Assembly: GCA_903958395.1 (NCBI GenBank)
Contig: CAJBSZ010000101.1
Span: 3,894 to 67,893, forward strand
DNA length: 64,000 bases
Reading direction: 5' to 3'
From: an uncultured bacterium
GTDB taxonomy: Bacteria > Verrucomicrobiota > Kiritimatiellia > CAIKKV01 > CAITUY01
Positions 1 to 64,000 of this stretch are shown one piece after another. The position numbers and the translations under genes are program-made. Under the pieces are notes generated by a model, which had not been told where the DNA came from, did no database searches, and was given only the letters and a program-made list of their open reading frames with translations. Numbering within the stretch: the stretch's first letter is position 1; every line of letters begins with the position of its first letter.

Positions 1-416
1 TTACGCCTGGAGCCGGGTATGTCGATCTGTCGGGCGCAGTCTGGATCGGCCTGTTTTCGGGAATCATTTGCTGGCTTGCGGTGACGGCACTCAAGGCAAA
101 ATACCAGTATGATGACTCGCTGGATGCCTTCGGGGTTCACGGCGTGGGCGGCATCTGGGGGACCCTGGCGGTGGGGATCTGGGGAACCAAGGCGGTGAAT
201 CTGGCGGGGGTGGACGGACTGATCCATGGCAATCCGATTCAGCTCTTGATTCAAACCAAGGCAGTCGTGATCACCATGCTCTACTCCTTTATTGTGTCGT
301 TGGTACTGTTCAAGGTTGTGGATTTCGTGTTAGGACTTCGCGTGAATGAACATGAGGAGGCCATCGGACTGGATTTGACCCAGCACCGCGAGGCCGGATA
401 TACCCTGTTGGATTAG
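1..416 (+). CDS. amtB: ammonium transporter Amt, C-terminal fragment (gene starts upstream of the window)
   Basis: Frame-3 translation from base 3 reads ...GAGYVDLSGAVWIGLFSGIICWLAV... and continues into ORF 81..416 (GVHGVGGIWGTLAVGIWG), matching typical Amt C-terminal TM helices. glnK lies directly downstream. Confidence 0.8.
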   Translation, partial: TPGAGYVDLSGAVWIGLFSGIICWLAVTALKAKYQYDDSLDAFGVHGVGGIWGTLAVGIWGTKAVNLAGVDGLIHGNPIQLLIQTKAVVITMLYSFIVSLVLFKVVDFVLGLRVNEHEEAIGLDLTQHREAGYTLLD

Positions 417-427
417 GAGAAACCATC

Positions 428-769
428 ATGAAGTATCTTGTTGCCATTATTCAGCCCGACCGGCTTGATGAAGTGTTGAATCTGCTGACCAAGAAGGAAA
501 TTCATCTCGTTACGGTCAGTAATGTGGTCGGCCGCGGCAGGCAGAAGGGAATTGCCGAGGTGTACCGGAGTCACCGCGAAGCGGGCACGCTGCTCAAAAA
601 GGTGAAGCTTGAAATTGCCGTCAACGATGAGTTCCTTCAGCAGGCCATGGACGCGATTGTCGAGGGTGCCCGTACCGGACAAACAGGGGATGGTAAGATT
701 TTTGTATTCGACATGCAGGACTGCATGAGAATCAGAACCGGGGAAACCGGGCCGGTCGCGATCGGCTGA
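428..769 (+). CDS. glnK: nitrogen regulatory protein P-II (GlnK type)
   Basis: 113 aa, MKYLVAIIQP...VVGRGRQKGIAEVYRS... gives the P-II fold signature with a T-loop Tyr; it starts 11 nt after amt. Confidence 0.85.
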   Translation: MKYLVAIIQPDRLDEVLNLLTKKEIHLVTVSNVVGRGRQKGIAEVYRSHREAGTLLKKVKLEIAVNDEFLQQAMDAIVEGARTGQTGDGKIFVFDMQDCMRIRTGETGPVAIG

Positions 770-776
770 CAACGAC

Positions 777-1577
777 TTAGCCCGCGAATTTCCGGAGATA
801 TTTTACAGACACTGTAAAATCCTTCGGCCAGGGAGCTTCCAGGAGAATCGGAAGTCCGGTTGTCGGGTGGACGATTTCAAGTCGTTCCGCATGCAGGGCG
901 GGACGCGCCATCAAGGGGCGCTCACCTTCCGGCTTCATCCGGTAATCACGCTTGAGCTGTGACAGCAAAAGCGGAAACCCGTTGCCATAGTCCGTATCCG
1001 CAACCAGCGGGCACCCGATTTCCTTCAGATGCGCCCGGATCTGATGAAATCGTCCCGTCAACGGCTCAACTTTGATCAGGGAATACTTTTTAAACGATTC
1101 CACCCGGGTGAATCGTGTGATGGCTGATTTCCCGCGGCCACGGTCTACAGTCATAAGCTCAGGACGGGCCAGATTGGGGGCCAGGGGAAGATTAACTTCT
1201 ACTTCAGGTTGTGGAAGGGATCCACACACCAGGGCCAGGTAAGTCATCTTCGGATGCCGGTCATGAAACTGCCGGGCCAGATTGATGAGAACCGGCTTGC
1301 TCCGGGCCATCAGCACGATGCCGCTGGTTCCCGCATCAAGGCGATGGACATTCGTTACGTAGTGAAGGTCATGTTGCCGTGCCCAGGTCCGCTGAAGCTT
1401 GATTCCCGAGTGAATCAAGCCCATCAGGTTCTCGGGTGACTTGTCCCGGAGATCAGGCGCCACCAGGAGCCCCGCAGGCTTGTTGACAGCCAGGATGTCC
1501 GCGTCCTCTTCCAGAATCTCGACTTCAGGCCAGAGGGTGCTGAGGCGCAATAATTTTTCGTTGGGAATCTTTTTCAT
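777..1577 (-). CDS. RluA-family pseudouridine synthase
   Basis: HRLDAGTSGIVLMA catalytic Asp motif and RluA-family core; 266 aa. Confidence 0.8.
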   Translation of the reverse strand: MKKIPNEKLLRLSTLWPEVEILEEDADILAVNKPAGLLVAPDLRDKSPENLMGLIHSGIKLQRTWARQHDLHYVTNVHRLDAGTSGIVLMARSKPVLINLARQFHDRHPKMTYLALVCGSLPQPEVEVNLPLAPNLARPELMTVDRGRGKSAITRFTRVESFKKYSLIKVEPLTGRFHQIRAHLKEIGCPLVADTDYGNGFPLLLSQLKRDYRMKPEGERPLMARPALHAERLEIVHPTTGLPILLEAPWPKDFTVSVKYLRKFAG

Positions 1578-1599
1578 GGGTGAACAAGGTCGGAGAGGA

Positions 1600-1989
1600 T
1601 CATGTTTGAGCCGGCTTGATCTTCACGATGCAGTCGGTGAGATCCTGAACCCGGAAAGGCTTGGGAAGCACATCCTTGAAGCCATGTGATTGATAAGACA
1701 AAAGCATATTATCCAGAGACGAACCGCTGGCCATGATGGCGTAGACATTAGGATCCAGAATGCGCAATTTCTTGAGGGTTTCCAGCCCGCCCATTCCACT
1801 CTGAACGGTCAGGTCAAGAATGACAGCCAAATAGGGGGTATTCTCCTTGAGGGCTTTTTCGAAGCACGTAAGGGCCTCGTCTCCGCACGATGTGGTATCG
1901 ACATCATAGCCAAGCCGGTTCAACAAGAGCGTACAGATCTTGCAGATCGAGACATCATCGTCCATGACTAGGATTTTTGGCTTCATCAA
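1600..1989 (-). CDS. single-domain response regulator (CheY-like receiver)
   Basis: 129 aa with the MDDD acidic pocket, the phospho-acceptor Asp in VILDLT, and a conserved Lys near the C-terminus. Confidence 0.75.
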   Translation of the reverse strand: MMKPKILVMDDDVSICKICTLLLNRLGYDVDTTSCGDEALTCFEKALKENTPYLAVILDLTVQSGMGGLETLKKLRILDPNVYAIMASGSSLDNMLLSYQSHGFKDVLPKPFRVQDLTDCIVKIKPAQT

Positions 1990-2078
1990 GGTGCCAACAT
2001 AACACAGGAGTTCGGGGTTGTCGAAGCGTAATTCAGTCCACTTTTGACGAATCCTGAAATTTCACATAAAGTCACGGC

Positions 2079-3737
2079 ATGACGAAGATCGTGTTCCTTG
2101 CCGCCAACTGTTCCTACTCCCATGCCAGCCTTGCGGCCTGGTGTCTCCGTGCGGCTGTGAATCCTGGAGAAGGGGAGTGGCAGACCCTTGAGGTCACGAT
2201 CAAGGACGATCCGGATATCGTGGCCGGGCGGATTGTGGCGGCCCAGCCAGATATTTTGGCGGCTACGCTCTATTTGTTCAATCGTCAATTTGTCTCAGGC
2301 GTTCTCGAGAAGGTCAAGGCACTGCACGGGCGCGAACGTCCCCGGTATATCGTCGGTGGGCCGGAGTGTCTGGGGAATAACCAGTTCTTGGTTCAACCCG
2401 ATGGCGTGGCCGATGTCGCGGTTCGCGGGGAGGGAGAACAGGCTTTCCCCGCCTTTCTGGATGCCGTGAAGGAGGGGTCAGCCTGGTGGACGATCCCCGG
2501 AATTTGCACCACCCGGGATGGTGTGTATCGCGATAATGGTGTGGCGAACGTGTTAGAGGATCTCGACAGTATCCCGCCTTTCTATCACCGGGAACTGGCT
2601 GGATTCACCCGGCCCTTTGTCCAGTTGGAAACGTCACGGGGATGCGGGAATGGCTGTCTTTTTTGCACCAGTCGAAAGTCCGGCACAAGAGTCCATTCCC
2701 TCGCCCGCGTTCGAGGCGATTTGCGGGACATTGAAAGGGCCGGGATTCCGGAGATCCGGGTGGTGGATCGGACTTTTAATGAAGATGCGGCGCGGGCGGT
2801 GGCGCTTGTTGAAATCTTCCGGGATGAATTTCCCGGCCTTCGATTTCATCTCGAGATTGATCCCGCACGGGTTAGTGGGGCTCTTTCGAACGAGTTGGCA
2901 AAGGCGGCGCCGGGCCAGTTCCATATCGAGGCGGGAATCCAAAGCTTGAGCCCGGTGGTGTATTCAGCCATTGAGCGGCAGGCAACGGTGACCCGGACTG
3001 TGGGCGGTTTGGCAAAACTCTGCGCCTTGAAACCGGTTGAAGTTCATGTGGATCTGATTGCCGGTCTTCCCGGAGGAACCGTAAAAGACCTTCTGAATGA
3101 CCTGAATGCCCTCATCGGCCTGGAGCCTGAAGAGATCCAGTTGGAGCGATTGAAGCTCCTGCCTGGCACTCCGCTTGCCGAGTCCCCGGAACGCTGGGGC
3201 TTGGTGGCCATGTCAACGCCGCCCTATGCCATTTTGAGTACGCCGCAAATGACGAAGGCGGATTTGAAGCAAGCCGATCATCTATCAAAAATTCTGGACT
3301 GGTTCTATAATGTCGAGTCGTTACGTGACCTGATGGTGGCCGCAGTAGGAACCTCCAGTAATTGGCTTGAAAATTTCGTGTCATGGGTGGAGGTTCGGAC
3401 AGGATTCGGGTTATGCCCGAATCTCGAGGATCGTTTCAAGGTCTTGGCGGAGTATCTTGCCGCCCAACAGGATGGGGCACAATCCGATCTTATAAACCGT
3501 CTCCATTATCGGTGGTATCGCCTGGGCTTTAGCGTCAGGCAGGGTCCCTGCCGCGCGGCGCAATGGAAAAGGGCGATTCCTGATACCGCGTCGATTCTTG
3601 AAGGGGATCCCGGGGTTAGAGTCTCGCGAATCTGGCGTGTGGAACTGGAAACGACTCATCTCTTCTGTTATGGTACCGGAAAAAGAGGAGAGCGCGCCGT
3701 TGTGGCAATTTATCGTCTTGATGAGGACGCATCATGA
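2079..3737 (+). CDS. B12-binding-domain radical SAM protein
   Basis: N-terminal cobalamin-binding-like region, then a CGNGCLFC radical-SAM cysteine motif; 552 aa. Confidence 0.8.
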   Translation: MTKIVFLAANCSYSHASLAAWCLRAAVNPGEGEWQTLEVTIKDDPDIVAGRIVAAQPDILAATLYLFNRQFVSGVLEKVKALHGRERPRYIVGGPECLGNNQFLVQPDGVADVAVRGEGEQAFPAFLDAVKEGSAWWTIPGICTTRDGVYRDNGVANVLEDLDSIPPFYHRELAGFTRPFVQLETSRGCGNGCLFCTSRKSGTRVHSLARVRGDLRDIERAGIPEIRVVDRTFNEDAARAVALVEIFRDEFPGLRFHLEIDPARVSGALSNELAKAAPGQFHIEAGIQSLSPVVYSAIERQATVTRTVGGLAKLCALKPVEVHVDLIAGLPGGTVKDLLNDLNALIGLEPEEIQLERLKLLPGTPLAESPERWGLVAMSTPPYAILSTPQMTKADLKQADHLSKILDWFYNVESLRDLMVAAVGTSSNWLENFVSWVEVRTGFGLCPNLEDRFKVLAEYLAAQQDGAQSDLINRLHYRWYRLGFSVRQGPCRAAQWKRAIPDTASILEGDPGVRVSRIWRVELETTHLFCYGTGKRGERAVVAIYRLDEDAS

Positions 3738-4516
3738 AGACTCAGATATTCTACTTTTCGAGCACGGGAAATTCACTTTGCGTTGCGCGCGATATCGCGC
3801 AGGCCATTGGCGGCGAGGTAGAACTCAGTGCGATTCCTCGCGCGCTCAAGACCCCAGTCCCAGTGACAGCGTCCGCGATCGGGATCGTCTTTCCTGTTTA
3901 CATCTGGGGTTTGCCCGCCATCGTGAGGCGGTTTGTGGAACAACTTGATATTCCGCCTTCAACCTATATTTTTTCTGTAGCAACCTGCGACGGGAATGCG
4001 GCGGGAACGATGCTTCAATTGAGGGAACTGCTGGAGAGGAGCGGGCATGTTTTAGCCTTGGGTAAAATCATCCGGATGCCGGGCAACTATATTTTGATGT
4101 ACGGTGCGGAACCCAAGTGGTGGCAGAAAAGGCGGTTTGCAAAGGCAAAGAGTGCCGTTCAGCGGATTGCCCCTCTCATTGCCGCCCGGAAGCCCGGAAA
4201 GGTGGACTGCGGGACATGGCTGGGTCGACTGCTTCTATCCAAATTTATCTACAACGGGGGAATGAAGCAGATTCAGACCACCGACATCAAGTTCCGGTCC
4301 ACGGAGCCCTGTAACGGGTGCGGCCTTTGTGTCAAGGTGTGTCCCGTTCGTAATGTTGCTCTTCACGAAGGTCGTCCCCGTTGGCTGCACCACTGTGAAC
4401 ACTGTCTGGCGTGCCTCCAGTGGTGTCCGCAGGGAGCCATCGAGTTTGGTAAAATCACTGAAGGCCGGGGCCGCTATCATCACCCCGAGTGTTCGGCGTC
4501 TGACTTCATGTTTTGA
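3734..4516 (+). CDS. flavodoxin-like domain fused to 2x[4Fe-4S] ferredoxin (EFR1-type ferredoxin)
   Basis: MKTQIFYFSSTGNS flavodoxin start; C-terminal CNGCGLCVKVCP...CEHCLACLQWCP ferredoxin motifs; ATGA overlap with the radical SAM gene. Confidence 0.7.
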   Translation: MKTQIFYFSSTGNSLCVARDIAQAIGGEVELSAIPRALKTPVPVTASAIGIVFPVYIWGLPAIVRRFVEQLDIPPSTYIFSVATCDGNAAGTMLQLRELLERSGHVLALGKIIRMPGNYILMYGAEPKWWQKRRFAKAKSAVQRIAPLIAARKPGKVDCGTWLGRLLLSKFIYNGGMKQIQTTDIKFRSTEPCNGCGLCVKVCPVRNVALHEGRPRWLHHCEHCLACLQWCPQGAIEFGKITEGRGRYHHPECSASDFMF

Positions 4517-4571
4517 AAAGCAGGGCTTTAACGGATTGATCTGGGGGAGTGCTTCGGGTACGGTCTGCGTC

Positions 4572-5789
4572 ATGGATACAGTTTTCATCATTTTATCAGT
4601 GGTCCTTTCGGCTATTTCAGTGGGGTGGTTTCTCGGGCGCCGGAAAGAGTCCGTGGAAGGCGGGCCACTTCAGGCCCGGTTTGATTCCATGGAGAAGGCC
4701 TTGGATCGCAACGAACGTCTCGTTCGGGAGGAAATGGAGCGGAACCGTTCCGAAATGACCCGCCAGATCGGCCTCCTGACCCAGTCCAATGAACAGAAAA
4801 TCGAGCAGTTGCGTCAAAGTGTTTCCGGCGGACTCCAGCAAATCCAGGAGGACAACGCCCGCAAGCTGGACCAGATGCGCCAGACGGTGGACGAGAAACT
4901 CCAAGGCACATTAGAGAGAAGGCTTGGGGAGTCCTTTCGATTGGTCAGCGAGCGGTTGGAACTGGTTCAAAAAGGGTTGGGTGAGATGCAGGAATTGGCC
5001 AACGGGGTGGGGGATCTCAAGCGGGTTCTGACCAATGTGAAAACGCGGGGCACCTGGGGCGAAATCCAGTTGGGAGCCCTGCTGGAGCAGATTTTGACCC
5101 AGGAGCAATATGCGACCAATGTCGCTCCCAAGCCGGGCTCTTCCGAGCGGGTTGAGTTTGCGATTCGGCTGCCCGGGCGCGATGAGCTGGAAGGCTCCTC
5201 CGTCTGGATTCCCCTGGATGCCAAGTTTCCGAAGGAGGACTACGAGCGTCTGCTGATTGCCCAGGAGAAAGCGGATCCTATTCTGGCGGAAGAGGCGGCC
5301 AAGCGGTTGGAGGAACAGATCCGGAAATGCGGCCGGGATATTCGCGACAAGTATATCAGCCCGCCCCACACGACCGATTTTGCCATTCTCTACCTTCCCA
5401 TTGAGGGTCTCTATGCCGAGGTGATCCGGCGCACGGGTCTCATGGAGTCACTGCAACAAACCTGCCGGGTTGTCGTGGCCGGGCCCACAACGCTGGCGGC
5501 CTTGTTGAATGCACTCCAGATGGGTTTCCGCACGCTGGCAATTCAAAAACGGTCAAGCGAAGTCTGGAAATTGCTGGGAGCCGTGAAGCTTGAATTCACA
5601 CGGTTTACAGACCATCTCGATGCCGTGCAGAAGAAATTGCACCAGGCCTCGGATTCCATCGAGGATGCCACCCGCAAGTCCCGTCAGATCCAGCGCCGCC
5701 TCAAGGATGTTCAGGACCTCCCCGCTTCTGAAGTCCCCGCCTTGCTGGGGGGCGACCCCAATGAGCCTCTTCAAGTTCCTGAGCCCTGA
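4572..5789 (+). CDS. rmuC: DNA recombination protein RmuC
   Basis: N-terminal TM helix followed by a long coiled coil and the RmuC C-terminal region. The start was moved to the internal ATG at 4572, because the ORF-track N-terminal extension overlaps the upstream gene. Confidence 0.75.
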   Translation: MDTVFIILSVVLSAISVGWFLGRRKESVEGGPLQARFDSMEKALDRNERLVREEMERNRSEMTRQIGLLTQSNEQKIEQLRQSVSGGLQQIQEDNARKLDQMRQTVDEKLQGTLERRLGESFRLVSERLELVQKGLGEMQELANGVGDLKRVLTNVKTRGTWGEIQLGALLEQILTQEQYATNVAPKPGSSERVEFAIRLPGRDELEGSSVWIPLDAKFPKEDYERLLIAQEKADPILAEEAAKRLEEQIRKCGRDIRDKYISPPHTTDFAILYLPIEGLYAEVIRRTGLMESLQQTCRVVVAGPTTLAALLNALQMGFRTLAIQKRSSEVWKLLGAVKLEFTRFTDHLDAVQKKLHQASDSIEDATRKSRQIQRRLKDVQDLPASEVPALLGGDPNEPLQVPEP

Positions 5790-5864
5790 ACCCTTTCGTT
5801 GCGTTCCCCTCCCCGGAGTTGACATCCCTGATGGCTTGCTCTATGGTGTGCCGACTTTTTTCAC

Positions 5865-5940
5865 AGGCCGTTAGCTCAGTTGGTAGAGCACGACACTTTT
5901 AATGTTGGGGTCGTGGGTTCGAGTCCCACACGGCCTACCA
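5865..5940 (+). tRNA. tRNA-Lys (anticodon UUU)
   Basis: Folded by hand into a cloverleaf: 7-bp acceptor stem AGGCCGT/ACGGCCT, D-arm GCTC-AGTTGGTA-GAGC, anticodon loop CTTTTAA, T-arm GTGGG-TTCGAGT-CCCAC, discriminator A and an encoded CCA. Confidence 0.9.
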
Positions 5941-6017
5941 TCCTTCGCTCTGTACCCCTTCCGTTGGTCGGGGTTTGAGCTTCGGAAGGGCTTCGACCAT
6001 ACGGAAAGGACAGTACC

Positions 6018-6896
6018 ATGAAACTAGGCATCATTGGCGGCAGCGGATTGTACCAACTGGAAGGCCTTGAAAATGTCAGCGAGGTTACCCTCCAGACACC
6101 CTTCGGAAATCCATCGGATGCCTACATTCAGGGAACGCTCAGCGGAGTGGATGTTTATTTTCTTCCCCGGCATGGGCGCGGGCATCGCGTTCTTCCCTCG
6201 GAGATCAACCACAAGGCGAATATCTGGGGATTTAAGAAGCTGGGAGTGGACCGGGTCATCTCCGTGAGTGCTGTGGGGAGTCTTCGTGAGGGAATACGCC
6301 CCCGGGACATTGTCCTCCCTGATCAGTATTTTGATCGGACAAAAGGTTCATTAAACCACACTTTTTTCGGAAACGGAATTGTCGGGCATGTGTCATTCGG
6401 CGATCCAACGTGCAAGGATTTGCGCAACACCATGGCCGGGATTGTTGCGGAGACGGTGCGGGATTTGAAACTGGACGGAGTCGTCCGGCTTCACAAGGAT
6501 GGTACGTATGTGAACATGGAGGGGCCCGCCTTCTCCACCCGCGCGGAATCGAATGTCTACCGCGGGATGGGTTTCGATATCATCGGAATGACAAGCCTTC
6601 CTGAGGCGAAACTTTGCCGGGAGGCAGAGTTGTGCTACCAGTCCATCGCCATGGCAACGGATTACGACTGCTGGCGTGTCAGCGAGGAGGAAGTCTCCGT
6701 TGAAATGGTTATCGCGACCCTTACCGCCAATGCCAATTTGGTCAAGGAAATCATCCGCCGCCTGGTTCCCGCGTTACCCGTGACTCGGGATTGCTCCTGC
6801 CAGCATGCGTTGAAGTTCGCCATCATGACGGACATGAAATGCGTGCCGCCGGCGACGCTGGAAGCCTTGTCCCCGATGCTGGTGAAATATCGGTGA
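6018..6896 (+). CDS. mtnP: S-methyl-5'-thioadenosine phosphorylase (MTAP/PNP family)
   Basis: MKLGIIGGSGL...FLPRHGRGH...MTSLPEA motifs of MTAP-type purine nucleoside phosphorylases. Confidence 0.8.
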   Translation: MKLGIIGGSGLYQLEGLENVSEVTLQTPFGNPSDAYIQGTLSGVDVYFLPRHGRGHRVLPSEINHKANIWGFKKLGVDRVISVSAVGSLREGIRPRDIVLPDQYFDRTKGSLNHTFFGNGIVGHVSFGDPTCKDLRNTMAGIVAETVRDLKLDGVVRLHKDGTYVNMEGPAFSTRAESNVYRGMGFDIIGMTSLPEAKLCREAELCYQSIAMATDYDCWRVSEEEVSVEMVIATLTANANLVKEIIRRLVPALPVTRDCSCQHALKFAIMTDMKCVPPATLEALSPMLVKYR

Positions 6897-7633
6897 GATG
6901 GGGGCTCGACAGACTCCGGCATCTGGATCCGGGTTCTCTACTGGATCTACTCTGGCCCCGCACCTGTGAAGCCTGCGGGAAGCCTGCCGGGGCTGCCGCG
7001 AAGTATCTGTGCTGGGACTGCCTGGCCGCCTTGCCGGTGATTGAAGCTCCGTTCTGCTCCCGGTGTGGAGATCCGGTTGAGGGCGAAATCACACGGGATT
7101 ACATCTGTTCATTCTGCGTTGACCGGCCCCCGGCGTTTGACCAGGCTCGTTCTGCCGTCCGGTTCCGCGCTTCTGTCAAGGATGTGCTTCACCGGTTTAA
7201 ATATTCCCATGCCACTTTCCTGGACAAGGATCTTGCCACCCTGTTGCACGCCTGTGTGCGGACTCATTACAGTCATGAACGATTTGACGCCATCACATTT
7301 GTTCCGTTGCATCCGGCAAAGGAGCGGGCACGTACCTATAACCAAGCGCGGCTCCTCGCCGGGCGGTTGGCTGGAATGATGGACATCCCCCTGGCGCGGG
7401 GCTGTCTGGCGCGGGCACGGGAAACGGGGACTCAGACTCACCTCAGCATGCGGGACCGGGCAAGAAACATGGCCGGCGCCTTTGAGGCGCGCTGCCCGGA
7501 CTGGATTAAGGGCCGGAATTTTCTTCTCGTCGATGATGTCATGACCACCGGGGCGACTGTGAACGAGATCAGCCGGACCTTGAAGGACGCTGGCGCATCC
7601 AGAGTGTGCGTCGTCACCGTGGCGAGAGGGTAG
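6893..7633 (+). CDS. comF: ComF-family protein (Zn-ribbon + phosphoribosyltransferase domain)
   Basis: CEACG...C...C Zn ribbon followed by the PRTase motif LLVDDVMTTGAT. The start is assigned to a GTG overlapping the mtnP stop (GTGA); it is uncertain. Confidence 0.65.
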   Translation: MRWGLDRLRHLDPGSLLDLLWPRTCEACGKPAGAAAKYLCWDCLAALPVIEAPFCSRCGDPVEGEITRDYICSFCVDRPPAFDQARSAVRFRASVKDVLHRFKYSHATFLDKDLATLLHACVRTHYSHERFDAITFVPLHPAKERARTYNQARLLAGRLAGMMDIPLARGCLARARETGTQTHLSMRDRARNMAGAFEARCPDWIKGRNFLLVDDVMTTGATVNEISRTLKDAGASRVCVVTVARG

Positions 7634-7701
7634 GATTGAAAAATAATTTGACGGAAGAAAACGCGCTGTATAGATTACGCGCCTTCTTTACGGGCCATTG
7701 T

Positions 7702-7776
7702 GCCCCCATCGTCTATCGGTTAGGACAGCAGGTTCTCAACCTGTTAAGAGGAGTTCGACTCTCCTTGGGGGTGCCA
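7702..7776 (+). tRNA. tRNA-Glu (anticodon CUC)
   Basis: Hand-folded: acceptor GCCCCCA/TGGGGGT (G1-U72), D-arm GTCT-ATCGGTTA-GGAC, anticodon stem GCAGG/CCTGT with loop TTCTCAA, T-arm AGGAG-TTCGACT-CTCCT, discriminator G, CCA. The TCGTCTA..GG..AGGACA D-region is typical of tRNA-Glu. Confidence 0.8.
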
Positions 7777-7789
7777 TTTCGCGCTTTGT

Positions 7790-9355
7790 TTACCGTACGG
7801 ATACTTCGCGGAAGGCGCCGTGCATTTCTTGGATGAGATCGGTTGCGGTCAGCGTGGCCTGGGAGCGCCGCCACATGACGTTGTCGCCGGATCGTCCATG
7901 AATGAAGACGGCGGAACAGGCGGCTTCAAAAGGATTCAGGCCCTGGGCCAGGAACCCCCCCATGATTCCGGCTAGTACATCACCCATGCCGCCGGACGCC
8001 ATGCCGGGATTGCCGGTCATATTGACGTGGATCGGCTTGCCGTCCTGCGCCACAATCGTTCCAGCTCCCTTCAGAACGACAATGGAACGGGTCAGGATGG
8101 CGGCTTTTAAGGCGGCGGCTTCCCGATCCTGTTGAATGGCTTCGATCGAGCAGCCCAGCAGTCGTGCCAGTTCGCCGGGGTGGGGGGTGATGATTACCGG
8201 GCAGGATGCCCCGGCAAGGCTCTCGGGATGGCCTTCCAGGACATTGAGGGCGTCGGCATCCAGCAGGAGCGGGCGACGACAGTCGGCCAGAAGGTTTCGC
8301 ACCCAGGTCGCAGTATCGGGATGACGCGTCATTCCCGGGCCGACCACGATGGCGCTGAAGTCATTGATCCGGTGTTTCCAGGTATCCCAGACACCCGCCT
8401 TCAGGGAGCCGGTTTCTGTTTCGTCGCCGGGATAGGTCATGACTTCAAGCGCCGCGTTGGCCACGACCGGATAAGTGGTACGGGGAACCAGCGCGCTGAC
8501 CAGCCCGGTTCCGGCATGCAGGGCCGCCAGGGCCGCCATCGCCGGGGCACCCGCATAACCGGTGGCACCTCCCACGATCAGGACATGACCGAATTCACCC
8601 TTGTGTGCCGTGCGGGCACGTTTCGGAAGATGACGCCGGACATCCCAGCCGCTGATGAGATGACGCGGTGAGGCGTAGTGGGCCGTCAACTCAACGGGAA
8701 TACCGATCCCGATCACATCCAGGCTTCCCACAAAGGGGATCGCCTTTTGCGTCAGTAACCCGACCTTTGGCATTCCAACGGTGACGGTGATGTCGGCCCG
8801 AACCGCCTCCCCAGGCGTTTCCCCGGTATCGGCATCAAGCCCGGACGGCACATCGATCGAGACAACCAGATTGTCCTCCCCAACCGTGTTGATGTAATGG
8901 ATGGCTCCGGCGATGGGGCCGCGCGGGGGGCCGTTGACCCCGATTCCAAGAACCCCATCGACGATAATCTCTCCGCTTCCGGTATCTCGAAGGGCGTCAT
9001 CCCATGATTCCTTGGTGGGGAGTTCGATCAGGGGAATCCCGGCGGCCCTCATTTTGCCCAGATGCCGGAGGGCATCGCCGCGGATATCCGATGCGGAGCC
9101 GGCGAGAAGCACCTCGACTTCAAAGTCGTCCTCATGCAGAAACAGGGCGGTGGCGAAGGCATCGCCCCCGTTATTGCCGCGTCCCGCAATAATCTGGATA
9201 AACACATCGCCGCCGCGAGCTTTGTCAGCCAGATACTCCACCGTGGAAGCCACACCCTGTCCCGCCCGCCGCATCAGGTCAAACCCCGGAATCTCAAATT
9301 CCGCCGAGGCAATTTTGTCGAGTTCCCGCATCTGGGCCGAGGTGATTGCCTTCAT
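7790..9355 (-). CDS. nnr: bifunctional NAD(P)H-hydrate repair enzyme (epimerase + ADP-dependent dehydratase)
   Basis: YjeF-N and YjeF-C/carbohydrate-kinase domains; 521 aa. Confidence 0.85.
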   Translation of the reverse strand: MKAITSAQMRELDKIASAEFEIPGFDLMRRAGQGVASTVEYLADKARGGDVFIQIIAGRGNNGGDAFATALFLHEDDFEVEVLLAGSASDIRGDALRHLGKMRAAGIPLIELPTKESWDDALRDTGSGEIIVDGVLGIGVNGPPRGPIAGAIHYINTVGEDNLVVSIDVPSGLDADTGETPGEAVRADITVTVGMPKVGLLTQKAIPFVGSLDVIGIGIPVELTAHYASPRHLISGWDVRRHLPKRARTAHKGEFGHVLIVGGATGYAGAPAMAALAALHAGTGLVSALVPRTTYPVVANAALEVMTYPGDETETGSLKAGVWDTWKHRINDFSAIVVGPGMTRHPDTATWVRNLLADCRRPLLLDADALNVLEGHPESLAGASCPVIITPHPGELARLLGCSIEAIQQDREAAALKAAILTRSIVVLKGAGTIVAQDGKPIHVNMTGNPGMASGGMGDVLAGIMGGFLAQGLNPFEAACSAVFIHGRSGDNVMWRRSQATLTATDLIQEMHGAFREVSVR

Positions 9356-9750
9356 GGTGTTTCCTTTGTCAGCAGTGCATGGGCTACTGCGAAATTGTGT
9401 GTATGGGAGAGACTGATGAGAATACGGGTGACTCCCTGCCTGCCCGCCAGAAGCCGGCCGTGCTCGCTGAGGGAGATGGAGGGAGCGCCGGAATCCGGAT
9501 CTTTCACGACTTCCATGTCGAGCCAGCCAAGGTCGGGCCCGATACCGGTGCCAAAAGCCTTGGCGACCGCTTCCTTGACGGCAAACCGTCCGGCGTAATA
9601 GAGCCAGGGAGCGGCCTTTCCGTCACAGTACGCCTGCTCGGAGGGGAGAAAGACACGGGCTTTGAAACGATCACCCCACTTCTCAAGCAACACACGAATC
9701 CGTTCGTTTTCAACGAGATCCACGCCGGTTCCAATAACGCCATCACCCAT
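9352..9750 (-). CDS. acpS: holo-[acyl-carrier-protein] synthase
   Basis: GTGVDLVENERI... AcpS motif; 132 aa; 4-bp overlap with nnr. Confidence 0.85.
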   Translation of the reverse strand: MGDGVIGTGVDLVENERIRVLLEKWGDRFKARVFLPSEQAYCDGKAAPWLYYAGRFAVKEAVAKAFGTGIGPDLGWLDMEVVKDPDSGAPSISLSEHGRLLAGRQGVTRILISLSHTHNFAVAHALLTKETP

Positions 9751-10499
9751 TATGGTTTTCCTCCCCGATAGGCGCGCATGGCGTTCAACATTTCTCGCAC
9801 GGCCCGGTTCAGGCCCGTGAAGACGGCATTGCAGATGATACTGTGGCCGATATTGAGGGTATGCAAGTGCGGGATTTCAAGAATGTCCGCCGCGTTTTCA
9901 AGGTTGATACCATGGCCGGCGTTGACCGTGAGCCCCATGGAATGGGCGAGCCGCGCACCGGCACACAGGCGGGCGAGTTCCTTCCGGGCGGCCGTGCCCT
10001 TGAGATCGCAGAAGGTTCCGGTGTGAAGTTCAATGACAGGCGCCCCGAGACGTGCAGCCGCTTCAATTTGCCGGGGATGGGCTTCGATGAACAGGCTGAC
10101 TTCGATTCCGGCATCCTTCAGTTTTTTGATTGTGGGGCGCAGGCGGCGTTCCTGTCCCGCCGCATCCAAACCGCCTTCGGTGGTCAACTCCTGTCGTCGC
10201 TCAGGAACAAGGCAGACCTCGTCCGGCTTGACCTTCAGCGCCACGGCAAGGACGTCCGCGTTATTGGCCATTTCAAGGTTGAGCCTGGTCTTGATGGCCT
10301 TTCGCAAGGCATAGACATCACGATCCTGAATATGGCGGCGATCCTCACGGAGGTGCACGGTAATTCCCCCGGCGCCAGCGGCTTCACACACGCGGGCCGC
10401 CTGCACCATGTCGGGATAAACGGTGCCACGCACCTGCCGGAGCGTCGCCACATGATCAATGTTCACGCCCAGTCGAAGTCGATACGGTTTCATAGTCAT
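9750..10499 (-). CDS. pdxJ: pyridoxine 5'-phosphate synthase
   Basis: LGVNIDHVATLRQVRG PdxJ signature. The start is placed at the ATG that forms an ATGA overlap with the upstream LRR gene stop. Confidence 0.85.
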   Translation of the reverse strand: MTMKPYRLRLGVNIDHVATLRQVRGTVYPDMVQAARVCEAAGAGGITVHLREDRRHIQDRDVYALRKAIKTRLNLEMANNADVLAVALKVKPDEVCLVPERRQELTTEGGLDAAGQERRLRPTIKKLKDAGIEVSLFIEAHPRQIEAAARLGAPVIELHTGTFCDLKGTAARKELARLCAGARLAHSMGLTVNAGHGINLENAADILEIPHLHTLNIGHSIICNAVFTGLNRAVREMLNAMRAYRGGKP

Positions 10500-11152
10500 T
10501 GGAATATCACCCTGCATTTCGGAAGTGCCTTTCGAATGCGTTGCTTTTCCGCATCCGGAATCGGATTGCCCATAAGATAAAGGGTTTTGAGGTTTTGTGC
10601 CAGTCCGTTGAGATCCGCCGGAAGGGCTGTCAGGCGGTTCTGGTTGAGGCGCAGCCAGGTCAGGTTGGATAACTGGCCCAGGGAATCGGGCAATGCCGTG
10701 AGCAGGTTGCGATCCAGATTAAGGTAGGCCAGTTTCGAGAGTTGGCCCAGTTCAGGTGGAAGTGAGGTGAGGCGGTTGTCGTTGAGCCAGAGCCGGGACA
10801 GGTTGGAAAGACGGCCTACCGCCGGAGTGAGGTTGGTCAGGCTGGATTCTCCGGCGTCCAGGCGGGACAGTTTTGACAGCACCCCGATTTCTTCCGGGAA
10901 GGCGCCGATTCGACACGTGCGCAGGGTGAGACTTTCCAGATTCCTCAGTTTCAGGATATCCCGGGGAAACGAGGGGAGACGACGGTAAAACAAATCCAAT
11001 TCACGGGTTTTGTCAGGTGCTTCCAGGGCTTCCTCCATCGTGGTGGCCCGCTGCGGATCCCGTGGTGGTGTGGCAGGTTTCGGGGAGCAGCCGGACAGCA
11101 AGGCGGCTTCACCCAGTACCAGGCAAAACAAAAGTATGGCATTGATCTTCAT
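10496..11152 (-). CDS. leucine-rich-repeat lipoprotein
   Basis: Signal peptide with an LSGC lipobox, then about 7 LxxLxxLxLxxNxLxxLP repeats. Confidence 0.7.
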   Translation of the reverse strand: MKINAILLFCLVLGEAALLSGCSPKPATPPRDPQRATTMEEALEAPDKTRELDLFYRRLPSFPRDILKLRNLESLTLRTCRIGAFPEEIGVLSKLSRLDAGESSLTNLTPAVGRLSNLSRLWLNDNRLTSLPPELGQLSKLAYLNLDRNLLTALPDSLGQLSNLTWLRLNQNRLTALPADLNGLAQNLKTLYLMGNPIPDAEKQRIRKALPKCRVIFQ

Positions 11153-11156
11153 TCGG

Positions 11157-11900
11157 TCAGGGATGGTGCCGTGTGCGAGGGGGGGAAGTCAACTCTCCGC
11201 TCCAGATGGGAATGCAGGTTGACTCGTCGGTTTGGAGCAACAGTTCACCGTCCTCTCCGAATCCCGCCAGCACCCCGTTGCGTTCATGGTTGCCATCGCG
11301 GAGGCGAATGGGTTTGCCCAGGTTCGTGACCCGGGCTTCCCAGCTTTTCCGGATTCCGGGAAAGCCATGGTTTTCCCAGGCGGCGAGGTGCGGAACAAGC
11401 TTTTCCAGGAGACCCTGAAGGAGTGGCTCGCGATCATAATGCTTCCCTGATTCGAGTCGCATGGATGTCGCCGGCTGGTCAATGTGCCCCGTTGTGTCCA
11501 TGTTCACATTGAGGCCGATGCCGATGATGACGCCGCCTGAAACCGCTTCGGAAAGGATGCCGCAGATTTTCTTTCCATTCACCAAAACATCATTGGGCCA
11601 TTTAAGGGAGGCGTGAATTCCCCCGTTCTCCAGAAAGTCGGCTACTGCCACGGCGGCGGCCATGGAGACGGAGGGGAGACGGTGGAGGTCAGGCCCGGCC
11701 CTGAGGAACAGCGAGAAGGTCAGGTCTTCGTTCTTTCCTGAAATCCAGATGCGGTCAAGCCGTCCCCGCCCCCCGGTTTGTTCGCGGGCGGCAATGACGG
11801 TGCCCGATGGCAAATCGGGCGTCCTTTCCGCTAGTTCCTGAAGCGTGGTGTTTGTGGACGACAGACGATCGTGCCAGATGATGTTGAATGGGAGTTTCAT
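11157..11900 (-). CDS. birA: biotin--[acetyl-CoA-carboxylase] ligase
   Basis: GRGRLDRIWIS (GRGRxGRxW) biotin-binding motif; 247 aa with no N-terminal HTH, i.e. a group I BirA. Confidence 0.8.
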   Translation of the reverse strand: MKLPFNIIWHDRLSSTNTTLQELAERTPDLPSGTVIAAREQTGGRGRLDRIWISGKNEDLTFSLFLRAGPDLHRLPSVSMAAAVAVADFLENGGIHASLKWPNDVLVNGKKICGILSEAVSGGVIIGIGLNVNMDTTGHIDQPATSMRLESGKHYDREPLLQGLLEKLVPHLAAWENHGFPGIRKSWEARVTNLGKPIRLRDGNHERNGVLAGFGEDGELLLQTDESTCIPIWSGELTSPPRTRHHP

Positions 11901-11959
11901 ATCGACAAGGGCGTTTTTACTCGATTACGGGGTTTGGATCACCTATTAATTCACAGATT

Positions 11960-12517
11960 ATGTCGTTGCTTCAAATCATCCTGATTGCGTTTGCGCTGGC
12001 TCTGGATGCGTTTGCCGTATCCGTGGCGGCGGGCTTTTCCATTCCCAAGGTTCGCGTCCGGCATGCCTTGACCTATGGCGCCTGGTTTGGCGGGTTTCAG
12101 GCGATCATGCCGCTGGCAGGCTGGTTCGGCGGCCGGACGCTGGCGGTGTATATCAGCGAAGTGGACCATTGGATCGCCTTCGGACTTCTAACGCTGGTTG
12201 GCGGGAAGATGATCTATGAATCGTTCCGGATTGAAGAACAGGAAAAGCCGAAGGATCCTTTGGCCGTAAAGATGCTCTTCATGTTGGCGGTCGCCACCAG
12301 CATCGATGCGTTTGCTGTCGGGCTCAGTTTTGCGTTGCTGAATGTGACGGTGCTTCTGCCCATCTTGATTATCGGCGTGGTGACATTCGGACTGTCTTAT
12401 GCCGGGGTATACCTGGGGGCAAAAGGAAGCCATTTCTTCGAGCGCAAGATCGAGGTGGTTGGCGGATTGATCCTGATTGCAATCGGGATCAAGATTCTCT
12501 GGAGCCATCTGGCCTGA
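11960..12517 (+). CDS. mntP: manganese efflux pump MntP
   Basis: Six-TM DUF204/MntP protein with the repeated ALALDAFAVS / AVATSIDAFAVG motifs; start moved to the internal ATG. Confidence 0.8.
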   Translation: MSLLQIILIAFALALDAFAVSVAAGFSIPKVRVRHALTYGAWFGGFQAIMPLAGWFGGRTLAVYISEVDHWIAFGLLTLVGGKMIYESFRIEEQEKPKDPLAVKMLFMLAVATSIDAFAVGLSFALLNVTVLLPILIIGVVTFGLSYAGVYLGAKGSHFFERKIEVVGGLILIAIGIKILWSHLA

Positions 12518-12542
12518 TCCTGGCCGTAACGATGGGGTGGAA

Positions 12543-13382
12543 TTACCGTAGGCCAAGGCGTTTTAACCAGCTGATAAAATCCCGCGGAAGCGGAGCTTCA
12601 GTCCGGATTTTCTGGCCGCTGATGGGTGACGTGAAGGTCAAGCTGGCGGCGTGGAGCATCTGCCGCTCAATAGTCCTGAATTCCTCGGGAATGGCGCCCC
12701 TGCTGGCGTAGGTTCGGTCGCCCAGGACGGGATGCCCGATGTAGGCGAGATGTTTCCGGATCTGATGGGTGCGGCCGGTTTCGATTTTTACCTTAAGGTG
12801 GCTGACGCCGGGGTTGCTGGCGACACAATGAAGATGGGTTATCGCGGGCTCGCCTTCCAGTGCGTATTCAATCTGGCGTTCACGTTCCTTGATCTGGCCG
12901 GCCGCCAGGGCATGGTATACCTTTGAAATCTTCTGTCCCTTGAACAACTCCACCGCCTTGTCAAAGGCATCCTTTGACCGGGCAATCAGAATGCAACCGG
13001 AAGTGTCGCGATCCAACCGGTGGACGGCCTGGAGATTGGGCTGATTCAACATCGCGCGAAGATCCGCTTCAAGACTGTCGGGCCCGTTGGAGAGCCGCCC
13101 GGGGGCCTTGTTGACCACCAGGTAGTCGTTGTCCTGAAACAAGATGATCGGGGTAGGGGGAGTTTTCCGTTTGGAGGGGACTCCCGGCACGATGACTTCC
13201 ACGACATCTCCCCTTGCCAGCGTATGCTTGGTCATCCAGATCCGGCGTCCATTCACGAAGGCCATTCTCTGGTCGAGGATGTCCTTGGCCTTATTCCGGG
13301 AAAGGTTGAGTTGGCGTGCCAGAAAATCCTGAAGAGGCATTCCCGCCTGCTCCGGTCTGACCTGATGTCGTTGTGGTTGCAT
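12543..13382 (-). CDS. RluA-family pseudouridine synthase with N-terminal S4 domain
   Basis: HRLDRDTSGCILIA catalytic motif. The start is chosen at an internal Met; the ORF-track extension to 13472 is implausible. Confidence 0.75.
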   Translation of the reverse strand: MQPQRHQVRPEQAGMPLQDFLARQLNLSRNKAKDILDQRMAFVNGRRIWMTKHTLARGDVVEVIVPGVPSKRKTPPTPIILFQDNDYLVVNKAPGRLSNGPDSLEADLRAMLNQPNLQAVHRLDRDTSGCILIARSKDAFDKAVELFKGQKISKVYHALAAGQIKERERQIEYALEGEPAITHLHCVASNPGVSHLKVKIETGRTHQIRKHLAYIGHPVLGDRTYASRGAIPEEFRTIERQMLHAASLTFTSPISGQKIRTEAPLPRDFISWLKRLGLR

Positions 13383-13506
13383 GCGGGGAATTATGGAGTG
13401 GTGAAAGGCGGGTGTCGAGTATCGAGTGTCGAGACGCAAAGAAACTTGATTGAAGCCGTGGGAATTATACACTGCCTTAAGTCAACAATCGAAATGGGAG
13501 GATTTT

Positions 13507-14247
13507 ATGCGCGGGATCAATATCTGGAGCCGGATGGTTTTGGTGGGCGTTGTCGGGGCACTTTGTTTGGCGGGCGGTTTTTCGGCGTGGGCCGGGGGGA
13601 ATGAGCGGATTGCCATCTTGCTGGATTCCGGGAGCAATGACCGGGAAAATCGCCAGATTGCTTCACGAATGGAACGGGATTTGAAGAATGTGCTCGATAA
13701 ACGGGGGAATTATGATTCCCGGATTCTTCGTTCCCGCGATGAATTCAAGCCCGGGGTGGGCGAATACCTGCTCTCCGTGCGGATCGTCCGGTACAACTCG
13801 GGCAGTAAGGCCGCCCGCATCATTGTCGGGTTCGGCGCGGGTGCCTGCTCGCTGGACATTCATTATGAATTGTTCGGGCCAAACGAAAACATGCTGCTGT
13901 CCAAGGATGACGGGTGTGGGTCCAGTCTCGACTGGCAGCGGCTGGCCCGAAAGTTGAATGAGAACATGCTGGCGGCCATTCAGGCACGCCTGCGGGCAGG
14001 TAACTTGGATGCCACGGTCGCCCCGGCGCCGATGGCGCCGGTCGCGCCGGTTCAGGCGGTGGCTCCGGTTGTCGCCCCGGTTTCAGCTCCTGTGGTGACG
14101 CCAACACCGGCTCCTGTATCCGCCCCGGCCGCTGTCGCCGGTGATTCCGTGGAGCAGCTTCGTCAATTGGACGCCATGAAGAAACAGCGTCTGATTTCCG
14201 AGAGCGAGTACAAGCAGAAGCGCAAGCAGATCCTTGACAGGCTGTAG
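13507..14247 (+). CDS. membrane-anchored/secreted hypothetical protein with C-terminal SHOCT domain
   Basis: N-terminal hydrophobic segment, a central domain of unknown function, an (A/P/V)-rich linker and a C-terminal SESEYKQKRKQIL SHOCT-like motif; GGAGG RBS before the ATG at 13507. Confidence 0.5.
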   Translation: MRGINIWSRMVLVGVVGALCLAGGFSAWAGGNERIAILLDSGSNDRENRQIASRMERDLKNVLDKRGNYDSRILRSRDEFKPGVGEYLLSVRIVRYNSGSKAARIIVGFGAGACSLDIHYELFGPNENMLLSKDDGCGSSLDWQRLARKLNENMLAAIQARLRAGNLDATVAPAPMAPVAPVQAVAPVVAPVSAPVVTPTPAPVSAPAAVAGDSVEQLRQLDAMKKQRLISESEYKQKRKQILDRL

Positions 14248-14270
14248 GGGCCGACGCTACTGAAAAATCC

Positions 14271-14936
14271 ATGAAATCATCCCGGAATGGAAAATTCGGC
14301 ATATTTGTCACGGGTACCGATACGGGCGTTGGGAAGACGGTGGTCGTGGCCAGTCTGTTGTCGCGTTTCAGGGCGGGTGGGGTGGATGCGGTTCCCATGA
14401 AACCGGTGCAGACGGGATGCAGGCTGGTTCAGGGGCGACCGGTGGCGCCTGATCTTGCCTTCTGCTTGAAAGCCGTCCGACTTAACCCGGGCAGGCGCGA
14501 TAGGGCCGACATGGCTCCCTATTGTTTCGCTCCGGCTTGTTCGCCCCACCTGGCGGCAAAGGAGGCAGGTGTACGCATCTCCCTACCGGTCATCGAGCGT
14601 GCGTTCCGTCGATTGAGCCGGGCTCATGAAGTGGTGGTCGTGGAGGGAGCCGGAGGTGTTCTCGTGCCGGTGAATGACCGGCAAACCATGCTGGATCTGA
14701 TGATCCGGTTGCGACTTCCCGTACTTCTGGTGGCCCGGCCTGGGGTGGGAACCCTTAATCACACCCTGCTTTCCCTGCATGCGCTTCATGGAGCCGGGCT
14801 CACGGTGATGGGCGTGATTTTGAATCAGGCGACGCCCGGTCGATGGGGGCGGATTGAAGAGGATAACGTCCGTACGATAGAGCGTCTTGGCGGAGTGAAG
14901 GTGCTGGCGTGCGTGCGGTACGGGGAAACGGTTTAG
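14271..14936 (+). CDS. bioD: ATP-dependent dethiobiotin synthetase
   Basis: FVTGTDTGVGKT P-loop and BioD fold. Confidence 0.8.
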   Translation: MKSSRNGKFGIFVTGTDTGVGKTVVVASLLSRFRAGGVDAVPMKPVQTGCRLVQGRPVAPDLAFCLKAVRLNPGRRDRADMAPYCFAPACSPHLAAKEAGVRISLPVIERAFRRLSRAHEVVVVEGAGGVLVPVNDRQTMLDLMIRLRLPVLLVARPGVGTLNHTLLSLHALHGAGLTVMGVILNQATPGRWGRIEEDNVRTIERLGGVKVLACVRYGETV

Positions 14937-16060
14937 TTCGTTTCCGCCGCCTGTTCCACCCGGGTTCCCGGCGGGATCTGAATGGTTGCCTCGCCATCCA
15001 GTTCAGAGAAATGTCCCTTTGGCTTGCAATTGAAATTCAGCACCCAGACTTCGTTCGTCTTGACCCATAAGGCGGAATGCCGGATGCGGCTCCAGGGCCA
15101 GCCGAATCCCTGGGCTTCACCGGTGATGAGTATCCGGTCGCTGAGGTCGGGGTTGGCCTTCAGGGCGATTCGGCATTTTTTGACATCAAGCCGGAGCGAC
15201 GGCGCACCGTTGGGGCTCTGCATGTCATACTTGATTTCCACAAAGGCGGGGGTTCCGAACAGGATGGCCGCAAGCATGGCAATCGCGAGAGGGGGAGCGA
15301 TCCAGACCAGCCAGCGGGATTTCAGGATGGCATGTCCCCTGCCTTGCTCCGGGGTGTCTTCCGTTTGAGGAATCCGAAGAACAAAATAATACAGTCCCCA
15401 GGCGATCACGCAGGGAAAGACCGCCGACCACACCACATCGGAGGCAAAATGGGCGCCAGCCGCCATCCGGGCCACCCCGATGAGGGTTCCATACAGGGCG
15501 GTTCCTGCAAAGGCGGCCACCGCAAGACGCTTATGGTTCCGTCGGGCAAGAAAGTAGAAGGCGATGAAGTAATAGCCCATGGAACTGTGGCCGCAGGGGA
15601 ATGATTTTCCGCGTCCTCCGGTTCCTTTTTCATAAAAACACTGATAGGTCATGGTGCCGCCAAGCTCCGTGACCTGTCTCGGACGGGGGCGCCCCCAATG
15701 ATCCTTGAAGATCGTGTTCACGAAGAGGCCGGGCCCCAGGGCCATGGTGAGAAATGCCAGGGCGGCATGCTTGCGCCATCGGGCGAGCGACGGCTTAGTG
15801 AGCGCCGCCACCAGGATCCCCAGTGATGTCAACGCCGTCAGGAGGGCGGGCCAGGGGCCGAACGTATAGAGAAACCGCCAGAAGGCATCGAATTCGTGAG
15901 GCCAGGGTCGTTCTGCGCCCGGGTGATAAAATAGCGATAGGAGTTTAATGTCCAGTGCCGGAGTGAGGAATGGAACCGTGGCGACTCCAGCCAGGAGACC
16001 AATCCAGAGCAGGTCCGCAAGCCAGGGTGATCGGAGGATTGGATCGGATGAGTTAGTCAC
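14933..16060 (-). CDS. PAP2-family lipid phosphatase with ~125-aa C-terminal extension
   Basis: KDHWGRPRP ... PCGHSS ... AGAHFASDV are the three PAP2 motifs; multiple TM helices. Confidence 0.75.
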   Translation of the reverse strand: MTNSSDPILRSPWLADLLWIGLLAGVATVPFLTPALDIKLLSLFYHPGAERPWPHEFDAFWRFLYTFGPWPALLTALTSLGILVAALTKPSLARWRKHAALAFLTMALGPGLFVNTIFKDHWGRPRPRQVTELGGTMTYQCFYEKGTGGRGKSFPCGHSSMGYYFIAFYFLARRNHKRLAVAAFAGTALYGTLIGVARMAAGAHFASDVVWSAVFPCVIAWGLYYFVLRIPQTEDTPEQGRGHAILKSRWLVWIAPPLAIAMLAAILFGTPAFVEIKYDMQSPNGAPSLRLDVKKCRIALKANPDLSDRILITGEAQGFGWPWSRIRHSALWVKTNEVWVLNFNCKPKGHFSELDGEATIQIPPGTRVEQAAETN

Positions 16061-17183
16061 AACGTTTGATCAGGATAAGCCCGAGCCCGATTGACACGAC
16101 CGCCGGAATCCAGACGATCAAATGGGGCTGGGTCCAGGGATGTTTAATGAGGGTTTCCGCCACAATGATGAAAAGGTAGAAGAGGAAGATCAGGCCGAGA
16201 CTGATTCCGATTCCCACGGTGGTTTCCTGCCGGTGGGTTTTTGTGGCCAGTGGGGCGCCGAGCAGAACGAACGCAAAGCAGGCTACCGCCAGCACGATGC
16301 GCTTGTGAAATTCGACCCGCAGCGACATATCCTGCCGTTCGAGAGCCGCTGCATCAAGTTCCGGATAAATCTTTTTGATCCCGTTCCGGGCGTCCATGAT
16401 TTCAAGCAGAGTCATATCACTTTTTTTCTTCACCCCGCCGGCGGGCTCGGCACCGGTGAGACGGCTCAGGTCAATCACGTAGGGGAAATGGCTTGCGGTT
16501 CCCGGTCCGGGGCGATCCTCGTAAAAGGGGTCGATGCGAACCTCATAAAGGTCAACCAGCAGGCCTGTTTTATCAGCGGTCGGGGAGATGGTTCCGCGCT
16601 GGGCCCGGATGGTTCGTGGCGCGGACCCTCTCTGGTTCTGATAGATGATCACATCCTCGACGTTCTGGCCGCGCTTGGAGCCGACGTAAAAGGTGATGCC
16701 TGGAAAATCACGGATGGGGCGGCCCTCCTCAATCAATTGCAGGGGGGATTCAATCCCGAGCTGGCGCAGGGCGTCCCGCCGGGCGTGGTAGCTGATGGGA
16801 ATCAGCTCGGCGTTCAAATAGAGGCAGACGGAGGCCATCAGGAGTGCAAAGAGGATGGGAGCAGCCATGATTTGAAGCATGCGAATGCCGCTTCCCTTCA
16901 TGGCGGTGATTTCACCGTTGGCGGAAAGTTTTCCAAAGGTCAGGAGCGCCGCCGTGATGATGCTGACGGGGATGGAGAAGCCGAAGGCGGAGGGCAGCCC
17001 GGCCAGGAATATTTTGGTGATCAACGCCAGGGATCCGCCTGCGGCAATGGCGTCGGTGATCCGGAAAAGCACCATCACGCACATGACAAAGGTCAGCACA
17101 AACAGGGTCATCCCGAAGGTAACCAGATAACTGTCCCTGACATATCGTGAAACAATGCGCACTACCGTTCTCCCGAAAAACAA
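16053..17183 (-). CDS. LptF/LptG-family LPS export permease (YjgP/YjgQ)
   Basis: 376 aa with N-terminal TM helices, a large periplasmic loop and C-terminal TM helices; typical LptF/G topology. Confidence 0.7.
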   Translation of the reverse strand: MFFGRTVVRIVSRYVRDSYLVTFGMTLFVLTFVMCVMVLFRITDAIAAGGSLALITKIFLAGLPSAFGFSIPVSIITAALLTFGKLSANGEITAMKGSGIRMLQIMAAPILFALLMASVCLYLNAELIPISYHARRDALRQLGIESPLQLIEEGRPIRDFPGITFYVGSKRGQNVEDVIIYQNQRGSAPRTIRAQRGTISPTADKTGLLVDLYEVRIDPFYEDRPGPGTASHFPYVIDLSRLTGAEPAGGVKKKSDMTLLEIMDARNGIKKIYPELDAAALERQDMSLRVEFHKRIVLAVACFAFVLLGAPLATKTHRQETTVGIGISLGLIFLFYLFIIVAETLIKHPWTQPHLIVWIPAVVSIGLGLILIKRCD

Positions 17184-17231
17184 GTCCCGTTCTTATACTG
17201 GGCAGGGGGGGGAATGGCAAGGAGAGAAGCG

Positions 17232-18815
17232 TCACTTCATGTGCGGTTCGTGGCAGGGGCCGCGGTATTCGTAAGCCTGGTAGACTCGGCCGTAGAAGCG
17301 GGTTCGTTCGATGACTTGGAAATAGAGCGCCCGCTCCCACGTCCACTGTTCATGGTCGAATAAAATGGCCGGCCGGCCGATCAAGGCGGGATCAGCCAGA
17401 TTCGTGTCGGTAAAATAATCATAGGAGGATTCCCGGCCCCCGCGATAACTGTCGGCACAATACACGACGGGGTGGCCTTTCATGTAGAAGGCCAGGAGGG
17501 CGGCCCGCCCGTAGGTCGAAGCCACATAAAAAGGGGTTTTCCCTGTTTCGCGCGCCATTTCACCCGACGCTTCCTCCACGCTGCGGGCAAAACGGGGAAA
17601 CCCGCTGACCCGCATGAGTGCCCGTTCCGTGTTAATGGGTTTCCCGCTGATCTTGATTTTTCCAATTGCCCGGAGGGGGTAGGGAGCGAAGGAAATCAGG
17701 ATGATCAAGGCCAGTCCCAGCCCCACCGTCCATCGCCACAGAATCCGGGAAGTGCGGTCGGACTCCAGTCGTTCAGCCAGGAAGCAGGCGATTGGAACGA
17801 GAAGGCCGATAAACGCGGCGGTGGGCCAGTTCAGTTTTATATCGGTTCGGAAGGACACCAACTGGTAGAAGAAAAATGCAGGGGCTCCAATGTGGATGGC
17901 GAAGGACACAATTTTACGGAGCGGGGACGTCTGGTCCCTGTCAGTTTCTGGAGGGTAGTATGCGGCTCGAACGGTCCGGATCAGGAGCAGGGCGGCGGGG
18001 GGGGCCAGCAGAGCAAAAGCATAGAAAGGGTAACTGACTGTCCAGAGAGGATTGTAGCGCCAGTCGGCCGCCGGGGCGACATCGCCGCCCGGCAGGCGCA
18101 TGGCGCCGATGAGGTGGCTGATAGTGGGCCACCCGTGTTGCTGATTCCAAATGGCAATGGGCATGGCAAAGAGAATTACCCCCGCGAGCATGGCCAGTGA
18201 TCCGGCGATCCGGTGGGCGCGTGAGATCTGCCCGTGTCGGAACAGGAACACGAGGAGCCCGGGGAGAATGAGTAAGACGGTATATTTACACAGCATTCCC
18301 AGACCGATGAAGGCGCCGAGAAGAAAGAACCATCCCGGGGTGGTCCGGTGGTTACAGGCCATGATCCAGCCGGTGAAGGCGACGGCCAGCCAGCAGGCAT
18401 AATAGGGGCCATCAGTGGTCATGAACTGGCTTGTGCCATGGAACACGGGGAGCAGGCAGAAGAGAAGCATCGCCAGCCAGCCGGCACGCCGGTTCCCGCC
18501 TGACGCATGGGTCGCGAAGGCGGCCAGGATCAGCATGGAAGAAAACGCGGCGAGGGCTGCAGGCAGGCGCACAGCCCATTCGGTGATGCCAAAGACATGA
18601 ACCGCCGGAGCGATCAGCCAGGCGATGGCCGGGCCTTTGCTGTAGTACGACCAATCGAGGCGGCGCGACCAGTCCCAGTATTGCGCCTCGTCGGCGACCA
18701 GCTCGAAGGGACACAGCCAGACCAGATAGGCGATTCTCATGAGCAGGACGAGACCGGCGAAAAGAATCAGGCGGATCCATGACGGTTGCGTGATCGGGTT
18801 GTTCAGTGTTTTCAC
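17232..18815 (-). CDS. ArnT/PMT-like (GT39/GT83) polyprenyl-phosphate-sugar-dependent glycosyltransferase
   Basis: N-terminal ...DEAQYWDWSRRL... GT-C motif and about 12 TM helices plus a C-terminal soluble domain. The start is trimmed to the GTG at 18815, because the track ORF overlaps wbaP. Confidence 0.65.
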   Translation of the reverse strand: MKTLNNPITQPSWIRLILFAGLVLLMRIAYLVWLCPFELVADEAQYWDWSRRLDWSYYSKGPAIAWLIAPAVHVFGITEWAVRLPAALAAFSSMLILAAFATHASGGNRRAGWLAMLLFCLLPVFHGTSQFMTTDGPYYACWLAVAFTGWIMACNHRTTPGWFFLLGAFIGLGMLCKYTVLLILPGLLVFLFRHGQISRAHRIAGSLAMLAGVILFAMPIAIWNQQHGWPTISHLIGAMRLPGGDVAPAADWRYNPLWTVSYPFYAFALLAPPAALLLIRTVRAAYYPPETDRDQTSPLRKIVSFAIHIGAPAFFFYQLVSFRTDIKLNWPTAAFIGLLVPIACFLAERLESDRTSRILWRWTVGLGLALIILISFAPYPLRAIGKIKISGKPINTERALMRVSGFPRFARSVEEASGEMARETGKTPFYVASTYGRAALLAFYMKGHPVVYCADSYRGGRESSYDYFTDTNLADPALIGRPAILFDHEQWTWERALYFQVIERTRFYGRVYQAYEYRGPCHEPHMK

Positions 18816-18841
18816 TTTAGGACTGTTTTTGCGGTGCCGGT

Positions 18842-20251
18842 TCAATAGGCGTTGGTGCGAGCCGTAAGGGTGCGGAGCAGGATTTTGAAGTCGAAGGACA
18901 GGGACCAATTTTCCAGGTAATAGAGGTCGTACTTGATCCGTTCCTCGATACTGGTATTGCCCCTCAGCCCATTGACCTGGGCCCAGCCGGTCATGCCCGG
19001 TTTGGAGACATGCCGCCACATGTAACGGTCAATGTCATCCTTGAACTTTTCCACAAAGTGCGGCCGCTCCGGCCTCGGCCCGATCAGGCTCATGTCGCCC
19101 CGCAGCACATTCCAGAGTTGGGGCAGTTCGTCAATGTTTGTGGTGCGGAGGAAGGATCCGATCCGGGTCCGGCGAGGATCATTTTCAATGGTCCAGACGG
19201 GGCCCGTCTCCTTTTCGGCGTCGGTTCGCATGGTTCGGAGCTTGTAGATACTGAATTCCTTGCCGTTTTCACCGCATCGTTTCTGTTTGTAGAAAACAGG
19301 ACCTGGCGAGGAGCGTTTCACCAGCAGGGCAACCAGCGCGAGGAAGGGGGCGATGACCAAAAGGCCTGCAAAGGCACCGCAGATATCCTCTATGCGTTTG
19401 AGGATCCGGTTCCAGAAATAGTCCAGCGGCCACCGGCTGACCCCGAGGAGGGGAATGTCGTCGATGGTCTGCATGTCCATGCTTCCGGTCATGATGCGGA
19501 ACATGTCAGGCACCATGTTGAAGGTGATCATATTTCGCTCGCAGGCGAGGATGATTTCCAAAACCCGTTGGTGGCCGATATTGCTGTCGCTCAGGATGAT
19601 CTGGTCTGCGGGATGGGAATCGAGAATTGTGTCAAGCTCCTGAAGTTCGCCACGGATCAGGTAATTTGGTAAAGCAGGGTCGATTTGGGCCGTTCCGGAT
19701 CGGATGAATCCAACTACTTTTGAACGGAGGCGGGGATCCGCCTCCAATCCGCGTTTCAGATGAGCGGCAACATAGTCCGTTCCCACGATCAGAATGCGTT
19801 TGGACTGATGGCCCCGGCGCGCCAGTCGGATTTCGAACCGGAACAGAAGATAACGCTCAACCATAACAAAGACCATAATGGTCAGAAAAGAGAGCCCGAT
19901 CGTGAGACGCGAGATAGGCGGTTCGGTGCGGAAGGCGAAAGCCAATGCCGTGGTCAGGAGGATCCCGATTCCGATGGATCGGATGAGCCTCGGGATTTTT
20001 CCGGAAAAGCTGCCGAGCTGGGGGCGGACATAAAGGCCGAGGGATCGGAAAATAAAAAGGAATATGAGGGTGGCAATGGCGGAGCCCCAGCCATAGAGAA
20101 AGCACAGGTTGGGCGGCCAGCTGTCCACCCCGATAAGTCCGCTGTAGAAACGGAGCCAGATGGCCGCGACAAACCCGCAGAAAATGGCCAGGGCATCGGC
20201 GGTTACGGCCAAGCCGCTCGTCAGCGCATCCATGGTGTCGCGTATTCGCAT
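18842..20251 (-). CDS. polyprenyl-phosphate hexose-1-phosphate transferase (WbaP/bacterial sugar transferase family)
   Basis: C-terminal sugar-transferase domain ...DELPQLWNVLRGDMSLIGPRP...; 469 aa with N-terminal TM helices. Confidence 0.8.
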   Translation of the reverse strand: MRIRDTMDALTSGLAVTADALAIFCGFVAAIWLRFYSGLIGVDSWPPNLCFLYGWGSAIATLIFLFIFRSLGLYVRPQLGSFSGKIPRLIRSIGIGILLTTALAFAFRTEPPISRLTIGLSFLTIMVFVMVERYLLFRFEIRLARRGHQSKRILIVGTDYVAAHLKRGLEADPRLRSKVVGFIRSGTAQIDPALPNYLIRGELQELDTILDSHPADQIILSDSNIGHQRVLEIILACERNMITFNMVPDMFRIMTGSMDMQTIDDIPLLGVSRWPLDYFWNRILKRIEDICGAFAGLLVIAPFLALVALLVKRSSPGPVFYKQKRCGENGKEFSIYKLRTMRTDAEKETGPVWTIENDPRRTRIGSFLRTTNIDELPQLWNVLRGDMSLIGPRPERPHFVEKFKDDIDRYMWRHVSKPGMTGWAQVNGLRGNTSIEERIKYDLYYLENWSLSFDFKILLRTLTARTNAY

Positions 20252-20252
20252 G

Positions 20253-20609
20253 TCAGGAAGGAATCACCTTGATCTGGATGTTCCATTCCCTGGCCAGCCA
20301 GTCCATGAATTCTGCCTGTTCATGAGGAAGGGTGTCAGCAAGCGTTTCGGAGAGAACGGTTCCCAGAATGAGTTCGCGCGCGTCGGGATTGGTGATGGTT
20401 TTCAGGAAAGCCTTGAGCGCGCTCCGGTCGGGAAAAAGACTTTCTGCCTCATCCGCCAGTTCATGAAAAGTATCGTCGCCCAGTTCATCGACAATATCCT
20501 CTATCTGGGCCACCTCCATATCGGTAATGGTACGGTCACTGATGACGGCGACTTCCGTCAAGGCCACAAGGGCGAGTTGCTCATTACGGGACAGTTCTTT
20601 CAAGGTCAT
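20253..20609 (-). CDS. acidic hypothetical protein (possibly TerB-like)
   Basis: 118 aa, strongly acidic, with no diagnostic motif; 1-nt gap to wbaP suggests co-transcription. Confidence 0.4.
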   Translation of the reverse strand: MTLKELSRNEQLALVALTEVAVISDRTITDMEVAQIEDIVDELGDDTFHELADEAESLFPDRSALKAFLKTITNPDARELILGTVLSETLADTLPHEQAEFMDWLAREWNIQIKVIPS

Positions 20610-20683
20610 GGAGGTCCTTTCTTTTCGATTCAGTGCTCAAGGTAGCATGATTTTCACTGAACTGCATCATCGGAATCGCCGGG

Positions 20684-23014
20684 TTACTCCAGGATCTGGA
20701 TTTCGGTTTCCAGCCGGATTCCTGACCGGCTCTTGACTTCCGCCCGGGTGATTTCGAGCACGGCCATTACATCGGAAGCCCGGGCAAGAGGGGTCGTGAC
20801 GATGACGTTGGCATGGTTCAGGGAAATCGAGGCGCCGCCCACAGTGAAACCCTTCAGTCCGGCCTGTTCGATCAACTGTCCTGCAAAGCCGCCGGGTGGA
20901 TTTTTAAAAATCGAACCCGCGGACCTCAGTCCTTTCATCCAGGCTCGGCGTTGCACCAGTTCCGCCCGTTCCCGGGATATCGCGTCGGGATCTCCGGGCG
21001 TCAGTTGAAAGGCGGCCTCGATGATAATTTGGTCGCGTAAGGCTGGACAGGAGCGATAGCCGAAGTCCAGGTCATTGCGATTGATGACGACTATCCGGTC
21101 ATCACGGTCAATGAAACGTACCCAGGCCAGGGTATCGGCGATGGATTTTCCCCAGGCGCCTGCATTACCCCGAACGGCGCCGCCGACGGTTCCGGGAATG
21201 GACTCGAGGAATTCCAATCCAGTCAGGCCCTGATTCGCGCACTCGTTGAGAAGTTTTGGCAGGGATGTTCCCGCCCCTGCCACCACGAGGCCTTCGTGCG
21301 CCGAGACGCGACGGAAGGGTTCCCCGGTCAGGCGCGCCACAACACCCCGGACACCCAGATCACTAATGAGGACATTGCTTCCGCCCCCCAGGATCTGGAA
21401 GGGGATCATGGCGGAGCGGGTCCATTTTATAATGTTAAGGAGGTCGTCCTCAGTGGCCACTTCCATCCAGAGATCGGCATGGCCACCGACGCCCAGTGTG
21501 GTGCGGTTGGCCAGTGGTTCGCGGCCTTTGATCAGGGTGGACTGCAGGTCAATTTCACGGATAGCCCGGCTCACGGGGCTAATGAGGTCCTCGATGCGTT
21601 TGCGGCCCAGATCGTCGCGGGCCCAGCTGGCAATACGTTCCACATCGCCCGCGCCAATAACCAGGAACGCATCGCCGATCTGCAATTGGCCGCGACAATA
21701 GTCCCAGGCGTTGCGAAGGGATGGGGCCACTGTGATATTCAGGTCCGGATGTTTCCGGCAAAGGGCGTACAGATCCCAAATAGATCCACCCGCGAGCGGG
21801 GCTTCCGAGGCGGCATAGACCGGGCACAATACGACTTCGTCCAATCCTTTGAAGGCGGGCGGGAAGTCGGGGCCCAAAGCCCGTGTCCGGGTGTAGCGGT
21901 GCGGCTGAAACACCGCCAGAATTCGGGGTCGGTTCAGGCGGCTTGTTGCGTTGACCAGAGCGGCGATTTCGGAGGGATGGTGGGCATAATCGGAGATGAC
22001 AACGAGGTCGGCTCGGTCAATGATCCGTTCAAACCGGCGGCGGGGCAGTGCCACTTTGGCGAGAGCCTCCCGGAGTACCGGCAGGGGGATTTCGAGCTCA
22101 AGCCCTACAGCAAGGCTTGAGATGGCATTCAGGACATTGTGACGGCCCGGTGCGGGAACTGTGAAGAGCCCCAGTGGAGTCCCCCTCTGCGAGAGGCGGA
22201 ACTCTGTCGAGACGGGGGTTTCCCGGAGGACTTCGGCGCTCAAGGCGGCATCCTTTGAAAATCCGAATGAGGTGGCAAGCGGGTGGGCTCCGCAGATCTT
22301 GGCGGCACGGGGATCATCGGCGCAAAACAGAATTCGGCGGCGTGTTTGCAGGATAAAAGTCCGGAAGCACTCCTCAAAGGCGTCCACGCCGTCGAAATGT
22401 TCCATATGGTCGAACTCGACATTCGTGACCACGGCGATGTCCGGGGCATACAGGGCGAGGGTACCGTCGCTTTCATCGGCCTCCACGACGGTGAGGCCCC
22501 CCGTGCCGATTCCTGCAACCCCGCCCAGGGGCTCTGCCTCACCGCCGATGCAGAAGGAAGGCGCGCGGCCCGCTTGGGTCAGGATCTGGGCAATGAAGGA
22601 TGAGGTGGTGGTTTTGCCATGGGTTCCGGCCACCGCCACGAAAGGGGTGTCGGCCAGCAGGGCGGCAAGCACCTGGCCCCGCTTGAAGACGGGGATTCCG
22701 CGAGTTATCGCCGCCTGGATTTCGTCGGAGGTTTCAGGGACGGCGGCACTGCGGACAACCCACTGGACATCAGGGGTCAGATGGGCGGGGGCATGGCGCT
22801 CAACGACCGTGATGCCCCGTTCCCGGAGCCAGCCTGCGAGTTTGTTGATCATCAGGTCGCAGCCTGAAACGGTGAAGCCCCGTGCCTTGAGCAAAATGGC
22901 GAGGCCGGCCATGCCGATGCCGCAAATGCCCGCAAAATGAACATGGCCGGAGCCAGACTGGATCCGTTGCGACAAGTGGGGGAGTGAGTTTTGGAGACTG
23001 AAAGGAGTGGTCAT
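20684..23014 (-). CDS. murC-murB: fused UDP-N-acetylmuramate--L-alanine ligase / UDP-N-acetylenolpyruvoylglucosamine reductase (MurC-MurB)
   Basis: N-terminal MurC (HFAGICGIGMAGLA..., GTHGKTTT) spans ~470 aa; the C-terminal ~300 aa is MurB (FAD-binding GGGSN..., substrate domain). It is a single 776-aa ORF. Confidence 0.85.
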   Translation of the reverse strand: MTTPFSLQNSLPHLSQRIQSGSGHVHFAGICGIGMAGLAILLKARGFTVSGCDLMINKLAGWLRERGITVVERHAPAHLTPDVQWVVRSAAVPETSDEIQAAITRGIPVFKRGQVLAALLADTPFVAVAGTHGKTTTSSFIAQILTQAGRAPSFCIGGEAEPLGGVAGIGTGGLTVVEADESDGTLALYAPDIAVVTNVEFDHMEHFDGVDAFEECFRTFILQTRRRILFCADDPRAAKICGAHPLATSFGFSKDAALSAEVLRETPVSTEFRLSQRGTPLGLFTVPAPGRHNVLNAISSLAVGLELEIPLPVLREALAKVALPRRRFERIIDRADLVVISDYAHHPSEIAALVNATSRLNRPRILAVFQPHRYTRTRALGPDFPPAFKGLDEVVLCPVYAASEAPLAGGSIWDLYALCRKHPDLNITVAPSLRNAWDYCRGQLQIGDAFLVIGAGDVERIASWARDDLGRKRIEDLISPVSRAIREIDLQSTLIKGREPLANRTTLGVGGHADLWMEVATEDDLLNIIKWTRSAMIPFQILGGGSNVLISDLGVRGVVARLTGEPFRRVSAHEGLVVAGAGTSLPKLLNECANQGLTGLEFLESIPGTVGGAVRGNAGAWGKSIADTLAWVRFIDRDDRIVVINRNDLDFGYRSCPALRDQIIIEAAFQLTPGDPDAISRERAELVQRRAWMKGLRSAGSIFKNPPGGFAGQLIEQAGLKGFTVGGASISLNHANVIVTTPLARASDVMAVLEITRAEVKSRSGIRLETEIQILE

Positions 23015-23251
23015 CGTGGCTATGAAATTGTGTCTTCAACCGGAGTCATTGGCACATAGTATTATTATTGATATCCTGATCAATCACTTTTCGTATGCCA
23101 ACGATCACAATCTGGTGAAAGACGACAAATCTTCTGTTCCATTCTTCTGGATCGGCAGGTATTTAGAGGCGTCTGCCTTGGAATATTTGATGCCGCCGTT
23201 GACGGGAGAGGGTGGGCTCGGCTAAAGTGACCCGGTTTTGAGTTCGCCATT

Positions 23252-24367
23252 ATGAAGATTATTGACCGATATATTTTGAAGCAGTACCTCGTTCCCTTCG
23301 GGTACATTCTGGGCACGTTCAGCCTGCTTTACATCATTTTGGATTTATTTGACCGGTTTTCTGATTTTGTGGCCGTCAAGGCGGATGCCCTGGATATCCT
23401 GCTATACTACGGCTATTTCCTGTTCAAGGTGAACGGGTTCGTTCCGTTTCTGGTCATGGTGCTTCCCATTGCGATGCTGCTCGCCACGCTGTACACCCTG
23501 ACGCTGTTCGCCCGGCATAATGAGCTTACGGCCATGTGCGCCAGCGGAGTCAGCCTGCGCCGCCTGATGGTACCCCTGATGGTTGTCGGGTTGCTCGCCA
23601 GTTTGTTCGGTGCCGTGGTTCAGGAAACCATAGGGCCGGTGGCAACACGCTGGATTGCAAACTACACTAAACAGGTGCTGAAGCGTTCGAGCGATTCGTC
23701 CTTTGTTGTGAGGGATTACCTGTATCATTCAGGAACTGCGAACCGGCAATGGTTGATTAAGGAACTTGATCAGCGAACACCCACCGTTCTGAAGGGTGTC
23801 AAGGTTACGCATGAACGGCCGGATCGTTCGCTGGTTAGGGAAATCACGGCGGATCGTGCCGAATGGATGGATGGGTCCTGGTGGTTTTACGGGGTGCGCC
23901 AGCGGGATTACAACGAAAAGAGCGATCCAGTCGGAGCCCAGACCGAGGTGTTGGATAAGCCTATTGAAATGACGGACTATGACGAGCAGCCTGATGATTT
24001 CATCAACGAACTCAAGGATGTGGACTTTCTCTCCACAGCCGATATGGTCCGCTCCATTCAAAAGCGGCCGGATGTCTCCGGGCGATGGCTGGCAAAGCGG
24101 TTGACTGACATCAATTCCCGGGTGGCAATGCCCTGGTCCTGCCTGGTTCTGATTTTGTTGGGGCTGCCTGCCGCCCTCGGAGGGGGACGACAGTCGGCAA
24201 TGCGAAGTGTGGCCTTCGGGGTGGTCGCTTTGTTTGCCTTCTATGTGCTGATCCAGATGGGGATGATTCTTGGCAAGCGGGAGCTCATTTCCCCCTGGCT
24301 TGCCGGCTGGCTCCCGAATCTTACATTTCTGGGGATTGGCGGCTGGCTGACCTGGCGGTTGCGATAG
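23252..24367 (+). CDS. LptF/LptG-family LPS export permease (second copy)
   Basis: MKIIDRYILKQYL... is the canonical LptF/G N-terminus; 371 aa with the same topology as the first copy. Confidence 0.7.
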   Translation: MKIIDRYILKQYLVPFGYILGTFSLLYIILDLFDRFSDFVAVKADALDILLYYGYFLFKVNGFVPFLVMVLPIAMLLATLYTLTLFARHNELTAMCASGVSLRRLMVPLMVVGLLASLFGAVVQETIGPVATRWIANYTKQVLKRSSDSSFVVRDYLYHSGTANRQWLIKELDQRTPTVLKGVKVTHERPDRSLVREITADRAEWMDGSWWFYGVRQRDYNEKSDPVGAQTEVLDKPIEMTDYDEQPDDFINELKDVDFLSTADMVRSIQKRPDVSGRWLAKRLTDINSRVAMPWSCLVLILLGLPAALGGGRQSAMRSVAFGVVALFAFYVLIQMGMILGKRELISPWLAGWLPNLTFLGIGGWLTWRLR

Positions 24368-25178
24368 TCGACAGCTTCTTTTTGAGCGTCCACACCAGAA
24401 GGGAAATGCCGCCCAGAGCGAGCATCGCGAGGGTGATCTGTGCGATGGAATGAGCCAGGGTTTCCTTGCTGAACCCCTTCCCCAAGCCGCTCCCGATTGC
24501 TGCCACCAGGGCGGAACTGGGCAGATATCCCAAAAAAGAACCCAGCAGGAAATACCGGTGCTTAACCGGAGTCAGCCCCAGAATGAGATTGGGAACCACT
24601 CCAGCAATGGGAAGCTGGCGCACCAGGAAGATGGTGAACGTCGAGGGCTTCTTGAGCAGATCGCGCAGTCGACGGTTCTTTTCGATACGCTTCATCACCC
24701 AGTCCCGTCCACCCCAGCGGGCAAAGATAAAGGTGGTGTAGGAGCCGAAAAGGGCGGAGAGCTGACCGACGATGAAACCGGTTTGAAACCCGAACAGGAC
24801 GGCCGCCAGGCCGCACAGGAACATACGGGGAATGCCGATGGCAATCAGGCCGGTGCTGACCAGAAAGAATAATGTGGACGCCCAGATCCCGAAGTGCTGG
24901 ATGGTGTGCTTCCAGGCCTGATCGTTGGTGAGTTTCTGCAGGGGTGTGAAATGCACGATGGCGATGCAGACCACCACCACCAGCGCCATGAGTAGAAGTT
25001 TCTGTTCCGATTTTCCGGCTGACTCCGCAACCTCGAGTTCCAGTTCAATGGGGACCGGATCCGGCTCATCCGAAGGAGTGGGCGTGGGTGGCGTCGTTGA
25101 TGACCCCGGCGGAGAATTGGGTGTGGCTCCCTCAAATGTTGAAGGATCCGTGTTTCGTTCATCAAATTCTTCGCTCAT
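24321..25178 (-). CDS. DedA/TVP38/TMEM64-family membrane protein
   Basis: Pro/Thr-rich N-terminus followed by the SNARE-associated/DedA core; start placed at the internal ATG 25178. Confidence 0.7.
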   Translation of the reverse strand: MSEEFDERNTDPSTFEGATPNSPPGSSTTPPTPTPSDEPDPVPIELELEVAESAGKSEQKLLLMALVVVVCIAIVHFTPLQKLTNDQAWKHTIQHFGIWASTLFFLVSTGLIAIGIPRMFLCGLAAVLFGFQTGFIVGQLSALFGSYTTFIFARWGGRDWVMKRIEKNRRLRDLLKKPSTFTIFLVRQLPIAGVVPNLILGLTPVKHRYFLLGSFLGYLPSSALVAAIGSGLGKGFSKETLAHSIAQITLAMLALGGISLLVWTLKKKLSTIATARSASRQSPEM

Positions 25179-25180
25179 GG

Positions 25181-27553
25181 TTATTTGTCCCTCGCCAGGA
25201 TGTGGATTGCGACCCACTTCCCCTGAGAATAGTTGAAGCCCGGGATGATATCCAGCGTTTGAATTCCAGGGGTGTTCAAGGCCTCCCGGAAGGGGTTCAG
25301 TCGGGTTTCCGTGACGACCAGGATTCCTTTCCCGGGTGCCGCCGCCCAGGCCGGGAGGTCGGGCCCCTCGAGGGAAATGAGGGGCGCTTTCCTGCCCAGA
25401 TAAAAATTCAGGCTCGGTTCGCCGTACCCGCAGGTGGTTACCGGGGTGTCCGGGCTGGCTTGTTCCTGGATAAAAGACGCGATGAGCGGTGCCACTTTAT
25501 AGGATTCCACTGCGGGGAGCAGGAACAATGCGGTGGAAAGAAAAGCCGTCATCATGCCCGCGATCAGGATTCCGGCCACCGTCCCGTGTCGGGCGCGCTG
25601 GTAATGTCGCCACACCAGAAAGACCATGGTGAGAAAAATGACTCCGACTCCCGTGGCGGGAACTCGTACTCCGAAAACTGGGAGGAACCAGGGTACGCTG
25701 ATCAGGGCGAGGCCGAGACTGAGGCCGACCAGAAGAAATAGACCGAGCCCGATCCGGGCGGCAAGGGTTCGGTTTCCGGCCAGCCCCTCACTCATGGCCC
25801 GCTGAAGTCCCAGCGCCGTGGCAATGGCCAGCGCCGGCCAGGCGGGCAGGATGTAGTGGGGCAGTTTGGTCGCCACCAGACTCATCAGGAGAATGACCGG
25901 CACTCCCCAGCAGAGAAGAAGTTTTCTCCCGCTCCCTTCAGGGGAGCGGGTTGGGGTGAGGATGCTGCGTCCGGAAAAGAGTCGCGGCAGATAGAGTGTC
26001 CATGGGAAAAAAGCTAGGAGAATGACCGGCAGATAATAGAAATAAAACACAAAGGACTGTCCGCCGTGGCTTTCCATGGCATTCAGGGAGCGGGCGACGA
26101 CATGTTTCCCAATACCCAGACGCAGAAACTCGCCGTTGGTTGCGGCATTGGCCGGAAGGCCCCACGCCAAAAACAACACCGTGGCCGATGCCACGGCGAA
26201 GATAAGCCATCCCAGATAAGGGAGCGGACGGAGAACTCCTCCTTTGGCAAAGATCATGATGGCGGCTATGACCAGGAGCGGGACGGCTAGCCCAACCGGG
26301 CCTTTTGTCAGGATGGCCCCCGCCAGCGCGAGGATCATCAGGGGAAGGTGCCAGACCTTGAATCCCCGGAACCATGACAATAGGAAGGTTGAGATGGCCC
26401 CGGTGATGCAGGCGAGGAGCAGGGCGTCGGTTGTGGCGGCGGTTCCGCTGACGGCCATGAGGGGGGAGAGCATCAGGATCAGGCCTGCTATGAGGGCCGG
26501 CTTGGGGCCGGTCAGGCGGCGGGCAATCCAGACTGTGAGCAGGGCTGTGATCAGCGTGGCGATGGGCGCTACCAGGCGGCAGGCCAGTTCGGAGGGGCCG
26601 AGGAGGCGGACCGGCAGTGACATGAGCCAGTAGATCAGGATGGGTTTATCGGCCCGCAACTGGCCATTGAAGGTGGGGACGAGATAGTTTCCGGATTCCA
26701 CCATCTCGACGGTCGCACGCGAAAACCGGGGCTCATCGCGATCCCACAGCGACGAGGCGGCGCAGAGCGAGAGGTAGAGAGTGAAAATGAGTGCGAAAAG
26801 CAAAATGGAACTTCGCATGGGTTTTTTCTGCCATGCAGGAAAAAGACGGGCGATCAACAGGAAGCCGCCCAGTGGGCCCCAGATTCGAAGGAAATCCAGA
26901 ACAAAGGGCGTGGCGCGGGCCCAGGCGAGGTTGATGACAGCAAAGGCGATAATCAGAATTCCGGCGATGAAAAACCAGCGGCGGGGCGGCCGCCAGTGCC
27001 ACCTTCGAAGAATGGCCAGGGCGACGGCGGAGGCGATCAGGCCGAGCGCGGCGCCCGTGAGGGCATCACTGGGGAAATGCCGGCCGTCATAGATCCGGCC
27101 GGTGATCACGCCGCCCGTGATCACGGCGGCGAGGGGTGCGGTCCACGGCGAAGCAGTCAGTAGGGGGGCGCAGAAAGCGGCGGCCGTGGCGACATCTCCG
27201 CTGGGAAATGACTCATCATTTGTAAAGGCCGGGCGTTCGCGTCCTACAACGATTTTGAGAGGTGTGACCAGAATGGCGACCACGCCGAGAGCCAGCAGGA
27301 TGTGCATCGCTTTCCGACGTGCCCCGGCCACTCCCAATGCAGCAATGATGAGGAGAATGACGTCGCCTTTCCCGAAAGGGCGGACGAGATTCAGGAGTTC
27401 CTGGACAATATGGATTTTTCCAACCCGGTGGGAAAAGGTTCGCAGGGTCTGGTAGATAGCGGAATCAAGCGGAAAAATCAGAGCCGCAACCGCCAGCAGG
27501 AGGGCGGCGGGCAGAAGGTAAGACACATAGACTGATTTAACCGGTTGCTTCAT
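25181..27553 (-). CDS. fusion protein: N-terminal PAP2 phosphatase + C-terminal ArnT-like (GT83) glycosyltransferase
   Basis: Residues ~90-170 carry the PAP2 motifs (RERPAF, PSGD, GRHFPSDA). The remaining ~600 aa form an ArnT-type GT-C with an ...RDEPRFSRATVEM... N-terminal motif and many TM helices. Confidence 0.7.
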   Translation of the reverse strand: MKQPVKSVYVSYLLPAALLLAVAALIFPLDSAIYQTLRTFSHRVGKIHIVQELLNLVRPFGKGDVILLIIAALGVAGARRKAMHILLALGVVAILVTPLKIVVGRERPAFTNDESFPSGDVATAAAFCAPLLTASPWTAPLAAVITGGVITGRIYDGRHFPSDALTGAALGLIASAVALAILRRWHWRPPRRWFFIAGILIIAFAVINLAWARATPFVLDFLRIWGPLGGFLLIARLFPAWQKKPMRSSILLFALIFTLYLSLCAASSLWDRDEPRFSRATVEMVESGNYLVPTFNGQLRADKPILIYWLMSLPVRLLGPSELACRLVAPIATLITALLTVWIARRLTGPKPALIAGLILMLSPLMAVSGTAATTDALLLACITGAISTFLLSWFRGFKVWHLPLMILALAGAILTKGPVGLAVPLLVIAAIMIFAKGGVLRPLPYLGWLIFAVASATVLFLAWGLPANAATNGEFLRLGIGKHVVARSLNAMESHGGQSFVFYFYYLPVILLAFFPWTLYLPRLFSGRSILTPTRSPEGSGRKLLLCWGVPVILLMSLVATKLPHYILPAWPALAIATALGLQRAMSEGLAGNRTLAARIGLGLFLLVGLSLGLALISVPWFLPVFGVRVPATGVGVIFLTMVFLVWRHYQRARHGTVAGILIAGMMTAFLSTALFLLPAVESYKVAPLIASFIQEQASPDTPVTTCGYGEPSLNFYLGRKAPLISLEGPDLPAWAAAPGKGILVVTETRLNPFREALNTPGIQTLDIIPGFNYSQGKWVAIHILARDK

Positions 27554-27703
27554 AAACCCCCAATCAAACCATGGGTGGCGTCAGAGTCAAGGAAATCAAT
27601 TTATATGATATTGACTTGGGGGGTGTTTCTGGGCATGGTGTGCGCCCGTGCATTCCGGTGCATCTGTGTATTGAAGCAATGTATTGAGAGGGAAGGTGTT
27701 GCC

Positions 27704-27889
27704 ATGTCTGGAAAAGGTGTAGATACCCGTATGGGACGGCCTGTTAAGGGTGCGTCCGACAAGAAGCGTCGCGAAAAGGTTCAAGCTCTCCGTTTGATCG
27801 GGTTGGGTGTTCCTGAAGCAACGGTGAAGAAGATGAATCCGACCGAGGTTCGCACGATGTTGAAGCGGCCGGCCAAGTTGAAAAAGTAA
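27704..27889 (+). CDS. small Lys/Arg-rich protein (61 aa), function unknown
   Basis: GGGAAGG RBS-like sequence upstream of the ATG and a strong intrinsic terminator directly downstream; very basic composition. Confidence 0.4.
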   Translation: MSGKGVDTRMGRPVKGASDKKRREKVQALRLIGLGVPEATVKKMNPTEVRTMLKRPAKLKK

Positions 27890-27917
27890 TAGAGGCCGTT
27901 TTCTTCGAAATCGATCC

Positions 27918-27955
27918 GCCAGCCTGACCGCTCCGGTCAGTCTGGCGTTTTTTTG
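27918..27955 (+). terminator. rho-independent terminator
   Basis: GCCAGCCTGACCG-ctc-CGGTCAGTCTGGC hairpin (one mismatch) followed by TTTTTTT. Confidence 0.7.
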
Positions 27956-28002
27956 TTTCATTCCCCGGATTCTGTGGCGTACTCTATAGCAGAGTGTGAT
28001 CC

Positions 28003-28998
28003 ATGAAAGTGCTTTGCGTACTCAATCCCGGGGCGGCAGGCGGCGATGCCTTGAAGCTCTGGCCCGTGGTCGCCGACTTGCTTCAACAGCAGGGCGTTGA
28101 CTATGAGTTGTTGTCCTGTGAAGGCGGATCCCCGATCAAGGACCAGGTTTACACCCAACTGATGGCGGCCGGAGCGGCGGCCTACGACGTGGTGGCGGGG
28201 ATCGGCGGAGATGGCACCCATGCCGCCGTGATCAACGCCTTGATGCAGGTCCGGGCGGCCTGCGGGGGAGTCCTGAAGCCCCGGTATGCCTTCATCCCCC
28301 TGGGCACAGGCAATGACATCGCTAAATCCCTGGGAATCCGGATTCACGATGACTATTCCCCTCGCGATCTCCGGCGCGCGGTCTCAACTATCCTGCATGG
28401 GGCTGATTACTGTCTCGACCTGGGCGTGATCAAGGGAACCTATTTTGCCGATGCCCTGACCATCGGGCTTGATTCCCGCATTCTCATGGAGCGGAATACT
28501 CATAAACGTGCCCTTGAAACCATTCCGTTGCTGAAATACCTGGCGAAGGGACGATTCCTCTACACGATGTCATGGGGCTCCCGGTTCTTACAGCACGCCC
28601 CCATGGTGGGGGAAATCAGGGTGGACGGGAAGTCCTGGTATACGGGGCGGTTGATCAATGTGGTGGTTAATAATACCCGGATTTATGCCGGTGATTTTGA
28701 TTTCAGCAGGGATGCCTATCCTGATGACGGTCTTCTGGATGTGGTTCTGTTCAATGCGCATGTGGACTATCTGACCCGCTATCTTCTGGCGATCCGTCAT
28801 AACCCGGACAAAATCAGGGACCTCTCCGCTGAATTGCATCGGCGTTCCATGCAGATCCAGGGGCGGGAAATCGAAATCCTTCTTGAGGATCCCGAGCCGG
28901 CTCAGGTGGATGGCGAGGAGTTTCCCGGAGATTCGATTTTCAAGGTTTCCGTGGCGTATCGCGTCTTGCCTATCAAAACTCCCGCTGAACCGCTGTGA
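28003..28998 (+). CDS. YegS/DgkA-like lipid kinase (DAGK catalytic domain)
   Basis: VLNPGAAGG ... GIGGDGT ... PLGTGND motifs of the diacylglycerol-kinase catalytic family. Confidence 0.75.
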   Translation: MKVLCVLNPGAAGGDALKLWPVVADLLQQQGVDYELLSCEGGSPIKDQVYTQLMAAGAAAYDVVAGIGGDGTHAAVINALMQVRAACGGVLKPRYAFIPLGTGNDIAKSLGIRIHDDYSPRDLRRAVSTILHGADYCLDLGVIKGTYFADALTIGLDSRILMERNTHKRALETIPLLKYLAKGRFLYTMSWGSRFLQHAPMVGEIRVDGKSWYTGRLINVVVNNTRIYAGDFDFSRDAYPDDGLLDVVLFNAHVDYLTRYLLAIRHNPDKIRDLSAELHRRSMQIQGREIEILLEDPEPAQVDGEEFPGDSIFKVSVAYRVLPIKTPAEPL

Positions 28999-29042
28999 AA
29001 ACAATCGACAGGTCGACGGTCCTCCTTTTATAGTCAAATCGC

Positions 29043-29897
29043 ATGAAGGCAATTTCTGATAATCCGATGGTGAAAGACCTGATCCGCCGTGCGCTGGAAG
29101 AGGATGTTGGCTCCGGTGATGTAACCACTCTCTCCGTTGTGCCTGAATCCAGCCGGGGTCGGGCCGTGATTCTTTCACGGGGTCACTATGTGGTGTCCGG
29201 TCTGGATGTCGCCGCCGCTGTGTTCGGAGCCGTGGATGCCTCACTCCAGTGCCGGTTTCTGGTTGCTGATGGCGACGTTGTGAAGCCGGATCAGCCCTTG
29301 ATGGCCATCGAAGGGGGTATTCGTGGAATTCTGACGGGGGAGCGGACTGCGTTGAATTTCATGCAGCGAATGACCGGGATCGCGTCGAGAACCCGTGAAT
29401 TTGCGGACACAGTGAAGCCCTATGGGACGCGGATCCTGGACACACGCAAAACGACTCCCACGCTGCGGATCCTGGAGAAATATGCGGTCACCTGCGGGGG
29501 TGGAAGGAATCATCGTATGGGGCTCTATGACATGGTTCTGATCAAGGACAATCACCGCCGCCTGTGGCAGGCGGCAGGGATCAGCAACCTGCAGGGTGCC
29601 GTGGCCGCCGCACGGGAAAAATTCCCCGGCATTCCGGTGGAGGTCGAAGTGGAATCCGAGGCTGAGCTTCGGGATGCCTTACGGGCGACTCCGGACTGGA
29701 TCATGCTCGACAACATGGATCCGACCCGGATGCGCGAGTGCGTGGCGATTTGTGCCGGGCAGGCCAAGCTGGAGGCTTCGGGCGGGGTCACGCTGGCCTC
29801 GGTCGAGGCCATTGCCGCAACCGGAGTGGATGCCATTTCCATTGGCGGGTTGACCCATTCGTCGCCAGCCGCCGATTTATCACTGGAGCTCGACTAA
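29043..29897 (+). CDS. nadC: nicotinate-nucleotide pyrophosphorylase (carboxylating) / quinolinate phosphoribosyltransferase
   Basis: ILDTRKTTP ... MLDNM QPRTase motifs; 284 aa. Confidence 0.85.
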   Translation: MKAISDNPMVKDLIRRALEEDVGSGDVTTLSVVPESSRGRAVILSRGHYVVSGLDVAAAVFGAVDASLQCRFLVADGDVVKPDQPLMAIEGGIRGILTGERTALNFMQRMTGIASRTREFADTVKPYGTRILDTRKTTPTLRILEKYAVTCGGGRNHRMGLYDMVLIKDNHRRLWQAAGISNLQGAVAAAREKFPGIPVEVEVESEAELRDALRATPDWIMLDNMDPTRMRECVAICAGQAKLEASGGVTLASVEAIAATGVDAISIGGLTHSSPAADLSLELD

Positions 29898-30662
29898 ATG
29901 GAAGCCTTCTTTGTTATCGATGTCGGCAACACGAGTACCCATGTGGGGTTGGTTCGGGGACGCCGGATTCTGCGACAGGGCCGCATGTCAACGCGGGAGG
30001 GGCGGGATGAGCGCAACATCACGGCGCTTCTCCGCCGCATCGCGGGTGCCCGCAAGGTGACGGGCTCCGTTCTATGTTCCGTGGTCCCCGGACTCAACCC
30101 CCTCTGGACAGAGATCCTGATGAAACTGTGCGGATCCCTTCCGCTGGTGGTGGATCACCGGATTTGCCTCAACATCACGGTGGATTATCCTCATCCTGAA
30201 ACCATCGGGGCGGATCGTCTTGCGGATGCGGCGGCCGCCTGGGCCCGCTACAAGGGCGCGGTGATTGTGGCCGACTTCGGAACGGCACTGACGTTTGACG
30301 TGATTACCGGGGATGGCCGTTATGTCGGGGGAGTGATTGCGCCCGGGTTGCCCCTGATGACCGATTATCTTTCTGAACGAACAGCCCTGCTGCCGCAGAT
30401 CAAGCTGGGCGGGCGCTTCAAGGCGATCGGGCGCAGTACGGATGAGGCGATGCGGATCGGGGCCATGGTGGGCTATTGCGGCATGGTTCGCGAAATCCTG
30501 CGTCATATCAAATCCGGAATGAAAGAACGCCGTGTCCGGTTCTGCGCCACAGGTGGGTATGCCGGGTTGGCTCTGAAGGGGCTCGACACCCCGGTTGATA
30601 TTATACCGGAACTGACGCTGGAGGGGCTGGTGTTGCTCAGGGAAATCAACATTCTTCAATAA
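29898..30662 (+). CDS. coaX: type III pantothenate kinase
   Basis: FFVIDVGNTSTHVGL and GGYAGLA motifs of CoaX/Bvg-accessory-factor family proteins. Confidence 0.85.
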   Translation: MEAFFVIDVGNTSTHVGLVRGRRILRQGRMSTREGRDERNITALLRRIAGARKVTGSVLCSVVPGLNPLWTEILMKLCGSLPLVVDHRICLNITVDYPHPETIGADRLADAAAAWARYKGAVIVADFGTALTFDVITGDGRYVGGVIAPGLPLMTDYLSERTALLPQIKLGGRFKAIGRSTDEAMRIGAMVGYCGMVREILRHIKSGMKERRVRFCATGGYAGLALKGLDTPVDIIPELTLEGLVLLREINILQ

Positions 30663-30667
30663 ATGCC

Positions 30668-31129
30668 ATGGGTAGAATTCTGGGAATTGATTACGGGACC
30701 AAGCGCATGGGAATCGCCATCAGCGATGCCACGGCCATGCTGTCCACTCCGGTGTCGGTTGAATCGGTTCACTCCATGGACGAGGCGGTCACCGTGGCCT
30801 GTCGCATTGCCCGGGAGCGGGGTGTTGAGAAAATTGTGGTGGGTATTCCCGTCAACATGAATGGAACCAATGGCCCGATGGCCCTGGAAGCCATGCAATT
30901 CATCGAACGGCTCCGGGGGGCAAGCGGGCTTCCCGTTGACACCACGGATGAACGGCTCAGCACCAGTCTCGTGGAGCGGATGCTGGTGGACGCCGATGTT
31001 TCGCGGGGGCGGCGGAAGGAAGTTCGCGACAAGCTGGCCGCGCAGGTCATTTTGCAGGGATACCTGGATGCCAAGGCGGGTCCCCAATTTTACAACCCCG
31101 ATGATGACGCCTTGCGCAATCCGGATTGA
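30668..31129 (+). CDS. ruvX: YqgF/RuvX Holliday-junction-resolvase-like nuclease
   Basis: ILGIDYGTKRMGIAISD is the RNase H-like YqgF start. Confidence 0.8.
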   Translation: MGRILGIDYGTKRMGIAISDATAMLSTPVSVESVHSMDEAVTVACRIARERGVEKIVVGIPVNMNGTNGPMALEAMQFIERLRGASGLPVDTTDERLSTSLVERMLVDADVSRGRRKEVRDKLAAQVILQGYLDAKAGPQFYNPDDDALRNPD

Positions 31130-32178
31130 TCCGGAGCAGGGGCGGCGCTTTTTCTTTTTCTGGATTTTGGTTTAGTGGTGACGGGTCGATCAGGGTTTGC
31201 GGGAGCAGCAATCTGTGACGACCGGGGGCGGGTTGTCCTTTTGTGACTTTTATGGCCGTTCCAGAGCCATGCGGCGCCTGCACTGGAAAGTAGCCCGGTG
31301 ATCACCATCGCAAGGAATAGCTGTTTCCAGCGCCTGAGGCTCCTCTTCAGAAGCGTGACATCCTGGGTGGCGAGCAGTGTGTGCGCGGCTTTCACCGCTG
31401 TGGTAGGCGGGGTAAAGTCCAATTGTTCCCGAACCGGAATGGTTTTCTTCAGGGGGTCATTCTTCAGGAAATGGCAACGACTCACATCCAGGCCCGACTG
31501 GATGATGGCGGAGCGGTAACTGTCGAGATCGAAGGCGACCCGTCGCCAGAAAACGGCCCGGGCTTCCGTATCATACAGACAATAGCTGGCGCGCGGGTCG
31601 CCGTCACGGGGGGCGCCCACCGAGCCGACATTGACGAAATAGCGTTTTCCGGGTTCCAGTTCAAAATCCTGCGGCTCGATTTCACGGGGAACGCCGCTTG
31701 AGCCGATGAGGAAGAAGGCGGGGTCATGGGTGTGGCCGGCCAGGAGCAGTTGGGAGTCAACAGCCTGCCATGACGGCAGGGCATCCTCGGGGTTGAGGAT
31801 ATATTCGAAATTCGCCGGTTTGGAAAAGTCCCCATGGGCGCACCGGAATCCGTTTCCCACCAGCGTCAGGGGGAACGACCCCAGAAACGCCGCCGCTTTC
31901 CGGTTGAGCTGCCCGGCCGTCCACCGGATGATTTCCCGCGCCTCCGGATTGAATGAGGAATCATCCATTTTCCCGCCCACCACGGCATCGTGATTGCCCA
32001 ATACAAAGGCATCGACATGGGAGTGAACTTCATTCAGAAGTCGGGCGGGGGAAGGGCCGTAGCCGACGACATCGCCCAGGCAGATGATATAATCCGCGCG
32101 CTGCCCCCGGATGTCCCGATGTACGGCGTGCCACGCCTGGAGGTTGGCATGAAGGTCCGAAATGAAGGCATATCGCAT
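31090..32178 (-). CDS. membrane-anchored calcineurin-like metallophosphoesterase, paralog 1
   Basis: FISDLHAN, GDVVGYGP and GNHD metal-ligand motifs, then a TM helix and a basic Pro-rich tail. It overlaps the ruvX 3' end by 40 nt on the opposite strand. Confidence 0.7.
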   Translation of the reverse strand: MRYAFISDLHANLQAWHAVHRDIRGQRADYIICLGDVVGYGPSPARLLNEVHSHVDAFVLGNHDAVVGGKMDDSSFNPEAREIIRWTAGQLNRKAAAFLGSFPLTLVGNGFRCAHGDFSKPANFEYILNPEDALPSWQAVDSQLLLAGHTHDPAFFLIGSSGVPREIEPQDFELEPGKRYFVNVGSVGAPRDGDPRASYCLYDTEARAVFWRRVAFDLDSYRSAIIQSGLDVSRCHFLKNDPLKKTIPVREQLDFTPPTTAVKAAHTLLATQDVTLLKRSLRRWKQLFLAMVITGLLSSAGAAWLWNGHKSHKRTTRPRSSQIAAPANPDRPVTTKPKSRKRKSAAPAPDQSGLRKASSSGL

Positions 32179-32229
32179 GACTAGTCGATAACCTAGTTGC
32201 GATTAGCCGTCAACTAAAACAAATCTAAT

Positions 32230-33816
32230 TTATTTATTTTTCGGCGGCATGGCCCAGGAGTCGTCAGCTTTGTCGCCCGGGTTCGAAGGCGGGGTGGCGG
32301 CAGCCGGGTCCGCCGGAGTCGATTCAGGGGCAGGGGCGGTCGGAGCCGGTTCGGAGGCCGGTTCCTGGAGTGGGGTTCCGTCATCGGTGGGCTTCAGGGA
32401 CACCTGGGGGAACAGGATGGTGCCCGAGAAGCGTCCCTCCAGGCACGCCTGAAGTGTGCCGCGTGAGGCGGGCGTGGTGATCTGGCCCTGAATCTTTGAC
32501 AATCCGGAAATCAGCATGTCGCCCACATCCTGTTTAAAGAGGATTTTCCGGGCGGAGCCGTCGGCGGCGGAAAAAATCAGGGACACGGTAAAACGCCCCG
32601 AAAAGTCATGATATTTCTGGGCGGCAGCGTCCAGAATCCAGGTTTGGCCGGGTTCCGCGCTGATCCGGGAGGACACCATCTGGATGGCATGTTTTTCCCG
32701 TTTTGAACGGAGATAGAGGAACGATTGTTTAAAGGCGTTCAGGTTCAAGCCGGCGGCCTGCCTGTATTTATCCTCCAGATGAATCGTCCAGCCGGTGATG
32801 GGGGTTCCGGGCTCAATGACGCGAGCCGGAAAGGAGAGCATGTTGATGCGGGTGGACTGAACCGGCTGGTTTCCGGTTCCGGCGATGACGACGGGGTGGG
32901 GCAGGGCTCGCCAGATGGCCGTTCCGATCATCAGGACGACGATCGCCAGGATGACTTTCATGTTCAGCGGCATTTTCTGGGGGCGGCGCGGGAGTACCTT
33001 GATATCCTGCACGGCGACGACATCATGAGCGGCCTTGTCGCTGGATTTCGGGGGAATAAAGACCTTTTGTTTTTCGATCTGGGCGTTTTTCGGGGCGGGT
33101 TGCATATAGTAGCTGGGATCCAGTTGCAGGCCCGTGGCCTTGAGTGATTTCCGGTAGGCCTCCAGATCAAACGACACGCGCCGCCAGTAGAGCGACTTGG
33201 TTTCCGAATCATAAATGCAGTAACACGACCGGACATCCGAGCCCCGGGGCTGTCCGACCGATCCGATGTTCACCAGATAGCGCTTGCCCGGATCCACGAC
33301 AAAATCCTGGGGTTCGACGCTGCGGGGGGTTCCGCTGGTTCCCAGGATATAGAGGGCCGGTTCATGCGTGTGGCCGACGAACAGCAGGGCGTCATCCACG
33401 GCCTTCCAGGAGGGGAGGGCGCCCTCCGCGTCCAGGACATAATCAAAATTGGCGGGTGCGGTAAATTCGCCGTGAACGCAACGGAATCCGTCGCCGACCA
33501 GGGTGAGCGGAAAGGTTCCCAGGAAATTCCGATCCTCGTCGCTCAGCTGCTTGTTTGTCCACTCAATAATCTTCCGGGCATCGTCATTAAACAGGGACTC
33601 GTCCAGTTTCCCGCACATCACGGCATCATGGTTTCCGAGGACAAAGGCATCGACCTTGGTGCGGACTTCCCGGAGTATTTCGCGCGGATTCGGGCCGTAG
33701 CCGACCACGTCCCCGAGGGAAATGATCCGGTCCACATTGTTCGCCTGAATATCATGGTAAACCGTTTTCCATGCCTGGATATTGGAATGGAGGTCTGAAA
33801 CGAAAGCATATTTCAT
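32230..33816 (-). CDS. membrane-anchored calcineurin-like metallophosphoesterase, paralog 2, with ~250-aa extracytoplasmic C-terminal region
   Basis: About 55-60 % identical to paralog 1 over the first ~280 aa (MKYAFVSDLHSN...GDVVGYGP...GNHD), followed by a TM helix and a C-terminal domain with a Pro-rich acidic tail. Confidence 0.7.
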   Translation of the reverse strand: MKYAFVSDLHSNIQAWKTVYHDIQANNVDRIISLGDVVGYGPNPREILREVRTKVDAFVLGNHDAVMCGKLDESLFNDDARKIIEWTNKQLSDEDRNFLGTFPLTLVGDGFRCVHGEFTAPANFDYVLDAEGALPSWKAVDDALLFVGHTHEPALYILGTSGTPRSVEPQDFVVDPGKRYLVNIGSVGQPRGSDVRSCYCIYDSETKSLYWRRVSFDLEAYRKSLKATGLQLDPSYYMQPAPKNAQIEKQKVFIPPKSSDKAAHDVVAVQDIKVLPRRPQKMPLNMKVILAIVVLMIGTAIWRALPHPVVIAGTGNQPVQSTRINMLSFPARVIEPGTPITGWTIHLEDKYRQAAGLNLNAFKQSFLYLRSKREKHAIQMVSSRISAEPGQTWILDAAAQKYHDFSGRFTVSLIFSAADGSARKILFKQDVGDMLISGLSKIQGQITTPASRGTLQACLEGRFSGTILFPQVSLKPTDDGTPLQEPASEPAPTAPAPESTPADPAAATPPSNPGDKADDSWAMPPKNK

Positions 33817-36632
33817 GGGTTCCGCCTTACTGTTGATGTTGATTTCTTGATCTCAAAAGGGGTGTGTGACGGGCGGGTGCGAATCCATTTTTCGATGGAT
33901 ATCACGGGAAGAACCGTGGCTCCGACGAGAATGGCATGGGACCACTCGGACCAGCCCAACGGGCTTGTCTTGAACAGGGTTTGAAAAAACGGGATATAGA
34001 GAAAGCAGGCCTGAAGGAGAAGGAGGCTTCCGATTCCAACAAAGACGGGGGGATTGGAGAAGAGCCCCATGGACAGGACTGAATTTTTCAAGGAGCGGCA
34101 ATTGAACAAATAGAAGATCTGGAAAAACACGATCGTGGTGACACAGGTGCTTTGAGCCCCCGAAAGGGCCAGGGTATGGCGTGCCAGGGAGAGGGGTGCG
34201 GGACCGGCCATCCGATCATATTCCCAGAGGAAGAGGGCGCAGGATCCCGCTGTCATGAGTCCCGCCACCATGAAGAGGCGGAACACAATAAATCCCGAAA
34301 ACACCGGCTCGTCCGGGCCCCGTGGTTTCCGGTGCATGGCGTTACGTTCCAGCACCTCAAAGGCGAGGGGAACCGACAAGGCCAGGCTGGCCACAAGATT
34401 GATCCAGAGGGTCTGGGTCGGAGACATGGCCAGAAGGAGGGCGGGGGTGCCCTCAATCATGGCAACCGGGAAGAAGAATACGGCTGCCGCCAGGATAAAG
34501 GCCAGTCCCAGGTTGGTGGGCAGGAGAAAGGCGAGGGACTTGATAAGGTTGTCATAAACGCGGCGGCCTTCCTCCACTGCGGCGGCGATGGACGCGAAAT
34601 TATCATCCGCCAGGATCACCTTGGAGGCTTCCTTGGCGACGGCGGTGCCGGTGATGCCCATGGCAATGCCGATATCGGCTTTTTTGAGGGCGGGGCCGTC
34701 GTTGACGCCATCGCCGGTCATGGCGACAACATGCCCCCTGGCCTGGAGGGCTTCCACAATCCTGATCTTATGCTCGGGTGCCACTCGCGCGAACACATTG
34801 GTTTCCGTGACACGATCCTGAAGCTGTTCCCCGGTCAACCCGTCCAAGTCACGGCCGATGCAGGCATATTGAGAGGGTTTCAGGAGACCGAGTTGCCGTC
34901 CGATGGCCTGGGCCGTGGTGGGGTGATCGCCCGTGATCATCTTGACCGTGATGCCGGCTCCATGGCAGACGCGGATAGCCTCCATCGCCTCGGTCCGGGG
35001 CGGGTCAATCATTCCCATCAGGCCTACGAACGTCAGGCCGCCCGAGACGGTCTCCGGCTGAAAGGATTCAGTTTCAGAGCCTGTTTTTTTGGCGAAGGCG
35101 ATGACCCGCATGCCTTGCCGGGCGTATGTTTCAATGGCCTCATGAACCCGGGCTCGTTCCGGATCTGTCAGGGAGCAGCGTTGCAGAACCGTTTCCGGCG
35201 CACCTTTGAGGCTGATGTGATGGGCTCCGTCAAGGGAGTTGAGCGTGGCCATAAACTTGGTTTCCGATTCAAACGGAATGACATCCAGGCGAGGGTGTTC
35301 CCGGCGCAGGGAGTGCGCAAAGAGGCCTGCTTTTTGTCCGGCAACAACGAGGGCCGCCTCCGTCGGGTCGCCTGTAATGCTCCAGCCGTCGTTCTCCTGC
35401 TGAAGGGATGAATCATTACACAACACTGAAATGATCAGGAGCTCTCTGAGTTCAGGAGGAAGTTCATGGGTGAGGGCGACTCCATTATGCTCGATGACTC
35501 CCTCGGGGGAATAGCCCACCCCTGAAAAGCGGTATTCCCGGGCGCCGGTCCAGGCGACCTGAATGGTCATCTCATTACGGGTCAGTGTGCCGGTTTTATC
35601 GGTGCAGATCACCGAGGTTGAGCCCAGCGTTTCCACGGCGGGAAGATGTCGCACCACGGCATGGCGCGCCGCCATGGCCCTGACGCCAAGGGCAAGGGAA
35701 ATGGTGATCATGGCGGGCAATCCTTCGGGAATGGCGGCGACGGCCAGGGTGATGGCCACCATGAGCGCATCGTTCAGGGGGGCCTGTTTGATCCAGAGGC
35801 CGAAAATCAGAAGTATGCCGGCGAGAATCACGACGGCGGCGGTAATCAAGAGGCTGACTTTGGCAAGCTGCCGGGTCAGCGGGGTCTCGATTTCGCGCGT
35901 TTGGTTCAGCAGGGTATTGATGTGTCCGAGTTCGGTCTGGTTGCCCGTCGCCACCACGACCCCGGTGGCAGTCCCCTGAAGCACCAGTGTGCCGCTGTAG
36001 GCCATGCCAAACCGGTCGCCGAGGGCTGCGTCGGGTGCGGCCGCATCGGACTGTTTTCCGACAGGCAGGGATTCGCCAGTCAGGGCGGCTTCCTCAATCA
36101 GCAGGTTCTTGACCTGGATCAGTCGCAAGTCGGCAGGAATTTTGTCGCCGCTTTGCAGGGTGACAATATCGCCCGGGACAAGTTCGGCGGCGTGCAGGGT
36201 CACGGGAACGCCCCCGCGACGGGCGTTGGCCATCTCGGGAACCATGGCGGAAAGTGCTTCAATGGCCTTTCCGGCGCGGTATTCCTGGAAAAATCCGATG
36301 ATGGCATTGACCACAAGGGCACCGAAGACAACGATGGCGTCGGTTGTTTTGTGAAGAATCAGGGCCAGGCTTCCGGCCCCGATCAGCAGCCATCCGATCG
36401 GGTTGTTGATCTGTCGCCAGAACATCAGCCACGGGCTGTCACCGGCTGTTTTGAGTAAGACGTTGGCGCCGTAGGTATTTCGCTGTTTGACGACTTCGTC
36501 CGGAGTCAGTCCATTCTGTCGCGAGCCGAGGGTCTCCAGAATAGAGTCCGGGCGCATGGCGTGCCAGGAAGGCGGCGGTGCAGCCTGAGGCTGAGGCATC
36601 GTGTGTCGCTGGTCTTTTTCCGGATTCATCAA
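33813..36632 (-). CDS. cation-transporting P-type ATPase (Ca2+/Mg2+ family)
   Basis: CTDKTGTLT phosphorylation motif, MTGDGVNDGPAL hinge motif and 10 TM helices; 939 aa. The true start could be one of several nearby Met codons. Confidence 0.8.
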   Translation of the reverse strand: MMNPEKDQRHTMPQPQAAPPPSWHAMRPDSILETLGSRQNGLTPDEVVKQRNTYGANVLLKTAGDSPWLMFWRQINNPIGWLLIGAGSLALILHKTTDAIVVFGALVVNAIIGFFQEYRAGKAIEALSAMVPEMANARRGGVPVTLHAAELVPGDIVTLQSGDKIPADLRLIQVKNLLIEEAALTGESLPVGKQSDAAAPDAALGDRFGMAYSGTLVLQGTATGVVVATGNQTELGHINTLLNQTREIETPLTRQLAKVSLLITAAVVILAGILLIFGLWIKQAPLNDALMVAITLAVAAIPEGLPAMITISLALGVRAMAARHAVVRHLPAVETLGSTSVICTDKTGTLTRNEMTIQVAWTGAREYRFSGVGYSPEGVIEHNGVALTHELPPELRELLIISVLCNDSSLQQENDGWSITGDPTEAALVVAGQKAGLFAHSLRREHPRLDVIPFESETKFMATLNSLDGAHHISLKGAPETVLQRCSLTDPERARVHEAIETYARQGMRVIAFAKKTGSETESFQPETVSGGLTFVGLMGMIDPPRTEAMEAIRVCHGAGITVKMITGDHPTTAQAIGRQLGLLKPSQYACIGRDLDGLTGEQLQDRVTETNVFARVAPEHKIRIVEALQARGHVVAMTGDGVNDGPALKKADIGIAMGITGTAVAKEASKVILADDNFASIAAAVEEGRRVYDNLIKSLAFLLPTNLGLAFILAAAVFFFPVAMIEGTPALLLAMSPTQTLWINLVASLALSVPLAFEVLERNAMHRKPRGPDEPVFSGFIVFRLFMVAGLMTAGSCALFLWEYDRMAGPAPLSLARHTLALSGAQSTCVTTIVFFQIFYLFNCRSLKNSVLSMGLFSNPPVFVGIGSLLLLQACFLYIPFFQTLFKTSPLGWSEWSHAILVGATVLPVISIEKWIRTRPSHTPFEIKKSTSTVRRNP

Positions 36633-36748
36633 GAGGGGAACTTTAGCAGGGAATCATAGTGCATCAATCCTAAATGAAAATGCAGTATCGGCTGGATGTC
36701 CTGGGCGGAGACGGTGTAATGTCACCCCGAACAGCAGGAGACCAATTT

Positions 36749-37645
36749 ATGGCGAAGAAAACCATTGTGGCGGCCGTCCAGTCGGGCCGCGTGTTAGTTT
36801 CGGATGGCGCGTGGGGGACATTCCTTCAGAAAAAAGGGATGAAGCCGGGCGAATGCCCGGAATTGTGGTGCGTGACGCATCGGGCGGATGTTCTCGACAT
36901 TGCCCGCAGTTATATCGAGGCGGGTGCCGACATGATTGAGTCCGACAGCTTTGGGGGTACCCGCTGCAAGTTGCAGCATTTCGGGCTTGAGGATCGGACT
37001 GCCGAACTGAATCGGGCGGCGGCGGCAGTTTCGCGTGAGGCGGCCGGGACTGACCGGTGGGTGATTGCTTCCGTTGGGCCGACCGGACTGATGACCGTTC
37101 TGGGAGATGTGACCGAGGATGACCTGTACCGTGATTTCAAGGAGCAGGCCATGGCGTTGGCCGAGGGGGGCGCCGATGCCCTCTGTATTGAAACGATGAG
37201 TGCGGTGGATGAGGCGGCGGCGGCGGTGCGGGCCTGCCGGGATCACACTCAATGCGAGGTGATCTGCACCTTTACCTTTGAGCGAACCCTCCAGGGCGAG
37301 TACCGGACGATGATGGGTGTATCCCCGACCGAGGCGGCGCGTGCGGCGATTGAGGCGGGTGCCCATGTCATCGGTACAAATTGTGGCAACGGCATGGAAC
37401 GTATGGTGGAGATTGTGCGGGAGATGAGGGCCGCCGCTCCGGTCACACCGATCCTGGTCCATGCCAATGCGGGGCTACCCAAGTCAGTCGATGGCGTCGA
37501 TGTTTTTCCGGAAACCCCGGCTGACATGGCGGCCCGCGTTCCCGCCCTGATTGCGGCGGGGGCCAATATCATTGGCGGCTGTTGCGGGACGACGCCCGCG
37601 CATATTACGGCAATCAAGCGGGCCGTGCTTGGCTTGAAGGCCTGA
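36749..37645 (+). CDS. homocysteine S-methyltransferase-domain protein (stand-alone MetH/MmuM-like Hcy-binding domain)
   Basis: The ...LVSDGAWGT... start and C-terminal GGCCGTTP Zn-binding motif are typical of the Hcy S-methyltransferase domain; start moved to the internal ATG. Confidence 0.7.
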   Translation: MAKKTIVAAVQSGRVLVSDGAWGTFLQKKGMKPGECPELWCVTHRADVLDIARSYIEAGADMIESDSFGGTRCKLQHFGLEDRTAELNRAAAAVSREAAGTDRWVIASVGPTGLMTVLGDVTEDDLYRDFKEQAMALAEGGADALCIETMSAVDEAAAAVRACRDHTQCEVICTFTFERTLQGEYRTMMGVSPTEAARAAIEAGAHVIGTNCGNGMERMVEIVREMRAAAPVTPILVHANAGLPKSVDGVDVFPETPADMAARVPALIAAGANIIGGCCGTTPAHITAIKRAVLGLKA

Positions 37646-37646
37646 A

Positions 37647-38276
37647 ATGAATGAGCTGAATCATCCTCCCCGTCTGGGCATTCTGGGCGGAACCTTCAAT
37701 CCGGTTCATTTGGGGCATATGATCATGGCCCAGGATGCGATGGAGGCCTTTGATTTATCCCGGGTACTATTTATGCCCTGCGCCCGGCCGCCCCACAAAC
37801 CGGCCACCGCCCTGGCTCCCGCGCACCACCGGTTCGCCATGCTGGAGGCCGCGATTGAGGGGGATTTGCGGTTTGAGTTGTCCGACATGGAACTCCAGCG
37901 TGGCGGAATCTCCTACACCATTGATACCCTGCGCGCCCTGACGGCGGAACATCCGGGCGTGGAGTTGTTTTTCATCATCGGGGCGGATTCACTGGGTGAA
38001 CTGCATCTCTGGCGCGAGATTGAGGCACTGCTGGCGTTGTGCCGGATTGTGACCATGGCGCGGCCGGGCGTGAAACCGGAGGCCCTTCAGGCCAACGCCA
38101 TCAACTTAAGGGATCCCTGGCCCGAGCAGATTCATGCGGACATCCGGGTCGGGCACCTGGTGGAGGTGTCCTCAACCGACATCCGGTATCGGGCGGCGGA
38201 AGGCATGACGATTCGTTATCTTGTGCCGCCGGGGGTTGATATGTATATTGCTGAGCATTCGCTATACAGGAGATGA
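37647..38276 (+). CDS. nadD: nicotinate-nucleotide adenylyltransferase
   Basis: GILGGTFNPVHLGH is the (H/T)xGH nucleotidyltransferase motif. Confidence 0.85.
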   Translation: MNELNHPPRLGILGGTFNPVHLGHMIMAQDAMEAFDLSRVLFMPCARPPHKPATALAPAHHRFAMLEAAIEGDLRFELSDMELQRGGISYTIDTLRALTAEHPGVELFFIIGADSLGELHLWREIEALLALCRIVTMARPGVKPEALQANAINLRDPWPEQIHADIRVGHLVEVSSTDIRYRAAEGMTIRYLVPPGVDMYIAEHSLYRR

Positions 38277-38620
38277 ACGGAATGATGGATTCACTGAAAT
38301 TGATGCGCCTTGCCCGGGAAGCCCTGCTTTCAAAGAAGGCTTCCAACCTTGTTGTTTTTGATGTGCGGAAAACGTCGCCCGTGACGGATTATTATATGAT
38401 CACGTCCGGAGCCACGCCGGCCCAGCTGAAGGCCATGATGAATGCCGTGATCAAGGATATCAAGGCGACAGACTCAATCCGTCCCCGCATTTCAGGAACC
38501 CCGGACGACGGGTGGATGGTGCTCGACCTGTTTGATGTAGTTATCCACGTTTTTCAGGACGAGGTCCGGAAATACTATTCCATTGAAGAGTTGTGGGCTG
38601 ATTGTCCTCAAGTGACGTGA
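38273..38620 (+). CDS. rsfS: ribosomal silencing factor RsfS (Iojap)
   Basis: 115 aa ending in the Iojap-family ...YYSIEELW motif; 4-bp overlap with nadD (conserved nadD-rsfS synteny). Confidence 0.85.
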   Translation: MNGMMDSLKLMRLAREALLSKKASNLVVFDVRKTSPVTDYYMITSGATPAQLKAMMNAVIKDIKATDSIRPRISGTPDDGWMVLDLFDVVIHVFQDEVRKYYSIEELWADCPQVT

Positions 38621-39137
38621 AGTCATCCATCAGGTCGATTTGCGAATCCATCTTCATTCCCTGAAGGATCAGCAACTGATCCGCGAGAATCGTCATGTCG
38701 GATTCGTCAGAGTAACTCGCCTGGGAGCCCTCATTTCCCATAACCAGCGCGACCAGGGAAACAATTTCCGTGGCTGGCGAGTTTTTGGCCAGTGCGGGGG
38801 CAGCACGGTGTATGGTCATTAATTTGAGGCTGGTGAGGCAAATCGCAAGACTGGCGGCGGCGGCCAGGATTCCCCGCCAGGGAATGGAGAGCTGCCGCGG
38901 GGTTCTCAGGGCGTGTCGTTCCGCAGCGGCCCGTAGGGATTCCAGAATTGCCGGGGAGGGCGAGGTGCGGGAGGCCGGGGTTTCCTTCAGGACTTTTCGC
39001 AGAAGGCTGAGGTCAGCCTGGCTCTGGCGGCAGGCGGGGCATTCCACGAGGTGGCGGTCCAGATCCTGCCGCTGCCGGCCGGTCAATTCCCCCGAGTCCT
39101 GCAAGAGGATCAAGTTTTCAATTTGAGTACAGTTCAT
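38541..39137 (-). CDS. putative zinc-finger anti-sigma factor
   Basis: N-terminal HLVECPACR zinc-finger anti-sigma motif; 1-nt gap from the ECF sigma gene upstream; one predicted TM helix. Confidence 0.6.
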   Translation of the reverse strand: MNCTQIENLILLQDSGELTGRQRQDLDRHLVECPACRQSQADLSLLRKVLKETPASRTSPSPAILESLRAAAERHALRTPRQLSIPWRGILAAAASLAICLTSLKLMTIHRAAPALAKNSPATEIVSLVALVMGNEGSQASYSDESDMTILADQLLILQGMKMDSQIDLMDDFTSLEDNQPTTLQWNSISGPRPEKRG

Positions 39138-39138
39138 T

Positions 39139-39759
39139 TTAGTCTTTCCGATCCGGCTCGTGATCCTTCAGAAGCAGTCTCATTTTATCGAGTGCATAAT
39201 GCATTCTCGAAAGAGCCGTGTTCAGTGAGACCCGTTGCATTTTTGCTATATCCTTAAACGCCATATCCGCCTCCATGCGGAGCGTGAACACCTCGCGCTG
39301 TTCAGCCGGCAACTGCGCCAGCGCCAGCTCAATCGCCCTCCCCAGATCCCGGCTGTGTGCCCGCCTGTCCGGACCCGGTTCCGGGGTTTTCATCCGGTCA
39401 CGCCAGGTGGTTTCGTTTTCACCCGTCCCCAGGGGGGCATCCATACTGACTTTTTTCTTTTCCCGTCTGCTCCAGTCGACGACCAGATTATACCCGATCG
39501 TGAACAGCCAGCTCTTAAAATGATCCCCCCTGAACCCGTGGGCCTTGGTGATGACCCGCATCCACGTGTTCTGGAAAATCTCCTCTGCCTCTGCCTCACA
39601 CTTGGTCGTCCGAACCAGAAAGCTGAAAAGCGGTCGCCTGTAGCGCTCCACCAATTCATCGAGCGCCCCGGGAACTCCCCGGTTATAGGCCGCAATGAGA
39701 TCCTCATCACAGGTCTTTCCGGGCGAACTCCCGTCACTATTTCCGGTCTCACTACTCAT
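39139..39759 (-). CDS. ECF-subfamily RNA polymerase sigma-70 factor
   Basis: Region 2 (FQNTWMRV...GYNLVVDWSRR) and region 4 (REVFTLRMEADMAFKDIAKMQRVSLNTALSRMHYA). Confidence 0.8.
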   Translation of the reverse strand: MSSETGNSDGSSPGKTCDEDLIAAYNRGVPGALDELVERYRRPLFSFLVRTTKCEAEAEEIFQNTWMRVITKAHGFRGDHFKSWLFTIGYNLVVDWSRREKKKVSMDAPLGTGENETTWRDRMKTPEPGPDRRAHSRDLGRAIELALAQLPAEQREVFTLRMEADMAFKDIAKMQRVSLNTALSRMHYALDKMRLLLKDHEPDRKD

Positions 39760-39884
39760 AACGAACGAGCACCCTTGTTTATTTTATACAAATTACAGGT
39801 TGACTTGGACTGATGGGCCGATATTATGACGGCGTTTTTTGCGGTCAGCAAGCAACAACAGAAGTTAGGGTAAAGGATAGTTTT

Positions 39885-40148
39885 ATGCCGAATATCAAGC
39901 AAGCGGGCAAGCGGGCGAAACAGGCGTTGGTCCGACGGGTTCGCAATCGCAGCACCAAGAGTGAAATTGCCACGGGGCGTCGCGTGTATGTCGCGGCGAT
40001 CGAGTCGAAGGATAAAGTCAAGGCGCTCGCGGAATTCAGCGCATTCTGCTCAATTCTCGACAAGTCCTCCAAGCGGGGCATCATCAAGAAGAGTACGGCG
40101 GATCGTCGCAAATCGCGCGCTGCCGCCATGCTCGCGAAGATGGTGTAA
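39885..40148 (+). CDS. rpsT: 30S ribosomal protein S20
   Basis: MPNIKQAGKRAKQ... S20 N-terminus; 87 aa; start at the internal ATG. Confidence 0.85.
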   Translation: MPNIKQAGKRAKQALVRRVRNRSTKSEIATGRRVYVAAIESKDKVKALAEFSAFCSILDKSSKRGIIKKSTADRRKSRAAAMLAKMV

Positions 40149-40165
40149 GTTTTTTGATGTTACTA

Positions 40166-40210
40166 TGAAAAAAGCCGTGCCGGGCAACCGGACACGGCTT
40201 TTTGTGTTGT
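40166..40210. terminator. bidirectional intrinsic terminator between convergent rpsT and the lptE-like gene
   Basis: GAAAAAA-GCCGTGCCGG-gcaa-CCGGACACGGC-TTTTTGTGTTG: a GC-rich hairpin with an A-tract upstream and a T-tract downstream. Confidence 0.65.
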
Positions 40211-40222
40211 TGTGAGTGGCCG

Positions 40223-40738
40223 TTACCAGTATTCCACCACGCATTTGACGACCCGCTGCCCCAGATCTGAGGCGGCCTTTGGAAGAGCCAGGCGGCGTGC
40301 GCTGGGAAGATCCGCGAGCGCCGTGAAGGTGGTGAAGCCAATGACCCCCTTGGTGTTCACCACGATTTCATTCGAGGGAAGCTTTTTAAGAATGACATCA
40401 GCGGTCAGGATCAGGCGATATTCCTTGGCGGTCGTGGCCTGATCCCGGCGATACCGGAGGGGCTCCAGTTCATATTTCCTGACGGTGACCTCCAGGATGC
40501 TGTTGGCCTGCTCTTTCGGGAGAACCTTCAGGGATCCGTCCTTCTGGAATTCCTGAATGGCGGCACCGGTCAGGATGGTCTCCAACCCGGGTTCCTTGGC
40601 CTCAATGGTGAATACCGGGATGTTAATGGAGGTGATCCCCGGGGGGAGATTGCTACCCAGTTTGTAGCCCACGCATCCGGAGGTGGCCAGAACCAGGCTG
40701 GCGAGTCCAAGAAGTCCCCAAAAATTACTTTTTTTCAT
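40223..40738 (-). CDS. lipoprotein, LptE-like (tentative)
   Basis: Signal peptide with a TSGC lipobox immediately followed by GYKLGS (E. coli LptE, recalled from memory, has C-GWHLRD at the equivalent position); ~170 aa. Confidence 0.35.
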   Translation of the reverse strand: MKKSNFWGLLGLASLVLATSGCVGYKLGSNLPPGITSINIPVFTIEAKEPGLETILTGAAIQEFQKDGSLKVLPKEQANSILEVTVRKYELEPLRYRRDQATTAKEYRLILTADVILKKLPSNEIVVNTKGVIGFTTFTALADLPSARRLALPKAASDLGQRVVKCVVEYW

Positions 40739-41747
40739 GGCTGTTGATGTCCTTTCTCAAGTTCTCGATCCGTTGGCGTGCTTGTCCTGCACATTCATGT
40801 GAGGCGTATTTTTTCAAAAATCCCTCGTAGGCGATCAGGGCGGCTTTCGGGCGATGAGCGATTTGATCGTAATATCGGGCCAATTCAAACGCCCGCCGGG
40901 CCTGCTCATCGTTGAGTTGTGCCAGAAGGGTTCTGGACTCCGTGATTTTTTCGTGGCCGGGATAGGCACGGATGAATTGAACCAGCGCCGCCCGGGCGGC
41001 ATTGCAGGAGTTTTCATCGTTGGGGCGGTTCCGGTACAATTTGGTCAGGCACTGGGCTTCGCGGAAGGAGGCCTGCGCCAGGATCGTCTCGTCGTTGTAA
41101 CGGTTCTGGACGATCTCAAAGGCGGCAACCGCCTCTTCCTCCTCCTCATTCAATTCATGAATGATGCCGATGTTGAGCTGGCAGGTGGCGGCATACTCCC
41201 AGGTGGGCGCATTCAGAATAATCTTTTCAAAGAGGGGGATGGCCCGCTCGGGGGCTTCAAATCCGGGAAATAACAGAAAGGCGCCCTTCCGCGTGGTCAT
41301 GAGGTAATTGGCAATTTTGAACTGACGGCCCAGAACGTCCCGGTAGTCGAACTGTCCGGGATAGTAATCAAACAGGTATTGATACTCGTCAAAGGCCTTC
41401 TCGTAGAGTTCGCGTTCTTCCTGAACCCGGGCAAGCTCGAATTGAGCCTTCGGGGCTTCGGGCGAGTCCGGCCACGCGTAGACCAGCGCCTGATAGGCGT
41501 TGGCCGTCTTCCGGTAGCGTTTATCCTGATGGTACTGTGCGGCCAGCTTCATCTGCTCTGCGGCCGTGGCACAGGAGGGACTGCGGTACCAGCGAAGACC
41601 CCGCTTGACCTGTGCTTTTTCACCTCTGGATTGATTCTGGGTTGACGGGGCGCCGGGGGGCGGAGTGGGCATGTTGTCGTAACTGGCCCGACAAGGGCTC
41701 GCCCAGAGCAACATCAGGAACAATAATATCGGGATCATGAAACGCAT
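40725..41747 (-). CDS. TPR-repeat envelope protein with signal peptide (BamD/YfiO-like, tentative)
   Basis: Signal peptide followed by multiple TPR-like helical repeats; start at internal ATG 41747; 14-nt overlap with the downstream lipoprotein gene. Confidence 0.45.
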   Translation of the reverse strand: MRFMIPILLFLMLLWASPCRASYDNMPTPPPGAPSTQNQSRGEKAQVKRGLRWYRSPSCATAAEQMKLAAQYHQDKRYRKTANAYQALVYAWPDSPEAPKAQFELARVQEERELYEKAFDEYQYLFDYYPGQFDYRDVLGRQFKIANYLMTTRKGAFLLFPGFEAPERAIPLFEKIILNAPTWEYAATCQLNIGIIHELNEEEEEAVAAFEIVQNRYNDETILAQASFREAQCLTKLYRNRPNDENSCNAARAALVQFIRAYPGHEKITESRTLLAQLNDEQARRAFELARYYDQIAHRPKAALIAYEGFLKKYASHECAGQARQRIENLRKDINSHEKK

Positions 41748-41760
41748 ATGGGGGCATACT

Positions 41761-42663
41761 TTAGGGGGCGTGGCGGAGAGGGTCAAGAGGGGAATGAGCG
41801 GCCGCGACGGAGGTGGTGGACGATGTCGGGCAGGCGATGCAGCGGCAGAGTCCCGCCTCTTTCAGTGCCTGCGGGCCATCGAAGAAGGGCTTGTCCGGAA
41901 CCGTGAATCCCACCCGTCGGGCCTCATCCACCAGAATGTGAAGATAGTCTGTCATATGTCGCGCCGTGTAGGGATTGACATCATGAAAGTTCAGGATGAC
42001 GGTGAGCGAGGCCGCCGGACTGCCGCTGTGCCTGGCGTTTTGAAAGATCTCAATGAGGGCGTTCCGGATATGGATCCGCCGGAACAGGCTGCCCTTGTAG
42101 CCGTAGATCAGGCCGTCCCTCGCCCGGATATCCGCCATGAGCATGTGAAGTCCCAGCGCCTCATAGAGGGCCTGTGTCGTTTGATTTTTTGCCCCGAACG
42201 GCGGGCGCACGAATATCGGATCCGAGCCCGTGATGTCCCGAAGCAATGCCTGGGCCGCCTTGAGTCCTGCCTCCAATTCAGCGGGCGGGACTTTCCGGTG
42301 ATCCACATGGCCCCGGGGTGATACACTATGAATGCCGAGCAGGTGCTCCTCTGCGGCGAGGGCCCGCATGACGGCGTGGCCTTCCGGGGTGCCCCCTCCG
42401 CGCGGATGCCCCGTTTGGACAAAAAAGAGGGCCTTGGCGCCCGGTTGCACATCATTGGTGGCAAGTTGATGCAGGATGGCGAGGGTCGGGTTGTAGGGCT
42501 TTGTGATGCTGGGACCGTCATCAAAGGAGAGGATGAAGCGGATCACCGGCGGCGGAATGCCCGCATCATGCGCGGAGGGGGCGGGAATGGAGCGGCAGGA
42601 TGACAGGACTCCTGCCAGCAGGATCAAGCCCGACAGCTGTGCTGGAATCGCCGGGGATTTCAT
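41761..42663 (-). CDS. polysaccharide deacetylase (NodB-homology) lipoprotein
   Basis: Signal peptide with an LSSC lipobox, then the SFDDGP catalytic motif of carbohydrate esterase family 4; ATGA overlap with the activase gene. Confidence 0.65.
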   Translation of the reverse strand: MKSPAIPAQLSGLILLAGVLSSCRSIPAPSAHDAGIPPPVIRFILSFDDGPSITKPYNPTLAILHQLATNDVQPGAKALFFVQTGHPRGGGTPEGHAVMRALAAEEHLLGIHSVSPRGHVDHRKVPPAELEAGLKAAQALLRDITGSDPIFVRPPFGAKNQTTQALYEALGLHMLMADIRARDGLIYGYKGSLFRRIHIRNALIEIFQNARHSGSPAASLTVILNFHDVNPYTARHMTDYLHILVDEARRVGFTVPDKPFFDGPQALKEAGLCRCIACPTSSTTSVAAAHSPLDPLRHAP

Positions 42664-43634
42664 CGGGAGCCTCCCGCCTGAACCCCTTGTTCCCATTTCC
42701 GGCAGCGTCCCCCGCTGCGGCCCAGGGATTCGTCATGATCCAGGATCTCTATCACCTCGCACTGGTTCGGGCAGTCGTTGCACCGGAAGCCGCGTGTGGC
42801 GATCTCACGGTCACAGAGGCTGTAACCACGAAAACGGGTTCGGATCGGATTGGCGCGGGCTGCGAGCAGGGCCGCGCCATAAGCACCCATGACCATGTTG
42901 TGTTGCGGGATGATGACCTCGGTCTGGAGAGCCTCATTGAAGGCCCGGCGGATTCCCCGGTTGGCGCTGACCCCGCCCTGCAGGACGATGGGGGGGCGGA
43001 TTTCCTTTCCGGCGCAGACATTGCTGAGGAAGTTGCGCACCATGGCCTGGCACAGGCCCATGACGATATCGTGCTGCTGGTGGCCGGCTTGCTGCTTATG
43101 GATCATGTCGGATTCGGCAAAGACGGTGCAACGCCCCGCAATGGTGGTGGGATCGCTCGAGAGGAGCGCCCGTTCGCCCAGTTCCTCAATGGAGAGGCTG
43201 AGTCGCTTGGCTTGTGAATCCAGAAAACTTCCCGTACCCGCGGCGCAGATCAGGTTCATGGCAAAGTCCACCACCACGCCGTTGCGCAGGATCGTGACCT
43301 TGCTGTCCTGCCCCCCGATTTCAAAAATGGTGTTCGCCTCCGGGTGCAGATGCAGCGCAGCCCGGGCATGGGCGCTGATCTCATTCTTCACGATGTCCGC
43401 CCCGACGACGGCTCCGATCAGGGTGCGGGCACTCCCCGTGGTGCCGACTCCGGCGATTTCCAGGGTGCCGGGAACCGTCTGGCGCATCTCCAGAAGTGCT
43501 TTCTGAACGGAGTGGATCGGATTGCCATCAACCCGCCGGTAGGCGGTGAAGAGGACCGTCGAGCCGGAATCAATCAATACCAGATTGGTGCTGATCGAGC
43601 CGACATCAATCCCGAGATAGGCTTGGGTTGTCAT
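42660..43634 (-). CDS. BadF/BadG/BcrA/BcrD-type ATPase (HgdC-like activase of acyl-CoA dehydratase/reductase systems)
   Basis: AYLGIDVGSISTNLVL ASKHA-fold start and IFEIGGQDSKV motif; C-terminal Cys pair consistent with a bridging [4Fe-4S] cluster. Confidence 0.75.
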   Translation of the reverse strand: MTTQAYLGIDVGSISTNLVLIDSGSTVLFTAYRRVDGNPIHSVQKALLEMRQTVPGTLEIAGVGTTGSARTLIGAVVGADIVKNEISAHARAALHLHPEANTIFEIGGQDSKVTILRNGVVVDFAMNLICAAGTGSFLDSQAKRLSLSIEELGERALLSSDPTTIAGRCTVFAESDMIHKQQAGHQQHDIVMGLCQAMVRNFLSNVCAGKEIRPPIVLQGGVSANRGIRRAFNEALQTEVIIPQHNMVMGAYGAALLAARANPIRTRFRGYSLCDREIATRGFRCNDCPNQCEVIEILDHDESLGRSGGRCRKWEQGVQAGGSR

Positions 43635-44704
43635 GATGAGGCCTGCTTTCTTCGTTCCCGCAGAATGTCTGTAAAGGCTTCCAACCGGGTGACGATCCCG
43701 ACATGGCTGCTGTGTTCGTCAAATGACAGTTCGAGAATGGGGATCGAGTGGTCCTGGCTGATCTTGCGCAGGATCGGGCGGATGGTGATTTCCGGCATAC
43801 AGCCGGTGGGGGCGATATGAATGACCCCGTCATAGTGCTCCTGGGCGCAGCGCAGGGTGTAGGCCACGGATTCCAAGGCGTGGCCGCCCACCCGCGACTT
43901 GAGATAGGGACGCGCAAGCCGGTTCAGGGAGTCACGGGAATCCGGGCTCCGGAATCCGATGTGGAAGATTTTAGCCAGTTCGTTTCCGAGCAGGAAAAAA
44001 TTCTGAACCTCGACGCCCAGGCTGCCCAGGGTTTCTTCCAGGTTGTGGTTCAGATAACTGTCCCGCAGGATTGAGGCTTCGCCCAGCAGTCCGATTTTCA
44101 GGGGCCTGGCCGCTGCGTCGGTGGGGACGGTGTGGAAGCGTGCGGGAATCGTCCGGGACAGGGCCCGGATGGCAGGCACGGTTCGGGCCTCGTCCAAATC
44201 CTTGAGGCACGTATTCATGAGGCGGGTGGTGTCGCCGGTGTGGAGCTCCCGTGCCCGGGTTTCCCAGGCCAGCTTTTCAATGGCGTCCACGGCATGAACC
44301 TTGAAAAAAGCGCGGCCGCAGCAGCGGAGGAAATCGCCCATCGTGGGGTCGAAATGGCGGATCAGGGGCGGCTTGATCCCGTCATAACCCAGTCCAAAGA
44401 TGAACAGATTGAATCCGCGATCCCTGAGGATTTTCTGCTGCAGTTCCCGGTAGTACCGGAGCCGGCAGGTGCCCACGCTGTTGACCATGACCCCGTATTC
44501 CACGCCTTCCATGGCCGCCTTGATGAAATAGCCGGTCGTAGCCTTAAAGGCCAGACAGCTGAACTCGGGCGAGGCGTCCGTCCCGAGTTTCATGATTTCA
44601 GGCGTGGTGCAGCGGGTGCTCCACGGGGTGACTCGCAGGCACTCCACGGAGGCGGCCAGCGCAATCGAATAGTTTCCCCAGGGGGGTATGGCCAGGGCTG
44701 TCAT
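43631..44704 (-). CDS. DUF2229/COG3580-81-type protein (uncharacterised partner of HgdC-like activases)
   Basis: Cys-containing motifs (GTCRLRYY, RCCGRA, PTGCMPE); start trimmed to the ATG at 44704, which abuts the upstream stop. Confidence 0.55.
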   Translation of the reverse strand: MTALAIPPWGNYSIALAASVECLRVTPWSTRCTTPEIMKLGTDASPEFSCLAFKATTGYFIKAAMEGVEYGVMVNSVGTCRLRYYRELQQKILRDRGFNLFIFGLGYDGIKPPLIRHFDPTMGDFLRCCGRAFFKVHAVDAIEKLAWETRARELHTGDTTRLMNTCLKDLDEARTVPAIRALSRTIPARFHTVPTDAAARPLKIGLLGEASILRDSYLNHNLEETLGSLGVEVQNFFLLGNELAKIFHIGFRSPDSRDSLNRLARPYLKSRVGGHALESVAYTLRCAQEHYDGVIHIAPTGCMPEITIRPILRKISQDHSIPILELSFDEHSSHVGIVTRLEAFTDILRERRKQASS

Positions 44705-44705
44705 G

Positions 44706-47153
44706 TTACCATCTCGTTGAATCCACAAATGCCTCCAGCCGGGTATCCGTTCCGGCCTGTGCGGCGTGTTCATCCACCACTAAAGTCATGGTGGGAATCC
44801 CTTTTGTTTTGAGTATGTCGCGGTTGAATTCCATCACAATGGAGTCGCATCCGCAATTGAAGGAGGTGAGTTGGATGACGGCGGCGCATTCAGCCGCATC
44901 CAGGGTCTTGAGATGGTGGATCATTTTTCCGCAGGTGTCCCACTTGATGTTGCCCGTCGGCATTTCCTCGCCGTCAAAGGGCATCAGGTCAACATCCACA
45001 TCGAGTCGTTTCAAGGTGGCGAGAATGGGGCCGGAAATATAGTCGTCGTGGAGATTGTAGGGATGGCTGATGACCAGGAGTCTTTTCCGTGCCGGACCCG
45101 GGGGGCGGACGGGCGGACGGCGCGCCTGGGCGAGGGCGGCGAGGGCGGCATCGGCGGCGGTGCACGTCAGGGCTTCCTCCGCGCCAAGGCGGCGGCCCAG
45201 TTCCAGCAGGGAGTCGCGCAGGGGCGTTATGGTTTCATTGATATCAAGGCTCAGGATCCGGGTGCGGTTCCCGAACTGGGCCTCGGCAACATCGGGCAAA
45301 GCGGAAAGTTTGGGGCAGGCAATGTGTCCCTTCAGGCCCGACAAAAGACGTGGAACAAAAAGCCGATCCACTTTACCGGCGAGTTCGGCCAGGTGGGCGT
45401 CGAGTAGTTTGAGTGGCAGGCAATGTTCCGATTCCGAGATCAGGACGGCCTGCTCGACCGTGTGACGGGTTGAAGCGCCGGACATTACGGGGGTGTGTCC
45501 GAGCTGGGTGAAGAAGGTTTCGAAAAGGGAGGGATAGTAAAAATAATACAGGGCGCGGGGGATGCCGATGGTCAGCGGCCTGAAACCTGTGCCATCCACC
45601 ACCGTTTTCAAAGCGGTGAAAGCGTCTGGGCGCATCTCCTGGAGAATCATGAGGCTGGCGTTGACGGCGGCCTTGGTGGCCATGGGCACTCCGCCCCCGT
45701 ACTCCGCCCATTGGCCGCCCAGCAACAACCGTTTGACGGGGGTCGTGAGAGTGGCGAGGCGGGCGTGGATGTTTTTTTGGGTCGGCTTGTGTCCCATGAT
45801 CGAGCCGTCCCGGTTTCCCGTGTAGCGGTGGAACGTAACCGGAGTGGCCACCTCCCTGACCTCGATGTGGCGGCGAAGGCCGGGGATCAGCAGGCGCTCG
45901 ACCCGGTCGAGAATCGTGTCGGTGAATTCCTGCTTATACCGGCGATAGGCTTCCCCGCGCTCCAGACCGGGTCCGGTTTCCCACTGATTGTGATGGGACA
46001 GGTAGGAGGGGCACTGGATGAGGAGAGTGCCTTTCCCCGGAGGGGCCAGGGAGGGATCGCGGAGAGAAGGGGCCAGAACGCTGATCAGGGTGGAATGGGC
46101 TTCTCCACTGACCCGATCTTCCAGGGGTATGGAGTCCTCAGTCAGGCGAACCAGGGACTCATCCAATCCAAGCGAGGCGGGGGGGCAATCCAGTCCCAGA
46201 TAAATTGAGAAGCTGGAGTAATACAGATCTGCATGACGAAGGCGCTTGAGTATTCTGGCGGGAACGCTGGCAGGGGGAAGCATCGTGGTGAAGAGCTGTT
46301 CCACATCGCAGGCGGCGATGACGTAGCGGGCGTGCACGGTGTCGCCGGTGGCGAGCCGGACTCCGGTCGCTTTTTTGGAGGCGTTGACGAGGACTTCACG
46401 GACGCGTTGGTTCAGGGTGATTCGGCCGCCGTTTTCGGTGATTTTCCGGCACAGCCAGTCCACCATTACGGCGCAGCCTCCCTCAGGCGGCTTTTGGAAA
46501 TCACCTGTGAAAGCGAACCCCAGCGGGACGAGAACCGACATCATGGTGCCATCGGAGTGAAAGAGATTCAGGAGTTCGCGGGTCTTGAAATAGCGGGTTA
46601 ATCCCCTGGCGGCCGGGGTTGATACCATATGGCGGATGGGCCAGACCCAGCCCGTCATGGCCAGGCCGTGATGCAGGAGTTCGCGGGGGGACATGGTTTT
46701 CACCGACCGCATGCGGTTGTCGAGGAACAGCATATGATGGCCGAGGCGTTCGGCGTCCCGGAAGAGTTTCTGAATCCCCTTTGATTCATGGGGAAAGTCC
46801 TGGATCAGTTGATCGCGAAGTTCCAGAGGGTTCGAGGTGAGCAGATAATTATGACCGGTGTTTTTATAGCGATGAATCCGCTGGAGCGGGACATAGCGCG
46901 GGCCGTCGTTGCCAATGGCGTGCTGAATACGGGCGAGAAAGCCGCCCGGGCGGCATTGGTTCAGCCATTCAAGGGAGGCGTCAAACGTGAATCCCTTGCG
47001 GTGGAACGAGGCCAGACAGCCGCCCGCCTGTGATTCTGTTTCGAAGAGCTCGACACGGAGACCGGCCTTCGACAGCAGGGCGGCGGCAGTTAATCCTGCA
47101 ATACCACCCCCGATGATCACGACATCGCAGTGAGTTGGACGGCCCATAGTCAC
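44706..47153 (-). CDS. fusion: CrtI/phytoene-desaturase-family FAD oxidoreductase (N-terminal ~500 aa) + DUF2229/HgdB-like domain (C-terminal ~300 aa)
   Basis: N-terminal CDVVIIGGGIAGLTAAALLSKAGLRVELFE dinucleotide-binding motif and the amine-oxidase/CrtI-like body. The C-terminus carries TIGIPRALYYFYYPSLFETFF and SFNCGCDS motifs typical of activase-associated DUF2229 proteins. Confidence 0.6.
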   Translation of the reverse strand: MTMGRPTHCDVVIIGGGIAGLTAAALLSKAGLRVELFETESQAGGCLASFHRKGFTFDASLEWLNQCRPGGFLARIQHAIGNDGPRYVPLQRIHRYKNTGHNYLLTSNPLELRDQLIQDFPHESKGIQKLFRDAERLGHHMLFLDNRMRSVKTMSPRELLHHGLAMTGWVWPIRHMVSTPAARGLTRYFKTRELLNLFHSDGTMMSVLVPLGFAFTGDFQKPPEGGCAVMVDWLCRKITENGGRITLNQRVREVLVNASKKATGVRLATGDTVHARYVIAACDVEQLFTTMLPPASVPARILKRLRHADLYYSSFSIYLGLDCPPASLGLDESLVRLTEDSIPLEDRVSGEAHSTLISVLAPSLRDPSLAPPGKGTLLIQCPSYLSHHNQWETGPGLERGEAYRRYKQEFTDTILDRVERLLIPGLRRHIEVREVATPVTFHRYTGNRDGSIMGHKPTQKNIHARLATLTTPVKRLLLGGQWAEYGGGVPMATKAAVNASLMILQEMRPDAFTALKTVVDGTGFRPLTIGIPRALYYFYYPSLFETFFTQLGHTPVMSGASTRHTVEQAVLISESEHCLPLKLLDAHLAELAGKVDRLFVPRLLSGLKGHIACPKLSALPDVAEAQFGNRTRILSLDINETITPLRDSLLELGRRLGAEEALTCTAADAALAALAQARRPPVRPPGPARKRLLVISHPYNLHDDYISGPILATLKRLDVDVDLMPFDGEEMPTGNIKWDTCGKMIHHLKTLDAAECAAVIQLTSFNCGCDSIVMEFNRDILKTKGIPTMTLVVDEHAAQAGTDTRLEAFVDSTRW

Positions 47154-47584
47154 GCCAGAGTGAAAAACGCGGCGGCATCCAGGATGGAAAGCCCGTTTTT
47201 GTGAAGGGCTTTGGAGGCCTGGTCGGGCTTGTCCACCCGGACAATCATGATTGCGTTACTGCCCCGCTTAAGGGTAAAGGCGTACATGTATTCGATGTTG
47301 ATGGCATTGGGTTCCAGGATGGCCAGAATGCTTTCCATACCCCCGGGATGATCCGGAATTTCAATGGCCAGTACATCGCTGATAGTCACCACGCAGCCGG
47401 CCTTCTCCAGTACGTCCCGGGCCTTTTCCCACTCCCTGATCATGATCCTCAGAATGCCGAATTTTCCAGTGTCCGCGAGGCAGAGGGTTGGGATATTGAT
47501 GCCTGCCGCCGCCAGCACCTTGCAAGGATGGCCGAGGCGGCCGGGTTTGTTTTCCAGACAGACAGACAGTTGTTTCAGTGTCAT
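47150..47584 (-). CDS. tandem ACT-domain protein
   Basis: Two ~65-aa beta-alpha-beta-beta-alpha-beta ACT-like units; 4-bp overlaps on both sides. Confidence 0.6.
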   Translation of the reverse strand: MTLKQLSVCLENKPGRLGHPCKVLAAAGINIPTLCLADTGKFGILRIMIREWEKARDVLEKAGCVVTISDVLAIEIPDHPGGMESILAILEPNAINIEYMYAFTLKRGSNAIMIVRVDKPDQASKALHKNGLSILDAAAFFTLA

Positions 47585-49608
47585 ACGCCCTCCTTTCCGG
47601 TCAACAGTTGTGAAGCCATGAAATGTTTCCGAATCGCACCGGTAAGGGCCATGGGATCGGTCCGGTTCAGCCGGTCAAGCACCCGTTCCCACCGATAGGC
47701 AAAACTGCCCTTTTCATCACGCGGGCGTTGTTTAAAAAGCGTATCGAAGGACCGTTTTCGCCGTGTATAATCCTGTTTCACATGAAGAAACCGTTCCGTA
47801 AATGAGGCAAGATAAGCCTCCAGCACTTCTCCGGGAGAGGAAAAAAAGGGGAGTCGGCGTCGGATGGGCTCCGCATAGGCCTCCGCAAAGGAAGCCAGAT
47901 CAGACTGATAATCCGTGAAGGTGCCGGTGTGATCGGCGACGATGATTTCCCTGGGCATGCCGAACTCGTCCTCTATCAAAACCTCATCGCCATCGTCGAA
48001 CAGCACGGCGTTTTTCAGGTTCAGGCGGCCTGTGATGATATTGGACGCGGCGGCCCGGCCCAGTAACCTCGCAAAGGCGAGGGAATACGTGAGGCTCTGG
48101 AAACGGGAACGGGGGATCTTGTCGGTGGCCATGCCGGAGAGATAGTCGCGTTCGAAATAGGTGGACCAGATCTGCTGGCCGTCATACCGGGTTCCGTGGT
48201 AGTGCTCGCTGATTTTGCGGGTTGTGATGCGGGCGGGCAGGTTCATGCCCAGCTGACGGCAGCCCAGTCTGCGATCCAGGATATATTCGGTGTAGTCCTC
48301 CGCCTCCATGATGGCGGGGAGGAGATCCTTGCCCTCGTTCAGGTGTTCCCGGATTCCCCATTTCTGCATGCGAAGAATACGGACAACAGGGTGCGGCGAA
48401 CTGTTTTGTTTGATCTCCGCCACATACACATCGCGGCGGCCGGAGCTCGAGGGTCGGCGTGATAGCGAGCCGATGACCCGGCCGACATTGACATAATCAA
48501 TATCCCCGAATTCGCGAAGGAAATTAAAGATGAACCCGCGTGCCTTTTCGTCGCAGAGGATCCTCAATTCGGAATCAGGGGGTGAACGATCCGCTTCATC
48601 GAAAAGGCTGTCGAACATCAATTCCCCCTCTTCGATGCGGCCGCCGGGGAGCCATTCGATCTGCATGAAGAATTCGGAACTCAGTCCGAGGATGGTTTCT
48701 TCGGGAAGGGCTTCGCCTCCCTGACCGATCAGGCATGAAAACATCAGGTTTCGCCAGTCGGGATTATCGGGATTGTCTTCCCTCATTTCCGGCCGCACGG
48801 CATCGCGAAAGGCCGCTTTGAGGTGTTCATAACAGGTGCGGATATCCGGAGGAGATTGATCCATGGGTTCGCAGGGTTTGAAGCTGGAATGGTCGAATGA
48901 TTTGTCGGTGGAAAAAAAGGCTACTTCGGGGTGGCCCATGCGGTTGTAGCGGCATGAAAAATCCCGGATTTCAATCAGATGTGCCTGGAGTTCATTGTCC
49001 GGCAGGGTTTCGAGTTCACAGAACTGCTGGTAGGTCAGGAATCGCGTGCCGATGTCGCGACTGTAATAGTAGATGGAACGGCCCCCGATCGGCAGCATGG
49101 CTGAGGCGATCATGCGTTTCATTTCATCAGGACTTTGGGGGAGCAGGGCAATCCGCCAGTTTTCGCCACGTTCCTTGATGGCATAGCGGACTTTTTCATT
49201 CATGAGGTTGAGAAACTTGATTTTCTGCTTGGAGACCAGTTCCTGAAGCAGGTCGTCGGCTTCGAAGGCCAGTGCCATGTTCTCGGGATCAGGCCGGATC
49301 AGGATGCTCCCGGGGTCCATGATCAGGTCAACCGACAGCTGCCATTCCAGCATCTCGTCCTCTTCGGACAGCGGGGGCTGGTTGGCTTGTTTCCGGGTGG
49401 CGTTAAGATCGGCGATATAGGCAAAGCGCTGGGTGGCGTGGATGCCGGGCAGGGTGACGAGGGTCCGGCTCCGGGGAAAGATCGTGCCGATCCGTGAGAT
49501 CAATCGTCCCTGCTGATCCTTCGCAAGCGGGTGTTCACCTAGAATTCGAATAGTCATTCCCTCGCATACTACCAATCCCTCCCTGTATTGAACAATCTGC
49601 TTTTTCAT
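47581..49608 (-). CDS. large hypothetical protein; C-terminal region with AceK-like (isocitrate dehydrogenase kinase/phosphatase family) motif, tentative
   Basis: No standard motif in the N-terminal half. The C-terminal half has AAASNIITGRLNLKNAVLFDDGDE, which resembles the AceK catalytic-loop/metal-binding segment AAANIFPGDMLFKNFG...FYDYDE (recalled from E. coli AceK). Start placed at ATG 49608. Confidence 0.35.
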   Translation of the reverse strand: MKKQIVQYREGLVVCEGMTIRILGEHPLAKDQQGRLISRIGTIFPRSRTLVTLPGIHATQRFAYIADLNATRKQANQPPLSEEDEMLEWQLSVDLIMDPGSILIRPDPENMALAFEADDLLQELVSKQKIKFLNLMNEKVRYAIKERGENWRIALLPQSPDEMKRMIASAMLPIGGRSIYYYSRDIGTRFLTYQQFCELETLPDNELQAHLIEIRDFSCRYNRMGHPEVAFFSTDKSFDHSSFKPCEPMDQSPPDIRTCYEHLKAAFRDAVRPEMREDNPDNPDWRNLMFSCLIGQGGEALPEETILGLSSEFFMQIEWLPGGRIEEGELMFDSLFDEADRSPPDSELRILCDEKARGFIFNFLREFGDIDYVNVGRVIGSLSRRPSSSGRRDVYVAEIKQNSSPHPVVRILRMQKWGIREHLNEGKDLLPAIMEAEDYTEYILDRRLGCRQLGMNLPARITTRKISEHYHGTRYDGQQIWSTYFERDYLSGMATDKIPRSRFQSLTYSLAFARLLGRAAASNIITGRLNLKNAVLFDDGDEVLIEDEFGMPREIIVADHTGTFTDYQSDLASFAEAYAEPIRRRLPFFSSPGEVLEAYLASFTERFLHVKQDYTRRKRSFDTLFKQRPRDEKGSFAYRWERVLDRLNRTDPMALTGAIRKHFMASQLLTGKEGV

Positions 49609-49645
49609 GGTGACAGTTGAGTCGGATTGAATACGATGGGGGGCT

Positions 49646-50566
49646 ATGAATTCGGTATACACCACAACGATTACCCGGGAAGCGCGCACGCGCGGGATTC
49701 AAATTGAAGTGATTGATCCCCGGACTCCCATTTTCGTGCTCAGGCATAAGGGAAAGTCAATCCGGTGTTACAACGCCCTGACGGATCGGGTTGGGGCGGT
49801 GACTTTTCAGATGACCCAGAACAAGGCCCTGGCCAATGTCTTTCTCAAGTCCCGCGGGTTTCCCGTTCCGGCCCAGCAACTTTTCACGGAGCCGGTGTCG
49901 GCGGAGCGTTTTTTGAAGCGATACCGCAGTATTGTTGTTAAACCCTGCTCCCAATGGGGCGGGCGCGGGGTGTCGGTGGCGGTGAAAACGGCTGAGGAAT
50001 TGGCCTGTGCCGTGCGTTTTGCGAAGCGGTTTGAGGAGGAGATCATTCTCGAACAGTATGTCGAGGGAGTGGACTACCGCCTGATATTTGTGGATTTCAA
50101 ATTCGTAGCGGCTATTCGCCGGCGATCCGCCCATGTGGAGGGGAATGGCCGGGATTCAATCCGGAACCTGGTGCAGGCAAAGAACCGGCAGGAACGGCGC
50201 GTTGATCCGAGTCATATCATTCCGCTCGATGCCGAGACGGCTCGCAACCTCAAGGTTTTAGGCCTGTCGTGGGAGCAGGTTCCTGCGGCGGGGCGGGTTG
50301 TTCGCGTCAGGTTGACCTCCAACTACCATACTGGCGGTGATGTGGATGTGGTGACCCATACGGTCAATCGGAAGCTGGTGGCCTTGGCCAGGCGTGCCGT
50401 GAAAGCGCTGAACGTTCCGGTCATTGGCATTGATTTCCTGGTGAATGAGGCAAGCGGTCGGTCGTGGCTGATTGAGTTGAGCCCCGATCTGGCAATTTCC
50501 CCGCCCGAGGGCGAAGAGGTGGCCCGGCATTTCATGAACTTCCTGTTCCCGGAGACAAAACGATGA
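49646..50566 (+). CDS. stand-alone cyanophycin-synthetase-like (CphA G-domain/RimK-type) ATP-grasp ligase
   Basis: IVVKPCSQWGGRGVSVAV...IILEQYVEGVDYRLIFVDFKFVAAIRR closely follows the CphA ATP-grasp core KP.dGN.GRGV...vvE.yi.G.DyRllVv...vAA..R. Confidence 0.65.
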   Translation: MNSVYTTTITREARTRGIQIEVIDPRTPIFVLRHKGKSIRCYNALTDRVGAVTFQMTQNKALANVFLKSRGFPVPAQQLFTEPVSAERFLKRYRSIVVKPCSQWGGRGVSVAVKTAEELACAVRFAKRFEEEIILEQYVEGVDYRLIFVDFKFVAAIRRRSAHVEGNGRDSIRNLVQAKNRQERRVDPSHIIPLDAETARNLKVLGLSWEQVPAAGRVVRVRLTSNYHTGGDVDVVTHTVNRKLVALARRAVKALNVPVIGIDFLVNEASGRSWLIELSPDLAISPPEGEEVARHFMNFLFPETKR

Positions 50567-51864
50567 AATCCTGTCATCTGGTTGGCGTTGCGGGTGTGGG
50601 GATGAATGCCTTAGCTCAGGCACTCAAGGGGGGTGGGTGGGCGGTCAGCGGCTCGGACCGTTATGAGGATCAGGGCCAGGATCTTGAGGTGATCCGGAAG
50701 CTGAAGGAGGCGGGAATTCGATTTTATCCGCAGGATGGATCCGGGATATCCCGAGAGACGGGTGCGGTGGTCGTGAGTACCGCGATTGAGAAGGATAATC
50801 CCGATATCGTCGCTGCGGAAAGGCTTGGGGTCCCTGTGCGGCACCGGGCCGAAATGCTAGCCGAACTCGTTCAGGGAAAGAAAACGGTGGCGATTGCGGG
50901 GACCTCCGGAAAAACGACGGTAACGGGCATGGTCGGCTGGCTTCTCGAGCAACTCGGAGCTGATCCCACGGTGGTCAATGGCGGGGCTCTGGTGAACTGG
51001 GCGGATGATCATCATGTGGGAAACGCGCGAACAGGCGGCTCAGGACTTTGCGTGATTGAGGTCGATGAGAGTGATCGCTCGCTCCTGCGGTTTTCACCCG
51101 ACCGGGCCTTGATTACCAATATGTCGGCTGATCATTTCAGCCTGGAGGAGACCGTCGGGCTTTTCAGCCAGTTCAGGAGTCAGGTCCGGTGCGATTGTAT
51201 TGCAGGGTGGGATCCCGGAATGCCGTGGCAGGGCCTGAAGCCGGTGCTGAGCCGGACCGGGTGCCGCTTCGCTTATGGCGGGCTTGAGTTCGAAATTTCG
51301 TTACTAGGGGCACACAACGCCGAAAATGCGCTTCAGGCGGTTGTGCTGTGCCAGCGAATGGGTTTTGACTTAGGTCGCATTCGCGATGCCCTGGCTCAAT
51401 TCAAGGGTATTCAGCGGCGCCTGGAGCGGGTGGGGGAAGCCGGCGGGGTGACGGTGGTGGATGAGTATGCCCATAACCCGGCGAAAATTTCGGCCGCCTG
51501 GCGGGCTGTGGCTCCTTATTATTCGCGGGTCACCGCGTTCTGGCGCCCGCATGGATTCAAGCCGTTGTCCCTGATGTTCAACGATCTGGTGGCGATGTTC
51601 GGGGACGTATGCCGCCCGCAGGACCGGCTTTTTCTGATGCCGGTGTATTACGCGGGAGGGACGGTGAGTAAGGCGATGGACTCGGATGTGCTTGCGACGG
51701 CGTTGCAGGCGCGCGGGGTGCCCGCCGTATGGGTTCCGGATTACGACCGGTTGATGTCCGGGATTATGAAAGACAGTCAAGCGGGCGAGGTCGTGCTATG
51801 CGTGGGCGCCCGGGACCCCGGCATCCCCCGGTTTGCCCGCGAGTTGGTGACTCGTCTGGGATGA
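50563..51864 (+). CDS. MurC/Mpl-family Mur ligase (paralog of the fused murC)
   Basis: HLVGVAGVGMNALAQALKGGGWAVSGSD Rossmann N-domain, VAIAGTSGKTT P-loop and a VVDEYAHNP C-domain motif; it resembles Mpl/MurC rather than MurE/F. ATGA overlap with the ATP-grasp gene. Confidence 0.7.
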   Translation: MKSCHLVGVAGVGMNALAQALKGGGWAVSGSDRYEDQGQDLEVIRKLKEAGIRFYPQDGSGISRETGAVVVSTAIEKDNPDIVAAERLGVPVRHRAEMLAELVQGKKTVAIAGTSGKTTVTGMVGWLLEQLGADPTVVNGGALVNWADDHHVGNARTGGSGLCVIEVDESDRSLLRFSPDRALITNMSADHFSLEETVGLFSQFRSQVRCDCIAGWDPGMPWQGLKPVLSRTGCRFAYGGLEFEISLLGAHNAENALQAVVLCQRMGFDLGRIRDALAQFKGIQRRLERVGEAGGVTVVDEYAHNPAKISAAWRAVAPYYSRVTAFWRPHGFKPLSLMFNDLVAMFGDVCRPQDRLFLMPVYYAGGTVSKAMDSDVLATALQARGVPAVWVPDYDRLMSGIMKDSQAGEVVLCVGARDPGIPRFARELVTRLG

Positions 51865-51879
51865 GCGGGCGCGAGCCCC

Positions 51880-54800
51880 TCATTGTATGGATTGGCGTCG
51901 CAAGACCACCCGTTCCATCAAGACATACATGGCGGGCAGGACGAGCAGGGTTAACAGTTGGGAGGTGATGATGCCACCCATGACGACAACGGCCAGCGGT
52001 TTCTGGATGTCGGCGCCGGAACCGGTGGCATAGAGCATGGGGAGATGCCCGATGAAACTGGTCAGTGCTGTCATCATCAACGGCCGGAACCGGATGTCGC
52101 ATCCGGTTCGGACAGTGTCGGAAAGGCCCAATCCGCTGTCACTCAACTGGCGGAAAAAGGCGACGAGCACCACGCCATTCTGAACGGCGATGCCGAGCAG
52201 GACGATGAAGGCCACGGCTGAGGAAACGGAGAGATTGATTCCGAATGCCGCCACCGCCAGTACGCCGCCCACCAGGGCGAAGGGCAGATTCGCGAGGACG
52301 AGCAGGGAATGCCGGACCGAGCCCAGCGCCGCAAAGAGCAGGATGAAAATCAGGATCAGGGCGATGGGCACCACGATGGATAATTGGCGCATGGCGCGCT
52401 GCTGATTTTCAAATTGGCCCCCGTATTCAATGAAATAGCCCGTCGGTAACTCGCGGGCCAGCGGAGCGAGCTTCTGTTGAATGTCCTTCACGAACCCCCC
52501 GAGGTCGCGCCCGCGGACATTGGTTTCGACCACCACCCGGCGCATGCCGTTTTCGCGGCTGATCTGGGCCGGCGACTCAATGCGCATGAACGAGGCCAGC
52601 TGATCGAGCGGAACCCGCTCCCCGCCGGGTGCCACGATCCATAACCGTTTAATGGCCTCCTCGTCCCGGCGTGACTTTTCCTCGAAGCGGACCACCACGG
52701 CGAAGCGCTTTTCTCCTTCAATCAGGGTGGTGGCACGGGTGCCTGCAATGGCGCTTTCGATGGTGTCGTTGATGTCGCTAATCCGGATGCCATGGCGGGC
52801 CGCCGCCTGGCGGTCAATCACCACATCCAGTTGGTTCATTCCGGTCACCTGTTCAACTTTCGTGTCCTGGGCGCCGGGCGCCGAACGGATGACGCCTGCC
52901 GCGCGGTCGGCAAATTGCCGGATCAGGGTGAGATCGGGGCCAAAGACTTTTACGGCCAGATCGCTCTTGATTCCCGAAATCAGTTCATTGACCCGCAGGG
53001 CGATGGGTTGCGAGAAGGAAAACCGGAGGCCGGGAATGATGGAAAGATCCCGGTTAATGGCGTCCACAAGGTCTTCCCGATTGCGTCCGGATGACCATTG
53101 TTTCCGGTGCTTGAGAACAATAAAGACGTCCGTCTGTTCGGGGCCCATGGGATCTTCCGAAATTTCGGCCCGGCCGGTCTTGCAGATCACGCTTTCGATC
53201 TCCGGGAACCGGCGCAGTTGTTTTTCCATGAAATCGGCGACCCGCACCGAGCCTTCGATCGAGGCGTTGGGGAGGCGGACCACATTGATGGCGATCGCAC
53301 CCTCATCCAATGTCGGCATGAATTCCGTTCCGATAAAGGGAATGGCCCCCAGTGAGGCAACCAGGATTCCCACCGCCAGCCCCAGGGTCAGGCCCGGGCG
53401 CCGCATGGCCCGGTCAAGCAGGGCGAGATAGCCGTGATGAAATTTTTTGATAAACCCGAATTCCCGCTCCGGGTCCTGTTTGAGGGTCAGGTCGGCCAAT
53501 ACGGGAATGGTCGTGAACGCGACGCCGAGCGAAACCAGCAGGGCGATAAGCAGGGTCAGCGCGAGCGGAGCGAACATCTTTCCCTCAATGCCCTGAAGGG
53601 TGAACAGCGGAACCAGAATGATGGCGATAATCATCACGGAAAAGGCCACCGGCCGGCCGACTTCCTGGACGGCCTCGGTGATGACGGTTCGCCGCGGTTC
53701 ATGCAGTCGCAGGGCCAATTGGCGCCGGATGTTTTCGATCACGACAATCGAGGCATCCACCACCATGCCCACCGAGAAGGCCAGCCCGCCCAGGCTCATC
53801 AGATTGGAACTGAGGCCGGCCCAGCCCATGAAGATGAAACTGACAAGGAAGGTGAGGGGCAGGGATAGCACCACAATCAGGGCGGTTCGCATCTCGGCAA
53901 TGAACAGAAATAGAATCAGGATCACGAAGAGCGAGCCTTCCATCAAGGCGGTCATGACGGTCGAGATGCAGGCCTTGACCAGCGAGGTTCGGTCGTAGAA
54001 AACATTGACCCGAACTCCTTCGGGAAGAGTGCCGCGCACCTTGTCCAGGGCATCCTTGACGCGGGCGACCACCTCGCGGGAATTTTCGCCCTTCAGCATG
54101 ATGATCATTCCCGCCACGACTTCGCCGCGGCCATCCCGGGTGACGGCACCCTGGCGGGGCTCGGTGCCGATCACCACCTCAGCCACATCCTTCACGCGCA
54201 CCGGGGTGCCATCCATTGCCTTGATCACCAGTTGCTCGATGTCGGGAATGTCCTTGAGCAGCCCCACTCCCCGTAAATAGACCTGTTCCCAGCCGCTGAC
54301 GAGGACACCCCCGCCTGCGTTGGCATTGCCGCGCTCGACGGCGGCGGTGACCTCGGCGACGGTCAGTTTATATTGGGCCAGCTTTTCGGGAGTTAACAGA
54401 ATCTGATACTGCCGTACCGCACCCCCGAAACTGTTTACCTCGTTGACGCCCGCCACCGGTTTGAGCATCGGGGCTACAAGCCAGTCCTGGAGGGTGCGGA
54501 GTTCCATGGCGTTGTGCCGGTCGCTCTCCAGGGTATATTGGAAAATTTCACCCAATCCGGTGCTGAGCGGGCCCAATTCGGGTTCCGTTCCCGGGGGTAA
54601 CTGGTCCCGGGCCATGGCCAGTCGCTCGAATACTACCTGGCGTGTCCAATAGGTGTCCACCCCGTCCTGGAAGATGACGACCACCTGCGACAAGCCTGCA
54701 CGGGAGAGGGATCGGACCTGGGTGACCTTGGGAAGGCCCCGCATCACCTGTTCAAGCGGATAACTGATCCGCTGTTCGACGTCTATGGCCGCCAAGCCAC

Positions 54801-54960
54801 TCGCCTTGGTCAGGATCATGACCTGGGTGTTGGTGACGTCCGGGAATGCGTCGATGGGAAGGGTTTTCCAGGCGACCAGCCCCGCCAGGGCGAGGGCGAC
54901 AGTGCCAAGCATGACCATGAGGCGCTGGGCGAGTACGGCTTTTATGAGGAGGTTAAACAT
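51880..54960 (-). CDS. heavy-metal-efflux RND permease (CusA/CzcA family)
   Basis: 1026 aa with 12 TM helices and two large periplasmic loops; HME-RND-type sequence. Confidence 0.85.
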   Translation of the reverse strand: MFNLLIKAVLAQRLMVMLGTVALALAGLVAWKTLPIDAFPDVTNTQVMILTKASGLAAIDVEQRISYPLEQVMRGLPKVTQVRSLSRAGLSQVVVIFQDGVDTYWTRQVVFERLAMARDQLPPGTEPELGPLSTGLGEIFQYTLESDRHNAMELRTLQDWLVAPMLKPVAGVNEVNSFGGAVRQYQILLTPEKLAQYKLTVAEVTAAVERGNANAGGGVLVSGWEQVYLRGVGLLKDIPDIEQLVIKAMDGTPVRVKDVAEVVIGTEPRQGAVTRDGRGEVVAGMIIMLKGENSREVVARVKDALDKVRGTLPEGVRVNVFYDRTSLVKACISTVMTALMEGSLFVILILFLFIAEMRTALIVVLSLPLTFLVSFIFMGWAGLSSNLMSLGGLAFSVGMVVDASIVVIENIRRQLALRLHEPRRTVITEAVQEVGRPVAFSVMIIAIILVPLFTLQGIEGKMFAPLALTLLIALLVSLGVAFTTIPVLADLTLKQDPEREFGFIKKFHHGYLALLDRAMRRPGLTLGLAVGILVASLGAIPFIGTEFMPTLDEGAIAINVVRLPNASIEGSVRVADFMEKQLRRFPEIESVICKTGRAEISEDPMGPEQTDVFIVLKHRKQWSSGRNREDLVDAINRDLSIIPGLRFSFSQPIALRVNELISGIKSDLAVKVFGPDLTLIRQFADRAAGVIRSAPGAQDTKVEQVTGMNQLDVVIDRQAAARHGIRISDINDTIESAIAGTRATTLIEGEKRFAVVVRFEEKSRRDEEAIKRLWIVAPGGERVPLDQLASFMRIESPAQISRENGMRRVVVETNVRGRDLGGFVKDIQQKLAPLARELPTGYFIEYGGQFENQQRAMRQLSIVVPIALILIFILLFAALGSVRHSLLVLANLPFALVGGVLAVAAFGINLSVSSAVAFIVLLGIAVQNGVVLVAFFRQLSDSGLGLSDTVRTGCDIRFRPLMMTALTSFIGHLPMLYATGSGADIQKPLAVVVMGGIITSQLLTLLVLPAMYVLMERVVLRRQSIQ

Positions 54961-54972
54961 GGCTGTGACTCC

Positions 54973-56217
54973 TTAATCCGCGCAACCGGCGCCCATTTTT
55001 TCGCGCAACACATCCGACTTAAGCAGAAAGGCGCCTTCGGTGACGACCTTCTGTCCCTCGGCCAATCCCTCCAGGATTTCGATTGAATCGCTGAAGTGGC
55101 GTCCCTTTTTGACGGGAGTGCGAATGTAATAGTCGTCCTTCAGATGAGTGAAGACAAAGCATTGGCCCTCGTCCTCCAGAACGGCATTACGGGGAACCGC
55201 CAGGACATCCTCGTTGCAAGTCCAGATCAGGTTGGCCTTGCAGAACATTCCGGGTCGGAGAAGGCCTTCCGGGTTGGGTATCAGGGCGCGTGCTTTCACG
55301 GTTCGAGTCGTTTCATCCATCGTGGCACCGAGGGTTTCAAGAGTCCCTTTGAATGGGTGCCCCGGGAAAGCCCTCGTTTCAAGGGTTACCAACAGGGGTG
55401 ACTTGGCGGCAGCCGCAAGAACGGCGGCAAGGTCACGTTCGTAGAGATCGAGCCAGACCCAGACGGAGGAGAGGTCCGATAGGGTCATGGCCGTCTGGCC
55501 GGGCTGAATACGATTCCCGGAAACCGCCTGCTTTTCAATCAAGGTTCCCGCCTGGGGAGATCTGAGGGAAAGGGTGCGGGGCGATTCTCCGGTGAGGGCG
55601 GCTATGTCAGATTCTGAAAATCCCATTGTATTAAGGGTATGGGCGGCGGCATCCCGATCCGTTTTGATCGTTTCGTAACGGATTTCGGCCTCGTCGGCTT
55701 CCACTTGGGCCGAGACTTTTTGCTCAGCCAGTCCCTTTTCCCGTTGGTAGGTGCGCTGGGCCGTTTGGGTCAGGGCGCGATTTTTGATATAGGAGCTGAT
55801 TGCATCGCCCAATTCGGCGCTCTCGATTTCAGCCAGGATGTCGCCCGGCTTCATGAGTTTGCCGATGTCGCCCCTGACATTGCGGAGAATGCCGGGAACG
55901 GGGGAGGAGATGCGGACGGTGGCGTTTTCGTTGAGTGCGATTTCGCCGACTGCCGCGAGTCCCTGTTCCAGCTTCTGGCGGGTGGCGGAACCGAATTGAA
56001 CCAGTGCCGGACTATTGGTTCCGGGGGTGAGAAGTGCTGGTGCGAGTTTAACCACGCCGGGTTCATACCGGCATTCATCGCAGGTATAAATCAGGATTTC
56101 ATGTTCGCACATCCGCGTCATCAGGTCGTCTTTCGGAGCCTCGGCCTGAGTTTGAAGAATGGCACTCATGAGGCAGATTATTCCCGTTACTATTAAGTTT
56201 TGTGTTTTTGTCGTCAT
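54973..56217 (-). CDS. RND efflux periplasmic adaptor (CusB/CzcB/HlyD family) with Cys/His-containing N-terminal segment
   Basis: Membrane-fusion-protein lipoyl and beta-barrel domains; N-terminal MCEHEILIYTCDECRYE possible metal site. Confidence 0.75.
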   Translation of the reverse strand: MTTKTQNLIVTGIICLMSAILQTQAEAPKDDLMTRMCEHEILIYTCDECRYEPGVVKLAPALLTPGTNSPALVQFGSATRQKLEQGLAAVGEIALNENATVRISSPVPGILRNVRGDIGKLMKPGDILAEIESAELGDAISSYIKNRALTQTAQRTYQREKGLAEQKVSAQVEADEAEIRYETIKTDRDAAAHTLNTMGFSESDIAALTGESPRTLSLRSPQAGTLIEKQAVSGNRIQPGQTAMTLSDLSSVWVWLDLYERDLAAVLAAAAKSPLLVTLETRAFPGHPFKGTLETLGATMDETTRTVKARALIPNPEGLLRPGMFCKANLIWTCNEDVLAVPRNAVLEDEGQCFVFTHLKDDYYIRTPVKKGRHFSDSIEILEGLAEGQKVVTEGAFLLKSDVLREKMGAGCAD

Positions 56218-56230
56218 AGATATCCTCGGC

Positions 56231-57499
56231 TTAGGGTTGGTTGAAAAGTGTCAGTCCTGTTGTTTCTCCGGTGAGTCGGCCGATCGCGGCCAGAACTTTA
56301 TGGTATTCGGACAGGGTATTGATCCAGCGGGCGCGAAGACTCACAAAGGAACGCTCCGCGTCAACCCATTCAAGGTACGAGAATTTACCCTGTTCATAGC
56401 CGATTTTTGCCTTCTCCGTGGCGTCACGGGCGGCGGGCAGGGCCTTGTCACGCAGGGCCGCGATTTCCTGCCAGGCATTTTCCGCCGCCACAAGCAAGTT
56501 CGCATGGTCGGCTTGCTGCTGAAGGAGGGCGGTCTGTTGAAGCTGTTCGGCGCGTAATACTTCGTGACCGGCTTTTTGAATGCCCGCCCGGTTCCGGTTA
56601 AAGAGGGGGATTGGCAGGGCGATGCCGCCTACCCAGGCGAATTCCTCATTGTTCTCGAAACGGCGTAAGCCGGCCGAGACCACGACATTGGGATAGGCCA
56701 TGGCCCGTTCGCGGGTTAAGGCGGCATTCCGGGCGGCGAGTTCCGTTTGCGCCCGCATGAGAGCCGGAGCGGTCGACGGGGATTGCGTTCCTGAATCGGG
56801 GAGGCTTCCTTTCTGAACTGAATCAAGCCGTCCCTTTATGGAGTTGAAATCCGGCTTGGCGTGGCCCCAGAGGAGAGCCAAGCGGCGATGGGTCAATTGG
56901 GTCTGGCGGCGGGCTTTATTCAATTCCACCTGTGCCAGTGTGGATTCGACTTCAGCCCGTGAGGCTTCAAGAGGGGGCGCCTTGCCTGCCTGTACCCGTT
57001 GTGAAATCAGGCGGTAACGCTCCCCTGTGAGCCGCAGGTTATCTCCGGCAATCGCTTCCTGTTCCCCGGCTTGCAAGGCTTCGACATAGCGTTCCATAAG
57101 GGTGTGCCAGAGTTCAAGCTGGCAGGTTTTCTGTTCCACCCGTGAAAGGTCAGTTCCGGCACGGGCTTCCGCAATTCGGGCCCTGCGCTTCCCGCCTGTC
57201 TCGACGGGTTGGTTGATGAGCAGGGTGGTTTCGGCCGCATCCCAGCCTGAATTCGGCCCGGATCCTCCGAAGTTTTCAGCCTCCACCGAAAGCTCGGGAT
57301 TGAGCTGGGTGTCGGCCTGAGTGGCGGCGCTTCGGGACGCCTCGACGCTGGATCGTGCGGCGGAAAGGGTTGGGTTGAGGTGTTGAATCTTTTCCCAAGC
57401 CTGGTCAAATGAAAGACTGGCCTCGTCGGCGTGTGTCATTGGCAGCAGACTGAGCGTCACGCCAATGGCCATAAAACAATGTTTTGTGAATAAAGACAT
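56231..57499 (-). CDS. outer-membrane efflux protein (TolC/CzcC/CusC family)
   Basis: Signal peptide, two OEP repeats, 422 aa. Confidence 0.75.
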   Translation of the reverse strand: MSLFTKHCFMAIGVTLSLLPMTHADEASLSFDQAWEKIQHLNPTLSAARSSVEASRSAATQADTQLNPELSVEAENFGGSGPNSGWDAAETTLLINQPVETGGKRRARIAEARAGTDLSRVEQKTCQLELWHTLMERYVEALQAGEQEAIAGDNLRLTGERYRLISQRVQAGKAPPLEASRAEVESTLAQVELNKARRQTQLTHRRLALLWGHAKPDFNSIKGRLDSVQKGSLPDSGTQSPSTAPALMRAQTELAARNAALTRERAMAYPNVVVSAGLRRFENNEEFAWVGGIALPIPLFNRNRAGIQKAGHEVLRAEQLQQTALLQQQADHANLLVAAENAWQEIAALRDKALPAARDATEKAKIGYEQGKFSYLEWVDAERSFVSLRARWINTLSEYHKVLAAIGRLTGETTGLTLFNQP

Positions 57500-57584
57500 A
57501 AATCCCCTGTAACGTCATGAGTGTCGGATTCGGAGTGTGGTCGCTTGACCTGAACTCCAGAGAGAAGACGGATTGCCTGATGGA

Positions 57585-57842
57585 TCAGGCAATCGGGGGG
57601 CGGAAGATGCGGGAGGAAAAAGAAAAAGCCGTTGAGAGTGGGATTGGGGGGAACAGTCGTTCTGTCGTGGTGGGCAATAGATGAGCGATATCTGACAAGG
57701 CTGTCTCGGCCGGGGAATGTGACACACATGAGCATTCCAAGGTGCATCCGTCGTCATGACCATGGGTGTCGCAGGGGAAAAGACAGCCGAGCAAGGCAAG
57801 TGCCAGCATGATTTGGATAATGACTGAAACTTTTTTTGGCAT
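57585..57842 (-). CDS. small Cys/His-rich putative metal-binding lipoprotein
   Basis: Signal peptide with an LLGC lipobox, then CDTHGHDDGCTLECSCVSH; it lies directly upstream of the czcCBA-like operon on the same strand. Confidence 0.4.
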   Translation of the reverse strand: MPKKVSVIIQIMLALALLGCLFPCDTHGHDDGCTLECSCVSHSPAETALSDIAHLLPTTTERLFPPIPLSTAFSFSSRIFRPPIA

Positions 57843-57948
57843 CGGAACGGCACTCTAGGGTTTTATAGAAAGGGCGTCAAGATGACATAAAGTGAACAAA
57901 AATGGAATGGGATTGACCTCGCGCGGGAGGGAAGGCATCTTGAGTGGC

Positions 57949-58413
57949 ATGAAAACAAAACCCTTTGTCCGTCCCGATTGGGATCACTACTTCATGGCTA
58001 TTGCGACGGTGGTCGCCACGCGCGGAAATTGCTGCCGAAGGCAGGTCGCGGCCGTGATTGTGAAGGATCAGCGCATGATTTCGAGTGGTTATAACGGAAC
58101 GCCGCGCGGGGTGAAAAATTGCTGCGAAGGGGGCTGCGAGCGATGTGCCGGGGACGCGCCGTCAGGGACCTCCCTTGGAGAGTGCATCTGTTGCCATGCC
58201 GAGGAGAACGCCATCACCCAGGCGGCCTACCACGGGATCGGCCTGCGTGGTGCCACGCTGTACTCAACGCTGAGCCCGTGCCTGACCTGTGCCAAAATGA
58301 TTATCAATGCCGGGATACAGGAAGTGGTATACGAGAACGAGTATGAGTTCAGCAACCAGACGCGTTCCCTATTGCACGAGGGCGGCGTCCGGTGCCGTAA
58401 GCTGACGGAATAG
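57949..58413 (+). CDS. dCMP/cytidine deaminase-family zinc enzyme (ComEB-like dCMP deaminase)
   Basis: CHAEENAI ... PCLTCAKMI zinc-binding motifs; start at internal ATG. Confidence 0.75.
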   Translation: MKTKPFVRPDWDHYFMAIATVVATRGNCCRRQVAAVIVKDQRMISSGYNGTPRGVKNCCEGGCERCAGDAPSGTSLGECICCHAEENAITQAAYHGIGLRGATLYSTLSPCLTCAKMIINAGIQEVVYENEYEFSNQTRSLLHEGGVRCRKLTE

Positions 58414-58426
58414 GGGCACGACCGGA

Positions 58427-59233
58427 TTATTTCTCGGCCGGATCGTCCTTGTCGTCTTCCATGGTCGTTGTGACGGGTCCAGCGGAAGGCTCAGTGACGA
58501 CGGGTTTCTCAGGCACAATCACTTTTTCCGGGGCCACGGGTGTCTTTGTCTCAACCACCGGCTTTACTTCAACCACCGTGGGTTTCACAACGGCGGGGGC
58601 TGCCACCACGGGGGCGGGCTTTTCCACGATGGGTTCGATGATTGGAGCCGGCGGCATTTGAATGGATTCAATCCGGGTCGGCTTCAGATCCACTTCCTTG
58701 CCCGGGCTGCCCCAGCGGCCAAACCGGCGGCGTTCGGCGTTCCGGTCTTCAATCTTCAGGCCATTTTCATTCGCCAGAAATTTCCACTGATGCGAACTGA
58801 ACTTGAGCGCCGTTCCGATCTCATTGATGAGCGTGGTGGTGTCGAGTGTGGTCAGGCGGTGAAGATCCTTATACCAGGACACGTTGTCCATCATCCGGAG
58901 GGGAATGGTGGTGCTGTCGCCCAGAAGGAAAACATGTTTGGGATCCCCGGACATGAAGCTCCCCATGGTGTAATCCTGAAGGGTGATCTGGATCCATTCC
59001 TGGCCATTCCAGACATGAATCAGGGGCTCACTGAGTGTGGGGCTGGTATTGTACGTCACCAGGCCGATATTTTTGCAACGGGCCATCTGGAAGGCGAGTT
59101 GCACCACGCGCTTGCGGGCGGGCATCACGAGGATCGAGTCCGGCGTTGCCGTTCCCGCCACAACACAATCCGAAGTCGCCATAATCGTCACAGCCATGAA
59201 AGCCGCGCCAATCCATTTATTCACTTTTGTCAT
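58427..59233 (-). CDS. secreted hypothetical protein with Pro/Val/Lys-rich C-terminal repeats
   Basis: Signal peptide, a ~170-aa domain of unknown function, and a (P/V/K/E) repeat tail. Confidence 0.5.
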   Translation of the reverse strand: MTKVNKWIGAAFMAVTIMATSDCVVAGTATPDSILVMPARKRVVQLAFQMARCKNIGLVTYNTSPTLSEPLIHVWNGQEWIQITLQDYTMGSFMSGDPKHVFLLGDSTTIPLRMMDNVSWYKDLHRLTTLDTTTLINEIGTALKFSSHQWKFLANENGLKIEDRNAERRRFGRWGSPGKEVDLKPTRIESIQMPPAPIIEPIVEKPAPVVAAPAVVKPTVVEVKPVVETKTPVAPEKVIVPEKPVVTEPSAGPVTTTMEDDKDDPAEK

Positions 59234-59298
59234 GTTTGCTCTCCTCAAAATAAGTTCTTTTTTGAATCTACAGCGTGGTTTTATTCAATGCAAGCCTG

Positions 59299-60504
59299 CT
59301 ATTTTCCAAGAACCTTCCTGAACTGCTGGGTTAGCAGGGGGAGGATCTCAAACAAGTCGCCCACGATGCCGTAGGTGGCGACCTTGAAGATGGGGGCATC
59401 CGCGTCCTTATTGATGGCCACAATAATATCCGAGGACTGCATTCCGGCAAGATGCTGGATCTGGCCGCTGATTCCCACCGCGATGTAGATCTTGGGGCAG
59501 ACCGTTTTCCCGGTCTGGCCAACCTGATGCGAATAGGGGATCCAATTCGAATCCACGGCGGCACGCGAGGCACCCACACCCGCGCCGATCACATCAGCCA
59601 GTTCGCGCAGCAGCGCGAAGTTTTCAGGAGTCTGGAGGCCGCGACCGCCCGACACAATGATGTTGGCTTCCGCGATATTCATCGTGGTTTCCACCTCGGG
59701 CACGAATTTCAGACGACGTGCCTTGGATTGAAGCAGGACTTCCGCGATGGTTTCCATCGAGACTTCCCCCTTGCGGGCGGGGTTGACTTCGGCTTCCTTC
59801 ATCACCTTGTGCCGCACCGTGGCCATCTGGGGCCGCGCGTTCGGGGTTTCAATGGTGGCCATGATGTTGCCGCCGAACGCGGGGCGGGTCTGGAGCAGAT
59901 TCAGGGTCTTGGGGTCAATCGCCAGTCCGGTACAGTCCGCTGTCAAACCGGCATTCACCCGTACGGCCACTCGCGACACCAGGCTGCGCCCGATGGTCGA
60001 GGCGCCGCAGAGGAACACATTGGGCTTGTGCCGTTTGACAAGGTCGATCAGGACATTGGCGTAGGATTCATCCTGGAAATGCTCGAGCGCGGGACGATCG
60101 ACCAGGTACACCTTGTCGGCGCCGCGGGCGATCAGTTCATCGGTCTGCTTCTGAACATTGCTGCCCAGCAGTACGGCGCACAGCTTCATGCCCAGCGAGT
60201 CGGCCAGCTTGCGCCCTTCCCCCAGCAGTTCGAAGGTGATGGACTGAATCACGCCGTCATGCTGCTCGGCGAACACCCATACATCCTTGAAAGATGACAG
60301 GTCGATTGTGGCGGCGGATTTTTCCTTCATCCAGATGGCCTCGAACTTGCAGGAGGCGACGCAGGCGCCGCACAGCGTACACTTCATGAGGTCAATGACG
60401 GGGACTGTTTTGCGTTCCGTCTGGGTGATGGCACCGAACGGACAGGCTTTGACGCAGGCGCCGCAATAAACGCATTTCTCGTTGATTTTGATGGGATCGC
60501 TCAT
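59299..60504 (-). CDS. etfA: electron transfer flavoprotein alpha subunit with N-terminal 2x[4Fe-4S] ferredoxin domain
   Basis: N-terminal [12 protein letters not shown] and [11 protein letters not shown] ferredoxin motifs, followed by the EtfA FAD-binding domain. Confidence 0.8.
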
Positions 60505-60514
60505 GGTTGGTTCC

Positions 60515-61309
60515 TTAGTTGGCGGCGCCCAGAATGGCGTCCTTCAGTTTGGCTATGAGTTGGGGGACGACTTCCGAGGGTTCGCCCTTCAGCATTTCGC
60601 CACCCTGCCGAGCTGGCGGGGTGAAAATCTTGACCACCTTGGTGGGTGAGCCTTCCAGCCCGATGCACTTGGGGTCGCACTGGAGATCGGCGGCCTTCCA
60701 GGTGGTGATGACCGCCTTCTTGGCGGCCAGCTTGCCCTTCAGGGATGGAAGACGCGGCTCATTGATTTCCTTTACGACTGTGAGCACGCAGGGCAGGGGA
60801 GCCTGAATGACTTCGTAGCCGTTTTCCATCAACCGTTCCGCAACGATCGTTTTTTCATCAATCGATTCGATCTTGCGGACATAGGTGATCTGGGGGAGAT
60901 CCAGATGAATGGCAATGCCGGGCCCGACCTGAGCGGTGTCGCCGTCGGAAGCCTGTTTGCCGCAGAGAATGATGTCAAAAGCGCCGATTTTCCGGATGGC
61001 CATGGCGAGCGTGTAGCTGGTGGCCCAGGTGTCGCTACCGGCGAAGGCCCGATCGGACAGCAGGATGCCGTCATCGGCGCCCATGGAAATGGCTTCCCGC
61101 AGGGCGGCATCAGCCTGGGGCGGCCCCATGGAGAGCACGGTCACGGTGCCGCCTGTCTTGGCTTTCAGGCGGAGGCCTTCCTCGATGGCGTACATGTCAA
61201 AAGGGTTGATAATCGCGGCTACCCCGTCCCGCATCAGGGTGTTTGTTTCCGGATTGATCTTCACATCAGTGGTTTCCGGAACCTGTTTGATACAAACAAC
61301 GTATCGCAT
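60515..61309 (-). CDS. etfB: electron transfer flavoprotein beta subunit
   Basis: MRYVVCIKQVPE... EtfB N-terminus; start trimmed to the internal ATG. Confidence 0.8.
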   Translation of the reverse strand: MRYVVCIKQVPETTDVKINPETNTLMRDGVAAIINPFDMYAIEEGLRLKAKTGGTVTVLSMGPPQADAALREAISMGADDGILLSDRAFAGSDTWATSYTLAMAIRKIGAFDIILCGKQASDGDTAQVGPGIAIHLDLPQITYVRKIESIDEKTIVAERLMENGYEVIQAPLPCVLTVVKEINEPRLPSLKGKLAAKKAVITTWKAADLQCDPKCIGLEGSPTKVVKIFTPPARQGGEMLKGEPSEVVPQLIAKLKDAILGAAN

Positions 61310-61412
61310 ACTGTTCTCCTTTATAAAACGGGGGCGCATTATATGAATTAAACGGTGAGATGCAAGGCGGAATTACCGGTGTAAATAGCTCAACCGTGGA
61401 TTCATGGATATA

Positions 61413-61458
61413 CAGGATAGACAGGATACATCTAGCAAACTCTATCCTGAACATCCTG
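61413..61458. promoter_or_regulatory. heptamer array CAGGATA-N2-CAGGATA ... TATCCTG-N3-ATCCTG (two direct plus two inverted copies) in the etfB-higB intergenic region
   Basis: Read directly in the AT-rich 61340..61643 spacer, ~100-150 bp upstream of etfB; coordinates +/-1. Confidence 0.4.
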
Positions 61459-61619
61459 CCCATCGATGTTTGACTCTTCCGGCGTGCCACTAACAGTCTA
61501 TCTCTTGCAGTCCTATGTAATTTAGATAACTATATATAGCTATACAGGTCCGGCGTGATCGGTCTATAGTTCTGGCGGATGGTGATGTCCGTAAAACAGT
61601 TGATAAACAATAACCATTA

Positions 61620-61631
61620 GGTTATATAACC
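61620..61631. promoter_or_regulatory. perfect 12-bp palindrome GGTTATATAACC immediately upstream of higB (candidate HigA operator / -10 region)
   Basis: Perfect dyad 13-16 nt upstream of the higB start codon. A second imperfect palindrome, ATAACTATATATAGCTAT, lies at ~61526..61543. Confidence 0.45.
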
Positions 61632-61643
61632 AGAAAGTTATAT

Positions 61644-62030
61644 TTGATGAGTTGGGAAGTCGAGTATTCGGATGAATTCGGCGAGTGGTGGGAGGGGCTG
61701 ACTGAGGCTGAACAGGAGTCGGTTGCGGCGAGCGTGGGATTGCTTGAGCTGAAGGGGCCCCACCTGCCGTTTCCTTACAGTTCTGGAATTCAGCGGTCAA
61801 GACACGGGCATATGCGGGAGTTGAGGATTCAACATGCAGGGGGGCCGTACCGAGTGCTTTATGCCTTCGATCCCCGCCGGAAAGCTTTGCTTCTGGTGGG
61901 GGGGAGTAAGTGGGGCGACGATCGGTGGTATGAAAAAGCGGTGCCGATTGCAGATCGAATATACGACCAGCATTTGCAGGAGTTGAAACGGCGAGGAGGG
62001 GTGTCATGTCAAAACAATTCAAGAAGTTAG
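61644..62030 (+). CDS. higB: HigB-like (Gp49/RelE superfamily) type II toxin
   Basis: The ...RVLYAFDPRRKALLLVGGSKWGDDRWYEKAVPIAD... motif matches Gp49-like HigB toxins. A TTG at 61644 is followed by an ATG at 61647 (probable start). Its 3' end overlaps higA by 25 nt. Confidence 0.65.
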   Translation: MMSWEVEYSDEFGEWWEGLTEAEQESVAASVGLLELKGPHLPFPYSSGIQRSRHGHMRELRIQHAGGPYRVLYAFDPRRKALLLVGGSKWGDDRWYEKAVPIADRIYDQHLQELKRRGGVSCQNNSRS

Positions 62031-62338
62031 TTCACGGGATGCCGCCAGCGAGTCAGGCCCGGATTCGAGCCCGGATTGTGGAATTGTCAGGGGAGATGGC
62101 CTTGCAGGAGGTCCGCCAAGCCATGGAGCTCACCCAGCAGCAACTTGCCGCGTCGCTTCGCATGAATCAGGCGGCTGTTTCCAAGCTCGAGCATCAGTCC
62201 GACATGTATATCAGCACTCTTCGGAAATTCCTGTCGGCGATGGGCGGAACCCTTCGGATCGTGGCGTCCTTTCCGGAAGGTGAAGTTGTGATCAGTCAGT
62301 TTGAACAGTTGGCTGGAGTAAGTGCTGAACGCCGTTAA
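62006..62338 (+). CDS. higA: HigA-like XRE-family HTH antitoxin
   Basis: ELTQQQLAASLRMNQAAVSKLE helix-turn-helix; toxin-first gene order typical of HigBA. Confidence 0.65.
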   Translation: MSKQFKKLVHGMPPASQARIRARIVELSGEMALQEVRQAMELTQQQLAASLRMNQAAVSKLEHQSDMYISTLRKFLSAMGGTLRIVASFPEGEVVISQFEQLAGVSAERR

Positions 62339-62385
62339 CCTCCAGATTGTCCATAACGAATAACCAATATGGGATGATGACGGAC

Positions 62386-62934
62386 ATGAATTTGCCGGTC
62401 CGGAAATTGACGCGTTCGTTCTATGACCACGACACCGTGACGGTGGCGCGGGACCTGCTGGGGAAATATCTGGTGCATGGGGCCCGCGTGGGGCGGATTG
62501 TGGAGGTCGAGGCCTATGTGGGGCCGCATGACCGCGCGTCCCATTCTTCGCGGGGGCGGACGGCGCGCAATGCGCCGATGTTTGGCCCCCCGGGGGTTGC
62601 CTATGTCTACCTCATATACGGGATGTACTGTTGCATGAACGTGGTCACGGAGGGCGAGGGGCATGCCGCCGCCGTGCTGTTGCGGGCGGTGGAGCCGGTG
62701 GCAGGGATATCAGGAAAGACGAATGGCCCCGGCTTGCTGTGCCGGGCTATGGATATTGATCGGCGGCTCAACATGCACGATCTGCTCAGCGACGACTTTT
62801 ATATCGCGGAAGGGGAAGCCGGTGAGTTCCGCATCGTCAAGCGACCCCGCATCGGCGTGGATTACGCCGGGGTCTGGGCGCGCCGGCATCTGCGGTTTTA
62901 TATCGCGGGCAATCCCTTCATCTCCCGGCGTTGA
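62386..62934 (+). CDS. mpg: DNA-3-methyladenine glycosylase (Mpg/AAG family)
   Basis: The LPVRKLTRSFYDHDTVTVARDLLGKYLV...EAY N-terminal pattern and overall length match AAG-family glycosylases. Start chosen at the ATG (M14 of the track ORF, which begins at a TTG). Confidence 0.7.
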   Translation: MNLPVRKLTRSFYDHDTVTVARDLLGKYLVHGARVGRIVEVEAYVGPHDRASHSSRGRTARNAPMFGPPGVAYVYLIYGMYCCMNVVTEGEGHAAAVLLRAVEPVAGISGKTNGPGLLCRAMDIDRRLNMHDLLSDDFYIAEGEAGEFRIVKRPRIGVDYAGVWARRHLRFYIAGNPFISRR

Positions 62935-63067
62935 GGCAGAGAATCGGAAGATTAGCGGGAAGGGATGAGGGCGGGCGGGAACCCTAAGATTTCTCTATCA
63001 GCATTGGTTATTTTGCATGACAAGGCGAAATCGAGGAGGGGCTGTTTTTCGCGTTAAATTACCTCAG

Positions 63068-63120
63068 CCAAGGCGGGGCAGGGGGCAGTCCAGAGCGTCG
63101 GCGGTAGCACGCAGGGCTTC
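63068..63120. repeat. direct repeat copy A (~50 bp, duplicated 3' end of the TerB-like gene)
   Basis: gcggggcagggggcagtccagAgcgtcggcggTAgcacgcagggcTtc is identical to copy B at 63527..63574 except for 4 mismatches. On the minus strand it would encode ...EALRATADALDCPLPRLG*. Confidence 0.75.
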
Positions 63121-63228
63121 TGGCTAGGTGGGGATGACCGCCATGACTGGTCTCGCCATCAGCACCGAGGCCGCGACAAGGATGGCAGAACAATCGTCTG
63201 TGCGCATACGATGTCGATCCAAGGATCG

Positions 63229-63465
63229 TTACTCCTTATTGGCTATTCTTTCAAGTGCCACAAGGACTCTATCCGTTTTCTCGCTCAGCGCCTTTAACTC
63301 GAGGCCATTTTTATAGGACATGGCAATAATCTTAACGGAGACCAGAAAAACGCCTGTTTCCAAAAAAAGATCGTGAGTCAGCCCCTTCACAAAAAGTGCC
63401 GCAATAAACAGCACCAGAGTCAGGAGCGCCACAAACCATGAACCCATGTCCAAATACTTGATCAT
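63229..63465 (-). CDS. small membrane protein (78 aa) inside low-GC insert
   Basis: AGGAGG RBS 6 nt before the ATG at 63465; one central TM helix; AT-rich codon usage unlike its neighbours. Confidence 0.4.
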   Translation of the reverse strand: MIKYLDMGSWFVALLTLVLFIAALFVKGLTHDLFLETGVFLVSVKIIAMSYKNGLELKALSEKTDRVLVALERIANKE

Positions 63466-63517
63466 AATCATCCTCCTCAGTTTTAGTGAGACCTTCACCC
63501 TTTTGGTTAAAATATCA

Positions 63518-63973
63518 TCATCCAGCGCGGGGCAGGGGGCAGTCCAGGGCGTCGGCGGCGGCACGCAGGGCCTCGGCTTCATCGGGGGTAATGTGGCCGT
63601 CCCGGCTGACGGTCGCTGCAAAAGCGGCCACGAGTTTCGCCTTCACCGGCGGGGTGGTCTCGGCTAGACGATCGAGGGCGGTGTCCATGGCCTTGAGGGA
63701 AGCCTGTTCCGCTGGGAGCAGATCGATGTCCACTTCGCCGAGTTCCCGCTGGCCGGCGGAAAAGGATTGTGCCGCCTCGGCGGGGGTATCGGTGCCGAAC
63801 CAGGCCAAAGCTGACAAGACTGTGCCGACTTCCTCTTGCACTGGCTTCAGCGACGTGTGCCGAGGGCGCGGGCGGGTGCCGACCTTGAAGTGGGGGTCGA
63901 GATTGCGCAGCATCATGCGAAGGATCATGTACTCGAACAGGGAGACCTCGGAATCGGCGGCGATCAGGCCCAT
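63518..63973 (-). CDS. TerB-family protein (N-terminus may extend beyond window end)
   Basis: VSRDGHITPDEAEALRAAADAL resembles the TerB-type aDG...E...L C-terminal motif; the first in-window Met is only 7 nt from the window edge. Confidence 0.5.
   Translation of the reverse strand: MGLIAADSEVSLFEYMILRMMLRNLDPHFKVGTRPRPRHTSLKPVQEEVGTVLSALAWFGTDTPAEAAQSFSAGQRELGEVDIDLLPAEQASLKAMDTALDRLAETTPPVKAKLVAAFAATVSRDGHITPDEAEALRAAADALDCPLPRAG
63522..63574. repeat. direct repeat copy B (native 3' end of TerB-like gene)
   Basis: See copy A; it encodes the C-terminal ...EALRAAADALDCPLPRAG* of ORF 63518..63973. Confidence 0.75.
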
Positions 63974-64000
63974 GACGGCTTCCCGGAAGGCGGGATAGAG

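Follow-up and report, generated by a model that had tools for sequence, protein, structure and literature searches.

The stretch of DNA that we analysed, 64 kb in length and referred to here as the window, carries a long minus-strand open reading frame that an earlier note on this locus had singled out, and the list of open reading frames does contain it, at 47581-49689 (Table 1; the large ORF). The note had allowed for a 702-aa form, which would begin at a GTG at 49689. This start is unlikely, because it runs into the start of the divergent ATP-grasp gene (49646), because the equivalent of M18 is the first residue in most homologs, and because residues 1-17 of the 675-aa product have pLDDT values below 50 in the AlphaFold model. 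The ATG at 49557, which encodes M18, is the more likely start and would give a protein of 658 aa. We nevertheless number residues from the ATG at 49608, as in the 675-aa form. In this numbering, the AceK-like peptide pointed out earlier, AAASNIITGRLNLKNAVLFDDGDEVLIEDEFG, lies at residues 519-550, and the VYVAEIK string named alongside it was also located (Table 1).

Table 1. Genes, domains and motifs at the large-ORF locus (window coordinates; residues in 675-aa numbering).
Feature	Position	Strand	Basis or remark
CrtI-like FAD oxidoreductase-DUF2229 fusion (815 aa), HGD-D-like protein (380 aa), BcrAD/BadFG activase (324 aa)	42660..47153	minus	Pfam, NCBIfam
ACT domain pair protein (144 aa)	47150..47584	minus	PF19571, E = 4e-26
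Large ORF, member of an unnamed family	47581..49608	minus	675 aa from ATG at 49608
C-terminal protein-kinase-like domain (predicted), residues 313-675	47584..48672	minus	AlphaFold model and Foldseek
AceK-like core, residues 428-546 (E. coli AceK 364-482)	47971..48327	minus	hhalign
Most conserved motif, G517..AA.N...G527-R528 ... F537-D538-D539-G540-D541-E542	47983..48060	minus	Alignments
VYVAEIK, residues 394-400	48409..48429	minus	Probably beta-2 (strand order in model, extended hhalign)
N-terminal domain, mixed alpha/beta, residues 18-312	48673..49557	minus	Domain-only model, pLDDT 87.2
His57 codon	49438..49440	minus	Invariant in 76/76 diverse family members
ATP-grasp ligase (306 aa) and MurC-like ligase (433 aa), divergent	49646..51864	plus	Pfam, NCBIfam

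Downstream of the large ORF lies a gene for a 144-aa protein, whose match to PF19571 (ACT_8; 91.9 bits against a cut-off of 23.5, residues 1-139) bears out its identification as a tandem ACT protein. The stop codon of the large ORF overlaps the start of the ACT gene in an ATGA at 47581-47584, and a Shine-Dalgarno-like run, GGAAAGGAGGG, stands just 5' of that start. The overlap and the good Shine-Dalgarno site suggest that the two genes may be translationally coupled at this locus, as had been proposed. Altogether, the ends of four to five same-strand genes overlap or abut here.

The product of the large ORF had been described as an orphan, which is incorrect. We found at least 1,773 homologs, which are 55-90% identical over ~96% of the length, measure about 650 aa throughout, and fall into 608 clusters at 50% identity. 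The family is carried by 232 GTDB species, most of them in Kiritimatiellia, Lentisphaerae and Planctomycetota, and mean column identity across 40 members from two phyla is 61%. Named database entries for the family are hypothetical proteins, and HMMER searches of the large ORF against Pfam, NCBIfam, PADLOC and PHROGs returned no match. Searches of PDB sequences by HMMER, using the single protein and two family profiles, gave only noise, and a search of the literature found no description of the family. Thus, the large-ORF protein is a member of an unnamed, strongly conserved family of the PVC group. Among longer family members, which we scanned for informative fusions, there was a single TIR fusion, and in that protein the kinase-like half described below is not recognisably kept.

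The full-length AlphaFold (AF2) model of the large-ORF protein has a pLDDT of 83.7 and a pTM of 0.72. Its C-terminal domain consists of a five-strand N-lobe, a long alpha-C helix, an alpha-E helix, a catalytic-loop region and a helical tail, and the order of secondary structure elements (beta1-beta2-beta3-alphaC-beta4-beta5-alphaE) fits a bilobal kinase fold. When the model was compared with the PDB using Foldseek, all 50 of the best matches listed were protein or lipid kinases (best E 2.4e-4), including Vps34, PI4KIIIbeta, VRK2, PINK1, PknA and PknG. Foldseek probabilities were 0.6-1.0 for most of these 50 and reached 1.00, with low TM-scores of 0.27-0.45 per target. AceK structures were absent from the 50 matches listed. 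The best matches were lipid kinases of the PI3K/PI4K type, Vps34 and PI4KIIIbeta (E = 2.4e-4 and 1.8e-3, respectively; probability 1.00), which resemble the large-ORF protein, as compared by structure search only, in having a bilobal kinase fold after a large extra domain; they differ from it in that TM-scores are 0.25-0.42, identity is 9%, and the family has no recognisable DRHxxN or DFG motifs. Most of the 50 listed matches are of the Hanks Ser/Thr kinase type (PF00069), which is alike in fold class, but the family lacks the Gly-rich loop consensus, the VAIK Lys, the HRD Asp and the APE motif, and gave no sequence signal with a planctomycete Hanks kinase (hhalign score 14.5). The model and its uniformly kinase matches show the C-terminal ~360 residues as a predicted protein-kinase-like domain, which supports the fold that the earlier note had implied for this half of the protein.

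That note had judged the C-terminal half to resemble AceK by eye. We compared family and AceK profiles using hhalign, taking AceK diversity from a metagenome scan, since a homolog search that started from an AceK alignment yielded nothing beyond E. coli and Proteus sequences. A diverse family profile (A4; members 26-55% identical) aligned with AceK with scores of 38.7-45.7 (P = 1.3e-4 to 4.5e-4, probability 33-54%). The score was 38.7 against E. coli AceK alone (P = 4.2e-4), 39.8 against three AceKs, and 45.7 against 15 AceK representatives (P = 1.3e-4, probability 54%, 112 columns), and it climbed with greater diversity of both profiles. By comparison, the highest score among 70 decoys was 28.0 (mean 16.8, sd 2.9), 40 shuffled AceK sequences did not exceed 25.2, and reversed AceK gave 22.1, while HipA, YeaG, UbiB, SrkA, SelO, WaaY, WaaP and a Hanks kinase, also run as controls, scored 13.5-22.8. 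The aligned region extends from alpha-C to the Mg-binding DxDE loop and contains ordered blocks: alpha-C E(F/Y)xx(F/Y)(V/I)L(D/E)(K/R)R, beta-5 Y(F/I)ER, the alpha-E end AA.NI..G, and the acidic loop F.D.DE. A narrow family profile (A1; 55-90% identity) gave a marginal score of 24.6, which one of 108 decoys exceeded; the AceK signal is clear only with the diverse profile. The Proteus AceK ortholog on its own gave no hhalign signal against the family profile, and HMMER found no link from the family to AceK. AceK is, at the level of profile comparison, the only kinase-fold family tested that shares a sequence signal with the large-ORF family. This similarity of the kinase core is moderate and not conclusive, and, as judged by profiles, it marks the segment running from alpha-C through the Mg loop as a remote relative of the AceK kinase domain.

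The resemblance therefore holds beyond chance with the diverse profile, which scored above every control, but it does not extend to membership of the AceK family. Neither PF06315, which models the AceK kinase domain, nor PF20423, which models its regulatory domain, matched the query, any of 40 family members or the consensus of the family, although hits up to E <= 10 were admitted; genuine AceKs match both models. The catalytic triad of AceK is Asp457/Asn462/Asp475, in which Asp457 is the catalytic base and D475 binds the Mg-nucleotide, and Asp477 is needed for phosphatase activity (PMC3747045). By sequence alignment rather than superposition, R528 takes the position of Asp457 (Arg in 74 of 76 diverse members, Lys in two), Asn462 falls on a variable position (G 45/76, K 8/76, others), and D539, D541 and E542 align with AceK D475, D477 and E478. 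Asp is found at 539 in 53 of the 76 and at 541 in 68, and Glu at 542 in all of them, so that Asp477 and Glu478 of AceK have conserved counterparts in the family. The family's segment from GR to DDGDE is also seven residues shorter than in AceK. Conserved acidic candidates in the catalytic region are D538, D539, D541, E542 and D559, and the basic residue at the beta-3 position is Arg, as is the residue at the catalytic-loop position. A possible alternative register would make D541 the catalytic Asp and D559 a DFG-like Asp following a hairpin at 542-557.

VYVAEIK had been proposed as the strand carrying the ATP-binding lysine. It is probably not, because K400 is poorly conserved (Lys in only 49/76, or 64%) and both the model and an extended hhalign alignment place the strand as beta-2, where it pairs with AceK beta-2, MVMLVFTL. 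The family probably differs from AceK in lacking an ATP-Lys at the position proposed. The beta-3 position is probably occupied by R413 (Arg in 71/76, Lys in 3/76), and in a low-confidence hhalign extension AceK K336, the lysine that holds ATP on beta-3, and K339 pair with R410 and R413. K400 was considered as the ATP lysine on the strength of its equal spacing to the alpha-C motif, and was dropped on conservation and strand order.

In overall layout the two families are alike: in each, a protein of ~600 aa, a large N-terminal domain precedes an atypical kinase-fold domain that occupies the C-terminal part. The N-terminal domain of the large-ORF family is, however, unrelated to that of AceK. 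No confident N-terminal hhalign alignment to AceK (regulatory domain) was obtained, and the N-terminal domain model had no solved-structure match in the PDB by Foldseek (best E 0.25, TM below 0.22). This domain is nonetheless rich in conserved positions. Among the 76 diverse members, which share only 26-55% identity, three residues are invariant (H57, N374 and E542). R105, D118, G148, R152, G187, R189, T192, E213, N222 and E228 are near-invariant in the N-terminal domain, and R152, R413, R446, R487, R528, D538 and G540 are conserved in at least 90% of members. Conservation of this kind, in the three invariant residues and in these highly conserved Arg, Asp and Gly residues, is more indicative of an active site than of a scaffold.

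We favour the reading, with a probability of roughly 0.6, that the large-ORF protein is a stand-alone, non-canonical, two-domain nucleotide-dependent enzyme and a remote relative of the AceK kinase domain. Such an enzyme would be cytoplasmic. Its AceK-like core keeps two features of AceK, the helix that ends in AA.N...G and the acidic loop F-x-D-x-D-E. Mg-ATP or Mg-ADP may be held in the kinase-like cleft, where phosphoryl transfer or hydrolysis would proceed with no need of an Asp as general base. Candidate acceptors are anionic groups and phosphorylated substrates, whose charge the numerous conserved arginines would stabilise, and the N-terminal domain may provide either the site for the substrate or another catalytic residue.

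Two other readings concern the kinase-like domain itself. First, the protein could be a pseudokinase or a nucleotide/ligand sensor, in which a catalytically dead kinase fold acts by binding. The Arg at the AceK base position, the loss of conservation at Asn462 and the missing or Arg-substituted beta-3 Lys would all fit, and the Foldseek matches include JAK2 JH2 pseudokinase domains. Yet H57, N374 and E542 are strictly invariant, and R528, D538 and D541 are conserved in at least 89% of these divergent members, a pattern that looks more like an active site. Several kinase-fold enzymes also function without the canonical catalytic triad, and we regard a pseudokinase as unlikely. Second, the resemblance to kinases and AceK could be due to chance or convergence, with the C-terminal half having another fold and function, as might be argued from Foldseek E-values that are weak even at best, TM-scores below 0.5, an hhalign probability of no more than 54%, and the null HMMER result. 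We consider this very unlikely, as two independent lines concur: the listed structural matches are kinases without exception, and the sequence signal, which exceeds 110 negative controls and eight other kinase-fold proteins, coincides precisely with the catalytic core.

The earlier note had also suggested that the large-ORF protein regulates the ACT and redox genes downstream of it. If so, an AceK-type kinase/phosphatase would act with an ACT sensor on the FAD and activase enzymes of the same operon, and the ATGA overlap with its good Shine-Dalgarno site, the run of overlapping or abutting genes, and the similarity to AceK are what one would expect. However, of 80 related loci only 3 have the ACT gene beside the family gene, each of them with 90% or more identity to the query, and a relative of 84% identity has an SLT gene in place of ACT. 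The redox module adjoins the family gene in 1 of the 80 loci plus a further locus, L006; L012 and L006 are the only two loci in which it was seen. Both the ACT gene and the redox genes are recent neighbours of the family gene and not conserved partners. Because their order is confined to relatives with 84% identity or more, the regulatory idea is unsupported; conservation of the family across phyla would, moreover, demand a target wherever the family occurs, and the kinase catalytic base is absent. Thus, a regulator of its own operon is a decidedly improbable role for this protein.

Other neighbours vary. No family-wide conserved partner gene was found among the 80 related loci. An ATP-grasp gene lies near the family gene in 16 of them and a Mur ligase gene in 9, and both also occur in L006 and L007; this pair is the only neighbour retained across the Kiritimatiellia-like clade. 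Ten other contexts of the family gene are mutually unrelated. One-off neighbours include glycogen genes (L009), PFK (L008), a Hanks kinase (L004), a 2-oxoacid dehydrogenase E1 (L094) and GH94 genes (L097). The proximity to icd that the earlier note had proposed checking was not seen, as tblastn with E. coli Icd gave no match in the window, nor in any of 91 related loci, and the family, which belongs to PVC bacteria where AceK belongs to Proteobacteria, differs from AceK in having no link to icd or aceBA. That the protein truly does the work of AceK in PVC bacteria, as their isocitrate dehydrogenase kinase/phosphatase, is barely credible: AceK is the sole kinase-fold family with a sequence signal and has a similar layout, but its Pfam models are unmatched, Asp457 and Asn462 are not conserved, the N-terminal domain is unlike any solved structure, the AceK regulatory domain included, and icd homologs are missing from all the loci searched.

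A more specific form of the remote AceK relationship is possible, though we hold it only tentatively. Within the AceK lineage the family may represent a new branch that uses other chemistry, in which Arg would stand in for the general base and the cleft would work with the invariant His57 of an N-terminal domain of new structure. For example, the protein could be an ATP-dependent phosphohistidine (dikinase-like) enzyme. Alternatively, it could be a nucleotide-dependent phosphatase dedicated to some conserved target that is specific to PVC bacteria.

The finding identifies no regulator of the adjoining redox genes. The family, whose 608 clusters lack a database model, and its N-terminal domain, which has no solved structural relative, are both useful targets for annotation and structure determination. 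AceK is the classic case of a kinase and a phosphatase in one active site, and to our knowledge it has no described relatives outside Proteobacteria. If the new-branch reading is true, AceK would cease to stand alone as a family that lacks known relatives. A PVC sister family that keeps the Mg and phosphatase residues while the base is changed to Arg could throw light on the evolution of the AceK active site, and could reveal which AceK residues serve which reaction.

The large ORF had been described as an orphan, but at least 1,773 homologs turned up among the 5.8 billion proteins searched. The best 120 of these, about 650 aa long and with no precomputed Pfam domain, share 55-90% identity with it across some 96% of the length; 'hypothetical protein' was every source name seen among these 120. 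Searched exhaustively with a profile, the cluster representatives yielded 608 clusters at 50% identity (E <= 1e-3). With each GTDB species represented by a single genome, relatives were present in 232 species. The genomes of the best 80 are all metagenome-assembled and, apart from one short contig binned as Bacillota, belong to Kiritimatiellia/'Verrucomicrobiota', Lentisphaerae and Planctomycetota (Thermoguttaceae, Pirellulales, Phycisphaerales and Tepidisphaerales). Nearest to the window are PVC-group and Kiritimatiellia-like MAGs, at 90-93% amino-acid identity. HMMER found no match to the large ORF in Pfam, NCBIfam, PADLOC, PHROGs or PDB sequences. The large ORF is a member of a distinct PVC family, unnamed and widely conserved.

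A kinase-like fold in this protein is supported by an AlphaFold2 model that used 40 homologs (mean pLDDT 83.7, pTM 0.72). The best 50 Foldseek matches listed from the PDB were kinases only, including Vps34 (E = 2.4e-4, probability 1.00), PI4KIIIbeta, VRK2, PINK1, RIPK2, JAK2 JH2, PknA, PknG, Aurora A and LegK7; TM-scores were modest (0.27-0.45 per target), and AceK, the isocitrate dehydrogenase (IDH) kinase/phosphatase, was absent from these 50. In the model, the first secondary-structure elements of residues 370-560 (numbered as in the 675-aa form) match a kinase N-lobe, with five strands followed by a long alpha-C; after these come alpha-E, a loop region and finally a beta-hairpin. The N-terminal domain shows no relation to any solved structure. 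In P0246, a 751-aa homolog, this domain (residues 1-280, His kept) is followed by an unrelated middle and a C-terminal TIR domain (PF13676, E = 3.4e-17; ThsB-like in PADLOC). This single example, which may be a gene-calling chimera, shows that the N-terminal domain can occur without the kinase-like half.

The AceK-like signature that the earlier note had spotted by eye proved real but distant in hhalign profile comparisons. With A1, a narrow profile of members 55-90% identical, the evidence was marginal: E. coli AceK scored 24.6 (P = 0.043), one of 108 unrelated decoys outscored it, and BLASTP at this stage gave E = 0.22 over the AA.NI..G...D.DE stretch. A4, a diverse profile drawn from 76 full-length representatives that share 26-55% identity with the query (Neff 5.6), aligned much more strongly in the same region, scoring 38.7 against E. 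coli AceK alone (P = 4.2e-4, probability 34.5%), 39.8 against three AceKs (P = 4.5e-4, 33.3%) and 45.7 against 15 AceK representatives sharing 47-84% identity with the E. coli protein (P = 1.3e-4, 54%), the last over 112 columns that match family residues 428-546 to AceK 364-482. All controls against A4 fell below these scores: 70 unrelated proteins (mean 16.8, sd 2.9, maximum 28.0), 40 shuffled AceKs (maximum 25.2), reversed AceK (22.1), and the E. coli kinase-fold proteins HipA, YeaG, UbiB, SrkA, SelO, WaaY and WaaP with a planctomycete Hanks kinase (13.5-22.8). Because the score climbs with greater diversity in both profiles, and does so for AceK alone, there is moderate evidence from sequence profiles that the catalytic core is a true remote homolog of AceK's; the hhalign probability for AceK never exceeded 54%, Proteus AceK alone gave no hhalign signal against A4, and Aeromonas AceK alone reached only P = 0.015. 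The top A4 decoys were MurC-like ligase neighbours from loci L017 (23.8) and L019 (28.0), which aligned to family columns 374-442 at the top of the null distribution, probably by chance.

In AceK, the triad consists of Asp457, Asn462 and Asp475, ATP is held by Lys336, and Asp477 is required for the phosphatase reaction (PMC3747045). In the A4-AceK alignment, with conservation counted in the 76 diverse members, AceK N452, G456, F473, D475, D477 and E478 correspond to family N523 (N in 65/76), G527 (G, 72/76), F537 (F, 74/76), D539 (D, 53/76), D541 (D, 68/76) and E542 (E, 76/76). AceK D457 falls on R528 (R, 74/76; K, 2/76), and N462 on the variable position 533 (G, 45/76; K, 8/76; others). Compared with AceK, the family therefore appears to retain the acidic loop linked to Mg and the phosphatase reaction, but to carry an arginine at the kinase-base position. 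The VYVAEIK segment fared poorly as the strand bearing the ATP lysine: no more than 49 of the 76 members have Lys at this position, and the segment forms the second strand in the model. A low-confidence extension of the alignment equates it with AceK beta-2 and RVFK336VIK339 with VVR410ILR413, where R413 is Arg in 71/76. Identity as AceK itself was rejected on the D457-to-Arg replacement, the variable N462 position, the unrelated N-terminal domain, the Pfam AceK models (no match in 40 members or the family consensus) and the lack of an isocitrate dehydrogenase homolog in the window or 91 related loci. The protein is not tied to IDH.

Features in and around the family gene cluster (window coordinates unless a locus is named)
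Feature	Coordinates	Strand
Five tightly packed genes	42660-49608	minus
Large ORF	47581-49608	minus
ACT-pair protein, 144 aa	47150-47584	minus
CrtI-like FAD oxidoreductase fused to DUF2229, 815 aa	within 42660-47153	minus
HGD-D-like protein, 380 aa	within 42660-47153	minus
BcrAD/BadFG activase, 324 aa	within 42660-47153	minus
ATP-grasp ligase (306 aa), then MurC-like ligase (433 aa), 4-nt overlap	49646-51864	plus
1026-aa ORF, by eye resembling an RND-type efflux pump, many hydrophobic segments	51880-54960	minus
Long ORF after the 1026-aa ORF	54973-56217	minus
Second long ORF	56231-57499	minus
L009, locus with the family gene inside a glycogen-metabolism cluster	1-18094	
L017, MurC-like ligase	1041-2411	
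L019, MurC-like ligase	1043-2410	

Both peptides quoted in the earlier note lie in the large ORF (residues 519-550 and 394-400). Its 702-aa form fared less well: starting at the GTG, it would run into the divergent ATP-grasp gene, the majority of homologs begin at the position matching M18 (ATG at 49557), and pLDDT stays below 50 over residues 1-17. The product is therefore most likely 658 aa, 675 aa at most. Its stop overlaps the ACT start (ATGA) with a GGAAAGGAGGG run immediately upstream, making translational coupling plausible in this genome. The FAD oxidoreductase gene is an unusual fusion of CrtI/CrtD-family residues 10-510 with a DUF2229 'CoA enzyme activase' domain (528-721); the fusion and the HGD-D-like and BcrAD/BadFG ATPase genes that come after it recur as a trio in L006 and L012.

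Gene context lends no support to a regulatory role over the downstream enzymes, because the neighbours are not conserved and other contexts are unrelated. By tblastn with the window's neighbours against 80 related loci, the ACT protein was found at three, each in a relative of 90% identity or more, and the FAD-DUF2229, HGD-D and activase genes at one, plus L006; an 84%-identical relative has an SLT gene in place of ACT. The divergent ATP-grasp ligase (16/80) and Mur-type ligase (9/80) occurred in the Kiritimatiellia-like clade only. Clustering two genes each side of the family gene gave no family-wide partner. Elsewhere the gene, usually with its own intergenic spacers, lies in mutually unrelated contexts (topoisomerase VI with Asp-tRNA synthetase, glycogen genes, PFK, Hanks kinase, 2-oxoacid dehydrogenase E1, GH94). 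The family is not tied to its present neighbours.

The ATP-grasp/MurC-like pair adjoins the family gene divergently throughout the Kiritimatiellia-like clade and resembles a cyanophycin-synthetase-type enzyme split in two; the MurC-like ligase scores under the murC cut-off, as do the best NCBIfam matches of the ATP-grasp protein (N-acetylglutaminylglutamine synthetase and cyanophycin synthetase) under theirs. In one genome (L009, homolog P0067) the family gene lies among CBM48/alpha-amylase, three GH57, glycogen-synthase-like GT5 and debranching-type amylase genes; a phosphofructokinase gene is two genes away in L008, and 2-oxoacid dehydrogenase E1 alpha and beta adjoin it in L094. These carbon-metabolism links are not recurrent.

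H57, N374 and E542 are the only residues shared by every one of the 76 diverse members. At least 90% conserved are R105, D118, G148, W151, R152, G187, R189, T192, E213, N222, E228, W285, W319, P321, G322, R413, Y439, R446, R487, G492, G517, A520, A521, G527, R528, F537, D538, G540, F564, W640 and R646. That many polar residues are fixed in both domains argues that the protein is an enzyme and not a scaffold, and the abundance of arginines among the conserved residues suggests an anionic substrate. The active site of the family is non-canonical, and its most likely chemistry would be a phosphoryl transfer or hydrolysis that depends on Mg-nucleotide and uses no Asp as general base.

Follow-up and report, generated by a model that had tools for sequence, protein, structure and literature searches.

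Two ligase genes that overlap by a few nucleotides raise the question of whether their products act together and, if so, on what substrate. At this locus, a stand-alone ATP-grasp ligase is followed by a Mur ligase, and the original prediction read the pair as a split cyanophycin synthetase. In this study, we examined both genes and their surroundings within the window, that is, the whole stretch of 64,000 nucleotides that was analysed. The features discussed are the following:

49646 to 50566, plus strand: ORF for the stand-alone ATP-grasp ligase, 306 aa
50563 to 51864, plus strand: ORF for the Mur ligase of MurC fold, 433 aa, of the subfamily that we name sMurC
50563 to 50566, plus strand: ATGA stop/start overlap of the two ligase genes, translational coupling, read from the sequence
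49558 to 49645, no strand: intergenic region from which the kinase-fold gene and the ATP-grasp gene diverge, from the sequence and an orthologue-based start
47581 to 49557, minus strand: divergent gene for a kinase-fold protein, 658 aa by orthologue alignment (675 aa if the start is 49608)
20684 to 23014, minus strand: canonical MurC-MurB fusion gene, from Pfam and NCBIfam

Both genes lie where they had been predicted, with products of the predicted lengths. Homologue searches returned 443 matches for the ATP-grasp protein and 3988 for the ligase, with hundreds of full-length homologues in each case, which marks both as real genes rather than ORFs that arose by chance. Conservation of the ATP-grasp family begins at residue 1 (MNSVYTTTIT) in the family alignment and thus supports the ATG at 49646 as the start. 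The predicted 4-bp ATGA overlap is present, and a GGAG lies about 10 nt 5' of the ligase start that it contains. In the closest loci (L010, L011, L012, L015 and L016), tblastn coordinates of the two genes abut, and a gap of about 30-50 bp separates them in more distant loci of the same clade. The divergent arrangement with the kinase-fold gene also held, but not the spacing of about 37 bp given for it, which presumes an ATG at 49608. The alignment with a 72%-identical orthologue of the kinase-fold protein begins only at Met18 (MTIRILGEHPLA), which makes 49557 the probable start and 88 bp the probable gap. The intergenic region contains one sigma-70-like match (49610-49637), no more than chance predicts, and a promoter and terminator scan of the locus likewise gave counts equal to chance.

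Judged from its sequence, the ATP-grasp protein is a member of the clade formed by the CphA G domain, GshF and Ngg. It matches RimK, ATP-grasp_3 and GSH-S_ATP in Pfam, and CphA1, CphA2 and GshF in the PDB. The best-scoring curated family of NCBIfam is TIGR03103 (Ngg), with 248 bits over positions 241-545 of 547, followed by CphA (166 bits), GshAB (144 bits) and Ddl (about 30 bits). Moreover, its sister group in a neighbour-joining tree is formed by GNAT-ATP-grasp proteins, and not by CphA as the prediction would have it. The closest relative is the ATP-grasp half of the GNAT-fused N-acetylglutaminylglutamine-synthetase-like proteins. K99, D263 and E277 are invariant in the family, and the asparagine of the ExN motif aligns, in a sequence alignment only, to the likewise invariant S279 (E-L-S-P-D). 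Because serine replaces this Mg-binding asparagine, full activity of the enzyme is an assumption. The family occurs in metagenome-assembled genomes (MAGs) of Kiritimatiellia, Lentisphaerae, Verrucomicrobiota and Fibrobacteres; its matches, in 94 GTDB species, all come from MAGs and do not extend across whole phyla.

The second gene encodes a ligase of the MurC/Mpl group, as had been foreseen, although it lies outside both of the known branches. Pfam recognises the Mur_ligase N, M and C domains, and the N-domain carries the MurC/Mpl-type motif HLVGVAGVGMNAL...SGSD, which is conserved across the family. The protein scores 287 bits on the NCBIfam murC model (TIGR01082), below the cut-off of 335, and 113 bits on mpl (TIGR01081), below 388.7; P0214, with 297 bits on the murC model, is also below 335. 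The top Foldseek match of its AF2 model (pLDDT 93.5) is HiMurC, with a TM of 0.88 (1p31), and Mpl matches with a TM of 0.64. A neighbour-joining tree recovers the family as monophyletic and places it outside the MurC proteins of E. coli and the window as well as the Mpl of E. coli. Within the MurC/Mpl group, the ligase belongs to a third branch of its own. Its signatures (DDYAHNP[AE]K, [WF][RQ]PHG[FY]xP[LT] and GARDP) are retained from 95% down to 35% identity, about 27 aa are deleted from the central domain, and the Mpl insert is absent. The family is found in over 570 metagenome stretches, from Kiritimatiellia, Verrucomicrobiota, Planctomycetota and deeper-branching contigs of unknown taxonomy.

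The active site of this ligase combines an intact catalytic core with a changed amino-acid pocket. With residue roles taken from HiMurC (PMC3060825), the positions that bind ATP, Mg and the UDP diphosphate are intact across the three domains. D49, K129, T130, E173, E176, N193 and H198 correspond to the conserved D32, K117, T118, E166, E169, N186 and H191, and H291, N295 and R326 to the conserved H251, N255 and R286. Of the five residues that bind L-Ala, Y346, H348 and H376 are kept as Y302, H304 and H330, and the two arginines that hold it, R377 and R380, have given way to G331 and P334, which do not vary among 36 family members. In addition, the uracil-contacting I50 and H70 are R33 and Q57, a change that leaves the nucleotide-sugar substrate of the ligase only putative. 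The window also encodes the true MurC that had been predicted, fused to MurB: it shows Pfam Mur_ligase N, M and C domains together with FAD_binding_4 and MurB_C, the murC model gives 392 bits for its N-terminal part (cut-off 335), and it is only 29% identical to the 433-aa ligase. The latter is thus, by sequence, a second MurC-type enzyme of this genome.

The reading that we favour, tentatively, is that the locus joins two independently conserved, ATP-dependent amide-bond ligases in a lineage-specific two-gene operon that serves peptidoglycan-precursor synthesis or salvage. Enzymes of the CphA-G/GshF/Ngg clade act on an N-acylated amino acid or peptide, whose alpha-carboxylate they phosphorylate before adding one amino acid; by analogy, the ATP-grasp protein would do the same. 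As for the ligase, retention of the ATP, Mg and UDP-diphosphate residues, loss of the arginines for the L-Ala carboxylate and gain of an invariant Arg-Asp-Pro in the C-terminal domain suggest that the carboxylate which it activates is probably UDP-linked, UDP-MurNAc being the likeliest, and that the amine joined to it is probably not an L-Ala bound in the manner of MurC but another amino acid or a peptide. The ligase would then load UDP-MurNAc as a second, Mpl-like enzyme, and the peptide would be extended or built, possibly with D-alanine, by the ATP-grasp protein. What points to peptidoglycan is that the ATP-grasp gene lies beside an alanine racemase gene in one clade and beside a MurC-type ligase gene in another. 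A peptidoglycan-precursor role for both enzymes is our best guess, held with low confidence. Among possible functions, the fallback ideas of the original prediction are still the most plausible: either an adduct linked to UDP-MurNAc, or an Mpl-like ligase accompanied by an accessory amino-acid ligase.

A more specific, and quite improbable, version of this reading is stem-peptide salvage. Here the ligase would load recycled tri- or tetrapeptide on UDP-MurNAc, much like Mpl, which attaches recycled tri-, tetra- or pentapeptides to it. The ATP-grasp protein would re-add D-alanine, in keeping with its clade, whose enzymes typically lengthen an N-acylated peptide at its C-terminus. A cross-linkable pentapeptide would thereby be rebuilt without Ddl/MurF or an L,D-carboxypeptidase, the D-alanine being supplied by the alanine racemase that is coupled to the ATP-grasp gene in another clade. 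If true, this would be the first ATP-grasp enzyme known to act directly on a UDP-MurNAc-peptide, in a route previously undescribed.

The distribution of the pair argues against a shared pathway. The two genes are adjacent in about 11 of the 80 GTDB species loci found with the ATP-grasp protein and in 4 of the 83 metagenome loci found with the ligase, and all of these loci belong to one Kiritimatiellia clade. Within that clade, adjacency is retained over 69-95% ATP-grasp identity, with a spacing that ranges from overlap to about 50 bp. These sequence data indicate that the adjacency arose once. Each family is conserved across PVC bacteria and far more widespread alone, and the confinement of the pairing to one clade means that it may be a historical accident. 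Hence, the enzymes could be neighbours by descent only, in an operon of one lineage, and work in different pathways. We consider this unlikely, but several observations on the separate genes argue for it.

On the ligase side, this alternative proposes a pterin- or folate-linked, or other nucleotide-linked, carboxylate ligation. The phylogenetically most widespread neighbourhood of the ligase is an operon of overlapping genes for a pteridine-reductase-like SDR (PRK09134/09135-like), FolB and the ligase, present in at least two clades, which indicates pterin or folate metabolism rather than the cell wall. A single SDR cluster beside the ligase did not hold, since it is partly a clustering artefact: the planctomycete-type SDR (L008) is sugar-dehydrogenase-like, and only the verrucomicrobial type is pteridine-reductase-like. 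The ligase gene also lies 3' of ArgC and bactofilin-like genes in other loci. Speaking instead for a link to peptidoglycan, several loci adjoin a pair of ORFs that are bactofilin-like by eye and have no NCBIfam match, and one overlaps an L,D-transpeptidase gene. Against a folate-type function stands the strongly MurC-like N-domain of the ligase, which, to our knowledge, is absent from FolC-type ligases.

On the ATP-grasp side, the same alternative proposes either a small N-acyl dipeptide, such as an NAGG-like osmolyte, or, in concert with the kinase-fold protein, the extension of a protein or peptide at its C-terminus. The nearest characterised relative, Ngg, makes a free dipeptide. Some homologues end in long Lys/Arg-rich C-terminal tails in the family alignment, as expected for binding to protein, RNA or an acidic polymer. 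Moreover, the commonest neighbour of the ATP-grasp gene is not the ligase but the kinase-fold gene, divergently adjacent in 18 of the 80 species loci. This protein matches no Pfam or NCBIfam family and has 2266 homologues of 55-90% identity in Kiritimatiellae, Lentisphaerae and Planctomycetaceae. Its AF2 model (pLDDT 85) gives weak but consistent Foldseek matches to PI3K/PI4K and protein kinases, and K383 (in VAEIK), E420, N506, D521-x-G523-D524-E525 and D542-x-x-G545 are invariant. However, the kinase-fold gene has unrelated neighbours elsewhere, and no GNAT or amidotransferase gene recurs beside the ATP-grasp gene in the 80 loci, so that the GNAT or AsnO partner of a dipeptide route is absent there. 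The co-regulation with the whole divergent eight-gene operon that had been proposed is not supported, as only the nearest relative (L012) preserves that operon; in loci beyond it, no gene of the operon but the first stays by the ATP-grasp gene. A lone, unrelated GNAT gene was seen about 7 kb from the ATP-grasp gene in locus L001.

Against the reading of unrelated neighbours, two separate clades point to the cell wall, one by an alanine racemase beside the ATP-grasp gene and the other by a MurC-type ligase. The racemase, a bona fide one (TIGR00492, 299 bits; cut-off 168), lies directly 5' of the ATP-grasp gene in one clade of four species (L071, L073, L078 and L079), with a 4-bp overlap of the two ORFs in L079. 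This coupling is a single evolutionary event.

The racemase operon also lends itself to a reading that we hold to be improbable, in which the ATP-grasp protein serves as a non-orthologous D-Ala-D-Ala (or D-Ala-D-X) ligase, with the 433-aa protein as an alternative MurC isozyme. This would parallel the murC-ddlB pair of dcw clusters and the fusion of MurC with Ddl in chlamydiae. The E. coli genes murC and ddlB overlap too, no Ddl was found in the 64-kb window or beside the MurC-MurB fusion, and the ligase keeps three of the five L-Ala-binding residues. However, the characterised members of the ATP-grasp clade (CphA, GshF and Ngg) activate N-acylated carboxylates and not free D-Ala. The protein did not cluster with Ddl, so that the outcome named in the original prediction as one that would undo it did not occur, and scores 29-30 bits over the central ATP-grasp core only (TIGR01205 and PRK01372, cut-offs about 245). 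A candidate canonical Ddl near the ATP-grasp gene in L053 turned out to be two Ddl-like paralogues, below cut-off, beside a KamA-type aminomutase. Finally, PMC12283558 reports high conservation of the dcw genes, ddl included, among reference genomes of Kiritimatiellota and Lentisphaerota, and the ATP-grasp family was found only in MAGs, not throughout whole phyla.

The split cyanophycin synthetase of the original prediction, in which the ATP-grasp protein would extend a poly-amino-acid backbone and the Mur ligase decorate its side chains, is very improbable. It is true that the pair belongs to the two enzyme superfamilies of CphA1, in the same order. The claimed kinship with the G domain also stands: the ATP-grasp protein aligns over the whole of it, and K99, R145, R159, N226, D263 and E277 correspond to the conserved TeCphA1 K261, R309, R323, N394, D431 and E450. 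Among the residues of TeCphA1 that handle the acyl phosphate and aspartate (H267, R309, R323, N394, S396 and R458; numbering from PMC9427784), however, only R309, R323 and N394 are kept; G105 and H228 stand where H267 and S396 are expected, S279 takes the place of the ExN asparagine, and R458 has no counterpart. A CphA1 comprises an N domain, a G domain and a MurE-like M domain in one polypeptide (TIGR02068, cut-off 850). In the window there are two proteins, the ATP-grasp score of 166 bits, below that of Ngg, is confined to the G-domain region, that of the ligase is 32 bits, and the N domain is absent. The ligase, with its UDP-binding N-domain, is of MurC type rather than MurE-like, and the pairing is limited to one clade. 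The best 120 homologues of each gene, none of which has the length of a fusion, and eight multidomain relatives that were scanned included no ATP-grasp joined to a MurC-type ligase; the large relatives of the ATP-grasp protein consist of several ATP-grasp modules, most with an acylphosphatase domain and none with a Mur ligase domain. As for a cyanophycinase or isoaspartyl dipeptidase that would go with a CphA1, a general Pfam scan of roughly 30 ORFs of the window recognised no member of the S51 or IadA families.

A stand-alone glutathione (or gamma-Glu-Cys-X) synthetase of GshF type is barely credible, as the 144 bits on GshAB models and the matched GshF structures (3ln6 and 3ln7) are outweighed by higher scores for Ngg and CphA, by a P-loop and large loop that differ from those of the relatives compared, and by the lack of a recognised glutamate-cysteine ligase in any annotated neighbourhood.

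Mur ligases and ATP-grasp ligases are antibiotic targets whose substrate rules are thought to be well mapped. Our results delimit a third large MurC/Mpl branch, which retains the catalytic core, has a remodelled amino-acid pocket and coexists with a true MurC, as well as a family of stand-alone relatives of the cyanophycin- and NAGG-type ATP-grasps. We found no paper on the ATP-grasp family, the MurC-like subfamily or the pair. Should the two enzymes act on cell-wall precursors, they would reveal a step or salvage route so far overlooked in PVC bacteria, a group in which the biology of peptidoglycan remains a matter of debate. Should the ligase belong with the pterin operon instead, the MurC fold would have acquired a new use. 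Whichever reading holds, the automatic labels "MurC" and "Ddl-like" on these genes are not trustworthy.

Compared with known systems, the ATP-grasp protein shares with the G domain of CphA1 (7WAC, 7LG5 and 7LGM) the lid and large-loop ATP-grasp architecture, but it has neither of the fused N and M domains, H267 becomes a glycine in its QWGGRG loop, and ExN becomes E-L-S. With Ngg (TIGR03103) it has in common the large-loop motif N-x-H-T-G-G. Ngg, however, has a fused GNAT domain and an AsnO-type amidotransferase partner, whereas the window protein has no GNAT domain and no AsnO neighbour, and its 248 bits are below the cut-off of 569. The P-loop reads GEQGxG in Ngg and QWGGRG in the ATP-grasp family; the latter P-loop and the segment ELSPDLAISPPEG are unique to this family. 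The murC-ddl pair and the chlamydial MurC-Ddl fusion resemble the locus in that a MurC-type ligase adjoins an ATP-grasp amino-acid ligase, with overlapping genes. Their order is reversed, however, the window ATP-grasp is not of the Ddl family, and the window ligase is not a housekeeping MurC. Like Mpl (TIGR01081; P. arcticus 3HN7), the ligase is a second MurC-type enzyme alongside MurC and outside the dcw cluster, no dcw context being seen in the neighbourhoods examined, and its C-terminal substrate pocket is remodelled. It lacks the (S/T)AFFDKRSK insert and the EPRSNT motif of Mpl, and its loop reads GVAGVGM instead of GI(C/G)GTFM. The closest likeness in fold is to MurC itself (H. influenzae 1P3D; TIGR01082), with which the ligase shares, at 29-33% identity, the three domains (TM 0.86-0.88), the glycine-rich UDP loop and SGSD, the P-loop GTxGKT[TS], the adenine and triphosphate residues and the Mg ligands (E166, E169 and H191). 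It departs from MurC in the change of HHP to HNP, in the new, invariant GARDP, in the loss of about 27 aa in the region of the central-domain beta-hairpin, and in two insertions of 5 aa.

The ATP-grasp protein and the MurC-like ligase are encoded by overlapping genes, next to a divergent kinase-fold gene:

47581-49557, minus strand: 650-aa protein, C-terminal half PI3K/PI4K- and protein-kinase-like
49646-50566, plus strand: ATP-grasp, 306-aa ORF
50563-51864, plus strand: MurC-like ligase, 433-aa ORF

Both genes of the pair are real, with 443 homologues for the ATP-grasp and 3988 for the ligase, and the ATP-grasp family alignment is conserved from residue 1 on. Stop and start overlap in ATGA (50563-50566), with GGAG upstream. 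On the downstream side, the ligase gene is followed after 15 bp by the end of a convergent RND transporter gene. The gap of about 37 bp to the divergent gene, as originally predicted, holds if that gene starts at 49608; a start at 49557, leaving 88 bp, is more likely because the alignment with a 72%-identical orthologue begins only at Met18. The best-matching loci belong to uncultured PVC-group/Kiritimatiellia MAGs.

None of the Pfam, NCBIfam and PHROGs models searched matches the 650-aa protein. Its 2266 homologues, 55-90% identical, are spread across Kiritimatiellae, Lentisphaerae and Planctomycetaceae, and in other genomes the gene lies in unrelated neighbourhoods. Foldseek matches of its AF2 model (pLDDT 85) to PI3K/PI4K and protein kinases are weak yet consistent. 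The family invariants (a VAEIK-type motif, N506, DDGDE (DxGDE) and DHTG) suggest an atypical kinase. The remaining minus-strand operon of the window is retained in the nearest relative only. It encodes an ACT pair, a CrtI-like FAD protein fused to DUF2229, an HGD-D-like protein, a BcrAD activase, a polysaccharide deacetylase, and BamD-like and LptE-like proteins. Within it, an 815-aa fusion (44706-47153, minus strand) joins a CrtI/amine-oxidase-type FAD oxidoreductase, DUF2229 and an HGD-D-like C-terminus. The ACT-pair protein gene precedes it, those of the HGD-D-like protein and BcrAD/BadFG activase (42660-44773) follow, and together they form an unusual radical-dehydratase-like module.

Scanning one genome per GTDB species, we found the ATP-grasp in 94 species, every one a MAG (Kiritimatiellia, Lentisphaerae, Verrucomicrobiota, Fibrobacteres), and kept 80 loci for neighbourhood counts. 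In about 11 of these the ligase is the next gene downstream, and all 11 or so come from one clade with at least 69% ATP-grasp identity; the exact overlap is restricted to the closest relatives, with gaps of about 30-50 bp elsewhere in the clade. More pairs were found in metagenomes. The 650-aa gene is divergently upstream in 18 of the 80 loci, and the remaining loci carry neither neighbour. In a separate four-species clade, the gene immediately before the ATP-grasp encodes a bona fide alanine racemase (TIGR00492, 299 bits). At locus L079 (8823-10909) the two ORFs share 4 bp, and the same order occurs in L071, L073 and L078, from MAGs labelled Verrucomicrobiota, Akkermansia or only 'bacterium'. 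Another locus, L053 (1825-5736), has a tandem pair of Ddl-like ATP-grasp genes, scoring 168 and 114 bits and so both under the 243-bit cut-off, which adjoin a lysine/glutamate 2,3-aminomutase-like radical SAM gene, 6 kb from the ATP-grasp family member; these genes may form a beta-amino-acid peptide pathway.

Seen from the ligase, the ATP-grasp is adjacent in 4 of the 83 loci retrieved. In at least two ligase clades, overlapping genes run from a pteridine-reductase-like SDR (PRK09134/09135, about 230 bits) through FolB, the dihydroneopterin aldolase, to the ligase (L009, 6661-9087; also L101, L112, L117, L127, L131-L133 and L136), which hints at a pterin link. Further neighbours, by clade, are ArgC, a flippase-like membrane protein, and ComEC with an LpxC-like gene. 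Another neighbour, an ORF pair judged bactofilin-like by eye, has no NCBIfam match. At L171 (860-3605), the first 17 bp of a deep-branching ligase gene (41% identity) also belong to a YkuD L,D-transpeptidase gene. No dcw genes were found beside the ligase in the loci examined.

The pair is a lineage-specific operon of two ligases, each conserved independently. It is not a split cyanophycin synthetase, as first proposed, because the Mur partner is MurC-type and not MurE-like as in CphA, the ATP-grasp lacks key residues of CphA, the adjacency arose once, and no ATP-grasp/Mur ligase fusion occurs among the best 120 homologues of each gene and the 8 multidomain relatives scanned. Our best single guess at its function is peptidoglycan-precursor synthesis or salvage, since two independent ATP-grasp neighbourhoods, one with an alanine racemase and one with a MurC-type ligase, point that way together with the MurC-like UDP-binding domain of the ligase. 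Nearly as likely, the two proteins serve unrelated pathways; that reading would be favoured by the operon that joins FolB and the pteridine reductase to the ligase, and by the kinase-fold gene beside the ATP-grasp. Replacement of Ddl by the ATP-grasp is disfavoured because characterised members of its clade use N-acylated donors and because ddl, with other dcw genes, is reported as highly conserved among reference genomes of Kiritimatiellota and Lentisphaerota (PMC12283558).

The ligase has all three Mur ligase domains and scores below cut-off on both the murC (287 bits; cut-off 335) and mpl (113; cut-off 389) models. Its identity is 29% with the MurC encoded elsewhere in the window and 33% with that of E. 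coli, and its AF2 model (pLDDT 93.5) superposes on H. influenzae MurC with a TM of 0.86-0.88, versus 0.64 on Mpl. Residue roles (PMC3060825) were transferred from H. influenzae MurC through a HMMER alignment. The Mg ligands (E166, E169 and H191) are kept, and so are the P-loop, the UDP-diphosphate Asp and the residues for adenine and triphosphate. Three residues of the L-Ala pocket are retained (Y302, H304, H330), whereas R377 and R380, which hold the L-Ala carboxylate, are replaced by invariant G331 and P334, and GARDP is a novel invariant family motif. The central domain has lost about 27 residues, and the Mpl-specific insert is absent. All 80 of 80 metagenome loci, from 95% to 35% identity, carry the three signature motifs, and a neighbour-joining tree with few reference sequences places the family, as a monophyletic group, outside MurC and Mpl alike. 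Because the catalytic residues are kept, the L-Ala arginines replaced and the family separate, the ligase forms a third branch of the MurC/Mpl group, predicted from its residues to be catalytically competent with a rebuilt amine-substrate site. The window's true MurC, fused to MurB (20684-23014, minus strand), was correctly recognised: it reaches 392 bits with the murC model, where the cut-off is 335, and comprises Mur ligase N, M and C, FAD_binding_4 and MurB_C domains. LPS/envelope genes flank it (LptF/LptG, PAP2, PMT_2 glycosyltransferases, a Bac_transf sugar transferase), with no dcw cluster around it and no ddl after it between 14933 and 27553.

Only generic ATP-grasp models match the ATP-grasp in Pfam. 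Its top NCBIfam match is the C-terminal half of N-acetylglutaminylglutamine synthetase (Ngg; positions 241-545 of 547, 248 bits), followed by CphA (166 bits), GshAB (144), RimK (54) and Ddl (about 30); CphA1, CphA2 and GshF are its PDB relatives. An exhaustive HMMER scan returned 7605 relatives. Outside the family, the closest of them are stand-alone (300-330 aa), GNAT-fused (540-590 aa) and CphA-length proteins and multi-ATP-grasp giants. In a neighbour-joining tree, likewise with few reference sequences, the GNAT-fused, Ngg-like proteins are the sister group and CphA-length proteins are more distant. Several homologues of about 59% identity (P0105, P0107, P0111, P0119) carry Lys/Arg-rich C-terminal tails of 40-100 residues (family alignment A2, columns 335-420), which the window protein lacks. 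Five relatives from the HMMER scan, of 790-1500 aa (P0367, P0368, P0369, P0376, P0379), combine two or three ATP-grasp modules of the same clade with a C-terminal acylphosphatase domain, some also with TPR or LPG_synthase_C domains; we are aware of no described function for this architecture.

The ATP-grasp belongs to a clade whose known members, CphA, GshF and Ngg, act on N-acylated amino acids or peptides and extend their alpha-carboxylate by an amino acid. We mapped it by alignment onto TeCphA1, using published residue roles (PMC9427784). K261, R309, R323, N394, D431 and E450 of TeCphA1 correspond to K99, R145, R159, N226, D263 and E277. Unlike in TeCphA1, His267 is a Gly (loop QWGGRG), Ser396 is a His shared with Ngg-like proteins, Arg458 has no counterpart, and the ExN asparagine is a Ser inside the invariant ELSPDLAISPPEG segment. 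The predicted acceptor pocket thus differs from that of CphA.
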